DNA of 64,000 nucleotides from a virus (IMGVR_UViG_3300035228_001133:14402-78401); one strand, 5' to 3'. Numbered from the stretch's first letter, positions 1 through 64,000 are shown. The notes: generated from the sequence alone by a model not told the origin. Program-made: numbers and translations.

Positions 1-2
1 TC

Positions 3-1502
3 AATATTGATAGTGACATTTATCTGCAAGAAAGACAGAACTTTGCTCTAGTCACAGAAGATGACATAGCTCCAGATGGAAGTATTCAAAGAATCTTCTT
101 CCCAGAAGGCAGACCCATTAAGAGTTACATTCTGAATAAGACTAATAAGGTCCTATTGATAGATGATATCTCTTCTGGTTTTAATGGAGACCATGATAGA
201 ACTGGAACTTTGGTTGGTAACATTGGATTTAAACTGAAAGCTAAGGGTCAACCACTATTCAAAGCAACTTTTAATGCAGCTGATACTAAAGTCATTGATC
301 TCGTAGATAATATCATTACTATTCCTAATCATAACTTCCAAACGGGACAGGAATTAAATTATAATCTACAAGGTGGATCTCCAATTGGAATTGCTACTAC
401 ATCTCATATTGCTGGTCTAAGAGACATTGTAATGGGTGTGGAATCTGCATTGGGTGGTAGTGGTGCAATGTTTGAAAATGGATATAATAATGAAATTCCA
501 GAAAATACTCTTACTGGTGTTGGTACTGTAGTAAGCCCAATCGTTACGTTTGTTGTATATGGATTTGGAAGTCCTGATGGTGGTCTTCCTGGCATTTCTA
601 CCAGAGGAACTGGTGCTAGATTCCAAGTTAAATTTACATATGAACAAAGTACGGGACAACCACTTTCTACGAATGTTACCCTGACTCAAGGTGGTACTGG
701 ATACTTTGTTGGCGATAATGTGAGTATTGCTGGTACTCATTTGGGTGGAACGACTCCTGCAAACGACCTAACATTCCCTGTATCGCGCATTACTGGTACT
801 CAAACAGGTGTTACCACTACTTACCTTGACATACCATCCACAAGTGATTTAAGCGGTACTGGCGCACGTTTTGACGTTACTAGAGATTCCAATCTTGATG
901 TTGAAAGTATTGTTGTTGTTAGTGGCGGTAGTGGGTATGTAAGTACGGAAACAATTTCTATTGCTGGAACTTATATCGGTGGCAGTGGTTCTGGTGATGA
1001 TCTTCTTTGCACACCAGTAGAACTAGGGGGAACAGCTATTCCAGAAAAAGTCTTTGTTCAGAAAATTGATGATGTTACATTTAAGATTAGTGGACTATCT
1101 ACATCATTACCATTGAATTTTGTTGGGTATGGAACTGGAACCCACAAATTTAGTATTGCTGATCCATCTACGAATGCACTAATCTCAATCGATAATATTA
1201 TCCAGAGTCCTCTTAGAAATAAAAAACTTGAGATTGGTATTGGATCTCCAATTGGAATATATGATCAAAGTATTGTCGTTACTACTGGAATTGCGTCTTT
1301 GGCACCAAATGATGTGATTAAGTTTGGTGATGAATTTATGAAGGTTAGACAGATTGGTGACGGAACATTTGTCTCGGGTCGAAGAGTGGAAATTGAAAAT
1401 ACTGTGGATAATTCTTTTTACTATGATGTAAATAGAATGAACTCCACTATTACTAGTTTGGATGAGACTATTGTAACCCATGATGATAGACCTCCGTATT
1501 AA
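3..1502 (+). CDS. gp7: C-terminal part of a large baseplate wedge protein (gp7-like); 5' end lies outside the window
   Basis: Frame is open from position 3, upstream of the ORF-track start at 156. Contains NKVLLIDDISSGFNG, IDNIIQSP and GGxGY repeats typical of cyanophage baseplate proteins, and lies upstream of the gp9-like and gp8 genes. Confidence 0.6.
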   Translation, partial: NIDSDIYLQERQNFALVTEDDIAPDGSIQRIFFPEGRPIKSYILNKTNKVLLIDDISSGFNGDHDRTGTLVGNIGFKLKAKGQPLFKATFNAADTKVIDLVDNIITIPNHNFQTGQELNYNLQGGSPIGIATTSHIAGLRDIVMGVESALGGSGAMFENGYNNEIPENTLTGVGTVVSPIVTFVVYGFGSPDGGLPGISTRGTGARFQVKFTYEQSTGQPLSTNVTLTQGGTGYFVGDNVSIAGTHLGGTTPANDLTFPVSRITGTQTGVTTTYLDIPSTSDLSGTGARFDVTRDSNLDVESIVVVSGGSGYVSTETISIAGTYIGGSGSGDDLLCTPVELGGTAIPEKVFVQKIDDVTFKISGLSTSLPLNFVGYGTGTHKFSIADPSTNALISIDNIIQSPLRNKKLEIGIGSPIGIYDQSIVVTTGIASLAPNDVIKFGDEFMKVRQIGDGTFVSGRRVEIENTVDNSFYYDVNRMNSTITSLDETIVTHDDRPPY

Positions 1503-1503
1503 C

Positions 1504-1511
1504 TATAAATA
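1504..1511 (+). promoter_or_regulatory. T4-type late promoter TATAAATA
   Basis: Exact consensus 20 bp upstream of the ATG at 1532. Confidence 0.85.
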
Positions 1512-1531
1512 ACTGAAAAACTACTTGAGTA

Positions 1532-2560
1532 ATGGCAAAGCAAGGCATTAATACTGGTACTGCCCCTAATGATGGCACTGGAGATACCCTGCTGGCAGGA
1601 ACTCTAAAGATTAACGGCAACTTTGATGACATTTACGATGTCTTCGGAGATGGAACTAATCTCATTAGTTTTGTATCTTATGCTACTACTGCAGGGTATT
1701 CTACCAATGCGGGTATCGCATCAACATCTGTATACGCTGAGAATGCAAGATATGTATCTAATGATATTAATATCAACACATCTGGTATTCTTACCACTTC
1801 ATATGCTGATATCGGTAAGATTACTATTCAACAACCAGGAGCAATTACTGACGGTCCCATAGAAGTTGGTTTTGCAGCTACGATGTTCAGAATACGATCT
1901 GACGGCATGGTTGGCATTGGAACGTCTATTCCAACGTCTCAACTTCAAGTTGCATCATTCTCAGATTCTAGACCTGCATTGTGGGCTATTGCAAAATCAA
2001 ATGGTCCTTCCTTTAGGGCTTCAGACCAAGACATTACTCCAGAAAAGACTTTTGTTGTTACAAAAGATTCCAATATAGGTATTGGTACAAATGTTCCAGC
2101 TCCTAACCAAAGACTTGATATTCGTGGGAATGTAACTGCTGAGGGAGTTATCACTCTTGATGGAACAACTAATTTTAATAGTGATATCACAGAAACAGTA
2201 GTAAATGACTTTGGTGATAATATTACAGTTTCTGCGGCAGGAACTTTAACTGTTGATCTTTCTGTAGGAACTGTAGTTGTTGGTGGAATAACAACTTCTG
2301 TTGGTACTTGGGACTTCACTAATGTTACTGCATTAAATAGTAAGGCGACTACAGCAACTCTTGTTATTAATGCTGGTGTTGGATACACTTATGGTGATTC
2401 AGTCAATATTAACGGTGGACCTATCGCTGGTGGTGTTAGATGGGTTGGCGGAAACCCTCCACCTGCTTCCAATGGAGAAGATATTTTGACATTCAGTATA
2501 ATTAGAGATTCTTCTGGATTAACAAGAGTTTATTGTAGTAGTTCCATTAATATTAGCTGA
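1532..2560 (+). CDS. Baseplate/tail-fibre connector-like virion protein with gp9/gp10-type N-terminus
   Basis: MAKQGINTGTAPNDGTGDTLLAGTLKINGNFDDIY resembles the T4 gp9/gp10 N-terminal motif (DGTGDxLRxGxxKINxNF); also has VGIGT fibre repeats. Confidence 0.7.
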   Translation: MAKQGINTGTAPNDGTGDTLLAGTLKINGNFDDIYDVFGDGTNLISFVSYATTAGYSTNAGIASTSVYAENARYVSNDININTSGILTTSYADIGKITIQQPGAITDGPIEVGFAATMFRIRSDGMVGIGTSIPTSQLQVASFSDSRPALWAIAKSNGPSFRASDQDITPEKTFVVTKDSNIGIGTNVPAPNQRLDIRGNVTAEGVITLDGTTNFNSDITETVVNDFGDNITVSAAGTLTVDLSVGTVVVGGITTSVGTWDFTNVTALNSKATTATLVINAGVGYTYGDSVNINGGPIAGGVRWVGGNPPPASNGEDILTFSIIRDSSGLTRVYCSSSINIS

Positions 2561-2568
2561 TAAAATAA

Positions 2569-5500
2569 ATGCCAAGAACCACACCTGGATCGGGAGCTAT
2601 TCTAAGACCAGTATTCAACTCCTCTTACGGTGTAGAGAGGATTGATGTAATCTCTGGTGGAAATGATTATACCAAAGCAGATCCTCCTAAACTTGTTATT
2701 GAAGGAACCGAAACTCCTATAGTAGAAGGTGTTTTTTATCCAGTTATTACTGGTGTCGGGACTATTAGCGAAGTAGTCATTTTCGACACTGGTGCTGGAT
2801 ATTATCCAGTATTTTCAACGACAACTTCATCCGAAGTTATTGTTGATAGAGGATCTTTTGGATCCATTTCTACTATTCATGGAACTGGCATATCTTCGGT
2901 ATTTGTTGGGGACTATAATATTATTGAAGATAATATCTATTTCATAGATGCTCCTTACGGTAAAAGAGGTCCAGTAGGTTTAGAAACTGGATCCACCTTT
3001 AATGGAAGATTATTCTCAAGAAAATTTGATCCATTTGAACCTGAAGATAAAAACTTAATTCTTGATGATATTTCACTGGAATTTACTGGAGTTGCTGGAA
3101 CTAATTTTAGAATAACTGAAAATCTTGGCATAGTAACTTCTCTATACAATAGTGTTAATACTGGCGTAGAGATTAATAATAATCCGTTTATTCTTATTAA
3201 TAATGTTGTTCAAACTCCAAATTTAGATTTTACATTTAATAATTCTTCAGATAATCAATTAAATTTCTTAAGTGGTGTACCTAGAGCGGGAAGACTTGAC
3301 AAAGTTGCAATTCAAACTGGTGCTGGATATTACATTCCTGTAGAAGCTGCAGCAGTTGCTGGTGTAAATTCATCTGGATCTGTTGATTATGTTCAACTTC
3401 GTGGTGGTGGACAGGGATATAGAACTCCTCCAGAAGTTCGTATTAGGGCTACAAATGGTATTGGTGCATCTGCTACGGCAATTCTCGGAACCAAAGTAGA
3501 TACTCCTGTTGGAATTACAACGGCTGTATTTGATATGTTTAGTGGTATTGGAACCTTTACCACTGCGGCTCCACATGATCTATATGATGGGGACCGAGTT
3601 GTAATTACAGGTGCTGGATTTACATTTACTCCACTATCTGCGATAAGAAATATTAATGAGTTTGGATATGATTACATTACTGGTATTGCTACACTTAGTG
3701 TTTATGGTGGACATTATATTGGTACTGGAGCCAACCAGTCTAGACATTTAGCTCTTAGGGGAATTCAGGTAACTGATGGTATTAGTACTTTCACTCTAAG
3801 AGAAGATTCGTATCCGATTATTTCTATTGTAAACAGTAACGAAGCTAAGATTAATATTGGTATTGGAACTACAGGAGTTCAATATGTAAGTGCTGGTACA
3901 GTCCAGGCTGGTGTTGACACAAATATTCTGGAAGCACGAAATGTAATCGGTTTTGACATTATTGACACACCAACAGATGATACTTTTGAGGTATTTTTAG
4001 GAATTACTACGTTCCCACATAACTATGTGACTGGTGGAGTCGTTCAGAGAGACCAGACGGGTATTGTAACAGCGATTAACCTTACCTCTGGTGGTTCTGG
4101 ATACTTTCCTGCCGCAAAGGTCGTCTACAGTGATAATACGCAGGAATCAGGAATCACTACATTTACTGCTCATGGTCAGCAGATTGGAGTTACCACAAAT
4201 GTTGGTACGGCTGAGTATGATCCTGTTGTTGGAATTTTGACCGTCAGATTTAGTGAGAATCATGGTCTTACTGATGATGATGCAGTAAAACTTGAAGGAT
4301 TGGTATTTGATACCATTAATGGACCTGTTACTTTCCCTAGAGGATTAAAGAAGTATTTTGGATTTACAGTCCCAAATAATGTTGACATTAATATTGATGC
4401 CACAGAAGAAATGTATGATCTCACAAGAAATGTGGGAGTCTATACGGGACAATTTCTTACTGGAACCATTACTCGATATAAGGGTCATGGATTAAAAACG
4501 GATGAGTTTGTTGTTGTCAGTGGAGTTGGACAAACTACATCTAGTTCAGTAGATTTACGACTTGCTGATGTTGAATATGACAATGCTAGTGGAGTAGCAA
4601 CTATCACTACAAGACGAAATCATAATTTCACAAAAAATGATTTTGTAATCCTTAGTGGAATTGCATTTACTTGTGATTACTCTCCATCACTCGGTATCAC
4701 TACAGCAGAGTATGATAATATTAGTGGTATTATGACTATTACCACCGCTGCTCCTCATGGGTATTCGGAAGGTGGTAAAGCCGGAAATGTTGTCCTTAGT
4801 GGACTTGGATTTACTTGTGATATTGATAATGGTTCTTCTATCCATTACTATCCAAGACATAGGGACGAATCATATCAAAAGTCTATTTCTATTGCCTCGA
4901 CAACGAACACAACAATTACATTAGATGTAGGTAAGTCTCCAAGAAATGAATCATATCCACACACGTTTGCATCTGCAAAAACAGGATCTGTAGTTTCTGG
5001 TGGTGACTATGCACACAGTTTTGTTGGGTCCGCTTCTAGTTCCATTATTCTTGGTGGAGAATATGATCACAACTTTGTCAGTGCAACATCTGAAGCTATT
5101 GTTGTTGGTGGTGACTATGATCATACTTTCGTAAGTTCTGGATCTACTGCACTCTGGAGAGGTGGTGGATATCCACATACATTTGTTAGTGCAGGAGCTA
5201 CTGCTGTTATCACTGGTGGTGATTACACATATACGTTTGTTCCTGATAGTAATAATGGTGGTGCTATTGCAAAATACACTTGGGCTGGACCATTCCTAAC
5301 TCCAACTGTAGTAGGGTATATTCCAGCTACGGGGATATTGACACTAGAATTTAATCAACCCCACTTCTTAACTACAAGTGATACAATTGGTATTGCAACA
5401 GGATCATTGACATTCACATGTGATATGGATGGTAATGCAACTAAACATGACTATCCTAGACGTAGGGATCCTATCCATAACAAGTCAGATGTCCCAGTTG

Positions 5501-8500
5501 CCAGTATTGTTAATGCGACTACAATTACGGTCGATGTTGGTGCTACTCCCATTGTTTATCAACAACCAACCAATGCAGTATATAATCCAGACATTGGTGA
5601 AATAATAATTACTGTTCCAAGTCATGGACATGTTAAGGGCGAGACTCTTAAGTTGACTGATAATGCGTTTACATTTACTTGTGAATTGGATAATAATCAG
5701 ACACAACATACGTATCCAAGACCTACCGACCCAGCTGGTGGTGGATATGCGTCTACTACTAATACGGTTGCAATTACAACCCACACCGATGATACATTTA
5801 CTATCCCTGTTGGGGCTTCCCCATTACAGTATTTTGCAGCTACAGGCGGTCAATACAATGCAGTTTCTGGTATTCTAACAGTTACTGCACCAAGTCATGG
5901 ATATGTTAATGGTGATTTTGCCAGATTTACTGATAACTCTTTGGTATTTACTTGTAGTTTGGACGGGAATGCAACTGAACATCCATATCCAAGACCTACC
6001 GACCCAGCATCTGGAATTGCACTTACAATTAGTAATGTAACTACAAATACATATGAAGTTAATGTAGGAACATCCACTAACTCTTATATTCAAGCTATTA
6101 GCGCAACATACAATCCCAAGACTGGTATTATGTTGGTGGGAACGGGTAATACCGCTCATGGACTAACAACCGCAACTGGTAATGTATTGATTCAGGATGG
6201 ATCGTTCGTATTTACTTGCGATCTCGATAATAATCAAACCCAACATAGTTATCCAAGGTCAACTGACCCTATATCAGGGGCATCTGCCACTATTCTCGGA
6301 TATTCTACGAATACCTTTGATATTAATGTTGGGGTATCAACACATACTTATAGATCAGCCACTAATGCAGAATATACTGCTTCCATTGGAATTCTAACAG
6401 TAACCTGTCCCAATCATGGACTTAGAGTTGATAGAGCCTTCAAATTTACTGACAATACTATGAGTTTTACTTGTGGAATGGATGACAACTCCACAGTTCA
6501 TACTTATCCAAGATCAACCGACCCTTATTCTGATACTAGAGTTGTTGTTACCGCTAAAACCGATGATACGTTTACGGTAAATGTTGGTCCAACTACAAGT
6601 TATTTCTGGGATGTTAGTGGTGCTAACTATGTTCCAGATACTGGGATTATTGAGTTGACAGTTGGTACAGGACATACGTTATTTGCTGGCAAACCTGTAC
6701 GAATCCAACCAGAGTCCTTAATCTTTACATGTACCAAGGATGGTAATTCAACAGAACATAGATATCCGCAAAAAGGAGATCCATATTGGATTTCTGCTGG
6801 TATTGCATCGGTGTTGAATTCTACAAACGTCAGAATTAATGTTGGTCCATCAACAACACCTTCGTATTATGTTGGTGGTGGAACCATTCAAGGTTCTATT
6901 GTTGCTCCTAGAGAACAAAATAACTCTACCAGTGGAATGGATTTCTCTTTCTCTGGTGCTCTTGTTCAAAAAGTTGGTGGAGCAACTACATTTAGTGTTC
7001 AAGTTGGTCCTTCTACAACACCACACAACTATAATAGAGGTGGTACAGTCTCTAGAGCACAGAGATTTGCAGATTCGTTGGACAAGGGGTATGATGGACT
7101 ATACGTTGGTGAAAGATTAACAGGAGCAACTTTCCGTTCCAATAGTGGGATTATAACCGAGAGAAATTATTATGCGGCTCCAGGAAGAGTTCATAAACCA
7201 GTTCGTTTTGAAATTACTGCACCAGATCCGTATTTTAATAGAGATTTAGTGTATGCTGAAGGATCTACTGGTATTGGAACTAATGCTGTAGTTGACTTCA
7301 GAATTAATGCTGATGGTGAAATCCAAGAATATCAAATTACTGAAGAAGGAGTTGCATTTAAAGTAGATGACATCTTAACTGTTAGTGGAATTTCTACAGA
7401 CCCAAGAGTCGGAGTACATACAGAATTTACTCTCACTGTTAATTCATTGACTAATGATAAATTCTCAGGATTTTATCCTGGACAATTTATTCTTTTTGAT
7501 GATATTAGTCAATTCTTCAATGGACTTAGAAATAAATTTACTTTATCGGTAACTACTGGCGGAAATACAGAAATACTCAGTTTGAAGACACTTCCTGGAA
7601 GTGATATGGATATCAGTAACAATATATTCATTTACATTAATGATATTCTACAAGTTCCTGGGGAATCTTATATTTTCAAAGGAAGTAGAATTATTTTTAC
7701 TGAATCTCCCAAATCTGGATCTAAATGTTCTGTATTCTATTTCCGAGGGTCTAAGAGGGACGTTGATACAGTTAATCCTCCCTTGACTGTTAAAGCAGGT
7801 GATACGGTATCTATTAAAGAAAATAAATTGAATCTATTTGATCTAGATCAATTCCCAAGACAGGCTAAGAGAATTGTTGCTTCTGATATTTTAGAAACAT
7901 TTGCATACAAGGGTGTTGGTATTGATACTGCTTCAACTGCAGAAAGACCTCTAACATGGGAAAAACAGAAAAGAGATAAGATTCTTTCTGGAACTCTAAT
8001 TTCCAAATCGAGACCAAGTTTGAAGTCTAGAACTACACCAACTACTAGAATTATTAGGAATGTTGGTGAGAGTGATAGAGAAATTTATGTAGAAAATGCT
8101 TTCCCAATTTTCGCTGGTATTGATTTAGTAACTCAGTCAGAAAGAAATGTTTTGATAATGGGTGATAGGGAGATCAGAACAGCAATTGGTACTGCTCAAG
8201 TTGCTACTTCTTCCAGTATTTCTAGTATTTCTATTGCAGATGGTGGAGTTGGATATGCTCTCACATCACCAAATGTAACTATTTCTGGTTCTTTGATTAC
8301 TAGAAAGGACCCAATTTCTGATTGGAGTTTTGAGGATATTATCACTGGATTTGGACCAGGATTGTATGATTGGAAAGAATTGGCTCATGGTGATCAAGTA
8401 ATTGCTGTTGGTTCAAGTAGTAGATATATCAATACAAAGAGTGGAACTTTCTGGGAAAGAGGAGTCCTTGGATTTGGTGGAACGATCACCATGAATACCG

Positions 8501-10047
8501 TTGCAATCGGTAAATCTACTGCATCCCCAGTAAACTATGTAAGAGCCTCTGGAGAATACTCTAAGGTTGTTAAAGGAGTCTCTGTTGGTAATACGTTTAC
8601 TGATTGGCAAGAAGTTCAATTGATTGAACAACGACAAATTCCTGCAATTCAATCTACGTTGGATTTTGCATCAGAATATGAAGGAACTTTTAATAAAATT
8701 ATCTTTGAACCAACCAGAGATGCTTGGGTTACTGTAGGAACTGGTGGATCTATTTTTACTGGTGTTGGTATTGGAACTACAACGATGTATAGTCGTTATT
8801 CCAGAACTCTAGAAGATCTAAATTCAATCACATATGGAATGGGTGAATTTATTGTTGCGGGTAATGGTGGAATGCTCCTTTCTTCAAATGAAGGTATAGT
8901 TTGGACCCCATTATCCAGTAATACTCCAAAAAATATTACAGATATTGTATTTGATGGGAATAAATTTGTTTTTGTTGGTGACGGTGGACTTATTGGTATT
9001 TCATCTGACAAAAATTTCTGGATGATTTATAGTGATCCAAACGCTACAAATCCAGCTACATTTGACTTTGATAAAATTAGGTATCAAGATGGATTCTATG
9101 TCGGAATTGATACCTCTGGAAATTTACATTACTCATTCGATTTGTCTAATTGGACTCTGCGAGAGATTGATCACTCTCAGGTACTTTCGGACTTAATTAA
9201 AACTGATTATGGTATTAATGGAAGAACTATTGCGGTTGGATCTGGATCAACTGCTTTTTATGCAGATCCTATTGTCAATAGAGCTACTGCAAAATCTTCA
9301 GTTACCAATGGTATTGTTACTAGTGTAGTTGTAGAAAATGGTGGATTTGGATATGTGGTTGGATCAAACCCACCAGTGATTATTGAAACAGACAGGGTAG
9401 TAAGTGAAAAAATTCTTTCTGTCGATGCAGTTGGTGACTTTGGTGTTATTGTTGGTGTAAATACTAATCGTCCTGGAATTGGATTTAGCACTCCACCTAC
9501 TATAGATTTTGTACTTAAATCTGATTTTTATGATAATACTAATCTTGGATATGGATATTCTTCATTAAATACATTGGGTGTAAATTATTCGCAACTATCT
9601 GCTGGAGATTATTTCGTTATCTATGATAGTCCATTGGTGGCTGGTCATGCGTTAACTGGCATTACAACTTCTATTGGTGGTTATTTAAACTTCCCACTTA
9701 ATAAGACAATGCAAATTTCTGCAGGAGAATATCTATCAGGAAGATTCTTTGTTGAAAAAGTAACCCCTGTTGATGTTGTGTCTGGACTAGTTACGGTAAC
9801 ATGTGCTTTCCAACCAAAACCATTTTCGTCTATTGACATTGAGGTTGGTCTTGATCCAAATGGACCATATTTCTTGGACAATGAATTTCATTATAAAGAT
9901 AATTATGGTAAGTATACTTGGGGTAAAATTAACAAATACCAAAATAGAGCGGGAGGAAGTCCCCAACAATTCTTTGTCAATTCGGACAACGGAGGTACTG
10001 GGTTATCAACTGCTGCTGTAGTTACGAGAATTCAACCTTTATCTTAA
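2569..10047 (+). CDS. Giant virion structural protein (2492 aa) with FTCxxD...HxYPRxxDP repeat domains and a probable beta-propeller
   Basis: Uninterrupted ORF between baseplate genes. Has GGxGY hinge motifs, seven Cys/His repeats, and Asp-box-like repeats (SSNEGIVW, SSDKNFW, SFDLSNW) at about 8320-9270. Confidence 0.8.
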   Translation: MPRTTPGSGAILRPVFNSSYGVERIDVISGGNDYTKADPPKLVIEGTETPIVEGVFYPVITGVGTISEVVIFDTGAGYYPVFSTTTSSEVIVDRGSFGSISTIHGTGISSVFVGDYNIIEDNIYFIDAPYGKRGPVGLETGSTFNGRLFSRKFDPFEPEDKNLILDDISLEFTGVAGTNFRITENLGIVTSLYNSVNTGVEINNNPFILINNVVQTPNLDFTFNNSSDNQLNFLSGVPRAGRLDKVAIQTGAGYYIPVEAAAVAGVNSSGSVDYVQLRGGGQGYRTPPEVRIRATNGIGASATAILGTKVDTPVGITTAVFDMFSGIGTFTTAAPHDLYDGDRVVITGAGFTFTPLSAIRNINEFGYDYITGIATLSVYGGHYIGTGANQSRHLALRGIQVTDGISTFTLREDSYPIISIVNSNEAKINIGIGTTGVQYVSAGTVQAGVDTNILEARNVIGFDIIDTPTDDTFEVFLGITTFPHNYVTGGVVQRDQTGIVTAINLTSGGSGYFPAAKVVYSDNTQESGITTFTAHGQQIGVTTNVGTAEYDPVVGILTVRFSENHGLTDDDAVKLEGLVFDTINGPVTFPRGLKKYFGFTVPNNVDINIDATEEMYDLTRNVGVYTGQFLTGTITRYKGHGLKTDEFVVVSGVGQTTSSSVDLRLADVEYDNASGVATITTRRNHNFTKNDFVILSGIAFTCDYSPSLGITTAEYDNISGIMTITTAAPHGYSEGGKAGNVVLSGLGFTCDIDNGSSIHYYPRHRDESYQKSISIASTTNTTITLDVGKSPRNESYPHTFASAKTGSVVSGGDYAHSFVGSASSSIILGGEYDHNFVSATSEAIVVGGDYDHTFVSSGSTALWRGGGYPHTFVSAGATAVITGGDYTYTFVPDSNNGGAIAKYTWAGPFLTPTVVGYIPATGILTLEFNQPHFLTTSDTIGIATGSLTFTCDMDGNATKHDYPRRRDPIHNKSDVPVASIVNATTITVDVGATPIVYQQPTNAVYNPDIGEIIITVPSHGHVKGETLKLTDNAFTFTCELDNNQTQHTYPRPTDPAGGGYASTTNTVAITTHTDDTFTIPVGASPLQYFAATGGQYNAVSGILTVTAPSHGYVNGDFARFTDNSLVFTCSLDGNATEHPYPRPTDPASGIALTISNVTTNTYEVNVGTSTNSYIQAISATYNPKTGIMLVGTGNTAHGLTTATGNVLIQDGSFVFTCDLDNNQTQHSYPRSTDPISGASATILGYSTNTFDINVGVSTHTYRSATNAEYTASIGILTVTCPNHGLRVDRAFKFTDNTMSFTCGMDDNSTVHTYPRSTDPYSDTRVVVTAKTDDTFTVNVGPTTSYFWDVSGANYVPDTGIIELTVGTGHTLFAGKPVRIQPESLIFTCTKDGNSTEHRYPQKGDPYWISAGIASVLNSTNVRINVGPSTTPSYYVGGGTIQGSIVAPREQNNSTSGMDFSFSGALVQKVGGATTFSVQVGPSTTPHNYNRGGTVSRAQRFADSLDKGYDGLYVGERLTGATFRSNSGIITERNYYAAPGRVHKPVRFEITAPDPYFNRDLVYAEGSTGIGTNAVVDFRINADGEIQEYQITEEGVAFKVDDILTVSGISTDPRVGVHTEFTLTVNSLTNDKFSGFYPGQFILFDDISQFFNGLRNKFTLSVTTGGNTEILSLKTLPGSDMDISNNIFIYINDILQVPGESYIFKGSRIIFTESPKSGSKCSVFYFRGSKRDVDTVNPPLTVKAGDTVSIKENKLNLFDLDQFPRQAKRIVASDILETFAYKGVGIDTASTAERPLTWEKQKRDKILSGTLISKSRPSLKSRTTPTTRIIRNVGESDREIYVENAFPIFAGIDLVTQSERNVLIMGDREIRTAIGTAQVATSSSISSISIADGGVGYALTSPNVTISGSLITRKDPISDWSFEDIITGFGPGLYDWKELAHGDQVIAVGSSSRYINTKSGTFWERGVLGFGGTITMNTVAIGKSTASPVNYVRASGEYSKVVKGVSVGNTFTDWQEVQLIEQRQIPAIQSTLDFASEYEGTFNKIIFEPTRDAWVTVGTGGSIFTGVGIGTTTMYSRYSRTLEDLNSITYGMGEFIVAGNGGMLLSSNEGIVWTPLSSNTPKNITDIVFDGNKFVFVGDGGLIGISSDKNFWMIYSDPNATNPATFDFDKIRYQDGFYVGIDTSGNLHYSFDLSNWTLREIDHSQVLSDLIKTDYGINGRTIAVGSGSTAFYADPIVNRATAKSSVTNGIVTSVVVENGGFGYVVGSNPPVIIETDRVVSEKILSVDAVGDFGVIVGVNTNRPGIGFSTPPTIDFVLKSDFYDNTNLGYGYSSLNTLGVNYSQLSAGDYFVIYDSPLVAGHALTGITTSIGGYLNFPLNKTMQISAGEYLSGRFFVEKVTPVDVVSGLVTVTCAFQPKPFSSIDIEVGLDPNGPYFLDNEFHYKDNYGKYTWGKINKYQNRAGGSPQQFFVNSDNGGTGLSTAAVVTRIQPLS
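4954..5241 (+). repeat. Six in-frame tandem 54-nt (18-aa) repeats, GG(D/E)YxHxFV
   Basis: Tyr codons at 4954, 5008, 5062, 5116, 5170 and 5224, an exact 54-nt period (YPHTF, YAHSF, YDHNF, YDHTF, YPHTF, YTYTF). Confidence 0.9.
5290..6860 (+). repeat. Six tandem ~87-aa domains, Y-x4-G...H(G)...FTCxxDxNxTxHxYPRxxDP...VG
   Basis: FTCDMD, FTCELD, FTCSLD, FTCDLD, FTCGMD and FTCTKD motifs are spaced about 255-275 nt apart. Confidence 0.9.
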
Positions 10048-10050
10048 CCA

Positions 10051-10057
10051 CTAAATA
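10051..10057 (+). promoter_or_regulatory. Late promoter variant CTAAATA
   Basis: Intergenic, about 30 bp before the gp8 start. Confidence 0.7.
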
Positions 10058-10088
10058 CTAAAAGAAAAAACTTCTAGTTTTCATCAAA

Positions 10089-11684
10089 ATGCCTGCCATT
10101 ATATCTGAACAGTTTAGAATCCTAAACGCCGAAACCTTTGTAAAGAGTTTCGTTGGCGTTGGGTCTACCGTAAACAAATATTATGCCTTCATTGGATTGC
10201 CCAATGCTTTTGAAGAAGAGGCTGGTGGAACAAGTGATTGGTCTACCAATACTCCTTCTCCATTGGATGGGTTCCTTGAAGAAAATCAAATCAAGGAATC
10301 TATCATTGCAATGAAGAAAATTACGGATAGAGATGTCCGTAGATTGGTTCGCAAAGTCGAATGGATTGCTGGTACAACCTATGAAATGTATAGACATGAC
10401 TATACAATTTACAATACTACCCCAATTACAAAACAGGGTAATTTATATGAATCGAACTATTATGTTGTTAACGAAGATCTAAAGGTATACATTTGCCTTC
10501 AAAATGGATCTGACCCAGAAAACCCAAGTGGTAGACCATCATATGATCAACCAACTTTTATTGATTTAGAATCAAGAGCTGCAGGTACTTCTGGTGACGG
10601 TTATGTTTGGAAATATCTGTATACCATAAAACCATCCGAAATTGTAAAGTTTGATAGTATTCAATATATTCCAGTTCCCGAAGAATGGGGATCTACAGGC
10701 GAATCTGTAGCTACTAAAAATAACGCTATTGACGGAAAGATTGAAGTCGTAGTTATCGATACTAGAGGATCTAATTACCAACCAATTTCTACATCATTCT
10801 CCAATGTTGATATTTTGGGTGATGGTATTGGTGCTAAGGCAACAGTAACTATTGACTCTTTTGGTAAAGTATCTGAGGTATTTGTTACTGATGGGGGATC
10901 TGGATATACTCATGGATCCATTAAATTCTTCCCAGGAGCTCCTGGAAGTGAAGAAGGTGGACCACTAGAAAACCTTACTAATACAGGTATTGGAGAAACT
11001 TCTCTTGGTAATTTTAGTGTAATTATTCCCCCAAAAGGTGGGCATGGATATGATGTTTACCGAGAACTAGGTGCTTATAGGGCACTTTTATATTCTAGAT
11101 TTGAAACTATTGAGACTAACCCAGATATTATTGAAGGTAATGATTTTGCCAGAGTCGGTGTTATAAAGAACCCAACTATTTTTGGTAGTGACACAGAACT
11201 TTTAGAAACTTCTCAGGTCAGTGGACTAAAAGGGATTAAGCTGGGTGGAATTACCACAGCAACAACATATGCAGTTGATTCAGAAATTACTCAGTCAGTT
11301 GGTGTTGGGTCTACTGCTATCGGATACGTTGCATCTTGGGATAATATTAGTGGAGTTCTGAAATATTACCAACCAATGGGTCTTGCTTCCAGTGAAACTG
11401 GTTATAAGATTATTCCGTTTACTTCTACTCCCGATGCAGGATTTGGATTAACAATTACTGGTGAGGTTGTTACGGGCCCGCTTCTATCAGTAAATACTGA
11501 TTTCAATGGTGTAAGTACCTCAATAAATAATAGGACATACCAACTTGGTCTTAACTTTGTTGCTGGTATTGCATCTGCTGAATACAACACTAAGTCTGGC
11601 GAAATTATCTATATTGATAATAGACCGCCTATTCCTAGATCTGCAAGTCAGAAAGAAGACATCAAGATTGTTCTGGAGTTCTAA
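10089..11684 (+). CDS. gp8: Baseplate wedge subunit gp8
   Basis: MPAIISEQFRILNA start, YEMYRHDY, VYICLQNG, GDGYVWKYLYTI and C-terminal SGEIIYIDNR...QKEDIKIVLEF are characteristic of cyanophage gp8. Confidence 0.9.
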   Translation: MPAIISEQFRILNAETFVKSFVGVGSTVNKYYAFIGLPNAFEEEAGGTSDWSTNTPSPLDGFLEENQIKESIIAMKKITDRDVRRLVRKVEWIAGTTYEMYRHDYTIYNTTPITKQGNLYESNYYVVNEDLKVYICLQNGSDPENPSGRPSYDQPTFIDLESRAAGTSGDGYVWKYLYTIKPSEIVKFDSIQYIPVPEEWGSTGESVATKNNAIDGKIEVVVIDTRGSNYQPISTSFSNVDILGDGIGAKATVTIDSFGKVSEVFVTDGGSGYTHGSIKFFPGAPGSEEGGPLENLTNTGIGETSLGNFSVIIPPKGGHGYDVYRELGAYRALLYSRFETIETNPDIIEGNDFARVGVIKNPTIFGSDTELLETSQVSGLKGIKLGGITTATTYAVDSEITQSVGVGSTAIGYVASWDNISGVLKYYQPMGLASSETGYKIIPFTSTPDAGFGLTITGEVVTGPLLSVNTDFNGVSTSINNRTYQLGLNFVAGIASAEYNTKSGEIIYIDNRPPIPRSASQKEDIKIVLEF

Positions 11685-11690
11685 AGAAAA

Positions 11691-14600
11691 ATGCCACAGA
11701 ATACCAACTTAAATTCATCTCCATATTTTGATGACTTTAGTGCGTCTAATAATTATCAGAGGGTTCTGTTCAAGCCTGGACTCCCTATTCAATCCAGAGA
11801 ATTAACTACATTACAGTCAATTCTACAGAACCAAATTGAAAAGTTTGGTAAACATATGTTTAAGGAGGGATCTGTAGTTATCCCTGGACAACTTGCATAT
11901 GATGACGAGTATACTTCTGTTCAGATTGATGAGTCTCACTTGGGACTTCCAGTTTCTTTGTATTTGAATTCCTTAAAAGGAAAGAGAATCAAGGGAGAAA
12001 CTAGTGGCGTTAAAGCGAAGATTGAAGATTACATCTCTAATTCTGAGTCGGTAAAAGGCAATTATACCTTATACATCAAATATGAAGGTGCTAGCGAAAA
12101 CGACTTCTCGGGAACAACTTTTACCGATGGTGAAAATTTAATTGCTCAAGAAGATATTAGTTACAGCCTTTCTAGTATTAGAACTGGAACTAGTTTTGCT
12201 ACCGCAATTATCTCCAATTCTACTGCCGTAGGATCTGCTGCAAAACTTGCCAATGGTGTATATTTCATTCGTGGATTTTTTGTAGATGTACCCGATTCTG
12301 TTGTAATTCTTGATCAATATGATGATGCACCAAGTTATAGAATTGGTCTAAACATTTCCGAAGAACTTGTAACTGCTTCGGAAGAATATAACGATTTATA
12401 TGATAATGCTAGGGGATTTTCAAACTTTGCAGCTCCTGGTGCGGATCGACTAAAAATTTCTACAACTCTCATTAAAAAGTCTCTAACCGATTTTAATGAT
12501 GAAAATTTCATTGAATTGCTTAGGATCGAAAATGGAGATATTAGGAAGTTTAGTAATACCACTACATATGATCTTATCACGGATGAGTTAGCCAGAAGAA
12601 CATATGATGAGTCTGGAGATTATTATATCAATTCATTTGATGTCAATATTAAAGAAACACTTAATAATAGAATTGGTAATGATGGAGCGTATTACGACAA
12701 TCAAACTACCCAACAAGGAAATATTCCTACAGATGATATAGTATCACTCTCAATTGGACCTGGAAAGGCGTATATTCGCGGATTTGAAGTTGAGACTCTA
12801 AACACAACTACATTAGATATTCCCAAACCAAGAACAACTGAATCTGTTGATAATGAAGCTTTACCTTTTACTGTAGGTAGGATTATTGAAGTTAATAACG
12901 TTCATGGTTCCCCTGCAGTTGGTCTTGGAACAGAAGGACTCCTAAATCTGTATGCATCTAGAACTGCAACTCCAGGAACTGCCAGCGGACTTCATATTGG
13001 TGTTGCAAGACTCTATGATTTTAGATTGAGAGATGCTGCATACCAAAATGAAGGTACTACTTTTAGAACATCTTTATATGACGTTCAAACTTTTACATAT
13101 TTGGAATTGAATGCTGATTCATCTATTAATGTTCCTGCATTTATTGAGGGTCAGAATAGTGGTGCATCTGGATTTGTGTATTCGGCTTCATCAAATACTA
13201 CAGAACTTATTCTGTATCAGGTTAATGGAGAATTTCAACGAAATGAAGAAATTGTTCTAAATGGAACAACAATCAATAGAACTATTAAGGATTTTGACGA
13301 TTACGGTATTCAAGAAGTCCGTCAAATTACAAGCGCTGATGGAGTAGCATTTACTGCTGATACTAAACTGACTAATAGAATTAGGTTTGCAGAACCTGGA
13401 AGTGAATATACAATTACTGACGTATCTGCTGGTGTATCTACAATTACTTCCCCTAATGCTAATTTTAGTGCAGTATCTGGTATTTCTACTGGTGATGTAA
13501 TCGCATACAGTAAAGCAGCTACCTCAACACCTTCATATGCTGTTGTAGAGCAGATTGGCACTAACGCAAGAAGCATAATTGTTAAAGCATCAACTACAGT
13601 ATCCAATGTAAATGAAGGTGCTCTTCCAACTAGCGAAATTACGGTAAGTGACGTAAATAAAGTTACTTTGGAAATTCTTAATGGTGGAAATCAGTCCTTA
13701 TTTGCGGAACTTGCGGAACCAAATGTTTCTACAGTAAATCTCAATGATTCTGAGATTATCTTCAAGAAAACCTACTACATTGCAGTTTCTACTGGTGCAT
13801 TTAGTGCTACTTTGGAATCCGATTCAAATCTAACTTTAGAACCTTATGATTCGGAAGATTATAATGTATCATTTGATTCTAGTGGTACAACCGAATCTCT
13901 TTCTGATCAGAAATTGACAGTTTCTGGTAGGACTGTTACTCTCTCGCAATTGAGTGAAAGTGGTTCTGCTACTCTTACTGTAACATGGAAGAAAAAGAAT
14001 CCTAAAGCTAAGAACAAAGTATTCAGTAGAGCTAATACTATTCAGATTATTAATTCATCAACAAATACTTCTGGAGTAGGAAATTCTAGTGCAAATGATG
14101 GATTAACTTTCTCCAATATTTATGGAACTAGAGTTCAAGATAAGAAAATTTCCCTAGGAATTTGTGATGTAGCGAACGTTGTTGCTATTTTTGAATCATC
14201 TTCAAATAGTAATCCACAACTTCCAAAAATCATCTTAACAGATTTGAATGCAAGTGTTACTAATGCACTTAAGGGCGAATCTATAGTTGGTGAAACCTCT
14301 GGGGCATCTGCAATTTTTGTAGAAAGTAATGGAACAAATGAAACATCATTCATCTATGAAAATGAAAATATATTTCAAAGTGGAGAAACTGTAATTTTCC
14401 AAGACTCCAATATTACTGCTAATGTGCAATCTTTTGTTTCTGGAGACCGAGATATTAAGGATAACTTTGAATTTGATCCTGGGCAAAATGAAGATTATCT
14501 AGATTTTTCTTCTATTGTTAGATTAAATTCTGCAAATGCTCCAACTAAAAGATTGACAATCGTCTATGATAGTTTTGTTATTGAAAATTCCGATCCTGGA

Positions 14601-17600
14601 GATCTTGTTTCGGTAGATTCTTATGATGCCACTCTTTATGGTAATACTCTTCCATATATTGGGAGTATTCCAGTCTCAGACATAATTGATTTGAGACCTA
14701 GAGCTGTTTCTGTTGCATCTACAGTATCTCCTTTTGAATATAAGTCTAGGGAATTTAATCCACTCACATCATCCACAACTCATGTATTTTCCAGTAATAA
14801 GAATCTCAACTTGAGTTATGATTATTATTTGGGTAGAATTGATAAAATTTTCTTAACAAAAGATGGAGTTTTTAATAGAGCAGAAGGAGTTCCTTCATAT
14901 AATCCACAAGTACCAAATAAGGTGGATAATGCGCTAGAGATTGCTACTATTGAGATGCCTCCATATCTCTATAACCTTAATGATATTACAGTTCAAATTG
15001 CTACTCATAAGCGATATCAAATGGTAGATATTGCCAATATTGAGACCAGACTTACTAATGTAGAGTACTATACGAGTCTTTCTCTCCTAGAGACGGAAAC
15101 TTCTAGTTTGTCTATTAAAGATCCAACTACAAATCTTGATAAGTTTAAATCTGGATTTTTTGTTGATAACTTTAGATCCAAAATAGGTGGTGGAGCCATC
15201 GAGGATTCTCAATATAGATGCAGTATTGATACTGCAGAAGGAGAAGCAAGACCAGAACACTATACGACATCGATAGATCTTTTATTGGGATCTGAAGCTG
15301 TTATTGCTGCATCTAGTGGAACGGCAACTCCAGATGCAGACTATAGATTCGTAAGTGATCTTGGAGATGCAAATGTTGTCAAGAAAGGTGATATTGTAAC
15401 TCTTAGTTATACCGACTCTGAGTGGCTTAAGAATAAGTTTGCTACTAGAATTGAAAATGTAAACCCATTCCATGTTGTGAACTGGATTGGAGTTTTGGAA
15501 TTGAATCCAGCAACAGATACTTGGATTGATACTAGGAAAATTCCTAGTATGACCGTAGATATGGAAGGTAGTTACAATGCCATCCAAGGAATGGTTGGTG
15601 GGACAGATAGTAATACTGGACTATCTCCCGTTCAGTGGGGTTCTTGGGAAACTACTTGGACAGGAAAAACTAGGACGAAAGGTCCTGTTATCCTGAAGGA
15701 GAAAAAGAGAGTCAAAGGCTCTATGACGAAGAAAAAAAGAAGAGGACGTTTTAGACCTGGAAAAGGTATTAAAGTAACCACGATTAAGAAATGGAAACAG
15801 AAGATTACCAAGATTCGGGAAGTAACTACTACCAAGACTGGAACTAAATCTAGAGCCGGTATACAGTATAAAGTAGACGAGACATTCGACTCCAAGAGTT
15901 TGGGGGATAGAGTGGTATCCAGCGATGTTGCTGCTGTGATGAGATCTCGAAATATTGAGTTTGTTTGTAAAAGACTGAAACCCAACACTAGACTTTATGC
16001 ATTCTTCGATAATATCGATATGAATGCCTTTATTGTTCCAAAACTCATTGAAATTGAAATGGAAAGTGGGACTTTTGCCGTTGGGGAAACTGTCGTTGGT
16101 AATGGGACTAACTCTACAAATAAGAGTATTAGGTTTAGATTGGCTCAACAAAATCATAAGTATGGTGCTTATAATTCTCCAAGTCAGACTTATGAAAACA
16201 ACCCATACAACGTAGCAAATAGTATTTCTGGATCATATTCTTCAACTACAGGATTACTTAATGTAGATACTGCGGCTCTTGAAATTCAATCTGTATCTGG
16301 ATTCTTTGGATGTCTAGGTAAAGGTATGAAATTAATTGGTCAGTCTAGTGGTGCTATTGCAAAAGTTAAAGATATTAGACTTGTCACTGACAAAGCTGGT
16401 GTTGTTATTGGATCCTTGTTTATACCTGATCCAACTCTACCATCAAACACTCCGTTCGCTACTGGTAGAAAGACCTTTACACTAACATCTAGTTCAAGTA
16501 ACCAGACTATTTCTGGATTTACTGATAGTTCTGCAGAGACAACATTCATGTCTACTGGAACAATTAATAATACACAGGAAACTACTCTACGAATTCGTAA
16601 TGCTAATGTTGAAAGGGTTCCCACATCAGAATCTAAAGCTGTAAGCAAAAGCACAACTAGATTAAAATCAACAGTTAAATTCAAAAATAGAAAGAAAAAA
16701 CAAACAAGATGGGTTGACCCACTTGCACAGTCGTTTGAAGTTCCAGATGAAAACGGAGTTTTTCTCACTAAGTGTGAGATTTACTTTAGATCAAAGGACG
16801 CTTCTGCACTACCCGTAACACTACAGGTCAGAGATCTTGAACTAGGTTTACCTACACAATCAATCTTACCTTTTGCTGAAGTTGTTCTAGACCCATCTGA
16901 GGTTGTTACTTCTGATGATGGTAGCAAACCAACAACATTTACTTTCGATTCTCCTGTATATTGCCAAGGTGGAAGTCAATTTGCTTTGGTTCTTCTTTCT
17001 GCATCCAATGAATATACGGTATTCATCTCAAGGATGGGTGAAGAAGATGTATCCACAATTAACAGTGCAGATTCTGAAAAGATTATTGTTTCTCAACAAC
17101 CACTTCTTGGATCACTGTTTAAGTCACAAAATGGTGCTACATGGGATCCAAGTCAGTTTGAAGATCTTAAATTCAATCTTTACCAGGCTAAATTCAATTC
17201 CACTAGTGGTACAGTTAAATTCTATAATCCTGATCTAGACATTGGCAACAAACAGATTGTCACATTGAGTAATAACCCGCTTAGTATGTTGGGTAAAAAT
17301 ACTATTATTGGTCTTGGTAAGAGTTTGACTTCTAATGAAGTTAATGGTCTTCTTTCTGGTACAACTATTGGTCAAGAAAACAATGCAAACTTCTCTGCAA
17401 ACCTTGTCACGGTTCTTGGTGCTGTTGGTATTGGAAGTGTTCTAGATCTAACATCTGCGGGTGGTGGATTTGCAAATGGAACTCCGACATATACTGATGT
17501 TCCTCTAATCAGTCTAACTGGAAGTGGATCTGGCGCAAAAGCAACCCTTGTTATTGCATCTAATGCAGTAACTTCCGCTACTGTTTCTGCTGGTGGTACT

Positions 17601-19223
17601 GGATATGCTGTTGGTGATGTATTATCAGTAAATCCATCTAATACTGGTGGATTTGGTGCTAATTTGAGACTTTCGATTCAAAATGAAGTGGGCATTATTA
17701 GTGCCTTCAATACACTAATTGTTGACAGAGTTCAAGGTGTTCCAAGTGTTGATGCATCCTCTGCGGTTGTTTTTACAACAGGTGCTGGGTCTACATCAAC
17801 TCTTTCTGCAACTTCTATCCAGTATGTTGAAAATGTAAGTGACGGGTTGTCATTCAGGGTTAATCACAGTAGTCACGGAATGTATAGTCCATTGGATATG
17901 GTTACACTTTCAAATATTGAAACTGATGTGAAACCAGAGAAACTCACTGCCAAGTACGATTCTGCTTCAACTGATAATCTCTCAGTAACTAATGTAGGAG
18001 TTTATACTAGTTTTGAGAATGTTTCTGTTGACTCAAATAATCCTGGATATTTGAAATTGGGTGATGAGATTATCAAATATACGGGTGTTACTACAACCAC
18101 AAGTGCAGTTACTGGTGTTACTAGAGCTATCGATGATACTACTGCTGGAAATTATTCTGTAGATGATCTACTCTTCAAGTATGAACTTAATGGTATTTCA
18201 TTAAGGAGAATCAATACTTTACATAGTCTTGGTCAGGTAAACTTAACTAAGTATCCCATTGACGTTGATTCTTATTGGTTGAAAGTTGGTATCTCAAGTA
18301 GGGGTGTTGATAGAAGTCCTGGAAATGCTACTGGATTGCCAGAACTATTTTGGAATCAAACTAAATCTGCTGGATCTTACCTTGCTCAAGGTACTAATAC
18401 TGGTTCTGGTAATGTTCCAAGAGCTACCCAGAACATTGCATTTAATATAATGCGACCAAACTTCACTATCATGCAACCAGATGGAACCAGTGTTTCTGCA
18501 TCTTGTAGGACATTTAGTGGAGATAGTCCAGATGGAAACATGGGAGCATATATCGATCAAGGATTTGAAACTATTTCCTTGGAAGGTGACAATGAATTTA
18601 CTACACCTAGAATTGTCGCATCTAAGGTAAATGAATTGACTAGATTGGAGAATTATCCTGGAAGAAAATCGTTTGCAATAGAAATTACTCTTAACACGGA
18701 AGACGAGTCCGTTGCTCCACAAATTGATTTGGATAGAGTAAGTGCTATTTTAGTTATGAATAGACTTAATAGTAAAGTCACTAATTATGCTACTGACAGA
18801 CGAGTAAATTCTATTGATAATGATCCAAATGCTGCAATTTACTTGACTGAAGTTATTAACTTGGATAAGGCTGCGGATGGACTGAAAGTCATGTTTGATG
18901 CATATAGACATCAAACAAATGATATTAGAGTTCTCTATAGATCATTCCGTGTTGACGCACCACAAGGAGATCAACTATTCCAGTTGTTCCCTGGATATAA
19001 TAATCTAGATCTTGCTGGTGGGATTATCGATCCTACCAAAAGTGATGGGTTACCCGACAAGTTCGTTCCCCCATCTGATGGATATGAAGATTTTAATCCA
19101 TATGAATTTAATATCGCAAATATCCCACAGTTTAGTGCATTCCAAATTAAAATTTGTATGTCTGGAACCAACTTTGCTTATGTTCCAAGATTGAAAGATC
19201 TACGAGTTATTGCTACGATTTAA
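11691..19223 (+). CDS. Large virion structural protein (VrlC-like / DUF4815-type, 2510 aa)
   Basis: MPQNTNLNSSPYFDDF...VLFKPG..IQSRELTTLQSILQNQ, APGADRLKI, ARRTYDESGDY, KSGFFVDNF, DPLAQSF, GSLFKSQN; follows gp8 as in cyanomyoviruses. Confidence 0.85.
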   Translation: MPQNTNLNSSPYFDDFSASNNYQRVLFKPGLPIQSRELTTLQSILQNQIEKFGKHMFKEGSVVIPGQLAYDDEYTSVQIDESHLGLPVSLYLNSLKGKRIKGETSGVKAKIEDYISNSESVKGNYTLYIKYEGASENDFSGTTFTDGENLIAQEDISYSLSSIRTGTSFATAIISNSTAVGSAAKLANGVYFIRGFFVDVPDSVVILDQYDDAPSYRIGLNISEELVTASEEYNDLYDNARGFSNFAAPGADRLKISTTLIKKSLTDFNDENFIELLRIENGDIRKFSNTTTYDLITDELARRTYDESGDYYINSFDVNIKETLNNRIGNDGAYYDNQTTQQGNIPTDDIVSLSIGPGKAYIRGFEVETLNTTTLDIPKPRTTESVDNEALPFTVGRIIEVNNVHGSPAVGLGTEGLLNLYASRTATPGTASGLHIGVARLYDFRLRDAAYQNEGTTFRTSLYDVQTFTYLELNADSSINVPAFIEGQNSGASGFVYSASSNTTELILYQVNGEFQRNEEIVLNGTTINRTIKDFDDYGIQEVRQITSADGVAFTADTKLTNRIRFAEPGSEYTITDVSAGVSTITSPNANFSAVSGISTGDVIAYSKAATSTPSYAVVEQIGTNARSIIVKASTTVSNVNEGALPTSEITVSDVNKVTLEILNGGNQSLFAELAEPNVSTVNLNDSEIIFKKTYYIAVSTGAFSATLESDSNLTLEPYDSEDYNVSFDSSGTTESLSDQKLTVSGRTVTLSQLSESGSATLTVTWKKKNPKAKNKVFSRANTIQIINSSTNTSGVGNSSANDGLTFSNIYGTRVQDKKISLGICDVANVVAIFESSSNSNPQLPKIILTDLNASVTNALKGESIVGETSGASAIFVESNGTNETSFIYENENIFQSGETVIFQDSNITANVQSFVSGDRDIKDNFEFDPGQNEDYLDFSSIVRLNSANAPTKRLTIVYDSFVIENSDPGDLVSVDSYDATLYGNTLPYIGSIPVSDIIDLRPRAVSVASTVSPFEYKSREFNPLTSSTTHVFSSNKNLNLSYDYYLGRIDKIFLTKDGVFNRAEGVPSYNPQVPNKVDNALEIATIEMPPYLYNLNDITVQIATHKRYQMVDIANIETRLTNVEYYTSLSLLETETSSLSIKDPTTNLDKFKSGFFVDNFRSKIGGGAIEDSQYRCSIDTAEGEARPEHYTTSIDLLLGSEAVIAASSGTATPDADYRFVSDLGDANVVKKGDIVTLSYTDSEWLKNKFATRIENVNPFHVVNWIGVLELNPATDTWIDTRKIPSMTVDMEGSYNAIQGMVGGTDSNTGLSPVQWGSWETTWTGKTRTKGPVILKEKKRVKGSMTKKKRRGRFRPGKGIKVTTIKKWKQKITKIREVTTTKTGTKSRAGIQYKVDETFDSKSLGDRVVSSDVAAVMRSRNIEFVCKRLKPNTRLYAFFDNIDMNAFIVPKLIEIEMESGTFAVGETVVGNGTNSTNKSIRFRLAQQNHKYGAYNSPSQTYENNPYNVANSISGSYSSTTGLLNVDTAALEIQSVSGFFGCLGKGMKLIGQSSGAIAKVKDIRLVTDKAGVVIGSLFIPDPTLPSNTPFATGRKTFTLTSSSSNQTISGFTDSSAETTFMSTGTINNTQETTLRIRNANVERVPTSESKAVSKSTTRLKSTVKFKNRKKKQTRWVDPLAQSFEVPDENGVFLTKCEIYFRSKDASALPVTLQVRDLELGLPTQSILPFAEVVLDPSEVVTSDDGSKPTTFTFDSPVYCQGGSQFALVLLSASNEYTVFISRMGEEDVSTINSADSEKIIVSQQPLLGSLFKSQNGATWDPSQFEDLKFNLYQAKFNSTSGTVKFYNPDLDIGNKQIVTLSNNPLSMLGKNTIIGLGKSLTSNEVNGLLSGTTIGQENNANFSANLVTVLGAVGIGSVLDLTSAGGGFANGTPTYTDVPLISLTGSGSGAKATLVIASNAVTSATVSAGGTGYAVGDVLSVNPSNTGGFGANLRLSIQNEVGIISAFNTLIVDRVQGVPSVDASSAVVFTTGAGSTSTLSATSIQYVENVSDGLSFRVNHSSHGMYSPLDMVTLSNIETDVKPEKLTAKYDSASTDNLSVTNVGVYTSFENVSVDSNNPGYLKLGDEIIKYTGVTTTTSAVTGVTRAIDDTTAGNYSVDDLLFKYELNGISLRRINTLHSLGQVNLTKYPIDVDSYWLKVGISSRGVDRSPGNATGLPELFWNQTKSAGSYLAQGTNTGSGNVPRATQNIAFNIMRPNFTIMQPDGTSVSASCRTFSGDSPDGNMGAYIDQGFETISLEGDNEFTTPRIVASKVNELTRLENYPGRKSFAIEITLNTEDESVAPQIDLDRVSAILVMNRLNSKVTNYATDRRVNSIDNDPNAAIYLTEVINLDKAADGLKVMFDAYRHQTNDIRVLYRSFRVDAPQGDQLFQLFPGYNNLDLAGGIIDPTKSDGLPDKFVPPSDGYEDFNPYEFNIANIPQFSAFQIKICMSGTNFAYVPRLKDLRVIATI

Positions 19224-19432
19224 TGGATAAAAGAAAAGTTGAAAGTAGTCATTCTCTCTATAGAGATATGGACACTGGAGCAGTGATAAATTGCAATGAT
19301 GGTGCATATGAATCGTATATTAAACAAAAGAAAATTGCGGTTCAGAAATCATTGGAAATTGATGAATTAAAGAATGATGTTAGTGAACTTAAGGTCATGA
19401 TGAAACTCCTTCTGGAAAAATTGGATAAATAA
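19223..19432 (+). CDS. Small conserved phage protein with C-terminal coiled coil (69 aa)
   Basis: ATG overlaps the upstream stop (TAATG). LYRDxxTGAVIN motif followed by heptads. The ORF-track start at 19154 is probably too early. Confidence 0.75.
   Translation: MDKRKVESSHSLYRDMDTGAVINCNDGAYESYIKQKKIAVQKSLEIDELKNDVSELKVMMKLLLEKLDK
19424..19431 (+). promoter_or_regulatory. Late promoter GATAAATA overlapping a stop codon
   Basis: 23 bp upstream of the ATG at 19455. Confidence 0.65.
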
Positions 19433-19454
19433 CTAAAATCTTCCTTTTTGTGTA

Positions 19455-19787
19455 ATGGCAGCTAGAAATGTCAATTTAGTTATTGAGCAAAACGTTGATT
19501 TTGAAGCAACCTTTACTATTAAGAATGCGAATAATTCGCCATTAAACTTGACTGGGTACTCTGCTCTAGCAAAGATTAGAAAACACCCAGATGCGACAAA
19601 ATACACGAATTTTGTTATTTCTTTCCCAAATAGAATCAATGGAGTCGTAAAAGTAGCCCTTGCGGTAACTTCCACTGGAACTTTGGAGGGAGGAAGATAC
19701 GTGTATGATCTGGTACTTATTTCCCCAAACAATTATAAGACTCGACCTATCGCAGGAAATGTTTTAGTGTTGCCTGGAGTATCATGA
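19455..19787 (+). CDS. Small virion structural protein (beta-sandwich type)
   Basis: NLVIEQxxDF...LNLTGY...KIRKH...GRYVYD...PGVS pattern common in myovirus tail regions. Confidence 0.75.
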   Translation: MAARNVNLVIEQNVDFEATFTIKNANNSPLNLTGYSALAKIRKHPDATKYTNFVISFPNRINGVVKVALAVTSTGTLEGGRYVYDLVLISPNNYKTRPIAGNVLVLPGVS

Positions 19788-20461
19788 CTGATTACTTAGT
19801 AAATTTAAATAGTCCTGGATCATATTCAGTTGGAGTTGACTACGAAATTCCATCGAAGTCAACTCAGAACACCAATTTAATCATTGATGACATTAATGGT
19901 CAGTTCAATGGTATTGGCGTTACTTTCGCATTAAGTAGTAGTGGCGATACATATAATCCATTAAATGACCAACAACTGATTGTTTGTAAAAACAATTTGG
20001 TTATGGAACCAGGAGAAGATTTCACCATTGCTGGTGATCAACTTATTTTCTCAGTTGCACCAGTTGTTGGTGATGATGTGTTCATCATTGCTCTTGCAAC
20101 TACTGCTGATCTAACAAGATCTGTTAATTTTGTTATTGACAGTGGATCTCAGGATATCTCCCCAGGAAGCAAAGGCAAAGTAACTGTAGATGTTTCTGGA
20201 ACGATCGAATCAATCAAAATATTGAGTGATCAAACAGGAGATATTGTTGTAGAAGTATCTAAATCTAACTTCCAAGATTTTCCCACATTTACGACAATCA
20301 CTGACAATCAACGAGTCCAACTACAATCTCAAAACAAGTACATTGATGATGTACTAAATAATTGGGATAGGACGATCGTTGCTGGTGATATATTAGATTT
20401 TTCGGTAGTCAGCTCAACAAACATGCGAAGGTTGCTGATCTCTTTAAAATTAAAATTATAA
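19784..20461 (+). CDS. Virion structural protein (225 aa)
   Basis: ATGA overlap with the upstream gene; shares the IIDDIxxxFNG module with the baseplate proteins. Confidence 0.75.
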   Translation: MTDYLVNLNSPGSYSVGVDYEIPSKSTQNTNLIIDDINGQFNGIGVTFALSSSGDTYNPLNDQQLIVCKNNLVMEPGEDFTIAGDQLIFSVAPVVGDDVFIIALATTADLTRSVNFVIDSGSQDISPGSKGKVTVDVSGTIESIKILSDQTGDIVVEVSKSNFQDFPTFTTITDNQRVQLQSQNKYIDDVLNNWDRTIVAGDILDFSVVSSTNMRRLLISLKLKL

Positions 20462-20464
20462 ATA
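20457..20464 (+). promoter_or_regulatory. Late promoter TATAAATA overlapping a stop codon
   Basis: Exact consensus, followed by a GAGGAG RBS before the ATG at 20508. Confidence 0.85.
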
Positions 20465-20507
20465 AGTATAGTTCTTAAAGTCTAACCCTTACGAGGAGTT
20501 GTTTTCG

Positions 20508-21515
20508 ATGGCATTACTAGTTCCCAATATTGGTGAAATTGAGTCTCTCCGTTATCTGATTGCTCAGAATAACTTTGTTGCAGACTTGGAGGATACTTCA
20601 CCAAGAAATCTCGTTCTTAAATTATTTACGAGTAACACCACCCCTGCTGAGGGTGATGTTCCTTCCCAGACTGCATATTTTGAACCATATATTGACGGAA
20701 ACGTTAATGGTTACGGAACTACTGCAAATACTGGTTACCCCGTCTGCGTCGATAATAGAATCGATCAAGACTACACCGCACAGTACGGTGTTCTTCTAAA
20801 CGGATCTCGCTGGGTTATTAAGAACGTTGGTAGTGGTACAACCGCAACCTATCCCGAACAGACTTTCACCTTTACTGGACCTGCTGGTAATATCTACGGT
20901 TATTATGTAACCAGAGCAAACAACATGCCTGTATCCGTACAGGGTGTTAACCACGCAGCTAGTGTGGGTATCGGAACAACCGTCACCAAGGGTAACAACA
21001 CTGATCCATGTATTGGAGTTGTTGGTAATAGATTCTTTGTTGTTGACCCACAGGTCTCCATCAACGATCTAACTCTTGGACAGTATGTTGCTGGTAACGC
21101 AGGTGTCCAAACTGGTACGAGAATTATTGGTCTTGACCGAGCCTTGCAAGTTGTCTATCTAGACAAACCACTGATTGATAACATTCAGGTTGCAACTGAT
21201 CCATCGGTTACCTTTAGTTTCGGTAAGATTGCTATTGTCAATCACGGTCTTCAGCGAGGAGATATCCTTTACGTTGCTGCTGGTTCAGGTAACACGACTC
21301 TTGAGTCCAATGTTTACACGGTCTTTGATTCACCAAACGCTGATGAGTTTGTAACTACACCTTCTCTGACTGCAACATCTAACGGTGTACTTGGTCTCAA
21401 TACCGCTACTCTCTACTCCAGCATCATGTACGCTGAGAGATTCACGAATGGTCCATACAACATTCAGAACAACGGTGACCAAATTAAAATCACCCTGAAC
21501 GTCGCACTTGACTGA
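20508..21515 (+). CDS. Virion structural protein (MALLVPNIGE...)
   Basis: Strong RBS, high-expression codon usage, own promoter and terminator; YPEQTFTF...IYGYYV and AERFTNGPYNIQNNGDQIKIT motifs. Confidence 0.8.
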   Translation: MALLVPNIGEIESLRYLIAQNNFVADLEDTSPRNLVLKLFTSNTTPAEGDVPSQTAYFEPYIDGNVNGYGTTANTGYPVCVDNRIDQDYTAQYGVLLNGSRWVIKNVGSGTTATYPEQTFTFTGPAGNIYGYYVTRANNMPVSVQGVNHAASVGIGTTVTKGNNTDPCIGVVGNRFFVVDPQVSINDLTLGQYVAGNAGVQTGTRIIGLDRALQVVYLDKPLIDNIQVATDPSVTFSFGKIAIVNHGLQRGDILYVAAGSGNTTLESNVYTVFDSPNADEFVTTPSLTATSNGVLGLNTATLYSSIMYAERFTNGPYNIQNNGDQIKITLNVALD

Positions 21516-21546
21516 TTCATATATAAAATAGAATATTTGTCATGGT

Positions 21547-21581
21547 GGGGATTGCTTTATTATCAAGGCAGTCCCCTTTTT
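21547..21581 (+). terminator. Rho-independent terminator
   Basis: GGGGATTGCTTT-ATTATC-AAGGCAGTCCCC followed by a T tract. Confidence 0.85.
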
Positions 21582-21604
21582 CATCAAATGATAAGAATTA
21601 AACT

Positions 21605-24600
21605 ATGGCCGTTTATGTCTACGATACCAATAAGGTAGATATATTCGTTTCGGAAGATGAGGGTTTGGTAACCACTTCCGTAACGAGTACGGCTGACTAT
21701 GGCAACATTTCAGACACTGCTGACGATGATCGCGGTGCAGATAATTTCAATCCTTGGTATTTTGGATTAATTACAGACCTAGCGGATGTCTTGCCATTTG
21801 GTAAGTTTGATGTTGGTGGAAACGCATTACCACTAAATTCTCCAGCTATTCCTGGTTCTGGACTATTCCGCATAGAAGATATTGCAGAAGTATCGTATGT
21901 AACCCCCTGGAGAGGGTCTGGAAGCCTCTTTGAGATCGGTGGAGGTCTGGAACGACTTGTCATCCCAGACTTGGGTGCCGCAGGACCATCTCCGTCCATA
22001 TACGGACAAGCAGAAGAATCGAATACATTTGTTACAGTCGGATCTGGCATACTCGCTCAACTTTCTGATGAAGGAGCGACAGACAAGTTTAACAGATATC
22101 CCTGGGACGCTACAGGTACTCTTACCCTCAGTGGATATAACGGCACAATATTTCCAGACGACTTTATTGCGGTCATTAAAAATGTCGCAAAGGTTAAGGG
22201 CAAGGCTCAAGATCGCGTTATTTATGACTACCGTCTGGATCCAGACACCAAGTTCGATACTGAAAACTGTGGATTCGTATTCGACACATCGGGTGGCAAG
22301 TTCTCCGATGCTGATGATCTAACCTTTGACAGAATCATCACTACCAATAAGGATAGGTCCTTTAGTGATGATGATCAACTTGAATATGAGAATTTCGGTG
22401 ATATTACCGCAAGTATTCAACAGATTGAAGATCGCGGAATCATTGAGAGAAAACTCGGTGGTGGACTGTTCATGCACGATTACCAGGCAACTGGTATCAG
22501 TGCATCAGAATCTATTCCATTCGCATATTTTGGTACTGGATCTCTATTTGCACTTGGAGAACTCGATCCAGACAAAGATGTCGATCAGGTATTTGGATAC
22601 GCAGGTTCTGGTGGATTCAATGCTACTGGAGAGAACTTCTTCAGTCAGGCTCCACAAAGCACAATATTCGGTCTCGAAGGAGAAATTTCCTTCAATGGAT
22701 CTGGTGTCGAAAGATTTGTTCCTGCAACTGTTGATAATACAGTACTCTTCAATCAAGTTGGTTCTGCTAACGATAAGATTATTTGGCAGGCTGGGGAACG
22801 TAAGATCACCATCAGACCAATTGGATTTGGATCTGTACTTCTTTCTGATACTCCACCTACATCTACAGCAACTCTGGTTGTATCTGGTGCAGCAACGGAT
22901 CTCGAAAGAACATTTGCTGATGGCAATGTAAACCTCTTTGATATTAGTGGAGATGCCGGCAACCCATTAGATTCCAGATTTACACCACACTTTAGATCTG
23001 CAAAAGGAGATATTGTCCTCCCAGATGAAGATTGGGGTCTTATTACAAACTCGGCAACCGAGTTTGAAGATTGGGGATATATCCGAGAAGTTGCAACCAC
23101 TTCTCTTGTATTTGGAGATATTCTTTCTCCATTCAATTACATTCAGATTGGTGGTCAACATTATCCAAGTACAGATACATTCTCTGTTGGGGAGTCTTCG
23201 CTCACCAAACAGACACTTGGATTTACTGGAATTGCAACATTCAGGATTTCCGAAGATTCCAGTCTGGAAAGAACGTTCGGATACGAATCGTCTGGTATTA
23301 CTGGTATTGCCACCTACAAGGCTGGTATCAACATCTTTGGTTACAACTGGTTCAGTCAGGCTCCACAAAGTACAGTATTCGGTCTCGAAGGTGAACTTAC
23401 TCTTAGTGGTTCTGGGAATGAGTCTATTACTCCGTTCATTGAACCTCAAGGAACTGATGGAAACTTTACTTTCCTATCTGGTCTTGCAGAATCAAGATCA
23501 GTTAGTCCCGATCCAACGGGTGATGTATATGTTGGCGGAACTGCAGGTATTGTATTCAGTCCCAATATTACTGGTGTTGGTGTTGCCACACTTCGTACAG
23601 GTAGAGAAGAGTTCCAGACATATCTCAGAATCATTGATCCTGATATGGATCTTGTTCTCACCACAATTGGTGGTGGACTTGTTAATGAGGACTTCGTTAA
23701 GAGTTACAACGAATCTTCAATCTACTATGGTCCTCAAGATGAAGATTATGGAAATATCCTCAATGCAGCTGCATATGGGATGGGTCTCAACTTCTCTGGT
23801 GCTGCATCTGAAGTTGAAACCTATGATAATGAGACGAATACTTATGACCAAGATGTACTCTTCAGTAGCAACGGTCTAACTTATGACCAGAGCACTGGCG
23901 GAACAAGTATTCTTCCAAGTTTCGACAAAACAGCATCGTTCCCTGTCAACTTTGGAACTACTGTCGTATCTGAAGATCTTGGTACTCTCACCGAAGGATC
24001 TCCAATTCCAGGTGGTCCAGCATATGATCAATACCTATATCCAAATTACACTGGATTCATTGATCAGGATATCAACCAAGGTTACGATGATTTTGGATTC
24101 ATCAATGCTACTACCGATTCTCTAACCAGAGTACCTTATGGTCAGGTTGATATTGAGCAACCTCCAACTCTTACGGTCACCAGATTTATTCCTCAATGGA
24201 ATGGTTCTGGTACTATTATTCCTTCTGGTACTGCGGAAGAGAGATTTATTACCTCGGATGGCAATACCGTCCTATTCGACTTTATTGGTACTACTTCCCC
24301 AGAGAAGTTTATTGCTCAGACTCCAGAAGATACAATTCTCTTCACAATTTCTGGTGCAGCCGAAGACGAATCGGTCACCTTTGCTGAAGTTGGAATTGGA
24401 ACTGCATATTTCTCTGGTATTGGAGTCGAGAGGGTCAGATTTGTCGAGATTGGAACTGGCATTCTTTCCTTCTCTGGTTCTGCAGTGGAAAGATCCTCCA
24501 TGGATCCTCCAGAAGGAACTTATCTACATGTATTCAGTGGAACAGATGTTCGACCTGGACTTTCCTTTGCTGTCGCGACAACAAAGGCAACTCAACGTCT

Positions 24601-26206
24601 GTTTGGAGAACTATATCATCCAGACATCGACTTCACTCCACATTATGGTATTGAGAGAAATATTGGTATCGAGACCGCATTTGCACTTGCGAGTGGTGGT
24701 GGTCTCAACGAAGATGGTACTGGTCCTGGTATTGTCACTACCAGATATCTTCCCGATTATAGAGGAGAGGGTGTTCTTACTCTTAGTGGTAAGGCTATTG
24801 GTCGTACCAATGCACCAATCTTTACTGATGGTACTATCTATATCCTCGGTATTCATACCGCGGCTCAGGGAATCAGTTCTGGGAGAGAGACTGGTCTTTC
24901 GGAAAGTTATTCTCCTGGAACAATCTTTGGTGGTCCTGGACAAGTCACCTTCACGGGTGTCTCCCCTGCTCGTCCAATTCAGGTATTTGGATATTATGGG
25001 GACGACAGAGATCCTGGAGCTGGAACGACTGGAGTCATTTCGATTACTCCTGCTCAGCAAGGAATCATCATCAAATCCACCAGCGATTATGTTGGTGTTG
25101 GAACTGCATACTTCTCTGGAGAATATTCCGATCTCGTTGCAACATTCAGAGAAATTGGAACGGGAGAACTCTTCAAATTCTCTGCTCTATATGAAAGAAG
25201 AACCTTCGATTATATTGGATCTGGATTACTCACTGCATCTGGAACAACAGATGCTCCAAGTTCTTTCCAGACTCCAGAAAGTACAGTTCTCTTTGCAGTT
25301 TCTGGATATTCGCAAGAACGTGTCTCTCTGGACAACGAAACGGGTGGAACGATTTCCATCTACAACACAGAAAGAGTTATTACTGGAATTACTCTTTCTA
25401 TCTCAACTGGAGGCACGTTCAATTTCTCCTCCAGTGGTGCAGAATCGATTGTTATTCCTTCGGACACAAATACCGCTCTCTTCGATATCGAAGGAATTGC
25501 CGATACCAGAGAAATTCAGGTCTACGGTTACTATGGAGATGATAGAGATCCTGGTACATCTGGAACTATCACAATTGTTGGTGAACTTACTCCCCCACAG
25601 ATCGACTATACTCCCGCAGAGGTTGGATTTGGAGATCTTACTTTCGTTGGTAGTTCTATCATCAAGGTCGATCTCAAGATCGTCGGAAAAGGAACTCTTC
25701 CAATATCTGGTTCTGCAACAGAGAAATTTGTCAGTGGTGCAGGCGAAGATACGATTCTCTTCTCCATCGATGGAAATGCCGAAACGGCACTCAATCAAGT
25801 TTATGGATACTACGGAGACGACAAAGATCCAGGTACATCTGGAATTACTACAATTTCTGGTGTTGGTATTACAAAACCAATACAGGTATTTGGATATTAT
25901 GGAGACGACAAAGATCCTGGTACATCAGGAACATTTACATTCTCCAATACTCCTCTTGTTCACCCAGAAGTCGATTACACTCCACATTACACAGGCACGG
26001 GAGTTGTATACTTTACTGGAGGCGTTTCCGTCAAGAGGACTTTCCCAGAAGTTGTTGGTTCTGGTTCTCTCTTCGGATTTGGTACAAAAGACGAATCATT
26101 TGCGAGAACAACATACGTCGGTATCGGTGTTGCCAACTTCTTCGGAGCCTCATTTACGGAAACAATTGCGTTTGAACCAGCTCGCGTATACGTTACTATC
26201 ATTTAA
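21605..26206 (+). CDS. Large acidic repeat-rich virion protein (1533 aa)
   Basis: Long ORF with (E/D)DxGxI, FSQAPQSTxFGLEGE (x2), QVxGYYGDD(R/K)DPG (x4) and (H/P)PxxDxTP (x3) repeats. Confidence 0.8.
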   Translation: MAVYVYDTNKVDIFVSEDEGLVTTSVTSTADYGNISDTADDDRGADNFNPWYFGLITDLADVLPFGKFDVGGNALPLNSPAIPGSGLFRIEDIAEVSYVTPWRGSGSLFEIGGGLERLVIPDLGAAGPSPSIYGQAEESNTFVTVGSGILAQLSDEGATDKFNRYPWDATGTLTLSGYNGTIFPDDFIAVIKNVAKVKGKAQDRVIYDYRLDPDTKFDTENCGFVFDTSGGKFSDADDLTFDRIITTNKDRSFSDDDQLEYENFGDITASIQQIEDRGIIERKLGGGLFMHDYQATGISASESIPFAYFGTGSLFALGELDPDKDVDQVFGYAGSGGFNATGENFFSQAPQSTIFGLEGEISFNGSGVERFVPATVDNTVLFNQVGSANDKIIWQAGERKITIRPIGFGSVLLSDTPPTSTATLVVSGAATDLERTFADGNVNLFDISGDAGNPLDSRFTPHFRSAKGDIVLPDEDWGLITNSATEFEDWGYIREVATTSLVFGDILSPFNYIQIGGQHYPSTDTFSVGESSLTKQTLGFTGIATFRISEDSSLERTFGYESSGITGIATYKAGINIFGYNWFSQAPQSTVFGLEGELTLSGSGNESITPFIEPQGTDGNFTFLSGLAESRSVSPDPTGDVYVGGTAGIVFSPNITGVGVATLRTGREEFQTYLRIIDPDMDLVLTTIGGGLVNEDFVKSYNESSIYYGPQDEDYGNILNAAAYGMGLNFSGAASEVETYDNETNTYDQDVLFSSNGLTYDQSTGGTSILPSFDKTASFPVNFGTTVVSEDLGTLTEGSPIPGGPAYDQYLYPNYTGFIDQDINQGYDDFGFINATTDSLTRVPYGQVDIEQPPTLTVTRFIPQWNGSGTIIPSGTAEERFITSDGNTVLFDFIGTTSPEKFIAQTPEDTILFTISGAAEDESVTFAEVGIGTAYFSGIGVERVRFVEIGTGILSFSGSAVERSSMDPPEGTYLHVFSGTDVRPGLSFAVATTKATQRLFGELYHPDIDFTPHYGIERNIGIETAFALASGGGLNEDGTGPGIVTTRYLPDYRGEGVLTLSGKAIGRTNAPIFTDGTIYILGIHTAAQGISSGRETGLSESYSPGTIFGGPGQVTFTGVSPARPIQVFGYYGDDRDPGAGTTGVISITPAQQGIIIKSTSDYVGVGTAYFSGEYSDLVATFREIGTGELFKFSALYERRTFDYIGSGLLTASGTTDAPSSFQTPESTVLFAVSGYSQERVSLDNETGGTISIYNTERVITGITLSISTGGTFNFSSSGAESIVIPSDTNTALFDIEGIADTREIQVYGYYGDDRDPGTSGTITIVGELTPPQIDYTPAEVGFGDLTFVGSSIIKVDLKIVGKGTLPISGSATEKFVSGAGEDTILFSIDGNAETALNQVYGYYGDDKDPGTSGITTISGVGITKPIQVFGYYGDDKDPGTSGTFTFSNTPLVHPEVDYTPHYTGTGVVYFTGGVSVKRTFPEVVGSGSLFGFGTKDESFARTTYVGIGVANFFGASFTETIAFEPARVYVTII

Positions 26207-26209
26207 CTT

Positions 26210-26217
26210 TATAAATA
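26210..26217 (+). promoter_or_regulatory. Late promoter TATAAATA
   Basis: Exact consensus, intergenic. Confidence 0.85.
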
Positions 26218-26250
26218 AATCAGAAGCATACCTTTCATGAGTTCTGAATC

Positions 26251-26709
26251 ATGACAAAACAGGTTCAATTTAGAAAGGGAACCACAGCTGAACACTTTAA
26301 CTTCACTGGGGCCCTTGCTGAAATTACTGTTGATACGGATAAAAATGTTGCTGTTGTCCATGACGGTGTAACTCCTGGCGGTTTTGAACTTTCAAGATCA
26401 AGATGGATTTATGTCGCTGGAGATACTACTACTGGTACTAACCAGAAATATACGGTTGACTCCACATATACTCCTACAGGATTGAATGTTACTTTACCAA
26501 CTCCTCGTGCAGTTGGTGACTGGGTTTGGATTGAAGATTTTGGTAATTTTATGAGTATCAATCCAGTAAGCGTTATCTCGGATAAGTCTTTTGAGAACGG
26601 TCATCTCGTAAGAGAAAGTTCACCTTTTATTATGGATGTATCTGGAGCGTCTGTAACATTCATTTGGAATGGAAGTCTTTGGAAAGTGTTCAACAATAGA
26701 GGCAGTTAA
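26251..26709 (+). CDS. Small tail-fibre-associated protein (Mtd/hyaluronidase-type N-terminal domain)
   Basis: QVQFRKGTTAEH..FTGALAEITVDTDK..AVVHDG.TPGG. The C-terminal VTLP..AVGD module resembles the C-terminus of the downstream fibre. Confidence 0.75.
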   Translation: MTKQVQFRKGTTAEHFNFTGALAEITVDTDKNVAVVHDGVTPGGFELSRSRWIYVAGDTTTGTNQKYTVDSTYTPTGLNVTLPTPRAVGDWVWIEDFGNFMSINPVSVISDKSFENGHLVRESSPFIMDVSGASVTFIWNGSLWKVFNNRGS

Positions 26710-26711
26710 AC

Positions 26712-27116
26712 ATGGCACTAACCCTAAGTAATTCAATTTCTGGTGAATTTTTACCATCAGAATCATCTGGATTCTTTGTGTACGCATTAAGACGAGACGC
26801 AGATAATATGCTGCATTTCTCTAAAGTTAGTGCTGCATCTACAGAACTAGGCGAGTTTTATCGAACCAATGGAACTTCAATTCCAGAATTCGGTGATGGT
26901 GTTGACTATGGTTGTTACGATGTTGGTGTTGGTAAAACGTCAGTCATTCGTAACGACATTGCTACGGATAAAAAATCTTTAGATGATCCGAATGATAAAT
27001 ATCAACAGATCCGCTTTGATAGAAGGAACCTCTACTATTACATAGATGATGATGGTTTTTTCGTCATCAGGTTCAATGGACCAGATTATGATTACAACTC
27101 TATCGGACCAAAATAA
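26712..27116 (+). CDS. Conserved phage protein (134 aa)
   Basis: FVYALRRD and KYQQxRFDxRNLYYYIDDDG motifs; tightly packed in the operon. Confidence 0.75.
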   Translation: MALTLSNSISGEFLPSESSGFFVYALRRDADNMLHFSKVSAASTELGEFYRTNGTSIPEFGDGVDYGCYDVGVGKTSVIRNDIATDKKSLDDPNDKYQQIRFDRRNLYYYIDDDGFFVIRFNGPDYDYNSIGPK

Positions 27117-27134
27117 TAATTAAAAGGAGAAACA

Positions 27135-30100
27135 ATGGCTGAGTTTAGACTTGGAAGAGTAAAATTCAACTGGACGGGTAATTGGGATACTTCCAAATCT
27201 TACCTCATTGACGATATCGCCAAGTTTGGTGGCAATACTTATGTAGCGGTCGCAAACCATACTTCCACTGGAAGCACTGCTAACTTCTACACCGATCTCG
27301 GTAATTGGAATCTTCATATTGAGGGTCTAGAGAATAGGGGTAGTTGGTCACCAGATACGTATTACCGAGTAAACGATCTCGTCACCTTCGGTAACGTAGT
27401 ATATCGTGTTACAGTTGCACATACTTCTGTCGGTACATTTATCGACGAGACGAAGGTTGTTCAGTATGTCGCAGGATTTAATTCAGAAGGCGAATGGCAA
27501 AACACCACAGAGTATCAGCAAGGGGACGTTGTTAATTACAACGGGTCTTCCTATGTTGCTATTACTACTTCTGCTGCTGGATTTAACCCACCAGAATATA
27601 TCGGTTTAGGAACAGGTAGCAAGTGGAATGTTCTTTCCGATGGTCTTGCTGGCGCTGCAGTAACATATACAGAAGGCACCTATTATAGAGGTGACATGGT
27701 TCTGTTTGGTGGTAATTCTTATCGCCACAAACTTGGCATTACTACTAATGTTTCTCCTGTTCAAGCTGGACTGGGAACCGTTGGAGATGCTCAGTATAGT
27801 GGAACCGCCGTCTGGGATCTTCTGGTCAAAGGCATTAGCTTTGTTGGTAATTTCTCCACAACATTCGCATATCATCCAGGTCATGTCGTTAGATATGGAT
27901 CTAACTCATATGTCTCAGTTGGTGCTTCTTTCGTAAATATTAATCCAATTGCTGGTGTAGGAACATATTGGGAAACATTGGCTGCTGGTGACTCAGCTGC
28001 TGCTCTTAATACTAAGGGTGATATTCTTACTTATAACGGTGGTCCTGCTAGAATCGGTATTGGTTCTACTGGATATGCACTTGCAGTTCAAAGTGATGGA
28101 GTTCCTGGATACGAAATTGTTGGTAACCAGACAAGAATCTATTACGTTGACTCCGAAGATGGCCTAGATGCCAACAACGGTCTTGCACCTAACCTTGCAT
28201 TTAAGACAATCAAGGCGGCTTGTGCTGCTGCACGTCCTGATAACAATATCACTGACTTCCAGTATACTGCTGCAACTGGTGTTGCAACTATCACATCTCC
28301 TGGTCACGGTCTGGCAAACGTTGGTACGTTTGTTCAGTTGGCTGAGATTGAATTTGAATGTCTGTCTGGTGGTAATGTCTTCAATATCTTGGGCATGACA
28401 TACAACAAGGCTGTTGGTCTTGCAACTATTACTGCTATTGGTCTTGGTGCTGCTCCAGAAATTGGAATTGGTGCTACTGTTAGATTGAGAAATCTTGGTA
28501 TTTCATTCACTGGTAATGCAAACTTTGAACACCAGTTCTCCCGTGCAGAGTCAGATGCCCTCATCACTGGTGGTGACTATATTCATAACTTTGTGGCTGC
28601 TACTTCGGGTGCAGTTAACGTTGTAACAGGAAGTCTTTCTGGATCCCAGTTAACTCCAACAAATGCTGTTTATACGGCAACTAGTGGTGAGTTGGAGATC
28701 ACTGTTGGTTCTCACGGTTTGTCGATTAGTGACACTATCAGCTTTGATGCCAACTCAATGACATTCACTTGTCAAATGGACGGTGGTAGTTCCAATAAGA
28801 CATATCCAAGAACAACTGACCCCGCATACGGTGTCAATCTCTCGATCAATGCAATTACTGCAAACACTTTCACAGTTAACGTTGGACCTTCTCCTATCGT
28901 TAACTTCCAAGTTGGTGGTGCAACATATAACCAGGTAACTGGCGATATCGTAATGGATGTCGGTGTTCATCAACTTGATATTGGTACATCGGTCAAACTT
29001 CTTACCGAAGGCATCGTCTTCAAGTGTTCCATGGACGGTTACCTAACCGACCACGCATATCCAAGAGCAACTGCTGGTGATGGTTCTCCTGATCCTGCAT
29101 ACAATACTGCTCTGTCGATTACTGCTGCAACAACTACTACCATCACGGTTAATGTTGGTACTGCAAGTTCTTCTCAGACAATTACTGGTAAGTTCCCTGC
29201 AGTTCATACTCAGGCATCTACTTTCCAGTTCCCAGTTCAGGCAGTTCCCGATAACAACTCTATTGTAGTTAACGTCGGTGTTTCTAATACTGATTATCTC
29301 TATGTTTCTGGTGGTACTGCGTTCGTTGGTGTTACAACAACGGTTTATCCCGATAAGGTCTCTAAGTCTTACTTTGAGGTTCTTCAGGTTATTGATGCCA
29401 ATAGAATTAGAGCTAACGTTGGTATCTCCACAATCAATCACACATATGTGAGAGGTGGTCATCTAACTGATCTAACTCCTGCTATTCTGAAACTGTCTGC
29501 TTCACAGTTCTATGAGCAACTGCCAATCAAGGTTCCTCCTTTTACCTCGATTATCGGTAACTCACTAAGAGGTACTCAGGTTCTACCTGCTGCTGGTTTC
29601 TCTGACGATTCTGTAACTCCTAATAACAGATCTCAGATGTTCCAGTTGTCTGATGCTACTACCCTTCAGGCAATGTCCATGAAGGGAATGGAAGGATTTA
29701 TGTATGATCCTAACGTACCTTTCGTACTAGATAATAGTAACATTAGAACTGGTCTTGGAACAACTGCTGCTGGTGTTGTTTGTGCCTTTAACCCAGATTC
29801 CCCAATCAATAATAAGTCTCCTTACGTTAAGGATTGTACTGTATTCTCCGATAACGCAAGTGATTTCGGTCGTCACGGTGGTGGTGCTGTTGGTGTATTC
29901 GCTGATGGTGGTGTCCATTCCGAGGGTGCGAAATCAATTGTCTTTGACTCCTTCACCCAGGTATCTTCCGATGGTGCTGGATATATCCTAGACAAGAGTG
30001 CAATCTCCGAGATTGTTTCTTGCTTCACCTACTACTGTAAGTGGGGATACTACTCTGGTGGCGGATCTAGAATTCGTTCCGTTGGTGGTAACAACTCCTA

Positions 30101-31568
30101 TGGTGATTACGGTGTTATTGCATCTGGATTCTCCACAGACGAAAGCCCAAGAACATCAAGAGTCTTTGGTTCTCTGATGGAAGTAAACGGTCCAACTAAG
30201 GCTGGTACTCTGGCTATTGGTGCTACCATGTTTGGTGCAACCTCTGGTGCTCGTGGATGGTTCATTAACGATCAAACCGCTGCAGACAGAATTTACTTCA
30301 AGTATCATCCTGGTTATGGTTCAGTTGGTCTTGGAACCACTGGATTCGTAGATGGTGAGATTATCTGGTTCGGTGCTGGCGGCGACAGTCAGGCTGGTGT
30401 TGGTTCTATCACAGTTTCTGGTGTTACTTCCTCTATCGGCGGACAAAGAGGAACAATCCTTGAGGTTGACAATATTTCTTCAACACTCTTAGTTGGTGAC
30501 GCACTTGGATTCTCTACAACCTCTTATGGTGATGACAATCTCTTCTATATCATCAATACAGTCACGAATATCTCTGCTGCTTCCACATACACGTATTACA
30601 CACCTAGTGGTATTGCAACAGTAACATATCAAGATCGTGCTACGCTGACAATTTCTCCAGAGAAGTCAAGTGGTACATGGGATACCCGAGAGGTAACTGG
30701 TGCAGGTTCTACACTATCTGTTAGAACCCTCTTCTCACAGTGTCGCCTAACAGGACATGACTTCCTGAGTGTTGGTACTGGTAACAAGGCAGAAACCAAT
30801 TATCCCGATGTTGATCAAACTCAGATTATTCAGGGTAATGAGACTAATATCTTCGGTCCTGGTAAGGTATTCTTTGTTTCCACTGACCAAGGTGGTAACT
30901 TCAGAGTCGGTCAATTCTTCTCCGTTGATCAGTTGACTGGTCGTGCAACCTTGGACGCTTCTGCGTTCAACCTGTCTGGTTTGACTGAACTGAGACTGGG
31001 TGCAATCGGTGGTCAAATTGGTGAGGCAATCAACGAATTCTCCTCGGATGAATTCATGTCTGGTCAGTCCAATACTGCATGTCCTACTGAGGGTGCAGTT
31101 GCTGGATTCCTCCGTCATGGTGCGATGGGCGTCAAGGCAATGACTCCACCAGTTGGTACTACTGCCGAAAGACCTGGTGGGCTCGATGAAGAGTTCAACA
31201 CTGGTGCTTTGAGATTCAACACTGATCTTGGTTCTATTGAATTCTATAACGGATCTATTTGGACACAACCTGGACTTAAGACCTACTCAACGGTATCGAG
31301 TTCTGGCGCGGTTGCGGCGGGTCAGGTCTACTTTGTTAACACCACTGGTGGTACTCTAACTCTGACTCTACCTGCATCCCCCGCACTGGGAGATACCATT
31401 AGATTCTATGATGTTGCCAACACCTATGATTCTAATGCGTTGGTCGTTGGACGTAATGGGAAGAAGATTCAGGGTGATGATTCTGACATGACGGTCAATC
31501 TTGAAGGGGCTTCATTTGAACTCGCCTTCTCGGGTGATACCTACGGTTGGAGATTGTTCTCCGTCTGA
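27135..31568 (+). CDS. Tail fibre/tailspike-like protein (1477 aa)
   Basis: AAGGAG RBS; MAEFRLGR start; about five WxxxxxYxxxDxV repeats; beta-helix-type domain (YYVD...AFKTIKAA...EQLPIxVP...SPYVKDCT...DSFTQ); STDQGGNFRVG; GTTAERP; C-terminal TLTLPASPxxGD module. Confidence 0.85.
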   Translation: MAEFRLGRVKFNWTGNWDTSKSYLIDDIAKFGGNTYVAVANHTSTGSTANFYTDLGNWNLHIEGLENRGSWSPDTYYRVNDLVTFGNVVYRVTVAHTSVGTFIDETKVVQYVAGFNSEGEWQNTTEYQQGDVVNYNGSSYVAITTSAAGFNPPEYIGLGTGSKWNVLSDGLAGAAVTYTEGTYYRGDMVLFGGNSYRHKLGITTNVSPVQAGLGTVGDAQYSGTAVWDLLVKGISFVGNFSTTFAYHPGHVVRYGSNSYVSVGASFVNINPIAGVGTYWETLAAGDSAAALNTKGDILTYNGGPARIGIGSTGYALAVQSDGVPGYEIVGNQTRIYYVDSEDGLDANNGLAPNLAFKTIKAACAAARPDNNITDFQYTAATGVATITSPGHGLANVGTFVQLAEIEFECLSGGNVFNILGMTYNKAVGLATITAIGLGAAPEIGIGATVRLRNLGISFTGNANFEHQFSRAESDALITGGDYIHNFVAATSGAVNVVTGSLSGSQLTPTNAVYTATSGELEITVGSHGLSISDTISFDANSMTFTCQMDGGSSNKTYPRTTDPAYGVNLSINAITANTFTVNVGPSPIVNFQVGGATYNQVTGDIVMDVGVHQLDIGTSVKLLTEGIVFKCSMDGYLTDHAYPRATAGDGSPDPAYNTALSITAATTTTITVNVGTASSSQTITGKFPAVHTQASTFQFPVQAVPDNNSIVVNVGVSNTDYLYVSGGTAFVGVTTTVYPDKVSKSYFEVLQVIDANRIRANVGISTINHTYVRGGHLTDLTPAILKLSASQFYEQLPIKVPPFTSIIGNSLRGTQVLPAAGFSDDSVTPNNRSQMFQLSDATTLQAMSMKGMEGFMYDPNVPFVLDNSNIRTGLGTTAAGVVCAFNPDSPINNKSPYVKDCTVFSDNASDFGRHGGGAVGVFADGGVHSEGAKSIVFDSFTQVSSDGAGYILDKSAISEIVSCFTYYCKWGYYSGGGSRIRSVGGNNSYGDYGVIASGFSTDESPRTSRVFGSLMEVNGPTKAGTLAIGATMFGATSGARGWFINDQTAADRIYFKYHPGYGSVGLGTTGFVDGEIIWFGAGGDSQAGVGSITVSGVTSSIGGQRGTILEVDNISSTLLVGDALGFSTTSYGDDNLFYIINTVTNISAASTYTYYTPSGIATVTYQDRATLTISPEKSSGTWDTREVTGAGSTLSVRTLFSQCRLTGHDFLSVGTGNKAETNYPDVDQTQIIQGNETNIFGPGKVFFVSTDQGGNFRVGQFFSVDQLTGRATLDASAFNLSGLTELRLGAIGGQIGEAINEFSSDEFMSGQSNTACPTEGAVAGFLRHGAMGVKAMTPPVGTTAERPGGLDEEFNTGALRFNTDLGSIEFYNGSIWTQPGLKTYSTVSSSGAVAAGQVYFVNTTGGTLTLTLPASPALGDTIRFYDVANTYDSNALVVGRNGKKIQGDDSDMTVNLEGASFELAFSGDTYGWRLFSV

Positions 31569-31610
31569 TACGTGACTATCTTTGTTATGATTTTCTTTAT
31601 CAATTTTTAT

Positions 31611-31617
31611 CTAAATA
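31611..31617 (+). promoter_or_regulatory. Late promoter CTAAATA
   Basis: 20 bp upstream of the ATG at 31638. Confidence 0.7.
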
Positions 31618-31637
31618 AAACTAATCTAGGATCGTAA

Positions 31638-32420
31638 ATGGCCAACTACAGATCATATAAAAAAGTAACTGCGGCCCAGGTTCCAGATGGGTCCATCACC
31701 GTTGATAAACTTGCTAGTGGTGTTGGACCGAGCTGGAACGTAAAAACAGTTTACGGAGATCCATCATCAATGACTTCTGGTTGCTGTTGTCTTTGGACTG
31801 TTCCAACTGGAGTTGGTAAAATTACTTGGGAACTATGGGGTGCTGGTGGTAATGGACATGGTGCATGTTCTTGCAACAGATGTCATCACTACAAAGGTGC
31901 TGGCGGTGGAAGTTACAACACCAAGACAATTTCTACAACAGGAAGTTGTCAATATACAGTATGTGCTGCTGGCGTCTATAGATGCTGTTCTAGAGAATGT
32001 ACTGGATGTTACGGATGTTCTTCATATGTAAATGGATATAATCTAAGTAACTTCTGTGCAGTGGGTGGTGGTAGAGGAGAAGCCAATACTGATTGGTCTA
32101 ACCTCTGTGCATCTGTCCATCACACCTGTATGCAACCAGGAACATATGATGGGGACTTTGCAGTAAACCCTCATTGGCCAGGATTCAGTGGTCAATGGAA
32201 CTGTCATTGTGGTCTGTCGAATACACAAACTTGCAGTGGTGGAGCCGCACTAATTGGAATTGGTAATAAAACGTACTCCAGTCACTGTTGGATGCGTTGT
32301 GGTTGCTGGATCGCACCATATGGTGCTGGTGGCCAAGGCGCAATGACTTCATATTGTGAAAGATGCTGCGGTCAAGGCGGTACTGGTGGATCTGGAATAG
32401 TACGTATCACATACATGTAA
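31638..32420 (+). CDS. Cys/Gly-rich protein, paralog 1 (putative fibre tip/adhesin)
   Basis: 25 Cys in 260 aa; WTVPTGV..WELWGAGGxG...GGxGGSGIVRITY glycine-rich domain frame. Confidence 0.8.
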   Translation: MANYRSYKKVTAAQVPDGSITVDKLASGVGPSWNVKTVYGDPSSMTSGCCCLWTVPTGVGKITWELWGAGGNGHGACSCNRCHHYKGAGGGSYNTKTISTTGSCQYTVCAAGVYRCCSRECTGCYGCSSYVNGYNLSNFCAVGGGRGEANTDWSNLCASVHHTCMQPGTYDGDFAVNPHWPGFSGQWNCHCGLSNTQTCSGGAALIGIGNKTYSSHCWMRCGCWIAPYGAGGQGAMTSYCERCCGQGGTGGSGIVRITYM

Positions 32421-32433
32421 TCAAGGGGAATCA

Positions 32434-33231
32434 ATGGCCGACTACACAAGTTATAAAAAAATTAGTGGAGATCAACTAGATAGTGGAATCTTAGGATCTG
32501 CAAAATTTGCTTCATCCCCAACTTCAACATTTGGAGTAAAGTGGATCTATGGAACTGCGTGCCGATGTTCACCTGGATGTTGCTGCGCTTGGGTTGTTCC
32601 TACTGGAGTTAAGAAACTCTGGATCCAGGCTTGGGGTGCTGGTGGTAATGGAAATGGTGCATGTTCATGTAGTAGATGTCATCACTACAGAGGTGCTGGC
32701 GGTGGACTGTATAACAGTGTGATGTTAGATACCGCCGCTGGATGTACATATTCTGTATGTGCAGGTGGTGTGTATCCATGTCTTTCTAGAGAGTGTGCTG
32801 GATGTAACGGATGTACTTCATACGTTAATGGTTATAATTTAAGTAACTTCTGTGCATACGGTGGATCTTGTGGTCACGCCAACACTAGTTGGTCAACTGC
32901 ATGTAATGCAGAATGGCACTGCTGTGTGGCTCCTACATCTAATGGTGGTCAGTTTGGTATGGGTAACCTACGAGACACTTGGTCTACTGGTGGACATGAT
33001 ACTTACCGTGGTTGGTGTCATTGTTGGGTTCAGATGCAAACACCAACTTCTGCTCCATTCATTGGAACTGATGTTCATATGTCAAATAGAGAGTGTTGGA
33101 TCCGTTGTGGTTGCTGGATTGTTCCTTATGGTCATGGTGGTCAGGGCGCACACTCTTCATATTGTGGTTCAAGTTGCTGCGGACAAGGCGGTACTGGTGG
33201 CGGCGGACTCGTCAAAATCACTTACTTCTGA
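32434..33231 (+). CDS. Cys/Gly-rich protein, paralog 2
   Basis: 27 Cys in 265 aa; colinear with paralog 1. Confidence 0.8.
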   Translation: MADYTSYKKISGDQLDSGILGSAKFASSPTSTFGVKWIYGTACRCSPGCCCAWVVPTGVKKLWIQAWGAGGNGNGACSCSRCHHYRGAGGGLYNSVMLDTAAGCTYSVCAGGVYPCLSRECAGCNGCTSYVNGYNLSNFCAYGGSCGHANTSWSTACNAEWHCCVAPTSNGGQFGMGNLRDTWSTGGHDTYRGWCHCWVQMQTPTSAPFIGTDVHMSNRECWIRCGCWIVPYGHGGQGAHSSYCGSSCCGQGGTGGGGLVKITYF

Positions 33232-33237
33232 TAAATA
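33230..33237 (+). promoter_or_regulatory. Late promoter GATAAATA
   Basis: Overlaps the paralog 2 stop, 20 bp before the ATG at 33258. Confidence 0.65.
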
Positions 33238-33257
33238 ACTATTAAATAGGACTCCAA

Positions 33258-34055
33258 ATGGCCAATTACGCTTCTTATAAACAGATTAGTAACTCCCAAA
33301 TTGTTAATGGGTCTATTACTAACACTCAGCTAGAGAGTGGAGCATTCTCTAACTGGAATGTTAAGTGGATCTATGGGGATCCTGGAACATTGTCATCTGG
33401 TTGCTGTTGTCTTTGGACTGTTCCAACTGGAGTCCAAAAAATGTACGTGGAACTCTGGGGCGCTGGAGGAAATGGACATGGAACATGTTCATGTAACAGA
33501 TGTTATAACTGGCATGGAGCTCAGGGTGGATACTATAATGCAAAAACTCTTTCCGTAACACCAACAAATCAATATACAGTATGTGCTGGTGGTGTTTATC
33601 GTTGTTGTTCTAGAGAATGTGTTGGATGTGATGGATGTGTTTCATATATGAATGGAACTGGATTATCTAACTTCTGTGCAATGGGTGGCACTAGAGGTTG
33701 TGCAACTAACTCTTGGTCCACAACTTGTAGTTCCACTATGGCTAAGTGTTGTATGGAACCTGGTGCTCATGGAGGAGACTTTGGAATGGGTAACCATGGT
33801 GGTGGTACTAGAAAAGGATACGGTGGTGATGGTATGTACTGTCATTGTTTCTTCAATGAGACTAGATCTACAGGAGCTCCATTTTTGGGTACTATGGCAG
33901 TGGCTAATACGGTTAGACATTGTTGGGTCCGTTGTGGTTGCTGGAGAGCTCCATATGGACATGGTGGTCAGGGTGCGATCACATCTTACTGTGAAAGATG
34001 TTGCGGACAAGGTGGAACTGGTGGCGGTGGTCTTGTTAAAATTAGTTATATGTAA
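33258..34055 (+). CDS. Cys/Gly-rich protein, paralog 3
   Basis: 25 Cys in 265 aa; colinear with paralogs 1 and 2. Confidence 0.8.
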   Translation: MANYASYKQISNSQIVNGSITNTQLESGAFSNWNVKWIYGDPGTLSSGCCCLWTVPTGVQKMYVELWGAGGNGHGTCSCNRCYNWHGAQGGYYNAKTLSVTPTNQYTVCAGGVYRCCSRECVGCDGCVSYMNGTGLSNFCAMGGTRGCATNSWSTTCSSTMAKCCMEPGAHGGDFGMGNHGGGTRKGYGGDGMYCHCFFNETRSTGAPFLGTMAVANTVRHCWVRCGCWRAPYGHGGQGAITSYCERCCGQGGTGGGGLVKISYM

Positions 34056-34095
34056 TTCTGGATGTTGTGGGGCAGGATGTCCCGATTGTCCATTT

Positions 34096-34120
34096 AGACC
34101 TCGGAAAGGGGTCTTTTTTT
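34096..34120 (+). terminator. Rho-independent terminator
   Basis: AGACCTC-GGAAA-GGGGTCT followed by a T tract. Confidence 0.8.
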
Positions 34121-34129
34121 ATGTTTTAT

Positions 34130-34137
34130 TATAAATA
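34130..34137 (+). promoter_or_regulatory. Late promoter TATAAATA
   Basis: Exact consensus directly after the terminator. Confidence 0.85.
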
Positions 34138-34171
34138 ACTGGGAAGGATGTTAACCTGAAAAAATCTAACC

Positions 34172-34942
34172 ATGGCAACAGAAATTATTTCTCACGATTG
34201 GAACATGCCTGTTCCAAACGCTTTTCTAAGAGATCACTCATATTCCGAAGGCAAATCAAGAGCTGTCACTTACGATGGTCCTGACAAAATTTGGCTCCAA
34301 ATTGGTGCCGATGGGACAGAAAAGTACGGTCCGTTAACCGAAGATGACCTTGCTGATGGGAGACCAATCCCAGCCGATGTAACTCAAATGTTTGAAGTGG
34401 ATTGCACAGCGTATCCACTAATTTGTCAACTGAGGGGACCAGTCATCGATGAAAAAGAAGAAACACGAGACGTTGATGATGACGTTGCTCATCCAGATTG
34501 TCCCGATATGACTGCTCAAGGGTACAGACAATTTAAGTATAATCAGCATTTGTTTATCGAAGATCTTTATGACGCATCAACTGTAAAAGTTGTTGATGGA
34601 GTTCCAACAATACATGCATTTACTGTTCAGGAAAAACTCCTTGGCAGACCAACTGATTTGACCTGGGATGAGATTAGATCTCATAGAAATTCAATTCTTG
34701 ATCAGACTGATGGTCAAATTGCAGATGACATGCCCGAGGACATGAAGAATTCTTGGAAAGCGTATCGTCAGAAGTTGAGAGATCTGCCAACTGAATTGGA
34801 AACTGCTGGTGTTTCACCAAATATAGCATACTACATGTTCCCAGACCAACCATTTTATACTGCACCTCCATCTGACCCAGAAGCACCTGCAGATGCAACT
34901 GCCGATTGGGCCCCTCCAGAGAGTGGTGTTATTAACGGTTGA
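34172..34942 (+). CDS. Protein with C-terminal phage tail-fibre assembly chaperone-like domain
   Basis: WDEIRSHRNSILDQTD...WKAYRQKLRDLP motif followed by a Pro-rich tail. Confidence 0.7.
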   Translation: MATEIISHDWNMPVPNAFLRDHSYSEGKSRAVTYDGPDKIWLQIGADGTEKYGPLTEDDLADGRPIPADVTQMFEVDCTAYPLICQLRGPVIDEKEETRDVDDDVAHPDCPDMTAQGYRQFKYNQHLFIEDLYDASTVKVVDGVPTIHAFTVQEKLLGRPTDLTWDEIRSHRNSILDQTDGQIADDMPEDMKNSWKAYRQKLRDLPTELETAGVSPNIAYYMFPDQPFYTAPPSDPEAPADATADWAPPESGVING

Positions 34943-34974
34943 GTTTAAGGTAGATATATAATATTATATTATAT

Positions 34975-34995
34975 GGGAGCTAAGGCTCCCTTTTT
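34975..34995 (+). terminator. Rho-independent terminator
   Basis: GGGAGC-TAAG-GCTCCC followed by TTTTT. Confidence 0.75.
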
Positions 34996-35008
34996 AATGA
35001 GAAGAAAT

Positions 35009-35641
35009 ATGTTTGAACTAAATGAATCTCGTAAGACGACAGTAAAAAAAATATATGATCATTCTAAAAATGAACTAGGATATGTATGGAGATATGTAAT
35101 TACTGTAGATGATTTCTATAAAGATCCTGATAAAGTGCGAGAAATTGCTCTTAATGGTACTCGCAAGACAGATAAGAAATATACGGGAAATCTTATAGGA
35201 TCAAGAGTTGTTGAAAATATAGAAGGATTTGATGAGAATTTAAAATCAGTTTTTGAAAAAGCATGTCAATTTGATTTTTGGAATCCAGAGTACGATGATA
35301 CTTTTTGGAGAGATACTAAATTTATGGTAAATATCACTAATGGGGATGATATTGAAAATAGATTTAATGAGAAAAAACATACCTATACATTCCATAAAGA
35401 TTCAACCAATTATAAGTGGGCTGCAGTAATTTATCTCAATAAAGATGAAGAATGTGATGGGGGAACTAACTTTTATGCTTGGATGCCAGAAGATCCATCA
35501 GCCGTACCAAGATTGGAATATGAATCTGAAATGAAATACAATAGGATGGTATTATATGAATGTGGTCACATGCATGGAGCAGTTCTTAAAAGAGGTATGT
35601 TTACTGAGTTTCCAAGACTTGTGCAAGTATTATTCATGTAA
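35009..35641 (+). CDS. 2OG-Fe(II) oxygenase-like protein (DUF6445-type)
   Basis: VDDFYKDPDKVR, FHKD (HxD), WAAVIYLN...GGTNFY, MKYNR, HMHG, RL. Start placed after the terminator hairpin. Confidence 0.7.
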   Translation: MFELNESRKTTVKKIYDHSKNELGYVWRYVITVDDFYKDPDKVREIALNGTRKTDKKYTGNLIGSRVVENIEGFDENLKSVFEKACQFDFWNPEYDDTFWRDTKFMVNITNGDDIENRFNEKKHTYTFHKDSTNYKWAAVIYLNKDEECDGGTNFYAWMPEDPSAVPRLEYESEMKYNRMVLYECGHMHGAVLKRGMFTEFPRLVQVLFM

Positions 35642-35651
35642 TTTTGGTAGA

Positions 35652-35658
35652 CTAAATA
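35652..35658 (+). promoter_or_regulatory. Late promoter CTAAATA heading the glycosyltransferase/carbamoyltransferase operon
   Basis: Intergenic; same variant as before gp8, gp15, gp18 and gp19. Confidence 0.65.
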
Positions 35659-35703
35659 CATCAGAATAGATCATTCTTTATCATACTGTTTGGAGTTTTT
35701 TAT

Positions 35704-36879
35704 ATGAGATCCAAAGCATTTTTTGTCAATGGAGGAGCCGGTAGAGTGCTTTGCTCCATTCCTGCATTTGAAAAATATGCAGAAACCCATGATGATTTTA
35801 TCATCGTTGCTGAAGGAGGAACAGACTTTTTTAAAGGTCATGCAACTCTAGATGGCAAAGTCTATGACATGTGGCACAAAAATTTGTTCCATGAACATTT
35901 GAAGCATAGAGACTGTGTTTCACCAGAACCATATAGAATGTGGCATTACTACAATCAAAAATGTAGTTTGGCACAAGCTTTTGATATGGAAATCAACGGT
36001 CTAGATGAACCGAGAGAACTTCCCAAACCAACTCTCAATCTCACTAAGATGGAGGTTATTGCTGGTTACAATATGATTCAAGAAGTTAAAGCAGTAACTG
36101 GTAAAGATAAGGTAGTAGTAATCCAACCTTTTGGTAGAGGAGTTCAGACTGTTGGCGAGTTTATTGCAGACGCTTCTTCAAGAAGTATGTCTCTAGTAAA
36201 CACTGTAGATATTATTAATGATCTCAAAAAAGATTATGGTGTTATTGTCATGGCTGAACTTCAGTTTCCTGTAGAAGAAAATGAAGACAAGTCAAAATAT
36301 AAAATTGCAAGACCTCAGATTGATGACATTAGGGTATGGGCTTCTGTCATAGACGTTGCTGATCATTTTATAGGTGTAGATAGTATCGGTCAACATATTT
36401 GTAAGTCTCTTGACAAAAAAGCAACTGTAGTTATTGGATCTACTTATCCAGTTAATATTTCTTATCCAGAGGATAGTAACTTTGATCTAATTGATATTGG
36501 TTTAGACAGAAGGAAATATTCCCCAATTAGATTGACTATGGATGAAACTATTGATCGTTATAATGATCAATCCATGGAAATGTCTGCGGAACAAGTCAAA
36601 TCTATTTTACGTTCTGCTAGAAAACATTTAGGCAAACCCACTTCGTTTAAAGGAACTTATACGCCTCCACAAAGTACGGATTGTCCTACCTGTCCACCTG
36701 GAACTTCATCAACTCCTGCAGTTGCACCAGGAAGTACTGCAATGTTGCCAGGAAGTAGTACATTGATGCCACAACCTCAGTGGAATCAGCCACCTGCAAA
36801 TATTGCAGAAAAACCCAAAAAACCAAAAGTAGGTTTCAAAAACGAAGTAAAGAATCTACTGAAAACTGATATTAATTGA
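35704..36879 (+). CDS. Putative GT-B glycosyltransferase (GT9/heptosyltransferase-like)
   Basis: NGGAGRVLCSIPA resembles the GT9 GxGDxxxxxP region; VVIQPFG; ADHFIGVDSIGQH resembles the GT9 xxDSGxxH motif; VVIGST. Pro-rich tail with CPTC. Confidence 0.55.
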   Translation: MRSKAFFVNGGAGRVLCSIPAFEKYAETHDDFIIVAEGGTDFFKGHATLDGKVYDMWHKNLFHEHLKHRDCVSPEPYRMWHYYNQKCSLAQAFDMEINGLDEPRELPKPTLNLTKMEVIAGYNMIQEVKAVTGKDKVVVIQPFGRGVQTVGEFIADASSRSMSLVNTVDIINDLKKDYGVIVMAELQFPVEENEDKSKYKIARPQIDDIRVWASVIDVADHFIGVDSIGQHICKSLDKKATVVIGSTYPVNISYPEDSNFDLIDIGLDRRKYSPIRLTMDETIDRYNDQSMEMSAEQVKSILRSARKHLGKPTSFKGTYTPPQSTDCPTCPPGTSSTPAVAPGSTAMLPGSSTLMPQPQWNQPPANIAEKPKKPKVGFKNEVKNLLKTDIN

Positions 36880-36888
36880 GGTATTTAA

Positions 36889-38685
36889 ATGTCACAATGG
36901 ATTGCGGCTATTGCCCGAGGTCATAACTCAGGGCTCTGTCTTCTCAAAGATGGTGAAATTGTATTATCAATAGAAGAAGAACGACTTTCTAGGAACAAGT
37001 ATGATGGAGGTCCATATGCGTGTATGACTAGAATTTTGGACTTCACAGATACTCTTGATTATCTCGTTATCGCACATACTCAACCACTGAGTGAGGCTGG
37101 TCAATGTGATTTCAGTGGAGATCCCATTTATGTTGCATTGGCAAGAAAGTTGGGACTAATCGATAGGAAAGCAAATCCACATCAACACCCACAAGTTATT
37201 GATTTGAGTGCAACTCACCATAAACTTCACGCAGCATGTGCCTTCTATAGGTCTGGATTTAGTCGTGCTGCAGCCGTTGTTGTTGATGGTGCAGGTACTT
37301 TTATTCCCATGAATATTAATGGGGAAAATGAAATGACTTGGGAATTGGAAACTCTATTTAATTGTGAGTATCCATCAGAATTTAAGACAATATATAAACA
37401 TCAAGGCGGAAGAGGTCCATGGACATCTGTTCGATTTGAGGAGTTTAGTAGTAAAAGGGAAGGTGAGGAAGGAACTCATGAAATGATTCTTGATGATACT
37501 GCTGGTATTACTAAGGCATATGAAGCTGTAACACAGTATTGTGGGTGGTCTCCTATTGAAGCTGGTAAAACTATGGGTCTATTCCCCTATGGAAACCCCA
37601 ATGATGATATTCCCGATGTGTATACCGATTATAATGGTGCCTCTGAGTGGAAGACATCCAATAGAGACCTCATTACACCAACGTATCCTAACGGTGCCCT
37701 AGTCAATCAGGGGCGGTTTAAATACCTTAAGACTGACTATGACTATGAAGGTGATATGACCCTCCTACAGAACCGTAGAGACATGGCATACGCTATTCAA
37801 GTAGAGTCTCAACAGATGGTTCTGGATCTCATTCGCAAAGTTGTAGGTATGACTGGTCAAACTAATGTAGTATTGACTGGTGGATATGCACTAAATTGTG
37901 TTGCTAACTATTGGTATCTTGAACAACTAAAAGATGAAGGTATTAATCTATTTGTAGAACCTGTAAGTAATGATGCTGGTACTGCAATTGGAGCTGCACT
38001 TCTCCAATACCATAGAGTAACTAAAGATGCACAAGTCCGTGAACCACTAAAAGATCTTTATACTGGATTTGAATACATGTATTCGACTGATCAAATTGTA
38101 GATACTGCAGATAAGTATAACTCCACAAGAGTTTTTGAATCTACAAACAAAGATGTAATTGATTTAATTACCAATAAAAATATTGTTGCTATCTTCCAAG
38201 GTAGATCCGAGGCTGGTCCCAGAGCACTAGGTAACAGGTCCATTCTTTATGATCCTCGTGATCCAGATGGAAAGGATTTTGTCAATAAAGTAAAAAATCG
38301 TGAATACTTCCGACCTTTTGCGGGATCAATCCTTAAAGAACATGTTCATGAGTGGTTTGATCTTCGTGGCATGGACGAAACCCCGTTCATGATGTATGCT
38401 GTTAAATGTCAGGATGGGATTGAAGAAAAAATTCCTGCAATTATTCATGTTGATGGTACTTGTAGGATTCAAACAGTCACTGAAGATCAAAATAAAAATT
38501 ATTATGATTTGATTAAAGAATTTTATGAAGCTACTGGTTGCCCTATTGTCTTCAACACTTCTTTTAATTTGGGGGGCGAGCCTCTCGTTGAAACACTTGA
38601 TGATGCTTGCAGAACCCTTTCTGAATCTGATATTGAATATCTCTACTTACCCGAACATGGGTTGATGATTGAGGCTAAAAATTAA
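36889..38685 (+). CDS. O-carbamoyltransferase (NodU/CmcH/TobZ family), full length
   Basis: EEERLSR.K, HHxxHA, VVDGAG, AGKTMGL, GGYALNC, NDAGTAIGAA; C-terminal GPRALGNRSIL, REYFRPFA, HVDGTCRIQTV, NTSFN. Confidence 0.92.
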   Translation: MSQWIAAIARGHNSGLCLLKDGEIVLSIEEERLSRNKYDGGPYACMTRILDFTDTLDYLVIAHTQPLSEAGQCDFSGDPIYVALARKLGLIDRKANPHQHPQVIDLSATHHKLHAACAFYRSGFSRAAAVVVDGAGTFIPMNINGENEMTWELETLFNCEYPSEFKTIYKHQGGRGPWTSVRFEEFSSKREGEEGTHEMILDDTAGITKAYEAVTQYCGWSPIEAGKTMGLFPYGNPNDDIPDVYTDYNGASEWKTSNRDLITPTYPNGALVNQGRFKYLKTDYDYEGDMTLLQNRRDMAYAIQVESQQMVLDLIRKVVGMTGQTNVVLTGGYALNCVANYWYLEQLKDEGINLFVEPVSNDAGTAIGAALLQYHRVTKDAQVREPLKDLYTGFEYMYSTDQIVDTADKYNSTRVFESTNKDVIDLITNKNIVAIFQGRSEAGPRALGNRSILYDPRDPDGKDFVNKVKNREYFRPFAGSILKEHVHEWFDLRGMDETPFMMYAVKCQDGIEEKIPAIIHVDGTCRIQTVTEDQNKNYYDLIKEFYEATGCPIVFNTSFNLGGEPLVETLDDACRTLSESDIEYLYLPEHGLMIEAKN

Positions 38686-39092
38686 TGAAGACTGTATTTG
38701 TAAATGGCACGTTTGATATTTTACATCCTGGACATATAGAACTATTCCGAGTAGCGAGATCTCTGGGTGATCGTGTCATTGTCGCTACAGATAGTGATGT
38801 GAAGATCAAAAAAGATAAAGGTCAAACTAAACCCATAAATGATCTTTGTTATAGAATATCAATGCTTGAATCAATCAAGTATATTGATGCTGTCCACTAT
38901 TTCAACGATCGAAAGGGATTGGAAGATCTTATCCGAGTTTATAAACCAGATATTCTCCTCTTAGGAAATGACTGGGAAAATGGTGATGTTGTTGGAAAAG
39001 ATATTGTCAAAGACGTTAGATTCTTGCCAAGAGTTGGAGATTATTCTTCAAGCTCAATTATTAAAAAAATTCTAATTAATAACTTGGACTGA
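38685..39092 (+). CDS. hldC: Sugar-1-phosphate nucleotidyltransferase (HldC / RfaE domain II-like)
   Basis: VFVNGTFDILHPGH (HIGH-type motif), KGxxKPIN, PDILLLGNDW, YSSSSII. Confidence 0.8.
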   Translation: MKTVFVNGTFDILHPGHIELFRVARSLGDRVIVATDSDVKIKKDKGQTKPINDLCYRISMLESIKYIDAVHYFNDRKGLEDLIRVYKPDILLLGNDWENGDVVGKDIVKDVRFLPRVGDYSSSSIIKKILINNLD

Positions 39093-39868
39093 TGGAATGT
39101 AATATATTAGTTATTGGGGACTCATGTGATGATGAATACATCTATGGAGATTGTTCTAGGTTAAACCCAGAAGGACCTATTCCTGTTCTAGACAAGACAT
39201 GTACAGAAATAACACCTGGAATGGCATCAAATGTCAATGCTAATTTAAAATCTTTTGGTATCAGAACAAATCTGATTACCCAGAAAGAAAAAATTAAAAA
39301 AACACGATTTGTTGATAAGAAAAGTAATTATCAATTACTCAGAGTTGATACTACTCCTGAGGTAACTCCACTAAGTGCTTCTCAAATAAAAATGGCATTT
39401 ATGCATAGTCAATATGATGCACTAGTAATATCAGACTATAATAAAGGTTTTCTTACGGATGAATCATTACGTATTATCTGCACATATTTTAAAGGACCAA
39501 TTTTTATTGACACAAAGAAAACTAGATTATTTCAACAATCTAATGTTTTCTTCAAGATAAACAAAAAAGAATATGATTTACTTGATCGTGAATTTATGCC
39601 TCATGATACTAATTTAATTGTAACTTTAGGATCAAATGGATGTAAGTGGAGTGGTATTCATTTCCTACCAAGAAAAGTTAATGTATTTGATGTATGTGGT
39701 GCTGGTGATACCTTTCTTTCTGCCTTAGTGGTTGAGTTTATTCGCACAAAAAATATGCAGAAGTCTATTGATTTTGCAAATAAAGCAGCTTCTATTTCCG
39801 TAGAAAACTCGGGAACATATAAACTAACTAAAAATGACATTGTAAGAATTTATAATGAACGAGTTTAA
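39092..39868 (+). CDS. hldA: PfkB-family heptose-7-phosphate kinase (HldA / RfaE domain I-like)
   Basis: ILVIGDxxxDxYIYG..RLNPEGPIPV, GMASNV, KTR, ISDYNKG, VFDVCGAGDTF. Confidence 0.85.
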   Translation: MECNILVIGDSCDDEYIYGDCSRLNPEGPIPVLDKTCTEITPGMASNVNANLKSFGIRTNLITQKEKIKKTRFVDKKSNYQLLRVDTTPEVTPLSASQIKMAFMHSQYDALVISDYNKGFLTDESLRIICTYFKGPIFIDTKKTRLFQQSNVFFKINKKEYDLLDREFMPHDTNLIVTLGSNGCKWSGIHFLPRKVNVFDVCGAGDTFLSALVVEFIRTKNMQKSIDFANKAASISVENSGTYKLTKNDIVRIYNERV

Positions 39869-40400
39869 GAAACCCAATCCAGTATTTTGGATGCCTTTTT
39901 TCATAGAAGAAATTGATATTAGTAAATTAGAATTCAAAGAAGAACCAGAATATACTCCAACTTTTATTTCTCGTACTCCAACTACAATGGGGGAAGATGA
40001 ACTTACTCAAGAGTCATACAATTATCTTGGCAGGATTCTTTGGGAGTGTATAGGTCAATATACGGAGAAACCATTTTATATTGGTTCTGTTTGGCGTAAC
40101 AAGTATGTGAAAACAGACTGGCAAGATCCACATATTCATTCTGGAGCTCAATGGAGTTTTGTGATTTATGTGGATGTTGAGGAATCTAAGACTGTTTTTC
40201 TTTCCCCAAGTAGACACAATCAAATGAATCAATGGGGACATCTAGGTCATGCGTTTCCTTTAGACTTTTCTCCAAAAATTTCTCCTGGAAATATTATAAT
40301 TTTCCCATCATTCATTGAACACTTTGTTCCCCCTGGGAATGAAGGCATAACTATATCAGGTAACATTTATTATGATCAGCCTCCTGGAGGACCAGTATGA
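39855..40400 (+). CDS. Putative 2OG-Fe(II) oxygenase
   Basis: WRNKY...QDPHIH...SFVIY...IIFPSFIEHFV...TISGN double-stranded beta-helix pattern. Confidence 0.7.
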   Translation: MNEFKKPNPVFWMPFFIEEIDISKLEFKEEPEYTPTFISRTPTTMGEDELTQESYNYLGRILWECIGQYTEKPFYIGSVWRNKYVKTDWQDPHIHSGAQWSFVIYVDVEESKTVFLSPSRHNQMNQWGHLGHAFPLDFSPKISPGNIIIFPSFIEHFVPPGNEGITISGNIYYDQPPGGPV

Positions 40401-41515
40401 AGCAAGTTGGATTTCACTTATCCCATAACTCCTCAGTATCAGTTCTTTCTGAAGATGGGGACATTGAACTTTTCCTGGAAGAAGAAAGATTGTCTAGATT
40501 AAAATATGATAACGATCCATTTCATGCATGTAACATGGTTCTTGGTGGACTTACCATGGATGAGATTGAAAAATATGAAGTAGCAACATCTGCATTAATA
40601 TCTAAAGACAAGCTGGGAGTAAGTACATTAGATCGTAGTAGTGATATGTTAATGATGTATGTTTCTAAATCATTAAAACTTCTACCACATGAACAAAACT
40701 CTTTTAAGTATGAAATAGTCAAAGAAAAATTTGAAAAGTTTTTTGATCATCACTTATTTCATGCTTATTGTGGATTCTATAATTCTGGATTTGATGATGC
40801 AGTTGTAGTTGTGGTTGATGGTATGGGAAACTTCATTTCTCCTGCAGAAGATAGGCATGAGGTTGTTTCCATATTCGATGCATCTTATCCATGTAATATG
40901 AATTTTTTAGGAGGGATGTCTACACCCTCTTATGATAGTTGTGATGAATCTGAACATAAAGGTGAGTGGACATGTGGAATTGGTATGATATACTCCGCAG
41001 TATCCTCATATATGGGTTTTGGTGGACTTGGGGCTGGAAAAGTAATGGGTCTTGCTTCATACGGTAAAGAAGATCCCAATATTAGATCTTTCCTTTCTGA
41101 TGGATTTAATGTAGATTCAAATCTTTTTTATAGGTCTAAGTATGGATGTAATTTTATTCCATATGATTACTTACCTCATCATAGAGAAGCTGAAAATACT
41201 AAGAATCACTTTGAAAAATTATCTAACCTTGCTTGGAGACTTCAAGAAGATTTTCAGACTCATATGTTAAAAATTTTATTGGACGCTCTTGCAATATCGA
41301 AACGTAAAAATATTATTTTAACTGGTGGATGTGCATTAAACTGTTCTGCAAATTATTGGTATTTGGATAAGTTGCCAAAAGATGTTAAACTATATGTGGA
41401 ACCTATTAGTAGTGATGCTGGAATTAGTATTGGACTATCTAAGGTTCAACATTATTCCCAAACTGGTTCCATGAAAAAATATCCACTTAAAAACTTATAC
41501 TTGGGCCCCGAATGA
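40397..41515 (+). CDS. Carbamoyltransferase N-terminal (Kae1-like transfer) domain only
   Basis: HNSS, EEERLSRLK, HHLFHA, VVDGMG, AGKVMGLA, GGCALNC, SDAGISIG; ends at LYLGP with no YrdC-like domain. Confidence 0.85.
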   Translation: MKQVGFHLSHNSSVSVLSEDGDIELFLEEERLSRLKYDNDPFHACNMVLGGLTMDEIEKYEVATSALISKDKLGVSTLDRSSDMLMMYVSKSLKLLPHEQNSFKYEIVKEKFEKFFDHHLFHAYCGFYNSGFDDAVVVVVDGMGNFISPAEDRHEVVSIFDASYPCNMNFLGGMSTPSYDSCDESEHKGEWTCGIGMIYSAVSSYMGFGGLGAGKVMGLASYGKEDPNIRSFLSDGFNVDSNLFYRSKYGCNFIPYDYLPHHREAENTKNHFEKLSNLAWRLQEDFQTHMLKILLDALAISKRKNIILTGGCALNCSANYWYLDKLPKDVKLYVEPISSDAGISIGLSKVQHYSQTGSMKKYPLKNLYLGPE

Positions 41516-41838
41516 GATATAATGTAGATATAGATGGCACTATTTGTATTCCTGGAAAAGGAGAAGGCAGATATATTGAAGCTGTGCCTATTACAGAAAG
41601 GATCTCTAAAATAAATGATCTATATATTAAAGGACATCAAATAATCTACCATACCGCTAGAGGTATGGGTACATTTAATAATGATCGAGAACAAGCTAAG
41701 GAAAAGTATTACGACTTCACTCACAAACAACTGTTGGAATGGGGATGTATGTTTCACGATCTTTTCTTAGGAAAACCTTCAGCTGACTATTACATTGACG
41801 ACAAAGGAGTAAGTGCCCATGAATTCTTCGATACCTAG
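41512..41838 (+). CDS. Small HAD-superfamily phosphatase
   Basis: VDIDGTIC (DxD), HTARG, GKPSADYYIDDK. Confidence 0.8.
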   Translation: MRYNVDIDGTICIPGKGEGRYIEAVPITERISKINDLYIKGHQIIYHTARGMGTFNNDREQAKEKYYDFTHKQLLEWGCMFHDLFLGKPSADYYIDDKGVSAHEFFDT

Positions 41839-42193
41839 AGCAGCAGAACCAATTAAGTTCGTGTCCAAAGGATGGGGATATGAAAAATGGATAGTTAACT
41901 CAGAACAATATTGTGGAAAACTCCTCTTCATTGCAAAGGGGAAACAATGTTCTTGGCATTTTCATAAAAAGAAAGACGAAGTTTTTTACGTTCAAAGTGG
42001 AAAAATTAAAATCTACTATGGGTGGGATGACAATATTGAAGTCGCTAATGTATCTGTACTAGAAACTGGAGATAAGTTTCATGTTCCTATTGGAATGAAA
42101 CATAGAATGTATGGTCTTTCTGATACTGAATTATTTGAATTTAGCACAGAACATTTTGATGAAGATAGTAATAGAATTAAACCTGGAGATTGA
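41819..42193 (+). CDS. Cupin-fold sugar isomerase-like protein
   Basis: KGWGYEKWI, SWHFHKKKDE.F, GMKHRM, EFSTEHFDED. The AAGGAG RBS favours the ATG at 41819. Confidence 0.75.
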   Translation: MNSSIPRAAEPIKFVSKGWGYEKWIVNSEQYCGKLLFIAKGKQCSWHFHKKKDEVFYVQSGKIKIYYGWDDNIEVANVSVLETGDKFHVPIGMKHRMYGLSDTELFEFSTEHFDEDSNRIKPGD

Positions 42194-42798
42194 TGAAAGC
42201 TGAAAAAATAACAGATCTAATTGTAGTTTTAAAAAATCATATCCCAGACGAAACCTGTGATGAAATATTGGAATGGTTTAAATCGAACAAACATCTCCAA
42301 TCCGATGGAGTAGTTTATAATACTACTGAAGGAAAAGTCCCTGGACCTACTGTTAATAAAGATTTTAAAAATGCCATTCAAACTCTTGTTCCCCCAGAAG
42401 CATCAATATCCGATAAAATGACAGATATTACTATATCTGCACTTAGGGAAGCGAGTTCTAGATATCCAATCCCACCAGATAGCATAACACTGAATGATTA
42501 TTGTGTTAGAGTTTATCCAAAGGATGAGGGTATATTTAAGTTACATGTTGATCAACATGCATTTGGTACAGTAAATAGGTTATTTGCTTGCATCATGTAT
42601 CTCAATGATGTTGAGGAGGGCGGAGAAACAGAATTTCCAGATTGGAATGTATCAGTAAGACCAGAGAAGGGAAAAGTACTACTATTTCCATGCAATTATT
42701 TGTTTAGACATAAGGGAAATGTTCCCATTTCGGAAGAAAAATATATCGCTACAAATTTTATTAACTTTATGATACAAGATATTCCTCCAGTGTCTTGA
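42193..42798 (+). CDS. 2OG-Fe(II) oxygenase (prolyl-4-hydroxylase-like)
   Basis: FKLHVD (HxD), YLNDVEEGGETEF, LLFP...HKG, EKY. Confidence 0.85.
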   Translation: MKAEKITDLIVVLKNHIPDETCDEILEWFKSNKHLQSDGVVYNTTEGKVPGPTVNKDFKNAIQTLVPPEASISDKMTDITISALREASSRYPIPPDSITLNDYCVRVYPKDEGIFKLHVDQHAFGTVNRLFACIMYLNDVEEGGETEFPDWNVSVRPEKGKVLLFPCNYLFRHKGNVPISEEKYIATNFINFMIQDIPPVS

Positions 42799-43570
42799 GT
42801 CTATAGTTTAACCATTCCATATCTGCACAGGTATAATCTTGATACTTACCTTTTAGGTGATCGGGGAAAGGAATCATTTCGATTTCTCCCCCTTCTTTTT
42901 TAGCAACTAATTCTGCAACTCTCTGGAATGACATTGGTTTGCCAGTTCCAATATCATAGATTCCACTGGGAGCGTCATTATTCAGGACAATATTGACTAC
43001 ATCATTTACACATACAAAGTCCCGATAAAACTTATCCGATCCTTCAAACAATTTAAGTTTTCCCGTCTCTCTGATCTGTTTGGTAAATTTAGATACGGGA
43101 CTAGCTTGATCTCCTTTATGATCCTCTCCCGTTCCATATACATTGAAATATCTAAATCCTTGAATGCTCTCAAACCGATCTAGATTGTCCAATACATAAT
43201 AATCTATGATCAATTTGGAAATTGCATACTGATTCAAAGGATTTATCTTTCTACATTCTTTAGTTTGATTCCCATACACAGATGCAGAAGATGCGTACTT
43301 TACAGGAATTTTGTGTTCAATTGCGTGTGAAAGCAAATGAGCAGTAAAAGATTGATTGTAATGTGCAATCTTTACCCAGTTTTTTTCTGTTGTAGATGAG
43401 ATTGCTCCATTATGAATTATTAGATCTACATTTTCCCATCCGTTAAATTTAGACAGAAATTTCCATGCGTTATCTATATCAATTCCAATAACATCATGTT
43501 CTCCTTCAGTTTCAAAATAGTTCTGAAAATGGGATCCAATAAACCCCTTATATCCAGTAATTAAAATCAT
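42767..43570 (-). CDS. hldD: ADP-L-glycero-D-manno-heptose 6-epimerase-like extended SDR
   Basis: ILITGYKGFIGS, HNGAISSTTE, YASSASVYG, PLNQYAISK (YxxxK), GFRYFNVYG.GEDHKG, RDFV, IPFPDHLKGKYQDYTCAD. Confidence 0.88.
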   Translation of the reverse strand: MILITGYKGFIGSHFQNYFETEGEHDVIGIDIDNAWKFLSKFNGWENVDLIIHNGAISSTTEKNWVKIAHYNQSFTAHLLSHAIEHKIPVKYASSASVYGNQTKECRKINPLNQYAISKLIIDYYVLDNLDRFESIQGFRYFNVYGTGEDHKGDQASPVSKFTKQIRETGKLKLFEGSDKFYRDFVCVNDVVNIVLNNDAPSGIYDIGTGKPMSFQRVAELVAKKEGGEIEMIPFPDHLKGKYQDYTCADMEWLNYRLKTLEEYLVS

Positions 43571-44283
43571 CAGTATAATATCGTTGGAATAGGTAGAAAT
43601 AATGATTGAGCGAGTCTATACTTACCAACCGTTTGATCAAAATGACCTGGATGTTGATATACACCATGAAGAAAATTGTCTGGATATACAATTAATCTAT
43701 TGTATTTCATTTCTGCTAAGTGAACAAGTTCCCAAGGACCAACACTATCTCTTACGATGTCCTCTTTCCAGATCCCAGATTGGTCTATATCAACACAACT
43801 CATTCCCTTATAAGTATAAAATCCAGTGCCACCATGACATTCTTCTGGCGTGTTTAAATAAATTACACCTGCCCAACCTTTAATTAAATTTTTACTATCT
43901 ATAGGAGAATCTATGTGTGGAATTGTATTCTGAGCTTCTGCAGTTACATTTACCGAGAATGTAAGTTGTTTGCATCCACAGATAAATCGTTCTTCTTCAT
44001 CTTTTGACAATCCATAAACTGATTTGGCTATGTCAATCCAGATTGGAACTAAATGATCAAGATCAAAATTTGCGCTAACTCTACCACCTGGCACTCCTCC
44101 ACAAATTCTTCGATTTAAAGTTGCAGGAATTCTTAGAGCCAAATCTCGAACCATATCGGGATTTTTATAGAAATTATCAATGTATACGATTGGCTTTTCT
44201 TCCCATCCCATTAACTCTACTCTTGCATCCAATTCATCATTGACTGCAAACGTTTCGATTTCATCTATTAAGTACTTTTCCAT
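43570..44283 (-). CDS. 2OG-Fe(II) oxygenase-like protein (DUF6445-type), paralog of 35009..35641
   Basis: IDNFYKNPDMVR, PHID, WAGVIYLN...GGTGFY, EMKYNR, LHG, YRLAQ. Confidence 0.75.
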   Translation of the reverse strand: MEKYLIDEIETFAVNDELDARVELMGWEEKPIVYIDNFYKNPDMVRDLALRIPATLNRRICGGVPGGRVSANFDLDHLVPIWIDIAKSVYGLSKDEEERFICGCKQLTFSVNVTAEAQNTIPHIDSPIDSKNLIKGWAGVIYLNTPEECHGGTGFYTYKGMSCVDIDQSGIWKEDIVRDSVGPWELVHLAEMKYNRLIVYPDNFLHGVYQHPGHFDQTVGKYRLAQSLFLPIPTILY

Positions 44284-44287
44284 GAGA

Positions 44288-44295
44288 TATAAATA
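44288..44295 (+). promoter_or_regulatory. Late promoter TATAAATA for gp13
   Basis: Exact consensus in the 38-bp divergent gap. Confidence 0.85.
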
Positions 44296-44321
44296 TGTTG
44301 AGAACCCTATGATTATTAGGA

Positions 44322-45140
44322 ATGGCTAAGCCCTCCAGTAGAGAAGAATTGAAGCAATATTGCCTCAGGAAACTCGGAAAGCCAGTATTGGAAGTCAATG
44401 TCGATGATGATCAAATCGAAGACTTGATTGACGATGCAGTCCAATTATACCACGAAAGACATGGGGAGGGAATAGATAGAGTGTTCCTAAAGCATAAACT
44501 GACCAAAGAAGAAAGAACTGCTATGGTTGGAGTTGCTCAAACAACAACTGTTACTGATACTTTTGGCGGGATTTCTTCTGCAGATTATACAGAACAAGCT
44601 AACTACCTCCCATTACCAGACACTATTATTGGAGTTAATAAGATATTTAAAATGGACTCATCCACCTTATCGGCGGGGATGTTCAATATAAAATATCAAC
44701 TCTTCCTTAATGATTTATACTACTACGGCGCAATAGATTTATTGAATTATAGTCAAACAAAATCATACTTGGAGACTATAGACTATCTACTTAATCCAGA
44801 TGTTCAAATAAGATTTAACAAAAAGAACGGTAGATTGTATATGGATATAAATCTAAAAGAACTCACGGAAGATCATTTTCTAATATTAGATTGTTATAGA
44901 GTTGTAGATCCAGAAAGTGAAACTGCTGTATATAATGATTTATGGATTAAAAGATATACAACATCCCTAATTAAAAGACAATGGGGACAAAACCTTATTA
45001 AGTTTCAAGGAGTTAAACTTCCTGGCGGACTTGAGATGAACGGTAGACAACTGTTTGATGACGCTCAACGAGAGTTGGAAGATCATGAACAAAAGTTGAT
45101 GACCGAATATGCCATGCCACCTTTAGACATTATAGGATAA
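44322..45140 (+). CDS. gp13: Neck protein gp13
   Basis: LRKLGKPVLEVNVDDDQIED, KRQWGQNLIKFQGVKLPGG, MPPLDIIG. Confidence 0.93.
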   Translation: MAKPSSREELKQYCLRKLGKPVLEVNVDDDQIEDLIDDAVQLYHERHGEGIDRVFLKHKLTKEERTAMVGVAQTTTVTDTFGGISSADYTEQANYLPLPDTIIGVNKIFKMDSSTLSAGMFNIKYQLFLNDLYYYGAIDLLNYSQTKSYLETIDYLLNPDVQIRFNKKNGRLYMDINLKELTEDHFLILDCYRVVDPESETAVYNDLWIKRYTTSLIKRQWGQNLIKFQGVKLPGGLEMNGRQLFDDAQRELEDHEQKLMTEYAMPPLDIIG

Positions 45141-47431
45141 TGCCCCTAAATCCATTTTTCCTTCACGGTTCACCAAGCGAACAGAGATTGGTTCAGGACT
45201 TGGTTAACGAACATCTAAAAATGTTCGGTCAGGATGTCTTGTACATGCCTAGGAGGATTGTTAATGAGCAAACAGTTATTAAAGAAATAACTGCATCTAG
45301 GTTCGATGATAGTTTTAGACTTGAAGCTTACTTGGTTAACTTTGATGGATTTGGAAGTCCATCCGAAATTCTATCAAAATTTGGAGTTAGATCACAAGAC
45401 GAGATACAATTAGTCATATCCAAAGAAAGATATGATGATTTTATATCTCCTCTATTGAAGTTGTGGCCAGAAGATGAAATTAAAGTTGCAACTAGGCCTC
45501 AGGAAGGTGACTTAATATATTTGCCACTAGATAATGCATTATTTGAAATTAAGTTTGTAGAAACAAAAGTTCCTTTCTATCAACTTAATGATCTATACAT
45601 GTATGAATTGAGGTGTGAGATATTTGAATATGAAGATGAGATCATCGATCTTCCAGATACTCTTGCTGGTGTCAACGGTGATGAAGTTATGGAACCCATA
45701 TCTATGGGTGGTCAAGTACTATCTCTTCAGTTGGCCAAGGATACTTATAGTAATGCAACTGCATCAGTGTCTCTTGCATCTACAATCTTTGGAACAAAGT
45801 CCGTACAATATATTCAATTATTCAACGATGGTAATTATAAAGCAACACCATCAGTATATGTTTCAAAACCAACCAGAGGAAATCAATCTACTGGTATTGC
45901 AACTGCGGTCAATGGTCGTGTAAAAACAGCAACCATAGATTTTGCTGGAACAAATTACATTCAAATTCCTCAAGTAACCTTTACTCCACCAAATAGAACA
46001 GTTGCAACACAAACTAAGTTTGGCAATAATTCACTATATCATAGTACTGCTCAGGATACAGAAACATCTAAATTTGAGTTTGTATCTAATATCGACTCAA
46101 GAGATACTGAAGATGGGAGATTGTCTTTGAGTATGTGGTTTTATCCAACTACCTTTGAACCAAATCCATCTTATGGCGGAGTTATTTTATGGTCCGATAG
46201 AATCAAATTATATCATAGAGAATCTGGTACGGTAGTATTTGCTTCTGGATCAACTGCTATTGAAAATCCAAATCCTCTTACACTGAATGCATGGAACTTC
46301 ATTAGAATAGAACAACATGGTTCTAATGCCAAACTCTGTGTGAATGGCAATCCTGGATCTGAGTATAGTAATGCAGACCCAATCATGTTCTTTGCGAGCA
46401 ACCAATTACATTATGGTGCAGATGCTTCTGGTCTAGGTAAACTAGACACAATCAATGATGGATATATTGGATATCTGGATCATGTGACTCTTAATATTAC
46501 TGGGGATACTTCTTTCAGAACTGCTAGTGAAGCTCTTATTCCAACAACAACATCAGAACAAGAAATAGATACACCGACATCTAAGACATCTCAGTTCGTT
46601 GAGAACCTGAATAATGAATATCCAGAAGTGTATGCCTCTCTTAATGCTGATAGAGAAGTATCTGGACTACAAATTGTTTATGGTGGTAGTGGATATGTTT
46701 CCAGTCCATTGATGACTATTGAGAAACCAGATCTTGGTCAACAGGCAACTGCAGTTGCTATTATGACCAGTAGGACTGGTGTTTCTAATTACGCTATTGA
46801 TAGAGTTCTAGTAATCAATCCAGGAACTGGATATACTACACCTCCAGATATTACTTTCAGTAGAGGTAAACCAACATCGGTTGCTATTGCTACCGCAATA
46901 GTTTCAACTGGTGTTTTGGGACCAGTAACAATTGATGCAGGTGGATTCGGATATGGATTCACCCCAACAGTTGGAGTTACATCAGTATTCATTCCACAGT
47001 CCAGTAATACCTCAGATCTAATTAAAAACGCACAGGCAGAATCAGTTGTAAGTACTGGATCTAGTGTCTTTCAAATTAGATTCTCTAATGCAGGAACTGG
47101 TTACACTGCGGTTTCTCCATTAGTAGATATTCAAGAAGTTGTAAATCCATTCTTTGGCGATTTCTTAATTGGAGAATCTGTGAGAGGAGTTTCTAGTGGC
47201 ACAAGCGCACTTGTTGCTTCTTGGGATTCTGGTAATAGAATCTTAAAACTTGGCAATGTAACTGGAGATTTCCAGTATGGAGAAACGATCGTTGGTGCTG
47301 CAGCAAGTTATACTGTGGCTACTGCCAATTCTAATTTTGAAAACAATGAGTTTGCTTCCAATGATGATATCGAATTTGAAGCAGATAGCATCATTGATTT
47401 TACAGAAAGAAATCCTTTTGGGGAAGTCTAA
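45140..47431 (+). CDS. gp14: Neck protein gp14 with long C-terminal extension including a LamG-like domain
   Basis: EQRLVQDLVNE, LSKFG, RPQEGDLIY, PFYQL, C-terminal DFTERNPFG. Confidence 0.9.
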   Translation: MPLNPFFLHGSPSEQRLVQDLVNEHLKMFGQDVLYMPRRIVNEQTVIKEITASRFDDSFRLEAYLVNFDGFGSPSEILSKFGVRSQDEIQLVISKERYDDFISPLLKLWPEDEIKVATRPQEGDLIYLPLDNALFEIKFVETKVPFYQLNDLYMYELRCEIFEYEDEIIDLPDTLAGVNGDEVMEPISMGGQVLSLQLAKDTYSNATASVSLASTIFGTKSVQYIQLFNDGNYKATPSVYVSKPTRGNQSTGIATAVNGRVKTATIDFAGTNYIQIPQVTFTPPNRTVATQTKFGNNSLYHSTAQDTETSKFEFVSNIDSRDTEDGRLSLSMWFYPTTFEPNPSYGGVILWSDRIKLYHRESGTVVFASGSTAIENPNPLTLNAWNFIRIEQHGSNAKLCVNGNPGSEYSNADPIMFFASNQLHYGADASGLGKLDTINDGYIGYLDHVTLNITGDTSFRTASEALIPTTTSEQEIDTPTSKTSQFVENLNNEYPEVYASLNADREVSGLQIVYGGSGYVSSPLMTIEKPDLGQQATAVAIMTSRTGVSNYAIDRVLVINPGTGYTTPPDITFSRGKPTSVAIATAIVSTGVLGPVTIDAGGFGYGFTPTVGVTSVFIPQSSNTSDLIKNAQAESVVSTGSSVFQIRFSNAGTGYTAVSPLVDIQEVVNPFFGDFLIGESVRGVSSGTSALVASWDSGNRILKLGNVTGDFQYGETIVGAAASYTVATANSNFENNEFASNDDIEFEADSIIDFTERNPFGEV

Positions 47432-47434
47432 ATA
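47428..47434 (+). promoter_or_regulatory. Late promoter CTAAATA overlapping the gp14 stop
   Basis: 17 bp before the gp15 ATG. Confidence 0.65.
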
Positions 47435-47451
47435 ATTAAAAATACTGTATC

Positions 47452-48531
47452 ATGTTAACTTCCCATTTTTATCACGAAATTATTAGAAAGATAATTATTT
47501 CTTTCGGAACTCTTTTTAATGGGATAGAAATAAAACATCAAGATAAAAATGACAATACATTTAGTGTCTTTAATGTTCCAATCTCTTATGGACCAACTCA
47601 AAAGTTTCTAGCACGACTAGAGCAAAGTAGAGATTTAAGATCTCCAGGTAAACCAGCTGGTGCGATTACATTACCTAGAATGTCATTTGAAATGATCGGA
47701 GTTGAATATGATTCTAGTAGAAAAATTTCTACTATGCAAACTTTTAAGGCTGTTAATAAAGATACAAACAAATTGATTAAGGGATATATGCCTGTCCCAT
47801 ATAATATTAATATGCAATTGAGTATACTAACGAAACTCAATGAAGATGCTCTCCAAATATTAGAACAAATTTTACCTTATTTTCAACCATCATTTAATCT
47901 AACAGTTAATCTTACTAATACAATTGGAGAAACTAGAGATATTCCAATTGTATTAGAAGCAATTCAGATGGATGATAATTATGAAGGAGACTTCTTAACC
48001 AGAAGAGCTTTAATTTATACTTTGAATTTTACTTGTAAAGCATATCTTTACGGACCCATTAATGCAACTACTGATGGACTCATCAAGAAAGTTCAGGTTG
48101 ATTATATGCAGGGAACTGATAATCTCAAAACTCCAGATAGACAACTTAGATATACTGCTGTCCCTATTGCTATTAAAGATTATGATAATGATGATACTGC
48201 CAGAACTGGAGAAGTATTTAATGATCAAGTAACTGCATTTACTGTGTCTGATGCAACTCCGTTTGTTTCTAATAGTTACATTCAAATTGATGAAGAAGTT
48301 ATGAGAATCAAGTCCAAGAGTGGACAACGATTACATGTAGAAAGGGGAGAATATGGAACTGTTGCTGTACCCCACGATATCGATGTTCAGATTAATGCAA
48401 TTACCATTCAAGATGATGCATATGTAGAAGCAAATCTAGATGAGGATGATTTTGGATTTGGTGAAACAAGAACTGAATATCAGGATGGACAAGTTTATAG
48501 TATCAGTCAGAGTAGAGATAGTGACTTATGA
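47452..48531 (+). CDS. gp15: Tail sheath stabiliser/completion protein gp15
   Basis: FYHEIIRK..FGTLFN, VPISYGPTQKFLARL, LPRMSFE, QILEQILPYFQP. Confidence 0.92.
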   Translation: MLTSHFYHEIIRKIIISFGTLFNGIEIKHQDKNDNTFSVFNVPISYGPTQKFLARLEQSRDLRSPGKPAGAITLPRMSFEMIGVEYDSSRKISTMQTFKAVNKDTNKLIKGYMPVPYNINMQLSILTKLNEDALQILEQILPYFQPSFNLTVNLTNTIGETRDIPIVLEAIQMDDNYEGDFLTRRALIYTLNFTCKAYLYGPINATTDGLIKKVQVDYMQGTDNLKTPDRQLRYTAVPIAIKDYDNDDTARTGEVFNDQVTAFTVSDATPFVSNSYIQIDEEVMRIKSKSGQRLHVERGEYGTVAVPHDIDVQINAITIQDDAYVEANLDEDDFGFGETRTEYQDGQVYSISQSRDSDL

Positions 48532-48956
48532 GCAAGAACTTTGATACTATTGACGAGTCCCTAGACATTACTCCTTCGGAAGTATTGCCCGAGGAAAAAC
48601 CTGTCGTCAAAAAGAAACCTGTGCGAGAAGAAAAACCAGATATTGATAGAGACTATGAGTATACTAGGGGTCATCTATATTCTTTGATTGAGAAAGGACA
48701 GGAAGCAATTGATGGTATTCTTGAGTTATCACAAGAATCAGATTCACCTAGAGCTTATGAAGTTGCTGGACAACTAATAAAAAATGTGGCTGATACCACA
48801 GATAAATTAATGGACCTTCAGAAGAAACTGAAAGATGTCAATGAGGAATCGAAAAGAAGCCCTACTAATGTCACTAATAATGCATTGTTTGTTGGAAGTA
48901 CAGCAGATCTACAAAAGATGTTGAAACAAGCATCTAAAGATAACCAATCTAAATAA
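48528..48956 (+). CDS. gp16: Terminase small subunit gp16
   Basis: DYEYTRG.LYSLIEKGQEAI, PRAYEV, NNALFVGSTADLQK. Confidence 0.92.
   Translation: MSKNFDTIDESLDITPSEVLPEEKPVVKKKPVREEKPDIDRDYEYTRGHLYSLIEKGQEAIDGILELSQESDSPRAYEVAGQLIKNVADTTDKLMDLQKKLKDVNEESKRSPTNVTNNALFVGSTADLQKMLKQASKDNQSK
48949..48955 (+). promoter_or_regulatory. Late promoter CTAAATA
   Basis: At the gp16 3' end, 22 bp before the next ATG. Confidence 0.6.
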
Positions 48957-48977
48957 TCATATAGATGCCTCAGAAAT

Positions 48978-49226
48978 ATGAAATCTTTCCAAACATTTCT
49001 AGGTGAAGGTGTAGACCGAATTGCTATGTATGGAAATTACTATACTATTAATTTAGTTTTTAGAGGATCAACTAAATCTCTTCAAATGTTCTTTCCACAA
49101 AGAGGAAGACCTATGAAGAAAGACGTTCAGTCTGAAGTTGATAAGGTATATCCTGGAGCAAAGGTAATCTATTTCTATCCTGCGGTAAAAGATCCCAGAG
49201 AACCCCTTTTTGTGGTAAACCCCTGA
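48978..49226 (+). CDS. Small hypothetical protein with capsid-targeting-like N-terminus
   Basis: Starts MKSFQTFLGE; QMFFPQ...KVYPGAKV motif. Confidence 0.7.
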   Translation: MKSFQTFLGEGVDRIAMYGNYYTINLVFRGSTKSLQMFFPQRGRPMKKDVQSEVDKVYPGAKVIYFYPAVKDPREPLFVVNP

Positions 49227-49234
49227 ATTAAGTT

Positions 49235-50890
49235 ATGGCTGATAATGGTGTATATCTTGGTAATCCAAATCTCAAAAAATCTAATGTTTCTATTGAGTGG
49301 ACTCAAGATCAAGTTAAAGAATACTTAAAGTGTAAGGAAGATCCTTTATATTTTGCAGTTAATTATGTGAAGATTATCAGTCTTGATGAAGGACTGGTTC
49401 CGTTCAAAATGTATGATTTTCAGGAAAAACTTGTAAAAAATTTCCATGATCACAGATTCAACATTTGTAAGATGCCTCGGCAGTCGGGAAAGTCAACAAC
49501 TGTTGTTTCATACCTCCTTCATTACGCACTCTTTAATGATAGCGTTACTATTGGTATACTTGCAAACAAAGCTGCAACTGCCAGAGAACTGTTAGGAAGA
49601 CTTCAAACTGCTTATGAGGCATTACCTCATTGGATGCAACAGGGTATTGTTGCATGGAATAAAGGTTCTATGGAGTTGGAAAACAAATCAAAGATTCTTG
49701 CTGCATCGACATCTGCTTCTGCTGTACGAGGTATGTCTTTCAACATTATCTTCCTCGATGAGTTTGCGTTCATTCCAAATCATATCGCAGAAGAATTTTT
49801 CAGTTCTGTATATCCCACTATTTCATCTGGTAAATCTACAAAAGTTATTATCGTTTCTACCCCAAAGGGTATGAATCATTTTTATAGATTGTGGCATGAC
49901 TCTGAACTTGGTAGAAATGAATATGTAAACACGGAAGTTCATTGGTCAGAAGTTCCTGGTCGAGATGATGCTTGGAGAGAACAAACTATAAAAAATACAT
50001 CGGAATCTCAGTTCCGAGTTGAGTTTGAGTGTGAGTTCTTAGGATCCGTAGATACTCTAATAGCGCCTTCAAAATTGAAGTCGATGGTATATGATGTACC
50101 AATAAATACTGCAAAAAATGGTGGAGAGATATACTGTCACTCAATAGAAAAACATAATTATATTATTACGGTTGACGTTGCTAGAGGTGTAGAAAAAGAT
50201 TATTCTGCTTTTATCGTATTTGATACAACAGAGTTTCCGTATAAGGTTGTTGCGAAGTATAGAAATAATTCCATTAGACCAATGTTATTCCCAAATGTTA
50301 TTTGGGAATTTGCAAAAGCATATAATGATGCATACATTTTATGTGAAGTAAATGATATTGGAGATCAAATTGCAGCAACTCTTCAATACGATTTGGAATA
50401 TCAAAATTTACTCATGTGTTCTATGCGAGGTCGAGCTGGACAATTAGTTGGTCAAGGATTCAGTGGAAAGAAGACTCAGTTGGGTGTCAAGATGTCCAAG
50501 ACTGTTAAAAAAATTGGATCGTTAAACTTGAAGACAATGATAGAATCTGATAAATTATTGATATCAGATTATAATATTATTGCAGAACTCACAACATTTA
50601 TTCAGAAAAATAATTCATTTGAAGCTGAAGAAGGATGTAATGATGATCTCGCTATGTGTTTGGTTATCTTTGCTTGGTTAGTCCAACAAGACTATTTCAA
50701 AGAAATGTCTGATGATGATATTAGAAAAAGAATCTATGACGATCAACGAGATCAAATTGAACAGGATATGGCTCCGTTTGGATTTGTAAGTGACGGAATT
50801 AACGAAGAGACATCGTTTGTTGATTCAAGTGGCGATAGGTGGCATACTGATGAATATGGTGATGTATCACATATGTGGAACTATCGATAA
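49235..50890 (+). CDS. gp17: Terminase large subunit gp17
   Basis: YLGNPNLKK, PRQSGKST (Walker A), IIFLDEFAF (Walker B), VSTPKG, VDVARG, GCNDDLAM. Confidence 0.97.
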   Translation: MADNGVYLGNPNLKKSNVSIEWTQDQVKEYLKCKEDPLYFAVNYVKIISLDEGLVPFKMYDFQEKLVKNFHDHRFNICKMPRQSGKSTTVVSYLLHYALFNDSVTIGILANKAATARELLGRLQTAYEALPHWMQQGIVAWNKGSMELENKSKILAASTSASAVRGMSFNIIFLDEFAFIPNHIAEEFFSSVYPTISSGKSTKVIIVSTPKGMNHFYRLWHDSELGRNEYVNTEVHWSEVPGRDDAWREQTIKNTSESQFRVEFECEFLGSVDTLIAPSKLKSMVYDVPINTAKNGGEIYCHSIEKHNYIITVDVARGVEKDYSAFIVFDTTEFPYKVVAKYRNNSIRPMLFPNVIWEFAKAYNDAYILCEVNDIGDQIAATLQYDLEYQNLLMCSMRGRAGQLVGQGFSGKKTQLGVKMSKTVKKIGSLNLKTMIESDKLLISDYNIIAELTTFIQKNNSFEAEEGCNDDLAMCLVIFAWLVQQDYFKEMSDDDIRKRIYDDQRDQIEQDMAPFGFVSDGINEETSFVDSSGDRWHTDEYGDVSHMWNYR

Positions 50891-51114
50891 TGAATTTAGA
50901 TGATGAGTTTGTGTTGGGACATCTTCTCCTAAATGAACGGAAATGTAGATCTTGTGGAGAAGTAAAAGACCTTCTGACAGACTTTTATAGAACAAGAAAA
51001 AACCGAACTATAGCTTCTGCATATTCATATGAATGTAAGGACTGTACTAAAAAAAGAATAAAAAGATATAGGAATAGTACATCCAAAGACACTTCGATAT
51101 ATCCAGACTGGTAA
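50890..51114 (+). CDS. Small zinc-finger protein (CxxC...CxxC, 74 aa)
   Basis: TAATG coupling to gp17; CRSC and CKDC; ends YPDW. Confidence 0.7.
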   Translation: MNLDDEFVLGHLLLNERKCRSCGEVKDLLTDFYRTRKNRTIASAYSYECKDCTKKRIKRYRNSTSKDTSIYPDW

Positions 51115-51155
51115 AGAGTTCATGCAATGTTTCCCCACTTGAAAACTAGCAAATT

Positions 51156-51162
51156 CTAAATA
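51156..51162 (+). promoter_or_regulatory. Late promoter CTAAATA for gp18
   Basis: Intergenic, upstream of a GAGGA RBS. Confidence 0.7.
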
Positions 51163-51201
51163 ATAACAGATAAAAAATGGACTTCTTAAAGAGGAACTAC
51201 A

Positions 51202-53631
51202 ATGTCATTAAATTTAGTCTCCCCAGGCGTTAAGGTAAGAGAAGTTGACTTAACTATTGGACGCATTGATAATATTAATGATCAGGTGGGTGCCATTGCT
51301 GGTCCTTTTGAAAGAGGACCCGTAGACGTACCACTACTAATTGAAACTGAAAACGATCTTACACAAACGTTTGGTAAACCACTATCTACCGATTCCCAGT
51401 ATGAGTACTGGATGAGTGCTTCATCGTATCTTTCTTACGGTGGTATTCTAAGAGTCATTAGATCTAGTCACCCAACTCTATCTAACGCCAACGTTGCACT
51501 AGCGGGGGGATCCCTGGCTGGTTTGCAAATTAATTCCTCTGAGGATTATACAAATAATCACAGAGAAGATATCAGCTGGACATATGCATCCAGAAACCCA
51601 GGTTCTTGGGCTAATGATCTTAAAGTTTGCACAATCGACTCTTCTGCTGACCAAAGACTTGCAATTGGTACAGATGGTCTCCAGGTAGGATATGCAATCA
51701 CTGCTGGTTTCTCAACATCAGTAGCACTAAGTGATGGTACTGTTGGAGTTAAGACAGGATATCTTAAAGGCGTCATTACTTCGGTTAACGCATCTTCAGT
51801 TGATGTTAAGATTCTATCAGAATATGACGTTTCCAATGACAAATGGTCTGAAACTGATTATCAAGAAGGAAGCACCACAAAATCATTCCTCGGATACGAT
51901 GAAGGACAGGAGGCATACGTTAGTGGTATCAATACTGCTTACTTTAACAATAGAAACCTTTACAGAATATTTGATAACGTAGGTGATCAAATTGGTATTG
52001 AAAGAACTAGATTCCAAGCAACTGTTGGTATCGGATCCACAATGATTGGATTTGGATCTGACTTAGACAACTCCAAAATTGCGTTTGGCGATAAGGTAAA
52101 GTCGGTCAATGGAAATTACGAAGGAACAGTTATTGGATTCACTACAGAAGGTGATTCAACTACTGCAGTCATCATGGATGTTGCAGCTTCAGTTTCTTTC
52201 GCTAATACAGACTTCATTGTTAAGACGGGTATTGGTAGTGGACTTACCTTGAGACAGGGCAATACTGCAACAGACTGGTACAATACACAGACTCTTGGAC
52301 TAGAAAACCAGACAATTTTCTGGAAGTCTCTTGCTGAGAAACCTGCAACGTCTGGATATGCTGCAGAAAGAAGTTCCAGATTTGATGAGATACATGTTGT
52401 CGTTGTTGATGACACTGGCAAAGTAACTGGAAGCGCAGGAAACATTGTAGAAAAGTGGGTTGGTCTTTCTAAGGCTTCCGATGCAAAAATTTCTCCAAGT
52501 ACAGATATTTACTACAAGAACTATATTGCACAGTATTCACAAGACATCTTTGTTGGTGCTGCACAAACTGGCGGATCACTTAAGTTCAATATGTTGGGTG
52601 GATACACTCTGGATGCAAGTGGTACATGGGGACAAGAAGCACAGGGAGTAACATATAACGGTGCTGGAGCTAACACTTACTCTCTTGGTGGTGGTAGTGA
52701 TTATGGTGGTGTTGGAGTTTACAAGTGCAATCTATCCGATGTAATTACTTCATATACTATCCTCGACAACCCTGCAGAGTATTCTGTTAATTACATCCTT
52801 CAGGGTCCCTCATCAGGTACTACTGTCTTCGAGGCACAAGCCAAGGCAAACAAATTGATTCAGATTGCAAATACTCGCAAAGATTGCATTGCGTGTATAT
52901 CTCCATACAAACCTGATGTTGTTGGAATTAGTGATTCTGATCAACAGACAAATAACATCATTAACTTCTATGATAGTTTGACTTCCAGTTCTTATGCTGT
53001 ATTTGACTCTGGTTACAAATATACATTCGATAGATTTAATAATTCTTTCAGATATGTTCCTTTGAATGGTGATACTGCTGGTCTCATGGCAAGAACTTCA
53101 ATCAATTCTTTCCCATGGTTCTCTCCTGCAGGTTCACAAAGAGGTTCGATCAATAATGCTGTTAAACTGGCATACAACCCATCACAGGCACAGAGAGATC
53201 TTCTATATCCCAAGAGAATTAACCCAGTGATATTCTCCCCTGGTGCAGGAATGGTTCTCTATGGTGATAAGACTGCTCTTAAAGAAGCATCTGCATTTGA
53301 TAGAATTAACGTTCGTCGTTTGTTCCTCACTATTGAACAAACAATAGAGAGAGCTGCAAGAGCACAACTCTTCGAGTTCAATGACATTCTCACAAGAACT
53401 AACTTCTTGAATATTGTTGAACCATATCTTCGTGATGTTAAGGCGAAGAGAGGTATCATTGATTTTGTTGTAATTTGTGATGACTCTAACAACACACCAG
53501 ATGTTGTCGATTCTAATCAGTTCAAGGCTGATATCTTCGTAAAACCAAATAGATCAATTAACTTCATTGGTCTGACATTCGTTGCGACACGCTCGGGAGT
53601 CAGTTTTGATGAAGTAGTTGGTAATGTTTGA
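51202..53631 (+). CDS. gp18: Tail sheath protein gp18
   Basis: SPGVKVREVDLT, PWFSPAG, RINPV, GDKT, AFDRINVRRLF, FEFND. Confidence 0.97.
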   Translation: MSLNLVSPGVKVREVDLTIGRIDNINDQVGAIAGPFERGPVDVPLLIETENDLTQTFGKPLSTDSQYEYWMSASSYLSYGGILRVIRSSHPTLSNANVALAGGSLAGLQINSSEDYTNNHREDISWTYASRNPGSWANDLKVCTIDSSADQRLAIGTDGLQVGYAITAGFSTSVALSDGTVGVKTGYLKGVITSVNASSVDVKILSEYDVSNDKWSETDYQEGSTTKSFLGYDEGQEAYVSGINTAYFNNRNLYRIFDNVGDQIGIERTRFQATVGIGSTMIGFGSDLDNSKIAFGDKVKSVNGNYEGTVIGFTTEGDSTTAVIMDVAASVSFANTDFIVKTGIGSGLTLRQGNTATDWYNTQTLGLENQTIFWKSLAEKPATSGYAAERSSRFDEIHVVVVDDTGKVTGSAGNIVEKWVGLSKASDAKISPSTDIYYKNYIAQYSQDIFVGAAQTGGSLKFNMLGGYTLDASGTWGQEAQGVTYNGAGANTYSLGGGSDYGGVGVYKCNLSDVITSYTILDNPAEYSVNYILQGPSSGTTVFEAQAKANKLIQIANTRKDCIACISPYKPDVVGISDSDQQTNNIINFYDSLTSSSYAVFDSGYKYTFDRFNNSFRYVPLNGDTAGLMARTSINSFPWFSPAGSQRGSINNAVKLAYNPSQAQRDLLYPKRINPVIFSPGAGMVLYGDKTALKEASAFDRINVRRLFLTIEQTIERAARAQLFEFNDILTRTNFLNIVEPYLRDVKAKRGIIDFVVICDDSNNTPDVVDSNQFKADIFVKPNRSINFIGLTFVATRSGVSFDEVVGNV

Positions 53632-53640
53632 TCCGTCTCA

Positions 53641-53647
53641 CTAAATA
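53641..53647 (+). promoter_or_regulatory. Late promoter CTAAATA for gp19
   Basis: Intergenic, followed by an AAGGAG RBS. Confidence 0.7.
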
Positions 53648-53670
53648 ACAGTATAAGGAGTTAATTAGCC

Positions 53671-54366
53671 ATGCCCAGTTCAAAGTCATTTAACCCACCA
53701 TTGGTAGGGAATAGGACTATTGAGGATTTCAAGGCTCGACTATCTGGAGGGGCCGCCCGCCCCAATTTGTTTGAGGTTGAACTTGCTTTCCCAAGCTACG
53801 TCCAAGTCCCTACGGAATCTGTTGCCAATTCTAGATTTCTAATCAAGGCTGCTCAATTACCAGCCTCGAATATTAACGTCATCGACGTTCCTTTCAGAGG
53901 AAGAAATCTTAAGATTGCAGGTGACAGAACATTTGATGTCTGGACTATTACAGTCATCAATGACGTTACATTCGATCTACGAAATGCATTCGAGCAATGG
54001 ATGAATGGCATCAATAAGCATGATAATGCTACTGGTGTTATTAATCCAACTCAATATCAGAAAGATGCAGTTGTATATCAACTAGGAAGAAATACTAGAG
54101 CTTCTACTGGTAGTTTTCCAGCTAGTATTGATAAAGCAACATTAGGTGCTGGTGATAAGTATCCAGTCCTGAAAAAATATGTCTTCCATGGTTTGTTCCC
54201 AACAAACGTTAGTTCCATCGAACTTTCTTACGATAACTCCGATACTATTGAAGAGTTTACTGTAGACATGCAAGTTCAGTGGTGGGATGCATATACTGGA
54301 GATAATGTTAACCTCTTTGGTACAGAAGAGGAACCAGTAACTACTGCCGATTCTCAGAGTGCTTAA
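53671..54366 (+). CDS. gp19: Tail tube protein gp19
   Basis: ARPNLFEV, FRGRNLKIAGDRTFDVWTITVIND, FPTNVSSIELSYD..IEEFTV. Confidence 0.95.
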   Translation: MPSSKSFNPPLVGNRTIEDFKARLSGGAARPNLFEVELAFPSYVQVPTESVANSRFLIKAAQLPASNINVIDVPFRGRNLKIAGDRTFDVWTITVINDVTFDLRNAFEQWMNGINKHDNATGVINPTQYQKDAVVYQLGRNTRASTGSFPASIDKATLGAGDKYPVLKKYVFHGLFPTNVSSIELSYDNSDTIEEFTVDMQVQWWDAYTGDNVNLFGTEEEPVTTADSQSA

Positions 54367-54376
54367 TTCTCATTGA

Positions 54377-54383
54377 ATAAATA
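54377..54383 (+). promoter_or_regulatory. Late promoter ATAAATA for gp20
   Basis: Intergenic. Confidence 0.7.
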
Positions 54384-54411
54384 CATTTGATGATGCCTTA
54401 AGTGAATCTAA

Positions 54412-56085
54412 ATGGCTAGGTTGTTTGGTTTTAAAATTGAAAAAGAAGACGATACTTCAAAGAGTATTGTTTCTCCTATTCCAAAGTCCGATGAGGATTC
54501 GTCGGACTTTTTTGTCAGTAGTGGATTTTATGGTCAGTATGTAGATATCGATGGTGTCTATAAATCTGAATTTGATTTGATAAAAAGATATCGAGAAATG
54601 GCATTGCATCCTGAGGTGGATAGCGCCATTGAAGATATTATAAATGAGGCTATTGTCTCTGATCAGAACGATTCTCCCGTTCAAATTGATCTATCAAATC
54701 TTCCTGGTTCGGAAAAACTTAAGGATCTTATCCGATCGGAATTTAAAAAAGTTAAGGAGGTCATGGACTTCGACAAGAAGTGTCATGAAATTTTGCGTAA
54801 CTGGTATGTAGATGGAAGAATTTTCTACCATAAAGTTATTGACTTAAAAGCACCTCAAGAAGGTATTCAAGAAGTACGTTATATTGACCCCCTAAAAATT
54901 AAGTACGTTAGAAAGTTAAAGTCAAAGGAGAATGCACAACAACTAGCGCAAAGAGTTCAAGATACTTCCAATCCATTAAGCCCAGAGATTGAAGAGTATT
55001 ATCTGTATGATCCAAATACTCAAGCAGCAAAAAATAATATAGGAGCTATCGGACAACCATTTAGTAATTCAAATAGACCAGTAAAAATTGCAATTGACGC
55101 AGTAACATTCTGTCACTCTGGTTTAGTAGATAGGAATAAGCAAACGATCATTTCATATCTACACAAAACTATTAAAGCACTCAATCAACTTCGCATGATT
55201 GAAGATAGTCTTGTAATTTATAGATTGTCTCGTGCTCCCGAAAGAAGAATTTTCTATATTGATGTTGGTAATCTGCCAAAGATTAAAGCCGAACAATACT
55301 TGAAAGATGTGATGAGTCGTTATCGCAACAAACTAGTTTATGATGCATCGACTGGTGAAGTCCGAGATGATCGTAAGCATATGAGTATGCTTGAAGATTT
55401 TTGGTTGCCTCGTCGTGAAGGTGGTAGAGGAACAGAGATTACAACTCTTCCTGGTGGTCAAAATCTGGGAGAACTTGCTGATATTGAATATTTCCAGAAA
55501 AAATTATATAGATCACTAGGTGTTCCAGAATCTCGTATTGCTGGATCTGGAGAAGGTTTCAATCTTGGTCGTTCCTCAGAAATCTTGCGAGATGAAGTTA
55601 AATTCACTAAGTTTGTTGGACGTTTAAGGAAAAGATTTTCTGGTGTTTTTAGCGACATGCTGAAGACACAACTTATTCTGAAAAATATTGTTACACCTGA
55701 AGATTGGGAAATTCTTTCCGATCATATTCAATATGACTTCGTTTACGATAATCACTTTGCGGAATTAAAAGAGACTGAACTACTTAATGAAAGACTTGGA
55801 ACTGCTGCTGCAGTTGATCCATATCTTGGAAAGTATTTCTCTCTTGAATATGTAAGGAGAACTGTTCTCAAACAAAAAGATGAGGAGATGGTCGAGATCG
55901 ACAAACAGATGGCACAAGAAATTAAAGATGGTAAGTTGATTGATCCTATGGAAGTTCAACAACTTGAAATGGGTATTGGTGCAGGTGAAGATCTTGGATC
56001 TCCAATAACAGAACCAGGTATTGATGGTTCTGCAGTAGAAGCTGATGGGTCAGCTATTGAGATGCCCAAGGGAGGGGAAATATAA
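54412..56085 (+). CDS. gp20: Portal vertex protein gp20
   Basis: WYVDGR, NQLRMIEDSLVIYRLSRAPERRIFYIDVGNLP, EDFWLPRREGGRGTEITTLPGGQNLG. Confidence 0.98.
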   Translation: MARLFGFKIEKEDDTSKSIVSPIPKSDEDSSDFFVSSGFYGQYVDIDGVYKSEFDLIKRYREMALHPEVDSAIEDIINEAIVSDQNDSPVQIDLSNLPGSEKLKDLIRSEFKKVKEVMDFDKKCHEILRNWYVDGRIFYHKVIDLKAPQEGIQEVRYIDPLKIKYVRKLKSKENAQQLAQRVQDTSNPLSPEIEEYYLYDPNTQAAKNNIGAIGQPFSNSNRPVKIAIDAVTFCHSGLVDRNKQTIISYLHKTIKALNQLRMIEDSLVIYRLSRAPERRIFYIDVGNLPKIKAEQYLKDVMSRYRNKLVYDASTGEVRDDRKHMSMLEDFWLPRREGGRGTEITTLPGGQNLGELADIEYFQKKLYRSLGVPESRIAGSGEGFNLGRSSEILRDEVKFTKFVGRLRKRFSGVFSDMLKTQLILKNIVTPEDWEILSDHIQYDFVYDNHFAELKETELLNERLGTAAAVDPYLGKYFSLEYVRRTVLKQKDEEMVEIDKQMAQEIKDGKLIDPMEVQQLEMGIGAGEDLGSPITEPGIDGSAVEADGSAIEMPKGGEI

Positions 56086-56088
56086 ATA
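56081..56088 (+). promoter_or_regulatory. Late promoter TATAAATA overlapping the gp20 stop
   Basis: Exact consensus. Confidence 0.8.
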
Positions 56089-56116
56089 CTTCTAGTTTGT
56101 AGTTAATTTATCTGTT

Positions 56117-56368
56117 ATGGATGACCTTATTGATTTGATTGTGAACAATGACTCTCCCACAGAGATTCATTCTAAGATCAAAGATGTTTTATTTGCAAAG
56201 TCTGCAGAAAACATCGAAACCATTCGTCCAGCTGTTACAGCTGATGCGTTTGGAGGACCCAATCCTTGGGTTGATCAGTTAGATGATGCAGAACCAGAAA
56301 CTTCCGATGATGAAGTAGAGGTATCTGCAGAACTTGAAACACCTGCCGAGGAACCAGAAGAAGAATGA
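56117..56368 (+). CDS. Small acidic prohead core protein (gp67-like position)
   Basis: Between gp20 and gp21; very acidic tail. Confidence 0.7.
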   Translation: MDDLIDLIVNNDSPTEIHSKIKDVLFAKSAENIETIRPAVTADAFGGPNPWVDQLDDAEPETSDDEVEVSAELETPAEEPEEE

Positions 56369-57090
56369 AACTTATTACCGAAGAAATCGAATCAGCAAAG
56401 GTCCTTGTCGAAGAAAAAGACGGCAAGAAATCTATGTTCATTGAAGGTATTTTCCTTCAAGGAAATTTGAAAAATAGGAATGGTCGTTTCTATCCTGTTG
56501 AAACTCTGGACAAAGAGGTAAACAGGTATATGGAGCAGTTTGTTTCTAAAGGGCGTGCTCTTGGTGAATTAGGACATCCCGATGGACCAACTGTAAATCT
56601 AGATAGGGTTTCTCATAAAATTGTAGACCTCCATAAAGAGGGACATAATTTTATTGGAAAAGCTAAACTTCTTGATACTCCTATGGGCAAAATTGCTCAG
56701 TCATTGATTGACGAGGGTGTTCAACTGGGAGTTTCTTCTAGGGGAATGGGAAGTTTACGTGATACAAGTGAAGGATATAAAGTAGTTGGTGAGGATTTTA
56801 TGCTCGCTACCGCTGCTGATATTGTCGCAGATCCTTCTGCTCCTGATGCTTTTGTTAACGGAATCATGGAAGGAGTTGAATGGATTTGGGATGCAGGTCT
56901 CCTAAAGGCACAGTCTCAAATTAGAGAAGCAACAGTTCAAGAAACCGTTGCGGTAATTGAGAAACAACCTGAAGAAATTGTCGATCAGGCAATTAAAGAA
57001 ACTAAAAAAACTATAAATAAATTTGTTGATCAAAAGAGACTGGACGAGAAGAAGTTGGAAATATTCCAAAACTTCTTATCAAATCTCTGA
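56365..57090 (+). CDS. gp21: Prohead protease gp21
   Basis: NRNGRFYP, ALGELGHP, GVSSRGMGS, DIVADPSAPDAFV. Confidence 0.96.
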   Translation: MKLITEEIESAKVLVEEKDGKKSMFIEGIFLQGNLKNRNGRFYPVETLDKEVNRYMEQFVSKGRALGELGHPDGPTVNLDRVSHKIVDLHKEGHNFIGKAKLLDTPMGKIAQSLIDEGVQLGVSSRGMGSLRDTSEGYKVVGEDFMLATAADIVADPSAPDAFVNGIMEGVEWIWDAGLLKAQSQIREATVQETVAVIEKQPEEIVDQAIKETKKTINKFVDQKRLDEKKLEIFQNFLSNL

Positions 57091-57095
57091 ATTTA

Positions 57096-57106
57096 ATAAA
57101 TAAATA
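57096..57106 (+). promoter_or_regulatory. Overlapping tandem late promoters ATAAATAAATA for gp22-gp23
   Basis: Intergenic; an additional exact TATAAATA lies at 57012-57019 inside gp21. Confidence 0.75.
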
Positions 57107-57147
57107 CAGATTACGATATCTACAACGATTAAAAACGGAGAGTTCAA

Positions 57148-58233
57148 ATGTCTCGTGGAGATTTACAAGAAATGGAAGTAGGCACTAAGCAATCCAAAAC
57201 CGCTGTCAATAGTGGTGCTGCGGCTGGTGATTCCATGCCCAAAGCACCTAACTATGTTCCCGACAACGTTGCCGTTGAGGATCTCGGTGGACCTACCCCC
57301 GAGAATTCTAGACCAGACGATAATTCTAACGCGCTTAAAACTCCTACACAGACTATTAAGCAAGTCAAGGATGTAGTCAACAAAGGCGCAAAACCTGCTG
57401 AATCAATGCCCAAAGCACCTAAGTACGCTGAAGAGACCGAAGCATCTACTGAAGAAGTAATTGCTGAGGAAGATCTGACCGAAACCGAAGAAAGTATCAT
57501 TGACATCGATGCTGCAATTGCAGAAGATGTTGAGGCACTCTTGGGCGGTGAAGAACTCTCAGAAGAATTCAGAGAAAAGGCTAAACTAATCTTTGAAGCT
57601 TCGCTTACCGCTAAGATCACAGATATCGAAAATCAAATTCAAGAGGCTTACGAAACTAAACTAGTCGAAGAAGTTGGAACAATTAAGATTGAACTTACTG
57701 AAAGACTGGATTCGTACCTCGAATATGTCGCTGAAGAATGGCTTGAGGAAAACGCTCTCTCCGTTGAGCGTGGAATCAAGACAGAAATGACCGAATCATT
57801 CCTTGAGGGAATGAAGGGTCTATTTGAAGAACATTATGTATCACTTCCTGAAGATAGATATGATGTACTTGAGAGCATGGTAGACAAACTTGATGAAATG
57901 GAGACCAAACTCAATGAGCAAATCGAAAGAAATGTTGCTCTGAATAGTAAGCTGTCGGTATCGACTGCTGAAACTATTATGAATACCGTTGCAGAAGGAC
58001 TTGCAGTTTCTCAGAAAGATAAACTCGCAGTTCTTGCAGAAGGTGTTGAGTTTGAAAGTGAAGAAAGCTATCGTGAAAAACTAGAAACACTGAAGGAGTC
58101 TTACTTCTCTAGTAACACTAGTTCTTCCAAGACGACAGAGACTCAAGTTCTTAAAGAAGAAGCAGAATACGTAGAACCAACAACTGGATCTATGGCTGCA
58201 TATCTAAGAGCACTCTCTAACGTCAAGCAGTGA
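57148..58233 (+). CDS. gp22: Prohead core scaffold protein gp22
   Basis: EDLGGPTPEN, LSEEFREKAKLIFEA, YLEYVAEEWLEEN, KLETLKESYF. Confidence 0.94.
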   Translation: MSRGDLQEMEVGTKQSKTAVNSGAAAGDSMPKAPNYVPDNVAVEDLGGPTPENSRPDDNSNALKTPTQTIKQVKDVVNKGAKPAESMPKAPKYAEETEASTEEVIAEEDLTETEESIIDIDAAIAEDVEALLGGEELSEEFREKAKLIFEASLTAKITDIENQIQEAYETKLVEEVGTIKIELTERLDSYLEYVAEEWLEENALSVERGIKTEMTESFLEGMKGLFEEHYVSLPEDRYDVLESMVDKLDEMETKLNEQIERNVALNSKLSVSTAETIMNTVAEGLAVSQKDKLAVLAEGVEFESEESYREKLETLKESYFSSNTSSSKTTETQVLKEEAEYVEPTTGSMAAYLRALSNVKQ

Positions 58234-58269
58234 TTTAGAGATTATTAATTTCAAACATAGGAATCCAAA

Positions 58270-59661
58270 ATGCAACAACACATTAATTACCAACAGCTTA
58301 CTGAAAAGTGGGCTCCTCTACTAGACCACGAAGGGTCTGGTGCTATCAAGGATAACCATAGACGTAATGTCACCGCTGTTCTTCTTGAGAACCAAGAGCA
58401 AATGCTCCAGGAAGAATCATCTTTCCTGAGTGAAGCCTCACCTACCAACTCTGCTGGAACAGGTGGATTTAGTGGTTCTTCGACAGCAGCTGGTCCTGTC
58501 GCTGGTTTCGACCCAGTACTGATCTCTTTGATCAGACGTGCAATGCCCAACTTGGTCGCTTATGACCTTGCAGGCGTACAACCAATGAGTGGTCCTACTG
58601 GACTAATCTTTGCAATGCGCTCCCGCTACACCAATCAGAGTGGTACTGAGGCACTGTTCAACGAGCCCGATACCGCATTCTCTGGTCAGGATAGTGATCA
58701 GTCCCTTACAGGTGGACAAACCGACCAGGCTGCTGGTTTCGGTACAGGTTCACAGTCAGGTTCTAACCCCTCAGTTCTGAACCCCGTTGGTTCCGCAACA
58801 ACCTCTGCCTACAACGTAGGTCAGGGTATGGCAACTGGAGAGTCAGAAGCTCTCGGTGATGCCGCTGCTAATGCCTTCCAAGAGATGGCATTCTCGATCG
58901 AGAAAGTCACTGTAACCGCCAAGTCAAGAGCTCTGAAAGCAGAGTACTCCTTGGAACTGGCACAAGACCTTAAGGCAATTCATGGTTTGAATGCTGAGGC
59001 TGAACTCGCAAATATTCTCTCCACAGAGATTCTTGCTGAGATCAACCGCGAAGTCATTCGTTCCATCTACAAAGTTGCTGAACAGGGTGCAACTCTTAAC
59101 ACCGCTACCGCTGGTGAGTTCGACCTCGATGTTGACTCTAACGGACGTTGGAGTGTTGAGAAGTTCAAGGGTCTACTTTTCCAAATCGAAAGAGACGCTA
59201 ACGCAATCGCACAAAGAACTCGTAGAGGGAAGGGCAACGTTGTTCTGTGTTCCGCAGACGTTGCATCCGCACTCACGATGGCAGGTATCCTGGATTACAC
59301 TCCTGCACTCAACGCTAACCTTAACGTTGATGACACTGGTAATACTTTCGCTGGCACACTTGCTGGTAAGTATAAGGTCTACATCGACCCATTTGCTGCA
59401 AACAATGCTGCAAACCAGTACTACGTTGTTGGTTATAAGGGTTCTTCACCTTATGACGCAGGTATGTTCTACTGTCCTTATGTTCCTCTCCAGATGGTTC
59501 GCGCCGTTGGACAGGACACCTTCCAACCCAAAATTGGCTTTAAGACCCGCTACGGCATGGTCGCCAATCCATTCGCGGAAGGAACCACTCAGGGAATGGG
59601 TAGACTCCTCGCTAACTCTAACCGTTACTACAGAAGAGTCACCGTCAAGAACCTCATGTGA
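58270..59661 (+). CDS. gp23: Major capsid protein gp23
   Basis: KWAPLLD, FDPVLISLIRR, GVQPMSGPTGLIFAMR, KSRALKAEYSLELAQDLKAIHG, FQPKIGFKTRYG. Confidence 0.98.
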   Translation: MQQHINYQQLTEKWAPLLDHEGSGAIKDNHRRNVTAVLLENQEQMLQEESSFLSEASPTNSAGTGGFSGSSTAAGPVAGFDPVLISLIRRAMPNLVAYDLAGVQPMSGPTGLIFAMRSRYTNQSGTEALFNEPDTAFSGQDSDQSLTGGQTDQAAGFGTGSQSGSNPSVLNPVGSATTSAYNVGQGMATGESEALGDAAANAFQEMAFSIEKVTVTAKSRALKAEYSLELAQDLKAIHGLNAEAELANILSTEILAEINREVIRSIYKVAEQGATLNTATAGEFDLDVDSNGRWSVEKFKGLLFQIERDANAIAQRTRRGKGNVVLCSADVASALTMAGILDYTPALNANLNVDDTGNTFAGTLAGKYKVYIDPFAANNAANQYYVVGYKGSSPYDAGMFYCPYVPLQMVRAVGQDTFQPKIGFKTRYGMVANPFAEGTTQGMGRLLANSNRYYRRVTVKNLM

Positions 59662-59681
59662 TTCAAGGTTCACATCTTACC

Positions 59682-59705
59682 AAAGACCCTTCGGGGTCTT
59701 TTTTT
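59682..59705 (+). terminator. Rho-independent terminator with C(UUCG)G tetraloop
   Basis: AAAGACCC-TTCG-GGGTCTTT followed by a T tract after gp23. Confidence 0.93.
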
Positions 59706-59714
59706 ATGCCTTTT

Positions 59715-59722
59715 TATAAATA
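59715..59722 (+). promoter_or_regulatory. Late promoter TATAAATA
   Basis: Exact consensus just after the terminator. Confidence 0.85.
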
Positions 59723-59791
59723 GGGCTGCTTTTAAATGATTGAAATGTGGGACGACTAAGTGAGTTAATTAATTCAACATCGGAGGTTAAG

Positions 59792-60403
59792 ATGTCAGAT
59801 GAACCTAAAGTAAGTAGTAAGGTATCGGGATTGAAAGTAATTGCAGGAACTGTTGGCGCAATTTTTGCTATAGCGCATATCGGGTTGTTAGGTTACATTG
59901 TAAGAAAACCAGAACCACCTAGAGTTCCACAAATTCCAACTATCAATATCCCCCGTGGTGATTACTCATCGTACACTATTAGAGCTGGTAAAGATGGATA
60001 TGAAATCGAATATCGTGCTGATGATCCTAAGGTTTTAGAATCACAAAGATCATCATCTTCCGATGTGAATAAGAAAGGATTATTTGGTGGTAAGACTGAA
60101 GTCAGAAATGAATGGCGCCGTGATCAGTTTACTAGAGAAGGAACCCGTAATATGGGTCCAGGAGGCGCTGTGGCAGACGGCGAGGGAAAGTCTGCAAAAG
60201 ACATCGCGTGTATCGTGGCGGACGCTGGAGCACGGTCTCAGGGTGCAATGGCGGGTAGTGCAATTGCTGCTGGTGTTGCTGTTCCTGCTGTTATGGGTAT
60301 TCCCTACGTGGGTTGGTTGGCAGGAGGATGGGCTCTTCTGTTAGGACAAAAAGCAGGATCCAGTCTCGGTTCTCAAGTTGGTACGGTATTTAATGACTGC
60401 TAA
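59792..60403 (+). CDS. Hypothetical membrane protein with C-terminal glycine zipper
   Basis: GGAGG RBS before the ATG at 59792; N-terminal hydrophobic helix; GAMAGSAIAAG...GWLAGGW...AGSSLGSQVG. Confidence 0.75.
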   Translation: MSDEPKVSSKVSGLKVIAGTVGAIFAIAHIGLLGYIVRKPEPPRVPQIPTINIPRGDYSSYTIRAGKDGYEIEYRADDPKVLESQRSSSSDVNKKGLFGGKTEVRNEWRRDQFTREGTRNMGPGGAVADGEGKSAKDIACIVADAGARSQGAMAGSAIAAGVAVPAVMGIPYVGWLAGGWALLLGQKAGSSLGSQVGTVFNDC

Positions 60404-60406
60404 ATA
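60400..60406 (+). promoter_or_regulatory. Late promoter CTAAATA overlapping a stop codon
   Basis: 24 bp before the gp3 ATG. Confidence 0.65.
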
Positions 60407-60430
60407 CTAATATGAACTGTATTTAATTCC

Positions 60431-60976
60431 ATGGTTAGAGAAAGTGGGCTATCCAAATGGGATAGGGAAATTAAAAATAAAAACTTTTTATCCCCAACTG
60501 GATTTAAATTTAGTTTGGAAAAAGCACCTAAAGTGGATTTTTTCGCCAACTCGGTGAACATTCCAGGCATTAATTTAGGAGTAGCAGTTCAATCAACTCC
60601 TCTTAAGGATTTGATGATTCCTGGAGATAAGTTAGTATACAGTGATTTCTCCATTCAATTTATGGTGGATGAAAATATGGAGAACTATCTAGAAATCCAT
60701 GACTGGATGAGAGGTCTTGGATATCCAGATAGTATGGGAGAAGCATTACCATTCATTATTGGAACTGGAGTAGATCCCATAGCAGGTGCTTTTTCTGATG
60801 GAAGTCTTCTCATTTATAGCAGTTCATTCACTCCAATTACTAAAGTAAAATTTAAAGACTTATTTCCTACAGCGTTGTCTCCAGTTCAATTTGACGCTAA
60901 GGCAACTGATATAAATTATATTATGGCGGAAGCCACATTTAAATATACCATCTTTGATATTGAGAGTTTATTGTAG
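60431..60976 (+). CDS. gp3: Tail tube terminator/completion protein gp3
   Basis: NFLSPTGFKF, PKVDFF, IPG, FMVDENMENYLEIHDW, FKDLFP. Confidence 0.88.
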   Translation: MVRESGLSKWDREIKNKNFLSPTGFKFSLEKAPKVDFFANSVNIPGINLGVAVQSTPLKDLMIPGDKLVYSDFSIQFMVDENMENYLEIHDWMRGLGYPDSMGEALPFIIGTGVDPIAGAFSDGSLLIYSSSFTPITKVKFKDLFPTALSPVQFDAKATDINYIMAEATFKYTIFDIESLL

Positions 60977-60977
60977 T

Positions 60978-61406
60978 ATGAATATTGAAATGATTGAGAA
61001 TCTTTGGGAAAAAGATTCTAAAATTGATAATGATGATCTTCATTTAGAGTCAACAAAAATTCCATCCTTACACTCAAAGTATTACAAAATTTATAATAAT
61101 ATTCTCGTTCTAAAAAAAGGACAAGAAAATAAATTTAAAGTGTTGAGGAGAGAGAAGTGGGAGTACTACTCAGGAAAATCAAAGCCAGAAATATACGTAG
61201 AAAAACCATTTGATTTTAAAGTATTAAAGTCGGATATTGATAAGTATCTAGATTCTGATGAGGAACTCATTAGATGTCTGACTAAAATGGAATACTATCA
61301 GATGTTGTTAGATTACTTAGAAAGTATTATAAAAGTAATTCTAAACAGAACCTACCAAATTAAAAACGCTATTGAGTGGCAGAGGTTTATAAGAGGTTAT
61401 GACTGA
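60978..61406 (+). CDS. uvsY: Recombination mediator UvsY
   Basis: WEKDSKID...IPSLHSKY, YYSGK, RTYQIKNAIEW; lies before uvsW. Confidence 0.9.
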   Translation: MNIEMIENLWEKDSKIDNDDLHLESTKIPSLHSKYYKIYNNILVLKKGQENKFKVLRREKWEYYSGKSKPEIYVEKPFDFKVLKSDIDKYLDSDEELIRCLTKMEYYQMLLDYLESIIKVILNRTYQIKNAIEWQRFIRGYD

Positions 61407-62862
61407 TTTGATCATTGAAAAAAAGAATGAGGTTTTTCTTAAAATCCAAGCAGAACCTCATGTCAATCAAGAACTTGCAGATCATTTTACATTTGAAGTT
61501 CCTGGGGCAAAATTTATGCCTCAGTATCGCAGCAAGTATTGGGATGGGAAGATTCGATTATTCTCAACAGCAACTGGAGAGATCTATGTGGGACTTCTAG
61601 ATAAGGTCTGTGCATGGGCTAAGAAAAGCGAGTATACAGTAAGTTTTAAAGACAGTAAATTTTACGGAACTCCTTTCGAGAAAAATGACCTCATCTCTAG
61701 AGAAGGTGTAAAAGATTATATGAAGGCAATCTCTAAGCACACTCCTAGAGATTATCAGATAGAAGGAGTGTATGATGCACTTAAATATAACCGAAGATTG
61801 TTGATATCACCAACAGCTTCTGGAAAATCTTTGATGATCTATGCGATTGTCAGATATTTTGTGGAGAAAGATAAGAAAATTTTATTGGTTGTTCCTACTA
61901 CATCTTTGGTAGAACAGATGTATAAAGACTTTTTTGATTATGGATGGGATTCCGAATCTTTTTGCCATAGAGTCTATTCTGGTAGAGAAAAAACAACTAA
62001 CTTCCCAGTTGTAATTACAACCTGGCAATCAATTTATAAATTAGATAAAAAGTTTTTCAATGACTTCGATGTTGTAATTGGTGACGAAGCTCATCAGTTT
62101 AAATCAAAGTCCTTAGTTGGAATCATGACCAAACTTAGAGACACGAAATATAGATACGGATTTACTGGAACTCTTGATGGATCCCAAACTCATAAGTGGG
62201 TCCTGGAAGGACTCTTTGGACCTAGTTATAAGATTACTCAGACAGCAGAGTTAATTAAAAAAGGACATCTTTCACAACTTGATATTAGAATTTTGTTATT
62301 AAAACATATTCCAAGAACCTTTAATAACTATGAGGATGAAATCCAGTACATTATCTCTCATGAACAACGAACAAACTTTATTAAAAATTTATCTTTAGGG
62401 CTAAAGGGAAATACTCTTATTCTATTTCAGAGAGTAGAATCCCATGGAAAGATTATTCATGAGTTAATAAATAGTTCAGTAGATGGTGATAGAAAAGTAT
62501 TTTATGTTCATGGTGGAGTAGATGCTGTAGAAAGAGAACGGGTTAGAGAGATTACAGAAAAAGAAACTGACTCTATTATTGTTGCTTCATATGGTACATT
62601 CTCTACAGGAATCAATATTAAAAACTTACATAATGTTATTTTTGCTTCACCTAGTAAATCCAGAATCAGGAACTTACAATCTATTGGAAGAGTACTGAGG
62701 AAAGGAAACAATAAAACAAAAGCAATGCTTTATGACATTGCAGATGACATTACATATCAAGGCAGAAAAAATTACACCTTAAATCATTTAATTGAAAGAA
62801 TTAAGATCTACAATGAAGAAGATTTTAATTATGAATTCACTCAAATCAAACTCAAAAAATAA
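61399..62862 (+). CDS. uvsW: DNA/RNA helicase UvsW
   Basis: WDGKIRLF, SPTASGKS, VPTTSLVEQM, GDEAH, STGINI, QSIGRVLR. Confidence 0.96.
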   Translation: MTDLIIEKKNEVFLKIQAEPHVNQELADHFTFEVPGAKFMPQYRSKYWDGKIRLFSTATGEIYVGLLDKVCAWAKKSEYTVSFKDSKFYGTPFEKNDLISREGVKDYMKAISKHTPRDYQIEGVYDALKYNRRLLISPTASGKSLMIYAIVRYFVEKDKKILLVVPTTSLVEQMYKDFFDYGWDSESFCHRVYSGREKTTNFPVVITTWQSIYKLDKKFFNDFDVVIGDEAHQFKSKSLVGIMTKLRDTKYRYGFTGTLDGSQTHKWVLEGLFGPSYKITQTAELIKKGHLSQLDIRILLLKHIPRTFNNYEDEIQYIISHEQRTNFIKNLSLGLKGNTLILFQRVESHGKIIHELINSSVDGDRKVFYVHGGVDAVERERVREITEKETDSIIVASYGTFSTGINIKNLHNVIFASPSKSRIRNLQSIGRVLRKGNNKTKAMLYDIADDITYQGRKNYTLNHLIERIKIYNEEDFNYEFTQIKLKK

Positions 62863-62863
62863 T

Positions 62864-63268
62864 ATGGAAGAATTTTATGGAACAATCAAGTTGATAAGTG
62901 GTGAAGAAATCTTTGCCGAGATTCTCCCTGTCGAAGAAAATGGAAGAAGCATGTTAGTTCTCAGTGATCCAGTTTCAATAGAAGCAGTTCATATTGCTAC
63001 TGGTGAAGGCCTGCGAATGATACCATGGGTAAAAACAAATCCCTCCGATAGTATCGTTGTAGTTCCTATGCAACACGTTATCACAGTTGTAGAAGCTTCT
63101 GAAGACTCTGATGTAGTAGGATCTTATATGAGATTTACTAGATCCAAATTAAGTTCTTCTTCTAGCAACAGTAAAAAATCTAAATCAAGTGGATTCAAAA
63201 CGACTGTAGATCAAGCACGTAAGCAACTTGAAAAGCTTTATAATACAGAATCTAAAGAAGCTGAATAA
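62864..63268 (+). CDS. Conserved hypothetical protein (Sm-like N-terminus, KLISGEEI)
   Basis: ATG follows the uvsW stop; IKLISGEEIFA...PW...ARKQLEKLY pattern typical of the uvsW-gp55 interval. Confidence 0.75.
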   Translation: MEEFYGTIKLISGEEIFAEILPVEENGRSMLVLSDPVSIEAVHIATGEGLRMIPWVKTNPSDSIVVVPMQHVITVVEASEDSDVVGSYMRFTRSKLSSSSSNSKKSKSSGFKTTVDQARKQLEKLYNTESKEAE

Positions 63269-63290
63269 TTCTTTGAACTCCAACAGAGTC

Positions 63291-63319
63291 ATCATACACA
63301 ATATCCAGAGCTCTGTCAA
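63291..63319 (-). promoter_or_regulatory. Sigma70-type promoter on the minus strand, TTGACA-N17-TATGAT
   Basis: Reverse complement of atcata(63291-63296)...tgtcaa(63314-63319), with a 17-nt spacer. Confidence 0.65.
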
Positions 63320-63320
63320 G

Positions 63321-63349
63321 TTGTCAGTACAGTAACTTTGTGATAGAAT
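63321..63349 (+). promoter_or_regulatory. Sigma70-type promoter for gp55, TTGTCA-N17-TAGAAT with extended -10 TG
   Basis: Direct match; AAGGAG RBS downstream. Confidence 0.7.
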
Positions 63350-63375
63350 AATAACATTTAAAGGAGACAAATGAA

Positions 63376-63849
63376 ATGGCTACTAGAAAGAGGTCTGAAC
63401 ATTATGTAAATAACAAAGAATTTTTGTATGCTATTGTTCAATATAAGGCAGATGTAAGAGACGCTGCAGCAGCAGATGAACCTAAACCCAGAATTACAAA
63501 TTATCTTGGAGAGTGCTTTCTAAAGATTGCAACTCACCTATCATACAAACCAAACTTTGTTAACTATATGTTCCGCGAGGACATGATTTGTGACGGTATT
63601 GAAAATTGTGTTCAATATATTCATAACTTTAATCCAGAGAAATCCACTAACCCGTTTGCTTACTTTACTCAGATTATTCACTACGCATTTCTGAGACGTA
63701 TTCAAAAAGAGAAAAAACAGATGGAGATCAGAACTAAGATTCTTGAAAGGTCTGGTTATGATGAAGTCTTCACGGTAGATGATGACTACGGAAGCTCTTT
63801 TGAATATAATAGTATTAAGGATGCTATTCAATCTAAAATGTATCAATGA
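63376..63849 (+). CDS. gp55: Late-transcription sigma factor gp55
   Basis: HYVNNKEF, YLGECFLKIA.HLSYKPNF.NY, DGIENC, NPFAYFTQI...AFLRRI.KEKKQ. Confidence 0.96.
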   Translation: MATRKRSEHYVNNKEFLYAIVQYKADVRDAAAADEPKPRITNYLGECFLKIATHLSYKPNFVNYMFREDMICDGIENCVQYIHNFNPEKSTNPFAYFTQIIHYAFLRRIQKEKKQMEIRTKILERSGYDEVFTVDDDYGSSFEYNSIKDAIQSKMYQ

Positions 63850-64000
63850 AGATTGCTATTATCACTGACACTCACTACGGTTGTAGGAGGTCTTCCAAGG
63901 TTTTTCATGACTACTTTCAAAAATTTTATGATGATATCTTTTTTCCAGAACTAGAAAAGAGGGGTATCAAAGAGTGTATCCATATGGGAGATGCTTTTGA
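63846..64000 (+). CDS. gp47: Recombination endonuclease subunit gp47 (SbcD/Mre11-like), 5' part only
   Basis: ATGA overlap; MKIAIITDTHYG...FYDDIFFP...IHMGDAF metallophosphoesterase motifs; runs off the window. Confidence 0.9.
   Translation, partial: MKIAIITDTHYGCRRSSKVFHDYFQKFYDDIFFPELEKRGIKECIHMGDAF

Follow-up and report, generated by a model that had tools for sequence, protein, structure and literature searches.

The closest described relatives of the locus analysed here are the cyanomyovirus genes T4-GC 302-308, which lie between fibre-like genes and gp13 and were published as LPS genes (PMC3037559, Sullivan et al. 2010; PMC2984593), in agreement with the remark in the first-pass annotation that such phage genes usually carry an LPS biosynthesis label. 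The literature gives no chemistry for this set; T4-GC 302 is left as 'hypothetical', 'phosphoheptose isomerase' is the label of the HAD protein and 'nucleotidyltransferase' that of the cupin, and the suggested role is LPS synthesis or 'stuffer DNA' (PMC3037559). Two bacterial systems resemble parts of the set. TibC and AAH, of the BAHT family, are soluble enzymes that use ADP-heptose to modify adhesin proteins with single heptoses (PMC4358343). The canonical route to ADP-L-glycero-beta-D-manno-heptose uses GmhA, HldE or HldA plus HldC, GmhB and HldD. Phage-encoded glycosyltransferases located among structural genes reportedly modify virion proteins (capsid, tail tube) in mycobacteriophages, according to Freeman et al. 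in 2023; these belong to other glycosyltransferase families, with other sugars and targets, and involve neither a sugar-nucleotide pathway nor carbamoylation. The 7-O-carbamoyl-heptose of Pseudomonas is, to our knowledge, the only well-known natural carbamoyl-heptose. It arises in the LPS inner core through the heptosyltransferases WaaC/WaaF and the putative carbamoyltransferase WapO (PA5005) (PMC8005017). The phage locus likewise combines a GT9 heptosyltransferase-like enzyme with a carbamoyltransferase.

The window, a 64,000-nt stretch of DNA of a marine T4-like cyanophage, is 84% identical to Sf-FS3, and its cassette is a member of the T4-GC 302-308 set, which also includes P-SSM2 (PSSM2_307-313), S-SSM7 (SSSM7_120-133), S-CAM1, S-CAM3, P-SSM5 and Sf-FS3. 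The genes, their order and their genome position are identical, with no essential difference in the present cassette. All genes that had been listed between the fibre and neck genes were found at their coordinates, and their families were confirmed. Upstream on the plus strand are a 1477-aa tail-fibre-like protein with CBM5/12 repeats (27135-31568; Pfam CBM_5_12, annotated tail fibre-like in S-SSM7), three paralogous proteins of 260-265 aa with a Gly_rich_2 domain, about 10% Cys and 18% Gly (31638-34055), and a 256-aa protein with a tail-assembly-chaperone domain (34172-34942; Phage_tail_APC, 2.4e-09). The fibre is a candidate acceptor for modification, and the Cys-rich paralogs are candidate acceptors or fibre tips. 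The downstream boundary is the gp13 neck protein (44322-45140, plus strand; annotated as such in Sf-FS3 and S-SSM7), which has TATAAATA upstream at 44288.

Three genes of the cassette match families of the canonical ADP-heptose pathway best. The HldC-like heptose-1-phosphate adenylyltransferase (38685-39092, plus strand) matches TIGR02199 at 7.6e-33 and has intact HPGH and SSS motifs. The HldA-like heptose-7-phosphate kinase, a short PfkB protein (39092-39868, plus strand), matches TIGR02198 at 1.2e-38, retains the GAGD motif and has HldA (4e84) as its best PDB match. The HldD-like ADP-heptose 6-epimerase (42767-43570, minus strand, convergent with the operon) matches TIGR02197 at 5e-68 with GxxGxxG and YxxxK intact. 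All three are shortened and score below the NCBIfam equivalog cut-offs, the HldD-like protein reaching 229.6 bits against 274.6. In contrast to the canonical pathway, the cassette has no canonical GmhB, and no SIS-fold GmhA (TIGR00441, PF13580) was found in the present record, Sf-FS3, S-SSM7, S-CAM1 or P-SSM2. Instead, a metal-site cupin and a 108-aa HAD protein stand beside the Hld genes. The cupin (41813-42193, plus strand; Cupin_2, HxH..E..H site) has L-ribose, D-lyxose and mannose-6-phosphate isomerases as PDB relatives and is proposed, from these sequence matches, to replace GmhA as a sedoheptulose-7-phosphate isomerase. The capless HAD phosphatase (41512-41838, plus strand) has all four HAD motifs (DIDGT, T48, K88, DD96-97) and is of the EcbF/BcbF capsule-phosphatase kind, matching TIGR01689 at 6e-08 and the capsule biosynthesis protein 9iqw in the PDB at 1.6e-08; it is a candidate stand-in for GmhB. 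GenBank records label this protein 'phosphoheptose isomerase'.

T4-GC 302 itself (35704-36879, plus strand) encodes a 391-aa protein with no Pfam match and a weak NCBIfam match (TIGR02201, E 0.0026). A structure model (pLDDT 88) places it in GT9 by fold. Model residues 1-311 align with GT9 chains at VIA-align Z scores of 23.1 (3tov), 20.4 (WaaF), 19.5 (TibC) and 18.5 (WaaC), while other GT-B folds score 11.7 or less, and all of the top 30 Foldseek matches are GT9. In profile comparisons, PF01075 matches 28 of 65 homologs (best E 1.2e-08), and hhalign, aligning the C-terminal domain only, gives probabilities of 80% for WaaF and 53% for WaaC. In the model, the catalytic core (1-312) is followed by a Pro/Ser/Thr tail that is disordered and then by a short basic helix. 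The motif D226-S-x-G-Q-H231 aligns with D261-T-G of WaaC (VDTGLSH) and with NDSGLMH of WaaF, and D226 and H231 are invariant in the 65 homologs and in those of N4-like phages.

The fold is shared with TibC and AAH, whereas other BAHT features are not. The BAHT marks of an N-terminal beta-barrel, a thumb in the form of a beta-hairpin, and a four-Cys iron finger (PMC4358343) were not found in the phage transferase: model residue 1 stands opposite TibC residue 96, and the protein has six cysteines with its sole CxxC in the disordered, non-conserved tail. Unlike TibC and AAH, the phage protein comes with its own ADP-heptose supply and a carbamoyltransferase. The catalytic site may also differ. GGAGR14V stands opposite SMGD13V of WaaC in a low-scoring HMMER fragment, and in this low-scoring alignment all aligned members have Arg or Lys where WaaC (D13) and TibC (D110) have the catalytic Asp, so the chemistry or acceptor may be another, or binding of a nucleotide sugar may be the protein's only function. 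An acidic residue, E75 in a PEPY motif, is kept in nine diverse aligned members, is nearly invariant among the 65 homologs, and could serve as the base.

Independent support for action on the virion comes from distant homologs of the transferase, which lie between tail genes in two N4-like phages of Vibrio (SBP1 and D505); Aeromonas phage HJ05 has one among unannotated genes. SBP1 and D505 keep all family-invariant residues; across cyanophages and N4-like phages together, 18 columns and the donor-binding motif show no variation. Neither HldD, HldC nor a carbamoyltransferase was found in SBP1, D505 or HJ05. The hosts of these phages make ADP-heptose for their LPS.

These observations bear on an improbable alternative, in which the GT9-fold protein does not modify virion or envelope but is a nucleotide-sugar-binding assembly factor or a fibre part, or targets some small soluble molecule. 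A precedent for a structural role is PnsB1, a GT9-fold subunit of plant NDH whose chains lie close to the model in fold (Z about 19). The Arg/Lys aligned with the catalytic Asp would suit such a role, as would the short N4-like homologs (244-245 aa, less than the cyanophage protein) among structural genes, and the long disordered tail and terminal helix could dock on another protein. However, the invariant donor-binding columns and the conserved E75 argue against it, as do the neighbours: a carbamoyltransferase is always next and a full ADP-heptose pathway nearly always present, and both would be pointless without transfer.

The gene that follows (36889-38685, plus strand) encodes a full-length TobZ/NodU-type O-carbamoyltransferase with both domains (Carbam_trans_N, the Kae1-like transfer domain, and Carbam_trans_C, the YrdC-like carbamoyl-adenylate domain), an intact HHKLH...DG metal motif and PDB matches to 7xb6, TobZ, NovN and GdmN. 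A second gene (40397-41515, plus strand) has Carbam_trans_N only; this stand-alone Kae1-like domain, lacking the YrdC-like domain, aligns to TobZ 20-352 with HHxxH...DG intact. It occurs in 9 of the 37 contigs with sufficient flank. The four 2OG-Fe(II) oxygenases, assigned by Pfam, are similarly variable: the DUF6445 protein with an HKD motif at 34973-35641 (also given from 35009; plus strand) is present in 28 of these 37, the 2OG-FeII_Oxy_5 protein at 39855-40400 (plus strand) in 7, the prolyl-4-hydroxylase-like 2OG-FeII_Oxy_3 protein at 42190-42798 (plus strand) in 22, and the DUF6445 protein at 43570-44283 (minus strand; 1.9e-14) in 16. The oxygenases and the second carbamoyltransferase thus vary between relatives and are accessory. 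The fibres contain no collagen-like repeats. The first-pass annotation had proposed a self-contained pathway that hydroxylates, heptosylates and carbamoylates; its self-containment, late-type box and fibre linkage are supported, whereas hydroxylation as a step is not.

The fibre linkage was assessed in 80 viral contigs sampled as relatives. The fibre, Cys-rich paralogs and chaperone lie upstream of the transferase in 65 of 65, and the full carbamoyltransferase follows it directly in 62 of 62. S-SSM7, S-CAM1, P-SSM2 and Sf-FS3, from four named genera or species groups of cyanophages, share this gene order, and in every relative the HldD-like gene lies on the minus strand. The co-occurrence with Cys-rich and fibre genes, a check that the first-pass annotation had itself suggested, is borne out, with the proviso that related phages can keep a gene order by descent and not through functional coupling. 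Among isolate phages, the Cys-rich paralogs are found only where the GT9-like gene is present. A heptose donor for the transferase is predicted from adjacency, ADP-heptose genes adjoining it in 32 of 37 relatives; two contigs (L067 and L068) have the transferase and carbamoyltransferase with no heptose genes within 10 kb.

Only 1 of 151 genomes of Cyanobiaceae, the host family, has an HldD over the cut-off, so this family is largely without the enzyme, a point in favour of virion modification by a self-contained cassette. GT9-domain genes occur in 28 of the 151, mostly without HldD, and the GT9 fold alone is therefore no proof of a heptose donor. The phage transferase subfamily was not found in the Cyanobiaceae genomes (28 bits or less).

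A different target, possible but doubtful in our view, is the host envelope: carbamoyl-heptose attached to the host's LPS, or to a different surface glycan, would block superinfection or keep progeny from sticking to lysis debris. In keeping with the published LPS label, the best-known GT9 enzymes work on the LPS core, where Pseudomonas carries its carbamoyl-heptose. A second genomic setting also favours it. Other cyanophages carry HldA, HldC, the mini-HAD and, where in the stretch read, HldD and the cupin in large multi-glycosyltransferase, polysaccharide-like clusters without a GT9-like enzyme. S-T4 and P-TIM68 have both cupin and mini-HAD next to their Hld genes, in line with the roles proposed for these two proteins; P-TIM68 has all five genes in the cluster, and S-SM2 has the mini-HAD only within the stretch read. 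Against this target, none of these hli-proximal clusters contains the GT9-like gene or the carbamoyltransferase, both of which are confined to the fibre module, and the phages whose heptose genes are in such a cluster have neither the Cys-rich paralogs nor the GT9-like gene. The N4-like Vibrio phages, which are lytic, likewise place their homolog between tail genes. The cassette has a single-sugar design: its transferase is the only one, and no family of polysaccharide-export or membrane proteins is recognisable in it. The Pseudomonas acceptor, Kdo-lipid A, lies in the inner membrane, whereas cyanobacterial LPS is reportedly without heptose and Kdo, and thus without the core used by GT9 LPS enzymes (PMC4515613, PMC4390846).

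Timing was approached through promoter boxes. In a T4-type late unit, the gene is preceded, at a distance of a few tens of nt, by a TATAAATA/NATAAATA box (PMC2984593). The window contains nine CTAAATA and eight TATAAATA boxes, all 17 on the plus strand and 15 of them 24-52 nt before a start codon (P about 8e-24). The CTAAATA at 35652-35658 (plus strand), which had been read as the late promoter of the main operon, is one of these strictly positioned boxes and stands 52 nt before the transferase gene. Of 84 relatives, 57 have an NTAAATA box within 120 nt upstream of this gene; most others show CTATATA at the equivalent position. The gene overlaps noted earlier are also real, with seven of the eight junctions in 36889-42798 overlapping by 1-26 nt. 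The exception to this arrangement is the pair of genes at 42767-44283, HldD and one oxygenase: oriented on the minus strand and lacking a late box, they fall outside the late operon. Late timing, which we infer for the cassette from the motif only, would fit progeny protection and would suit receptor masking on lysing cells too.

Position also bears on DNA hypermodification, the addition of heptose or a carbamoyl group to phage DNA bases, which the first-pass annotation listed as an alternative and to which we give very little credence. Base glycosylation and carbamoylation are indeed known from other phage systems. The cassette, however, is in the structural module and not among nucleotide-metabolism genes, and we know of no GT9 enzyme that acts on DNA. 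A review of cyanomyoviruses found no evidence of modified bases or DNA glycosylation (PMC2984593).

The best reading, held tentatively at a probability of roughly 0.45, is that the cassette heptosylates and carbamoylates fibre or adhesin proteins in the cytoplasm. So far no cyanophage particle has been seen to carry a glycan, and the published virion proteomes (S-SM1, S-PM2, Syn9; PMC3037559) are from phages absent among the GT9-like matches. In the pathway that we propose, the cupin would convert sedoheptulose-7-phosphate to D-glycero-D-manno-heptose-7-phosphate, the HldA-like kinase would form the 1,7-bisphosphate, the 108-aa HAD would strip the 7-phosphate, and the HldC-like and HldD-like enzymes would yield ADP-D,D-heptose and then ADP-L,D-heptose. 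The soluble, divergent GT9-fold transferase would pass one heptose to the acceptor, and the TobZ/NodU-type enzyme would O-carbamoylate the sugar with carbamoyl phosphate and ATP. The acceptor would most probably be one or more of the adhesin-like proteins encoded next to it, tail-fibre or Cys-rich, modified late and in the cytoplasm on the model of the autotransporter heptosyltransferases TibC and AAH, which modify adhesins. Sedoheptulose-7-phosphate is abundant in the Calvin cycle and pentose-phosphate pathway, and the cassette would require nothing of the host save a common sugar phosphate.

The genes at 35000-44300 are well supported, from their predicted products, as a pathway that makes ADP-heptose, carries out a single GT9-type transfer and adds an O-carbamoyl group. 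They belong to a 78.4-kb IMG/VR record that is a fragment of a T4-like cyanomyovirus (Kyanoviridae-type). The region shares 84% DNA identity with Synechococcus phage Sf-FS3 and is syntenic with S-SSM7, with fibre-like genes upstream and gp13, gp14, gp15 and terminase downstream. Every gene listed in the first-pass annotation was found in the window, and its family assignments were borne out. On the plus strand, a full TobZ/NodU-type carbamoyltransferase (36889-38685) has both domains, aligns with 7xb6, TobZ, NovN and GdmN and retains an intact metal motif, as does a second carbamoyltransferase (40397-41515, plus strand) that consists of the Kae1-like transfer domain only. HldC, HldA and HldD were the best families for the proteins at 38685-39092 (plus strand, HPGH motif intact), 39092-39868 (plus strand, GAGD motif intact) and 42767-43570 (minus strand, YxxxK motif intact), all of which fall short both of the equivalog cut-offs and of the length of the bacterial enzymes. 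A 108-aa protein (mini-HAD) is a capless HAD phosphatase with four of four HAD motifs. The cupin has the metal site HxH..E..H, and its PDB relatives include L-ribose, D-lyxose and mannose-6-phosphate isomerases, the top score going to a bicupin of unknown function. Four 2OG oxygenases are also encoded, and the genes overlap at seven of the eight junctions in the plus-strand run 36889-42798. GenBank mislabels are systematic in the isolate-phage records (P-SSM2, S-SSM7, S-CAM1, S-SM2, P-TIM68 and Sf-FS3; L001-L004 and L169-L171), with the mini-HAD given as 'phosphoheptose isomerase' and the cupin as 'putative nucleotidyltransferase'; in S-T4 the cupin frame (L170:9870-10217) is mostly unannotated.

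The transferase of the cassette (35704-36879) gave no match in a Pfam search, and sequence and profile searches against the PDB returned nothing significant or marginal matches only. An exhaustive profile search recovered 519 relatives. Structure modelling with 20 close homologs gave a poor result (pLDDT 59), and a model from 65 diverse homologs (pLDDT 88) was used in its place. Over residues 1-311, VIA-align gave Z scores of 23.1 to 3tov, 20.4 to WaaF, 19.5 to TibC and 18.5 to WaaC, compared with 11.7 or less for other GT-B enzymes. Foldseek returned the GT9 fold with this model too, and 28 of 65 transferase homologs matched PF01075. The donor-site motif D226-S-x-G-Q-H231 aligned to D261-T-G of WaaC and to its WaaF counterpart, whereas the catalytic D13 of WaaC is occupied in the phage family by a conserved Arg/Lys, in a low-scoring alignment. 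With this substitution on one side and the aligned donor site on the other, a GT9-fold protein that is non-catalytic, or that acts on a small molecule, seems unlikely. Membership in the BAHT family of autotransporter heptosyltransferases (TibC/AAH) was rejected, since the beta-barrel and iron finger that are its hallmarks (PMC4358343) are missing. The subfamily was not found in 151 host-family genomes, where the best partial matches reached 28 bits. The transferase is classed as a divergent, phage-specific GT9 branch, not as a BAHT. Its C-terminus (36661-36879, residues 320-391) consists of a tail of about 55 disordered residues, rich in Pro/Ser/Thr, and then a short basic helix (378-388); the tail varies among cyanophages, is missing in N4-like homologs, and could, together with the helix, be a docking or membrane-binding element.

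Linkage was assessed in 80 IMG/VR loci with a transferase homolog of 58-94% identity (all at least 58% to the query). A fibre gene, one or more Cys-rich paralogs and a chaperone-like gene (34172-34942 in the window) lie upstream of the transferase in all 65 loci with at least 4 kb of upstream sequence, and the full carbamoyltransferase follows immediately in 62 of the 62 whose downstream sequence is long enough. The linkage of cluster, Cys-rich and fibre genes, the co-occurrence check proposed in the first-pass annotation, thus held in all relatives sampled. In a set of 50,697 phage records, no phage without the transferase has the Cys-rich paralogs. The gene order is the same in S-SSM7, S-CAM1 and P-SSM2, which represent three genera. 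Modification or hypermodification of DNA, which would give the cassette a target other than the fibres encoded beside it, appears very improbable. The genes for HldC, HldA, HAD, cupin and HldD are all present in 32 of the 37 loci with at least 7.5 kb downstream; three loci are cut by the flank and two have none of the five. In these two, L067 (5828-16315) and L068, the GT9-like gene and full carbamoyltransferase are there but none of the five genes lies within 10 kb; a tryptophan halogenase and five genes for 2OG-type oxygenases are found instead. Presence of the oxygenases and of the second carbamoyltransferase varies, from 7 to 28 of the 37 loci, and the hydroxylation step proposed in the first-pass annotation thus falls outside the conserved core. 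Hydroxylation of the collagen type followed by glycosylation was rejected, as none of the window's large structural proteins contains a run of at least four Gly-X-Y repeats. The Cys-rich paralogs themselves (31638-34055) are three in tandem, of 260-265 aa with 25-27 Cys and about 18% Gly, and share a fibre-like motif at the N-terminus as well as the conserved patterns GCCC, CSCxRC and CWxRCGCW.

Parts of the cassette recur separately in other phages. N4-like Vibrio phages SBP1 and D505 and Aeromonas phage HJ05 encode a transferase homolog (24-27% identity, 18 of 18 invariant columns kept), which in SBP1 and D505 lies between large tail or fibre genes. A search of these three phages for HldD, HldC and carbamoyltransferase found none; the hosts of these phages make ADP-heptose for LPS. 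Conversely, HldA is found at a different place in S-SM2, S-T4, P-TIM68 and Sf-CH5/8. In the three examined (S-SM2, S-T4 and P-TIM68), HldC and the mini-HAD stand beside HldA, with HldD in two and the cupin in two, all inside large multi-glycosyltransferase clusters, that of P-TIM68 near hli genes and that of S-SM2 likewise (PMC3037559). The GT9-like gene, carbamoyltransferase and Cys-rich genes are all absent from this setting in S-SM2, S-T4, P-TIM68 and Sf-CH5/8. The occurrence of Hld genes without the GT9-like gene and carbamoyltransferase points to two separate units by gene content, with the supply genes as one and the transferase and carbamoyltransferase as another, tied to the fibre block. 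That the supply genes would form one unit supports the cupin and HAD as candidate substitutes for GmhA and GmhB.

In 151 Cyanobiaceae genomes, HldD scored above the cut-off in one and reached E 1e-40 or better in five, and GT9-domain genes were present in 28. According to reviews, cyanobacterial LPS is without heptose and Kdo (PMC4515613, PMC4390846). Given the rarity of host HldD and this LPS composition, the phage must supply a donor pathway of its own, and the LPS acceptor classically used by GT9 enzymes is missing. Remodelling of the host envelope has to be weighed with that missing acceptor in mind; it is a real rival, with perhaps one chance in four. It is also the usual filing of these genes, as the first-pass annotation had said: the set corresponds to the T4-GC 302-308 'LPS genes' (PMC3037559), and recent work too files such genes under cell-wall modification (PMC12801897). 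In our literature search, no paper came up that suggests heptosylation of virions or puts it to the test. In one Cyanobiaceae genome (G071:C1:297477-298118), a 265-aa HldD-like open frame covers profile positions 58-290 and is truncated like the phage HldD; it could stem from a phage, either as an acquired gene or through a phage contig included in the assembly.

Late-type boxes number 17 in the window, with nine copies of CTAAATA and eight of TATAAATA, all on the plus strand; 15 of the 17 stand 24-52 nt upstream of a start codon (placement P 8e-24), and NATAAATA has been described as the late promoter in cyanophages of the S-PM2 type (PMC2984593). The late-promoter box ascribed to the cassette is present as CTAAATA at 35652, 52 nt upstream of the transferase gene, but the minus-strand pair (HldD and one oxygenase) is without one. 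An NTAAATA box lies within 120 nt upstream of the transferase gene in 57 of 84 related loci, with CTATATA at the matching place in most others and, in several, the box directly after a terminator hairpin (L025, L044, L050-L052). In the S-SSM7-like clade (L002, L009-L040), CTATATA replaces the CTAAATA/ATAAATA of other clades and may be a tolerated late-box variant or a lost box. At 34096-34137 and 59700-59722 of the window, a GC-rich hairpin and T-run are followed directly by TATAAATA, an arrangement of terminator then late promoter between structural genes. Sigma-70-type promoters show no enrichment in the region, with 34 found against 46 expected, and upstream of the minus-strand pair (44284-44400) both a late box and a clear sigma-70 site are missing. 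Some relatives have hldD as the first gene of the minus-strand unit (L023, L031, L041, L046-L048, L056, L064); there a near-consensus sigma-70-type promoter, TTGCAG-N17-(TG)ATATAAT, lies upstream in the same spacer as a divergent late box. Because of this promoter and the missing late box, the epimerase probably does not share the timing of the late operon. Short contigs from relatives (90-98% identity), a small share of three marine metatranscriptome runs, cover the chaperone-like gene, transferase, carbamoyltransferase, HldC and gp13; they carry no starts, strand or timing, DNA carry-over is possible, and they were not counted as support.

Fibre or adhesin proteins are the best candidate for the acceptor, at a little under even odds, in view of the exclusive linkage, the comparison with N4-like phages, a design suited to a single sugar, and the late box. 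We propose, with a probability of about 0.4 for the whole, that cyanomyoviruses of the sea add heptose and carbamoyl groups to their own receptor-binding fibres in the cytoplasm. ADP-heptose would be made by the phage, with a metal cupin in the place of GmhA and the 108-aa HAD in that of GmhB; the phage-specific GT9 branch, its catalytic Asp exchanged for a basic residue, would heptosylate the fibres, and carbamoylation of the same proteins would follow. The hypothesis is directly testable, since S-SSM7, P-SSM2 and S-CAM1 are cultured isolates. Since 2005-2010 these genes of abundant ocean cyanophages have been classed as "LPS genes" or as possible stuffer DNA; if the proposal is true, a heptosylated virion and a carbamoylated glycan on a virion would both be firsts, and heptose synthesis would have a new enzyme for its initial step. 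If the fibres are decorated, the cupin and mini-HAD would add new enzymes to heptose metabolism, phage virion glycosylation would reach past mycobacteriophages to a new sugar, and a major marine virus group would use a sugar coat in host recognition that sequence-based host-range prediction overlooks.
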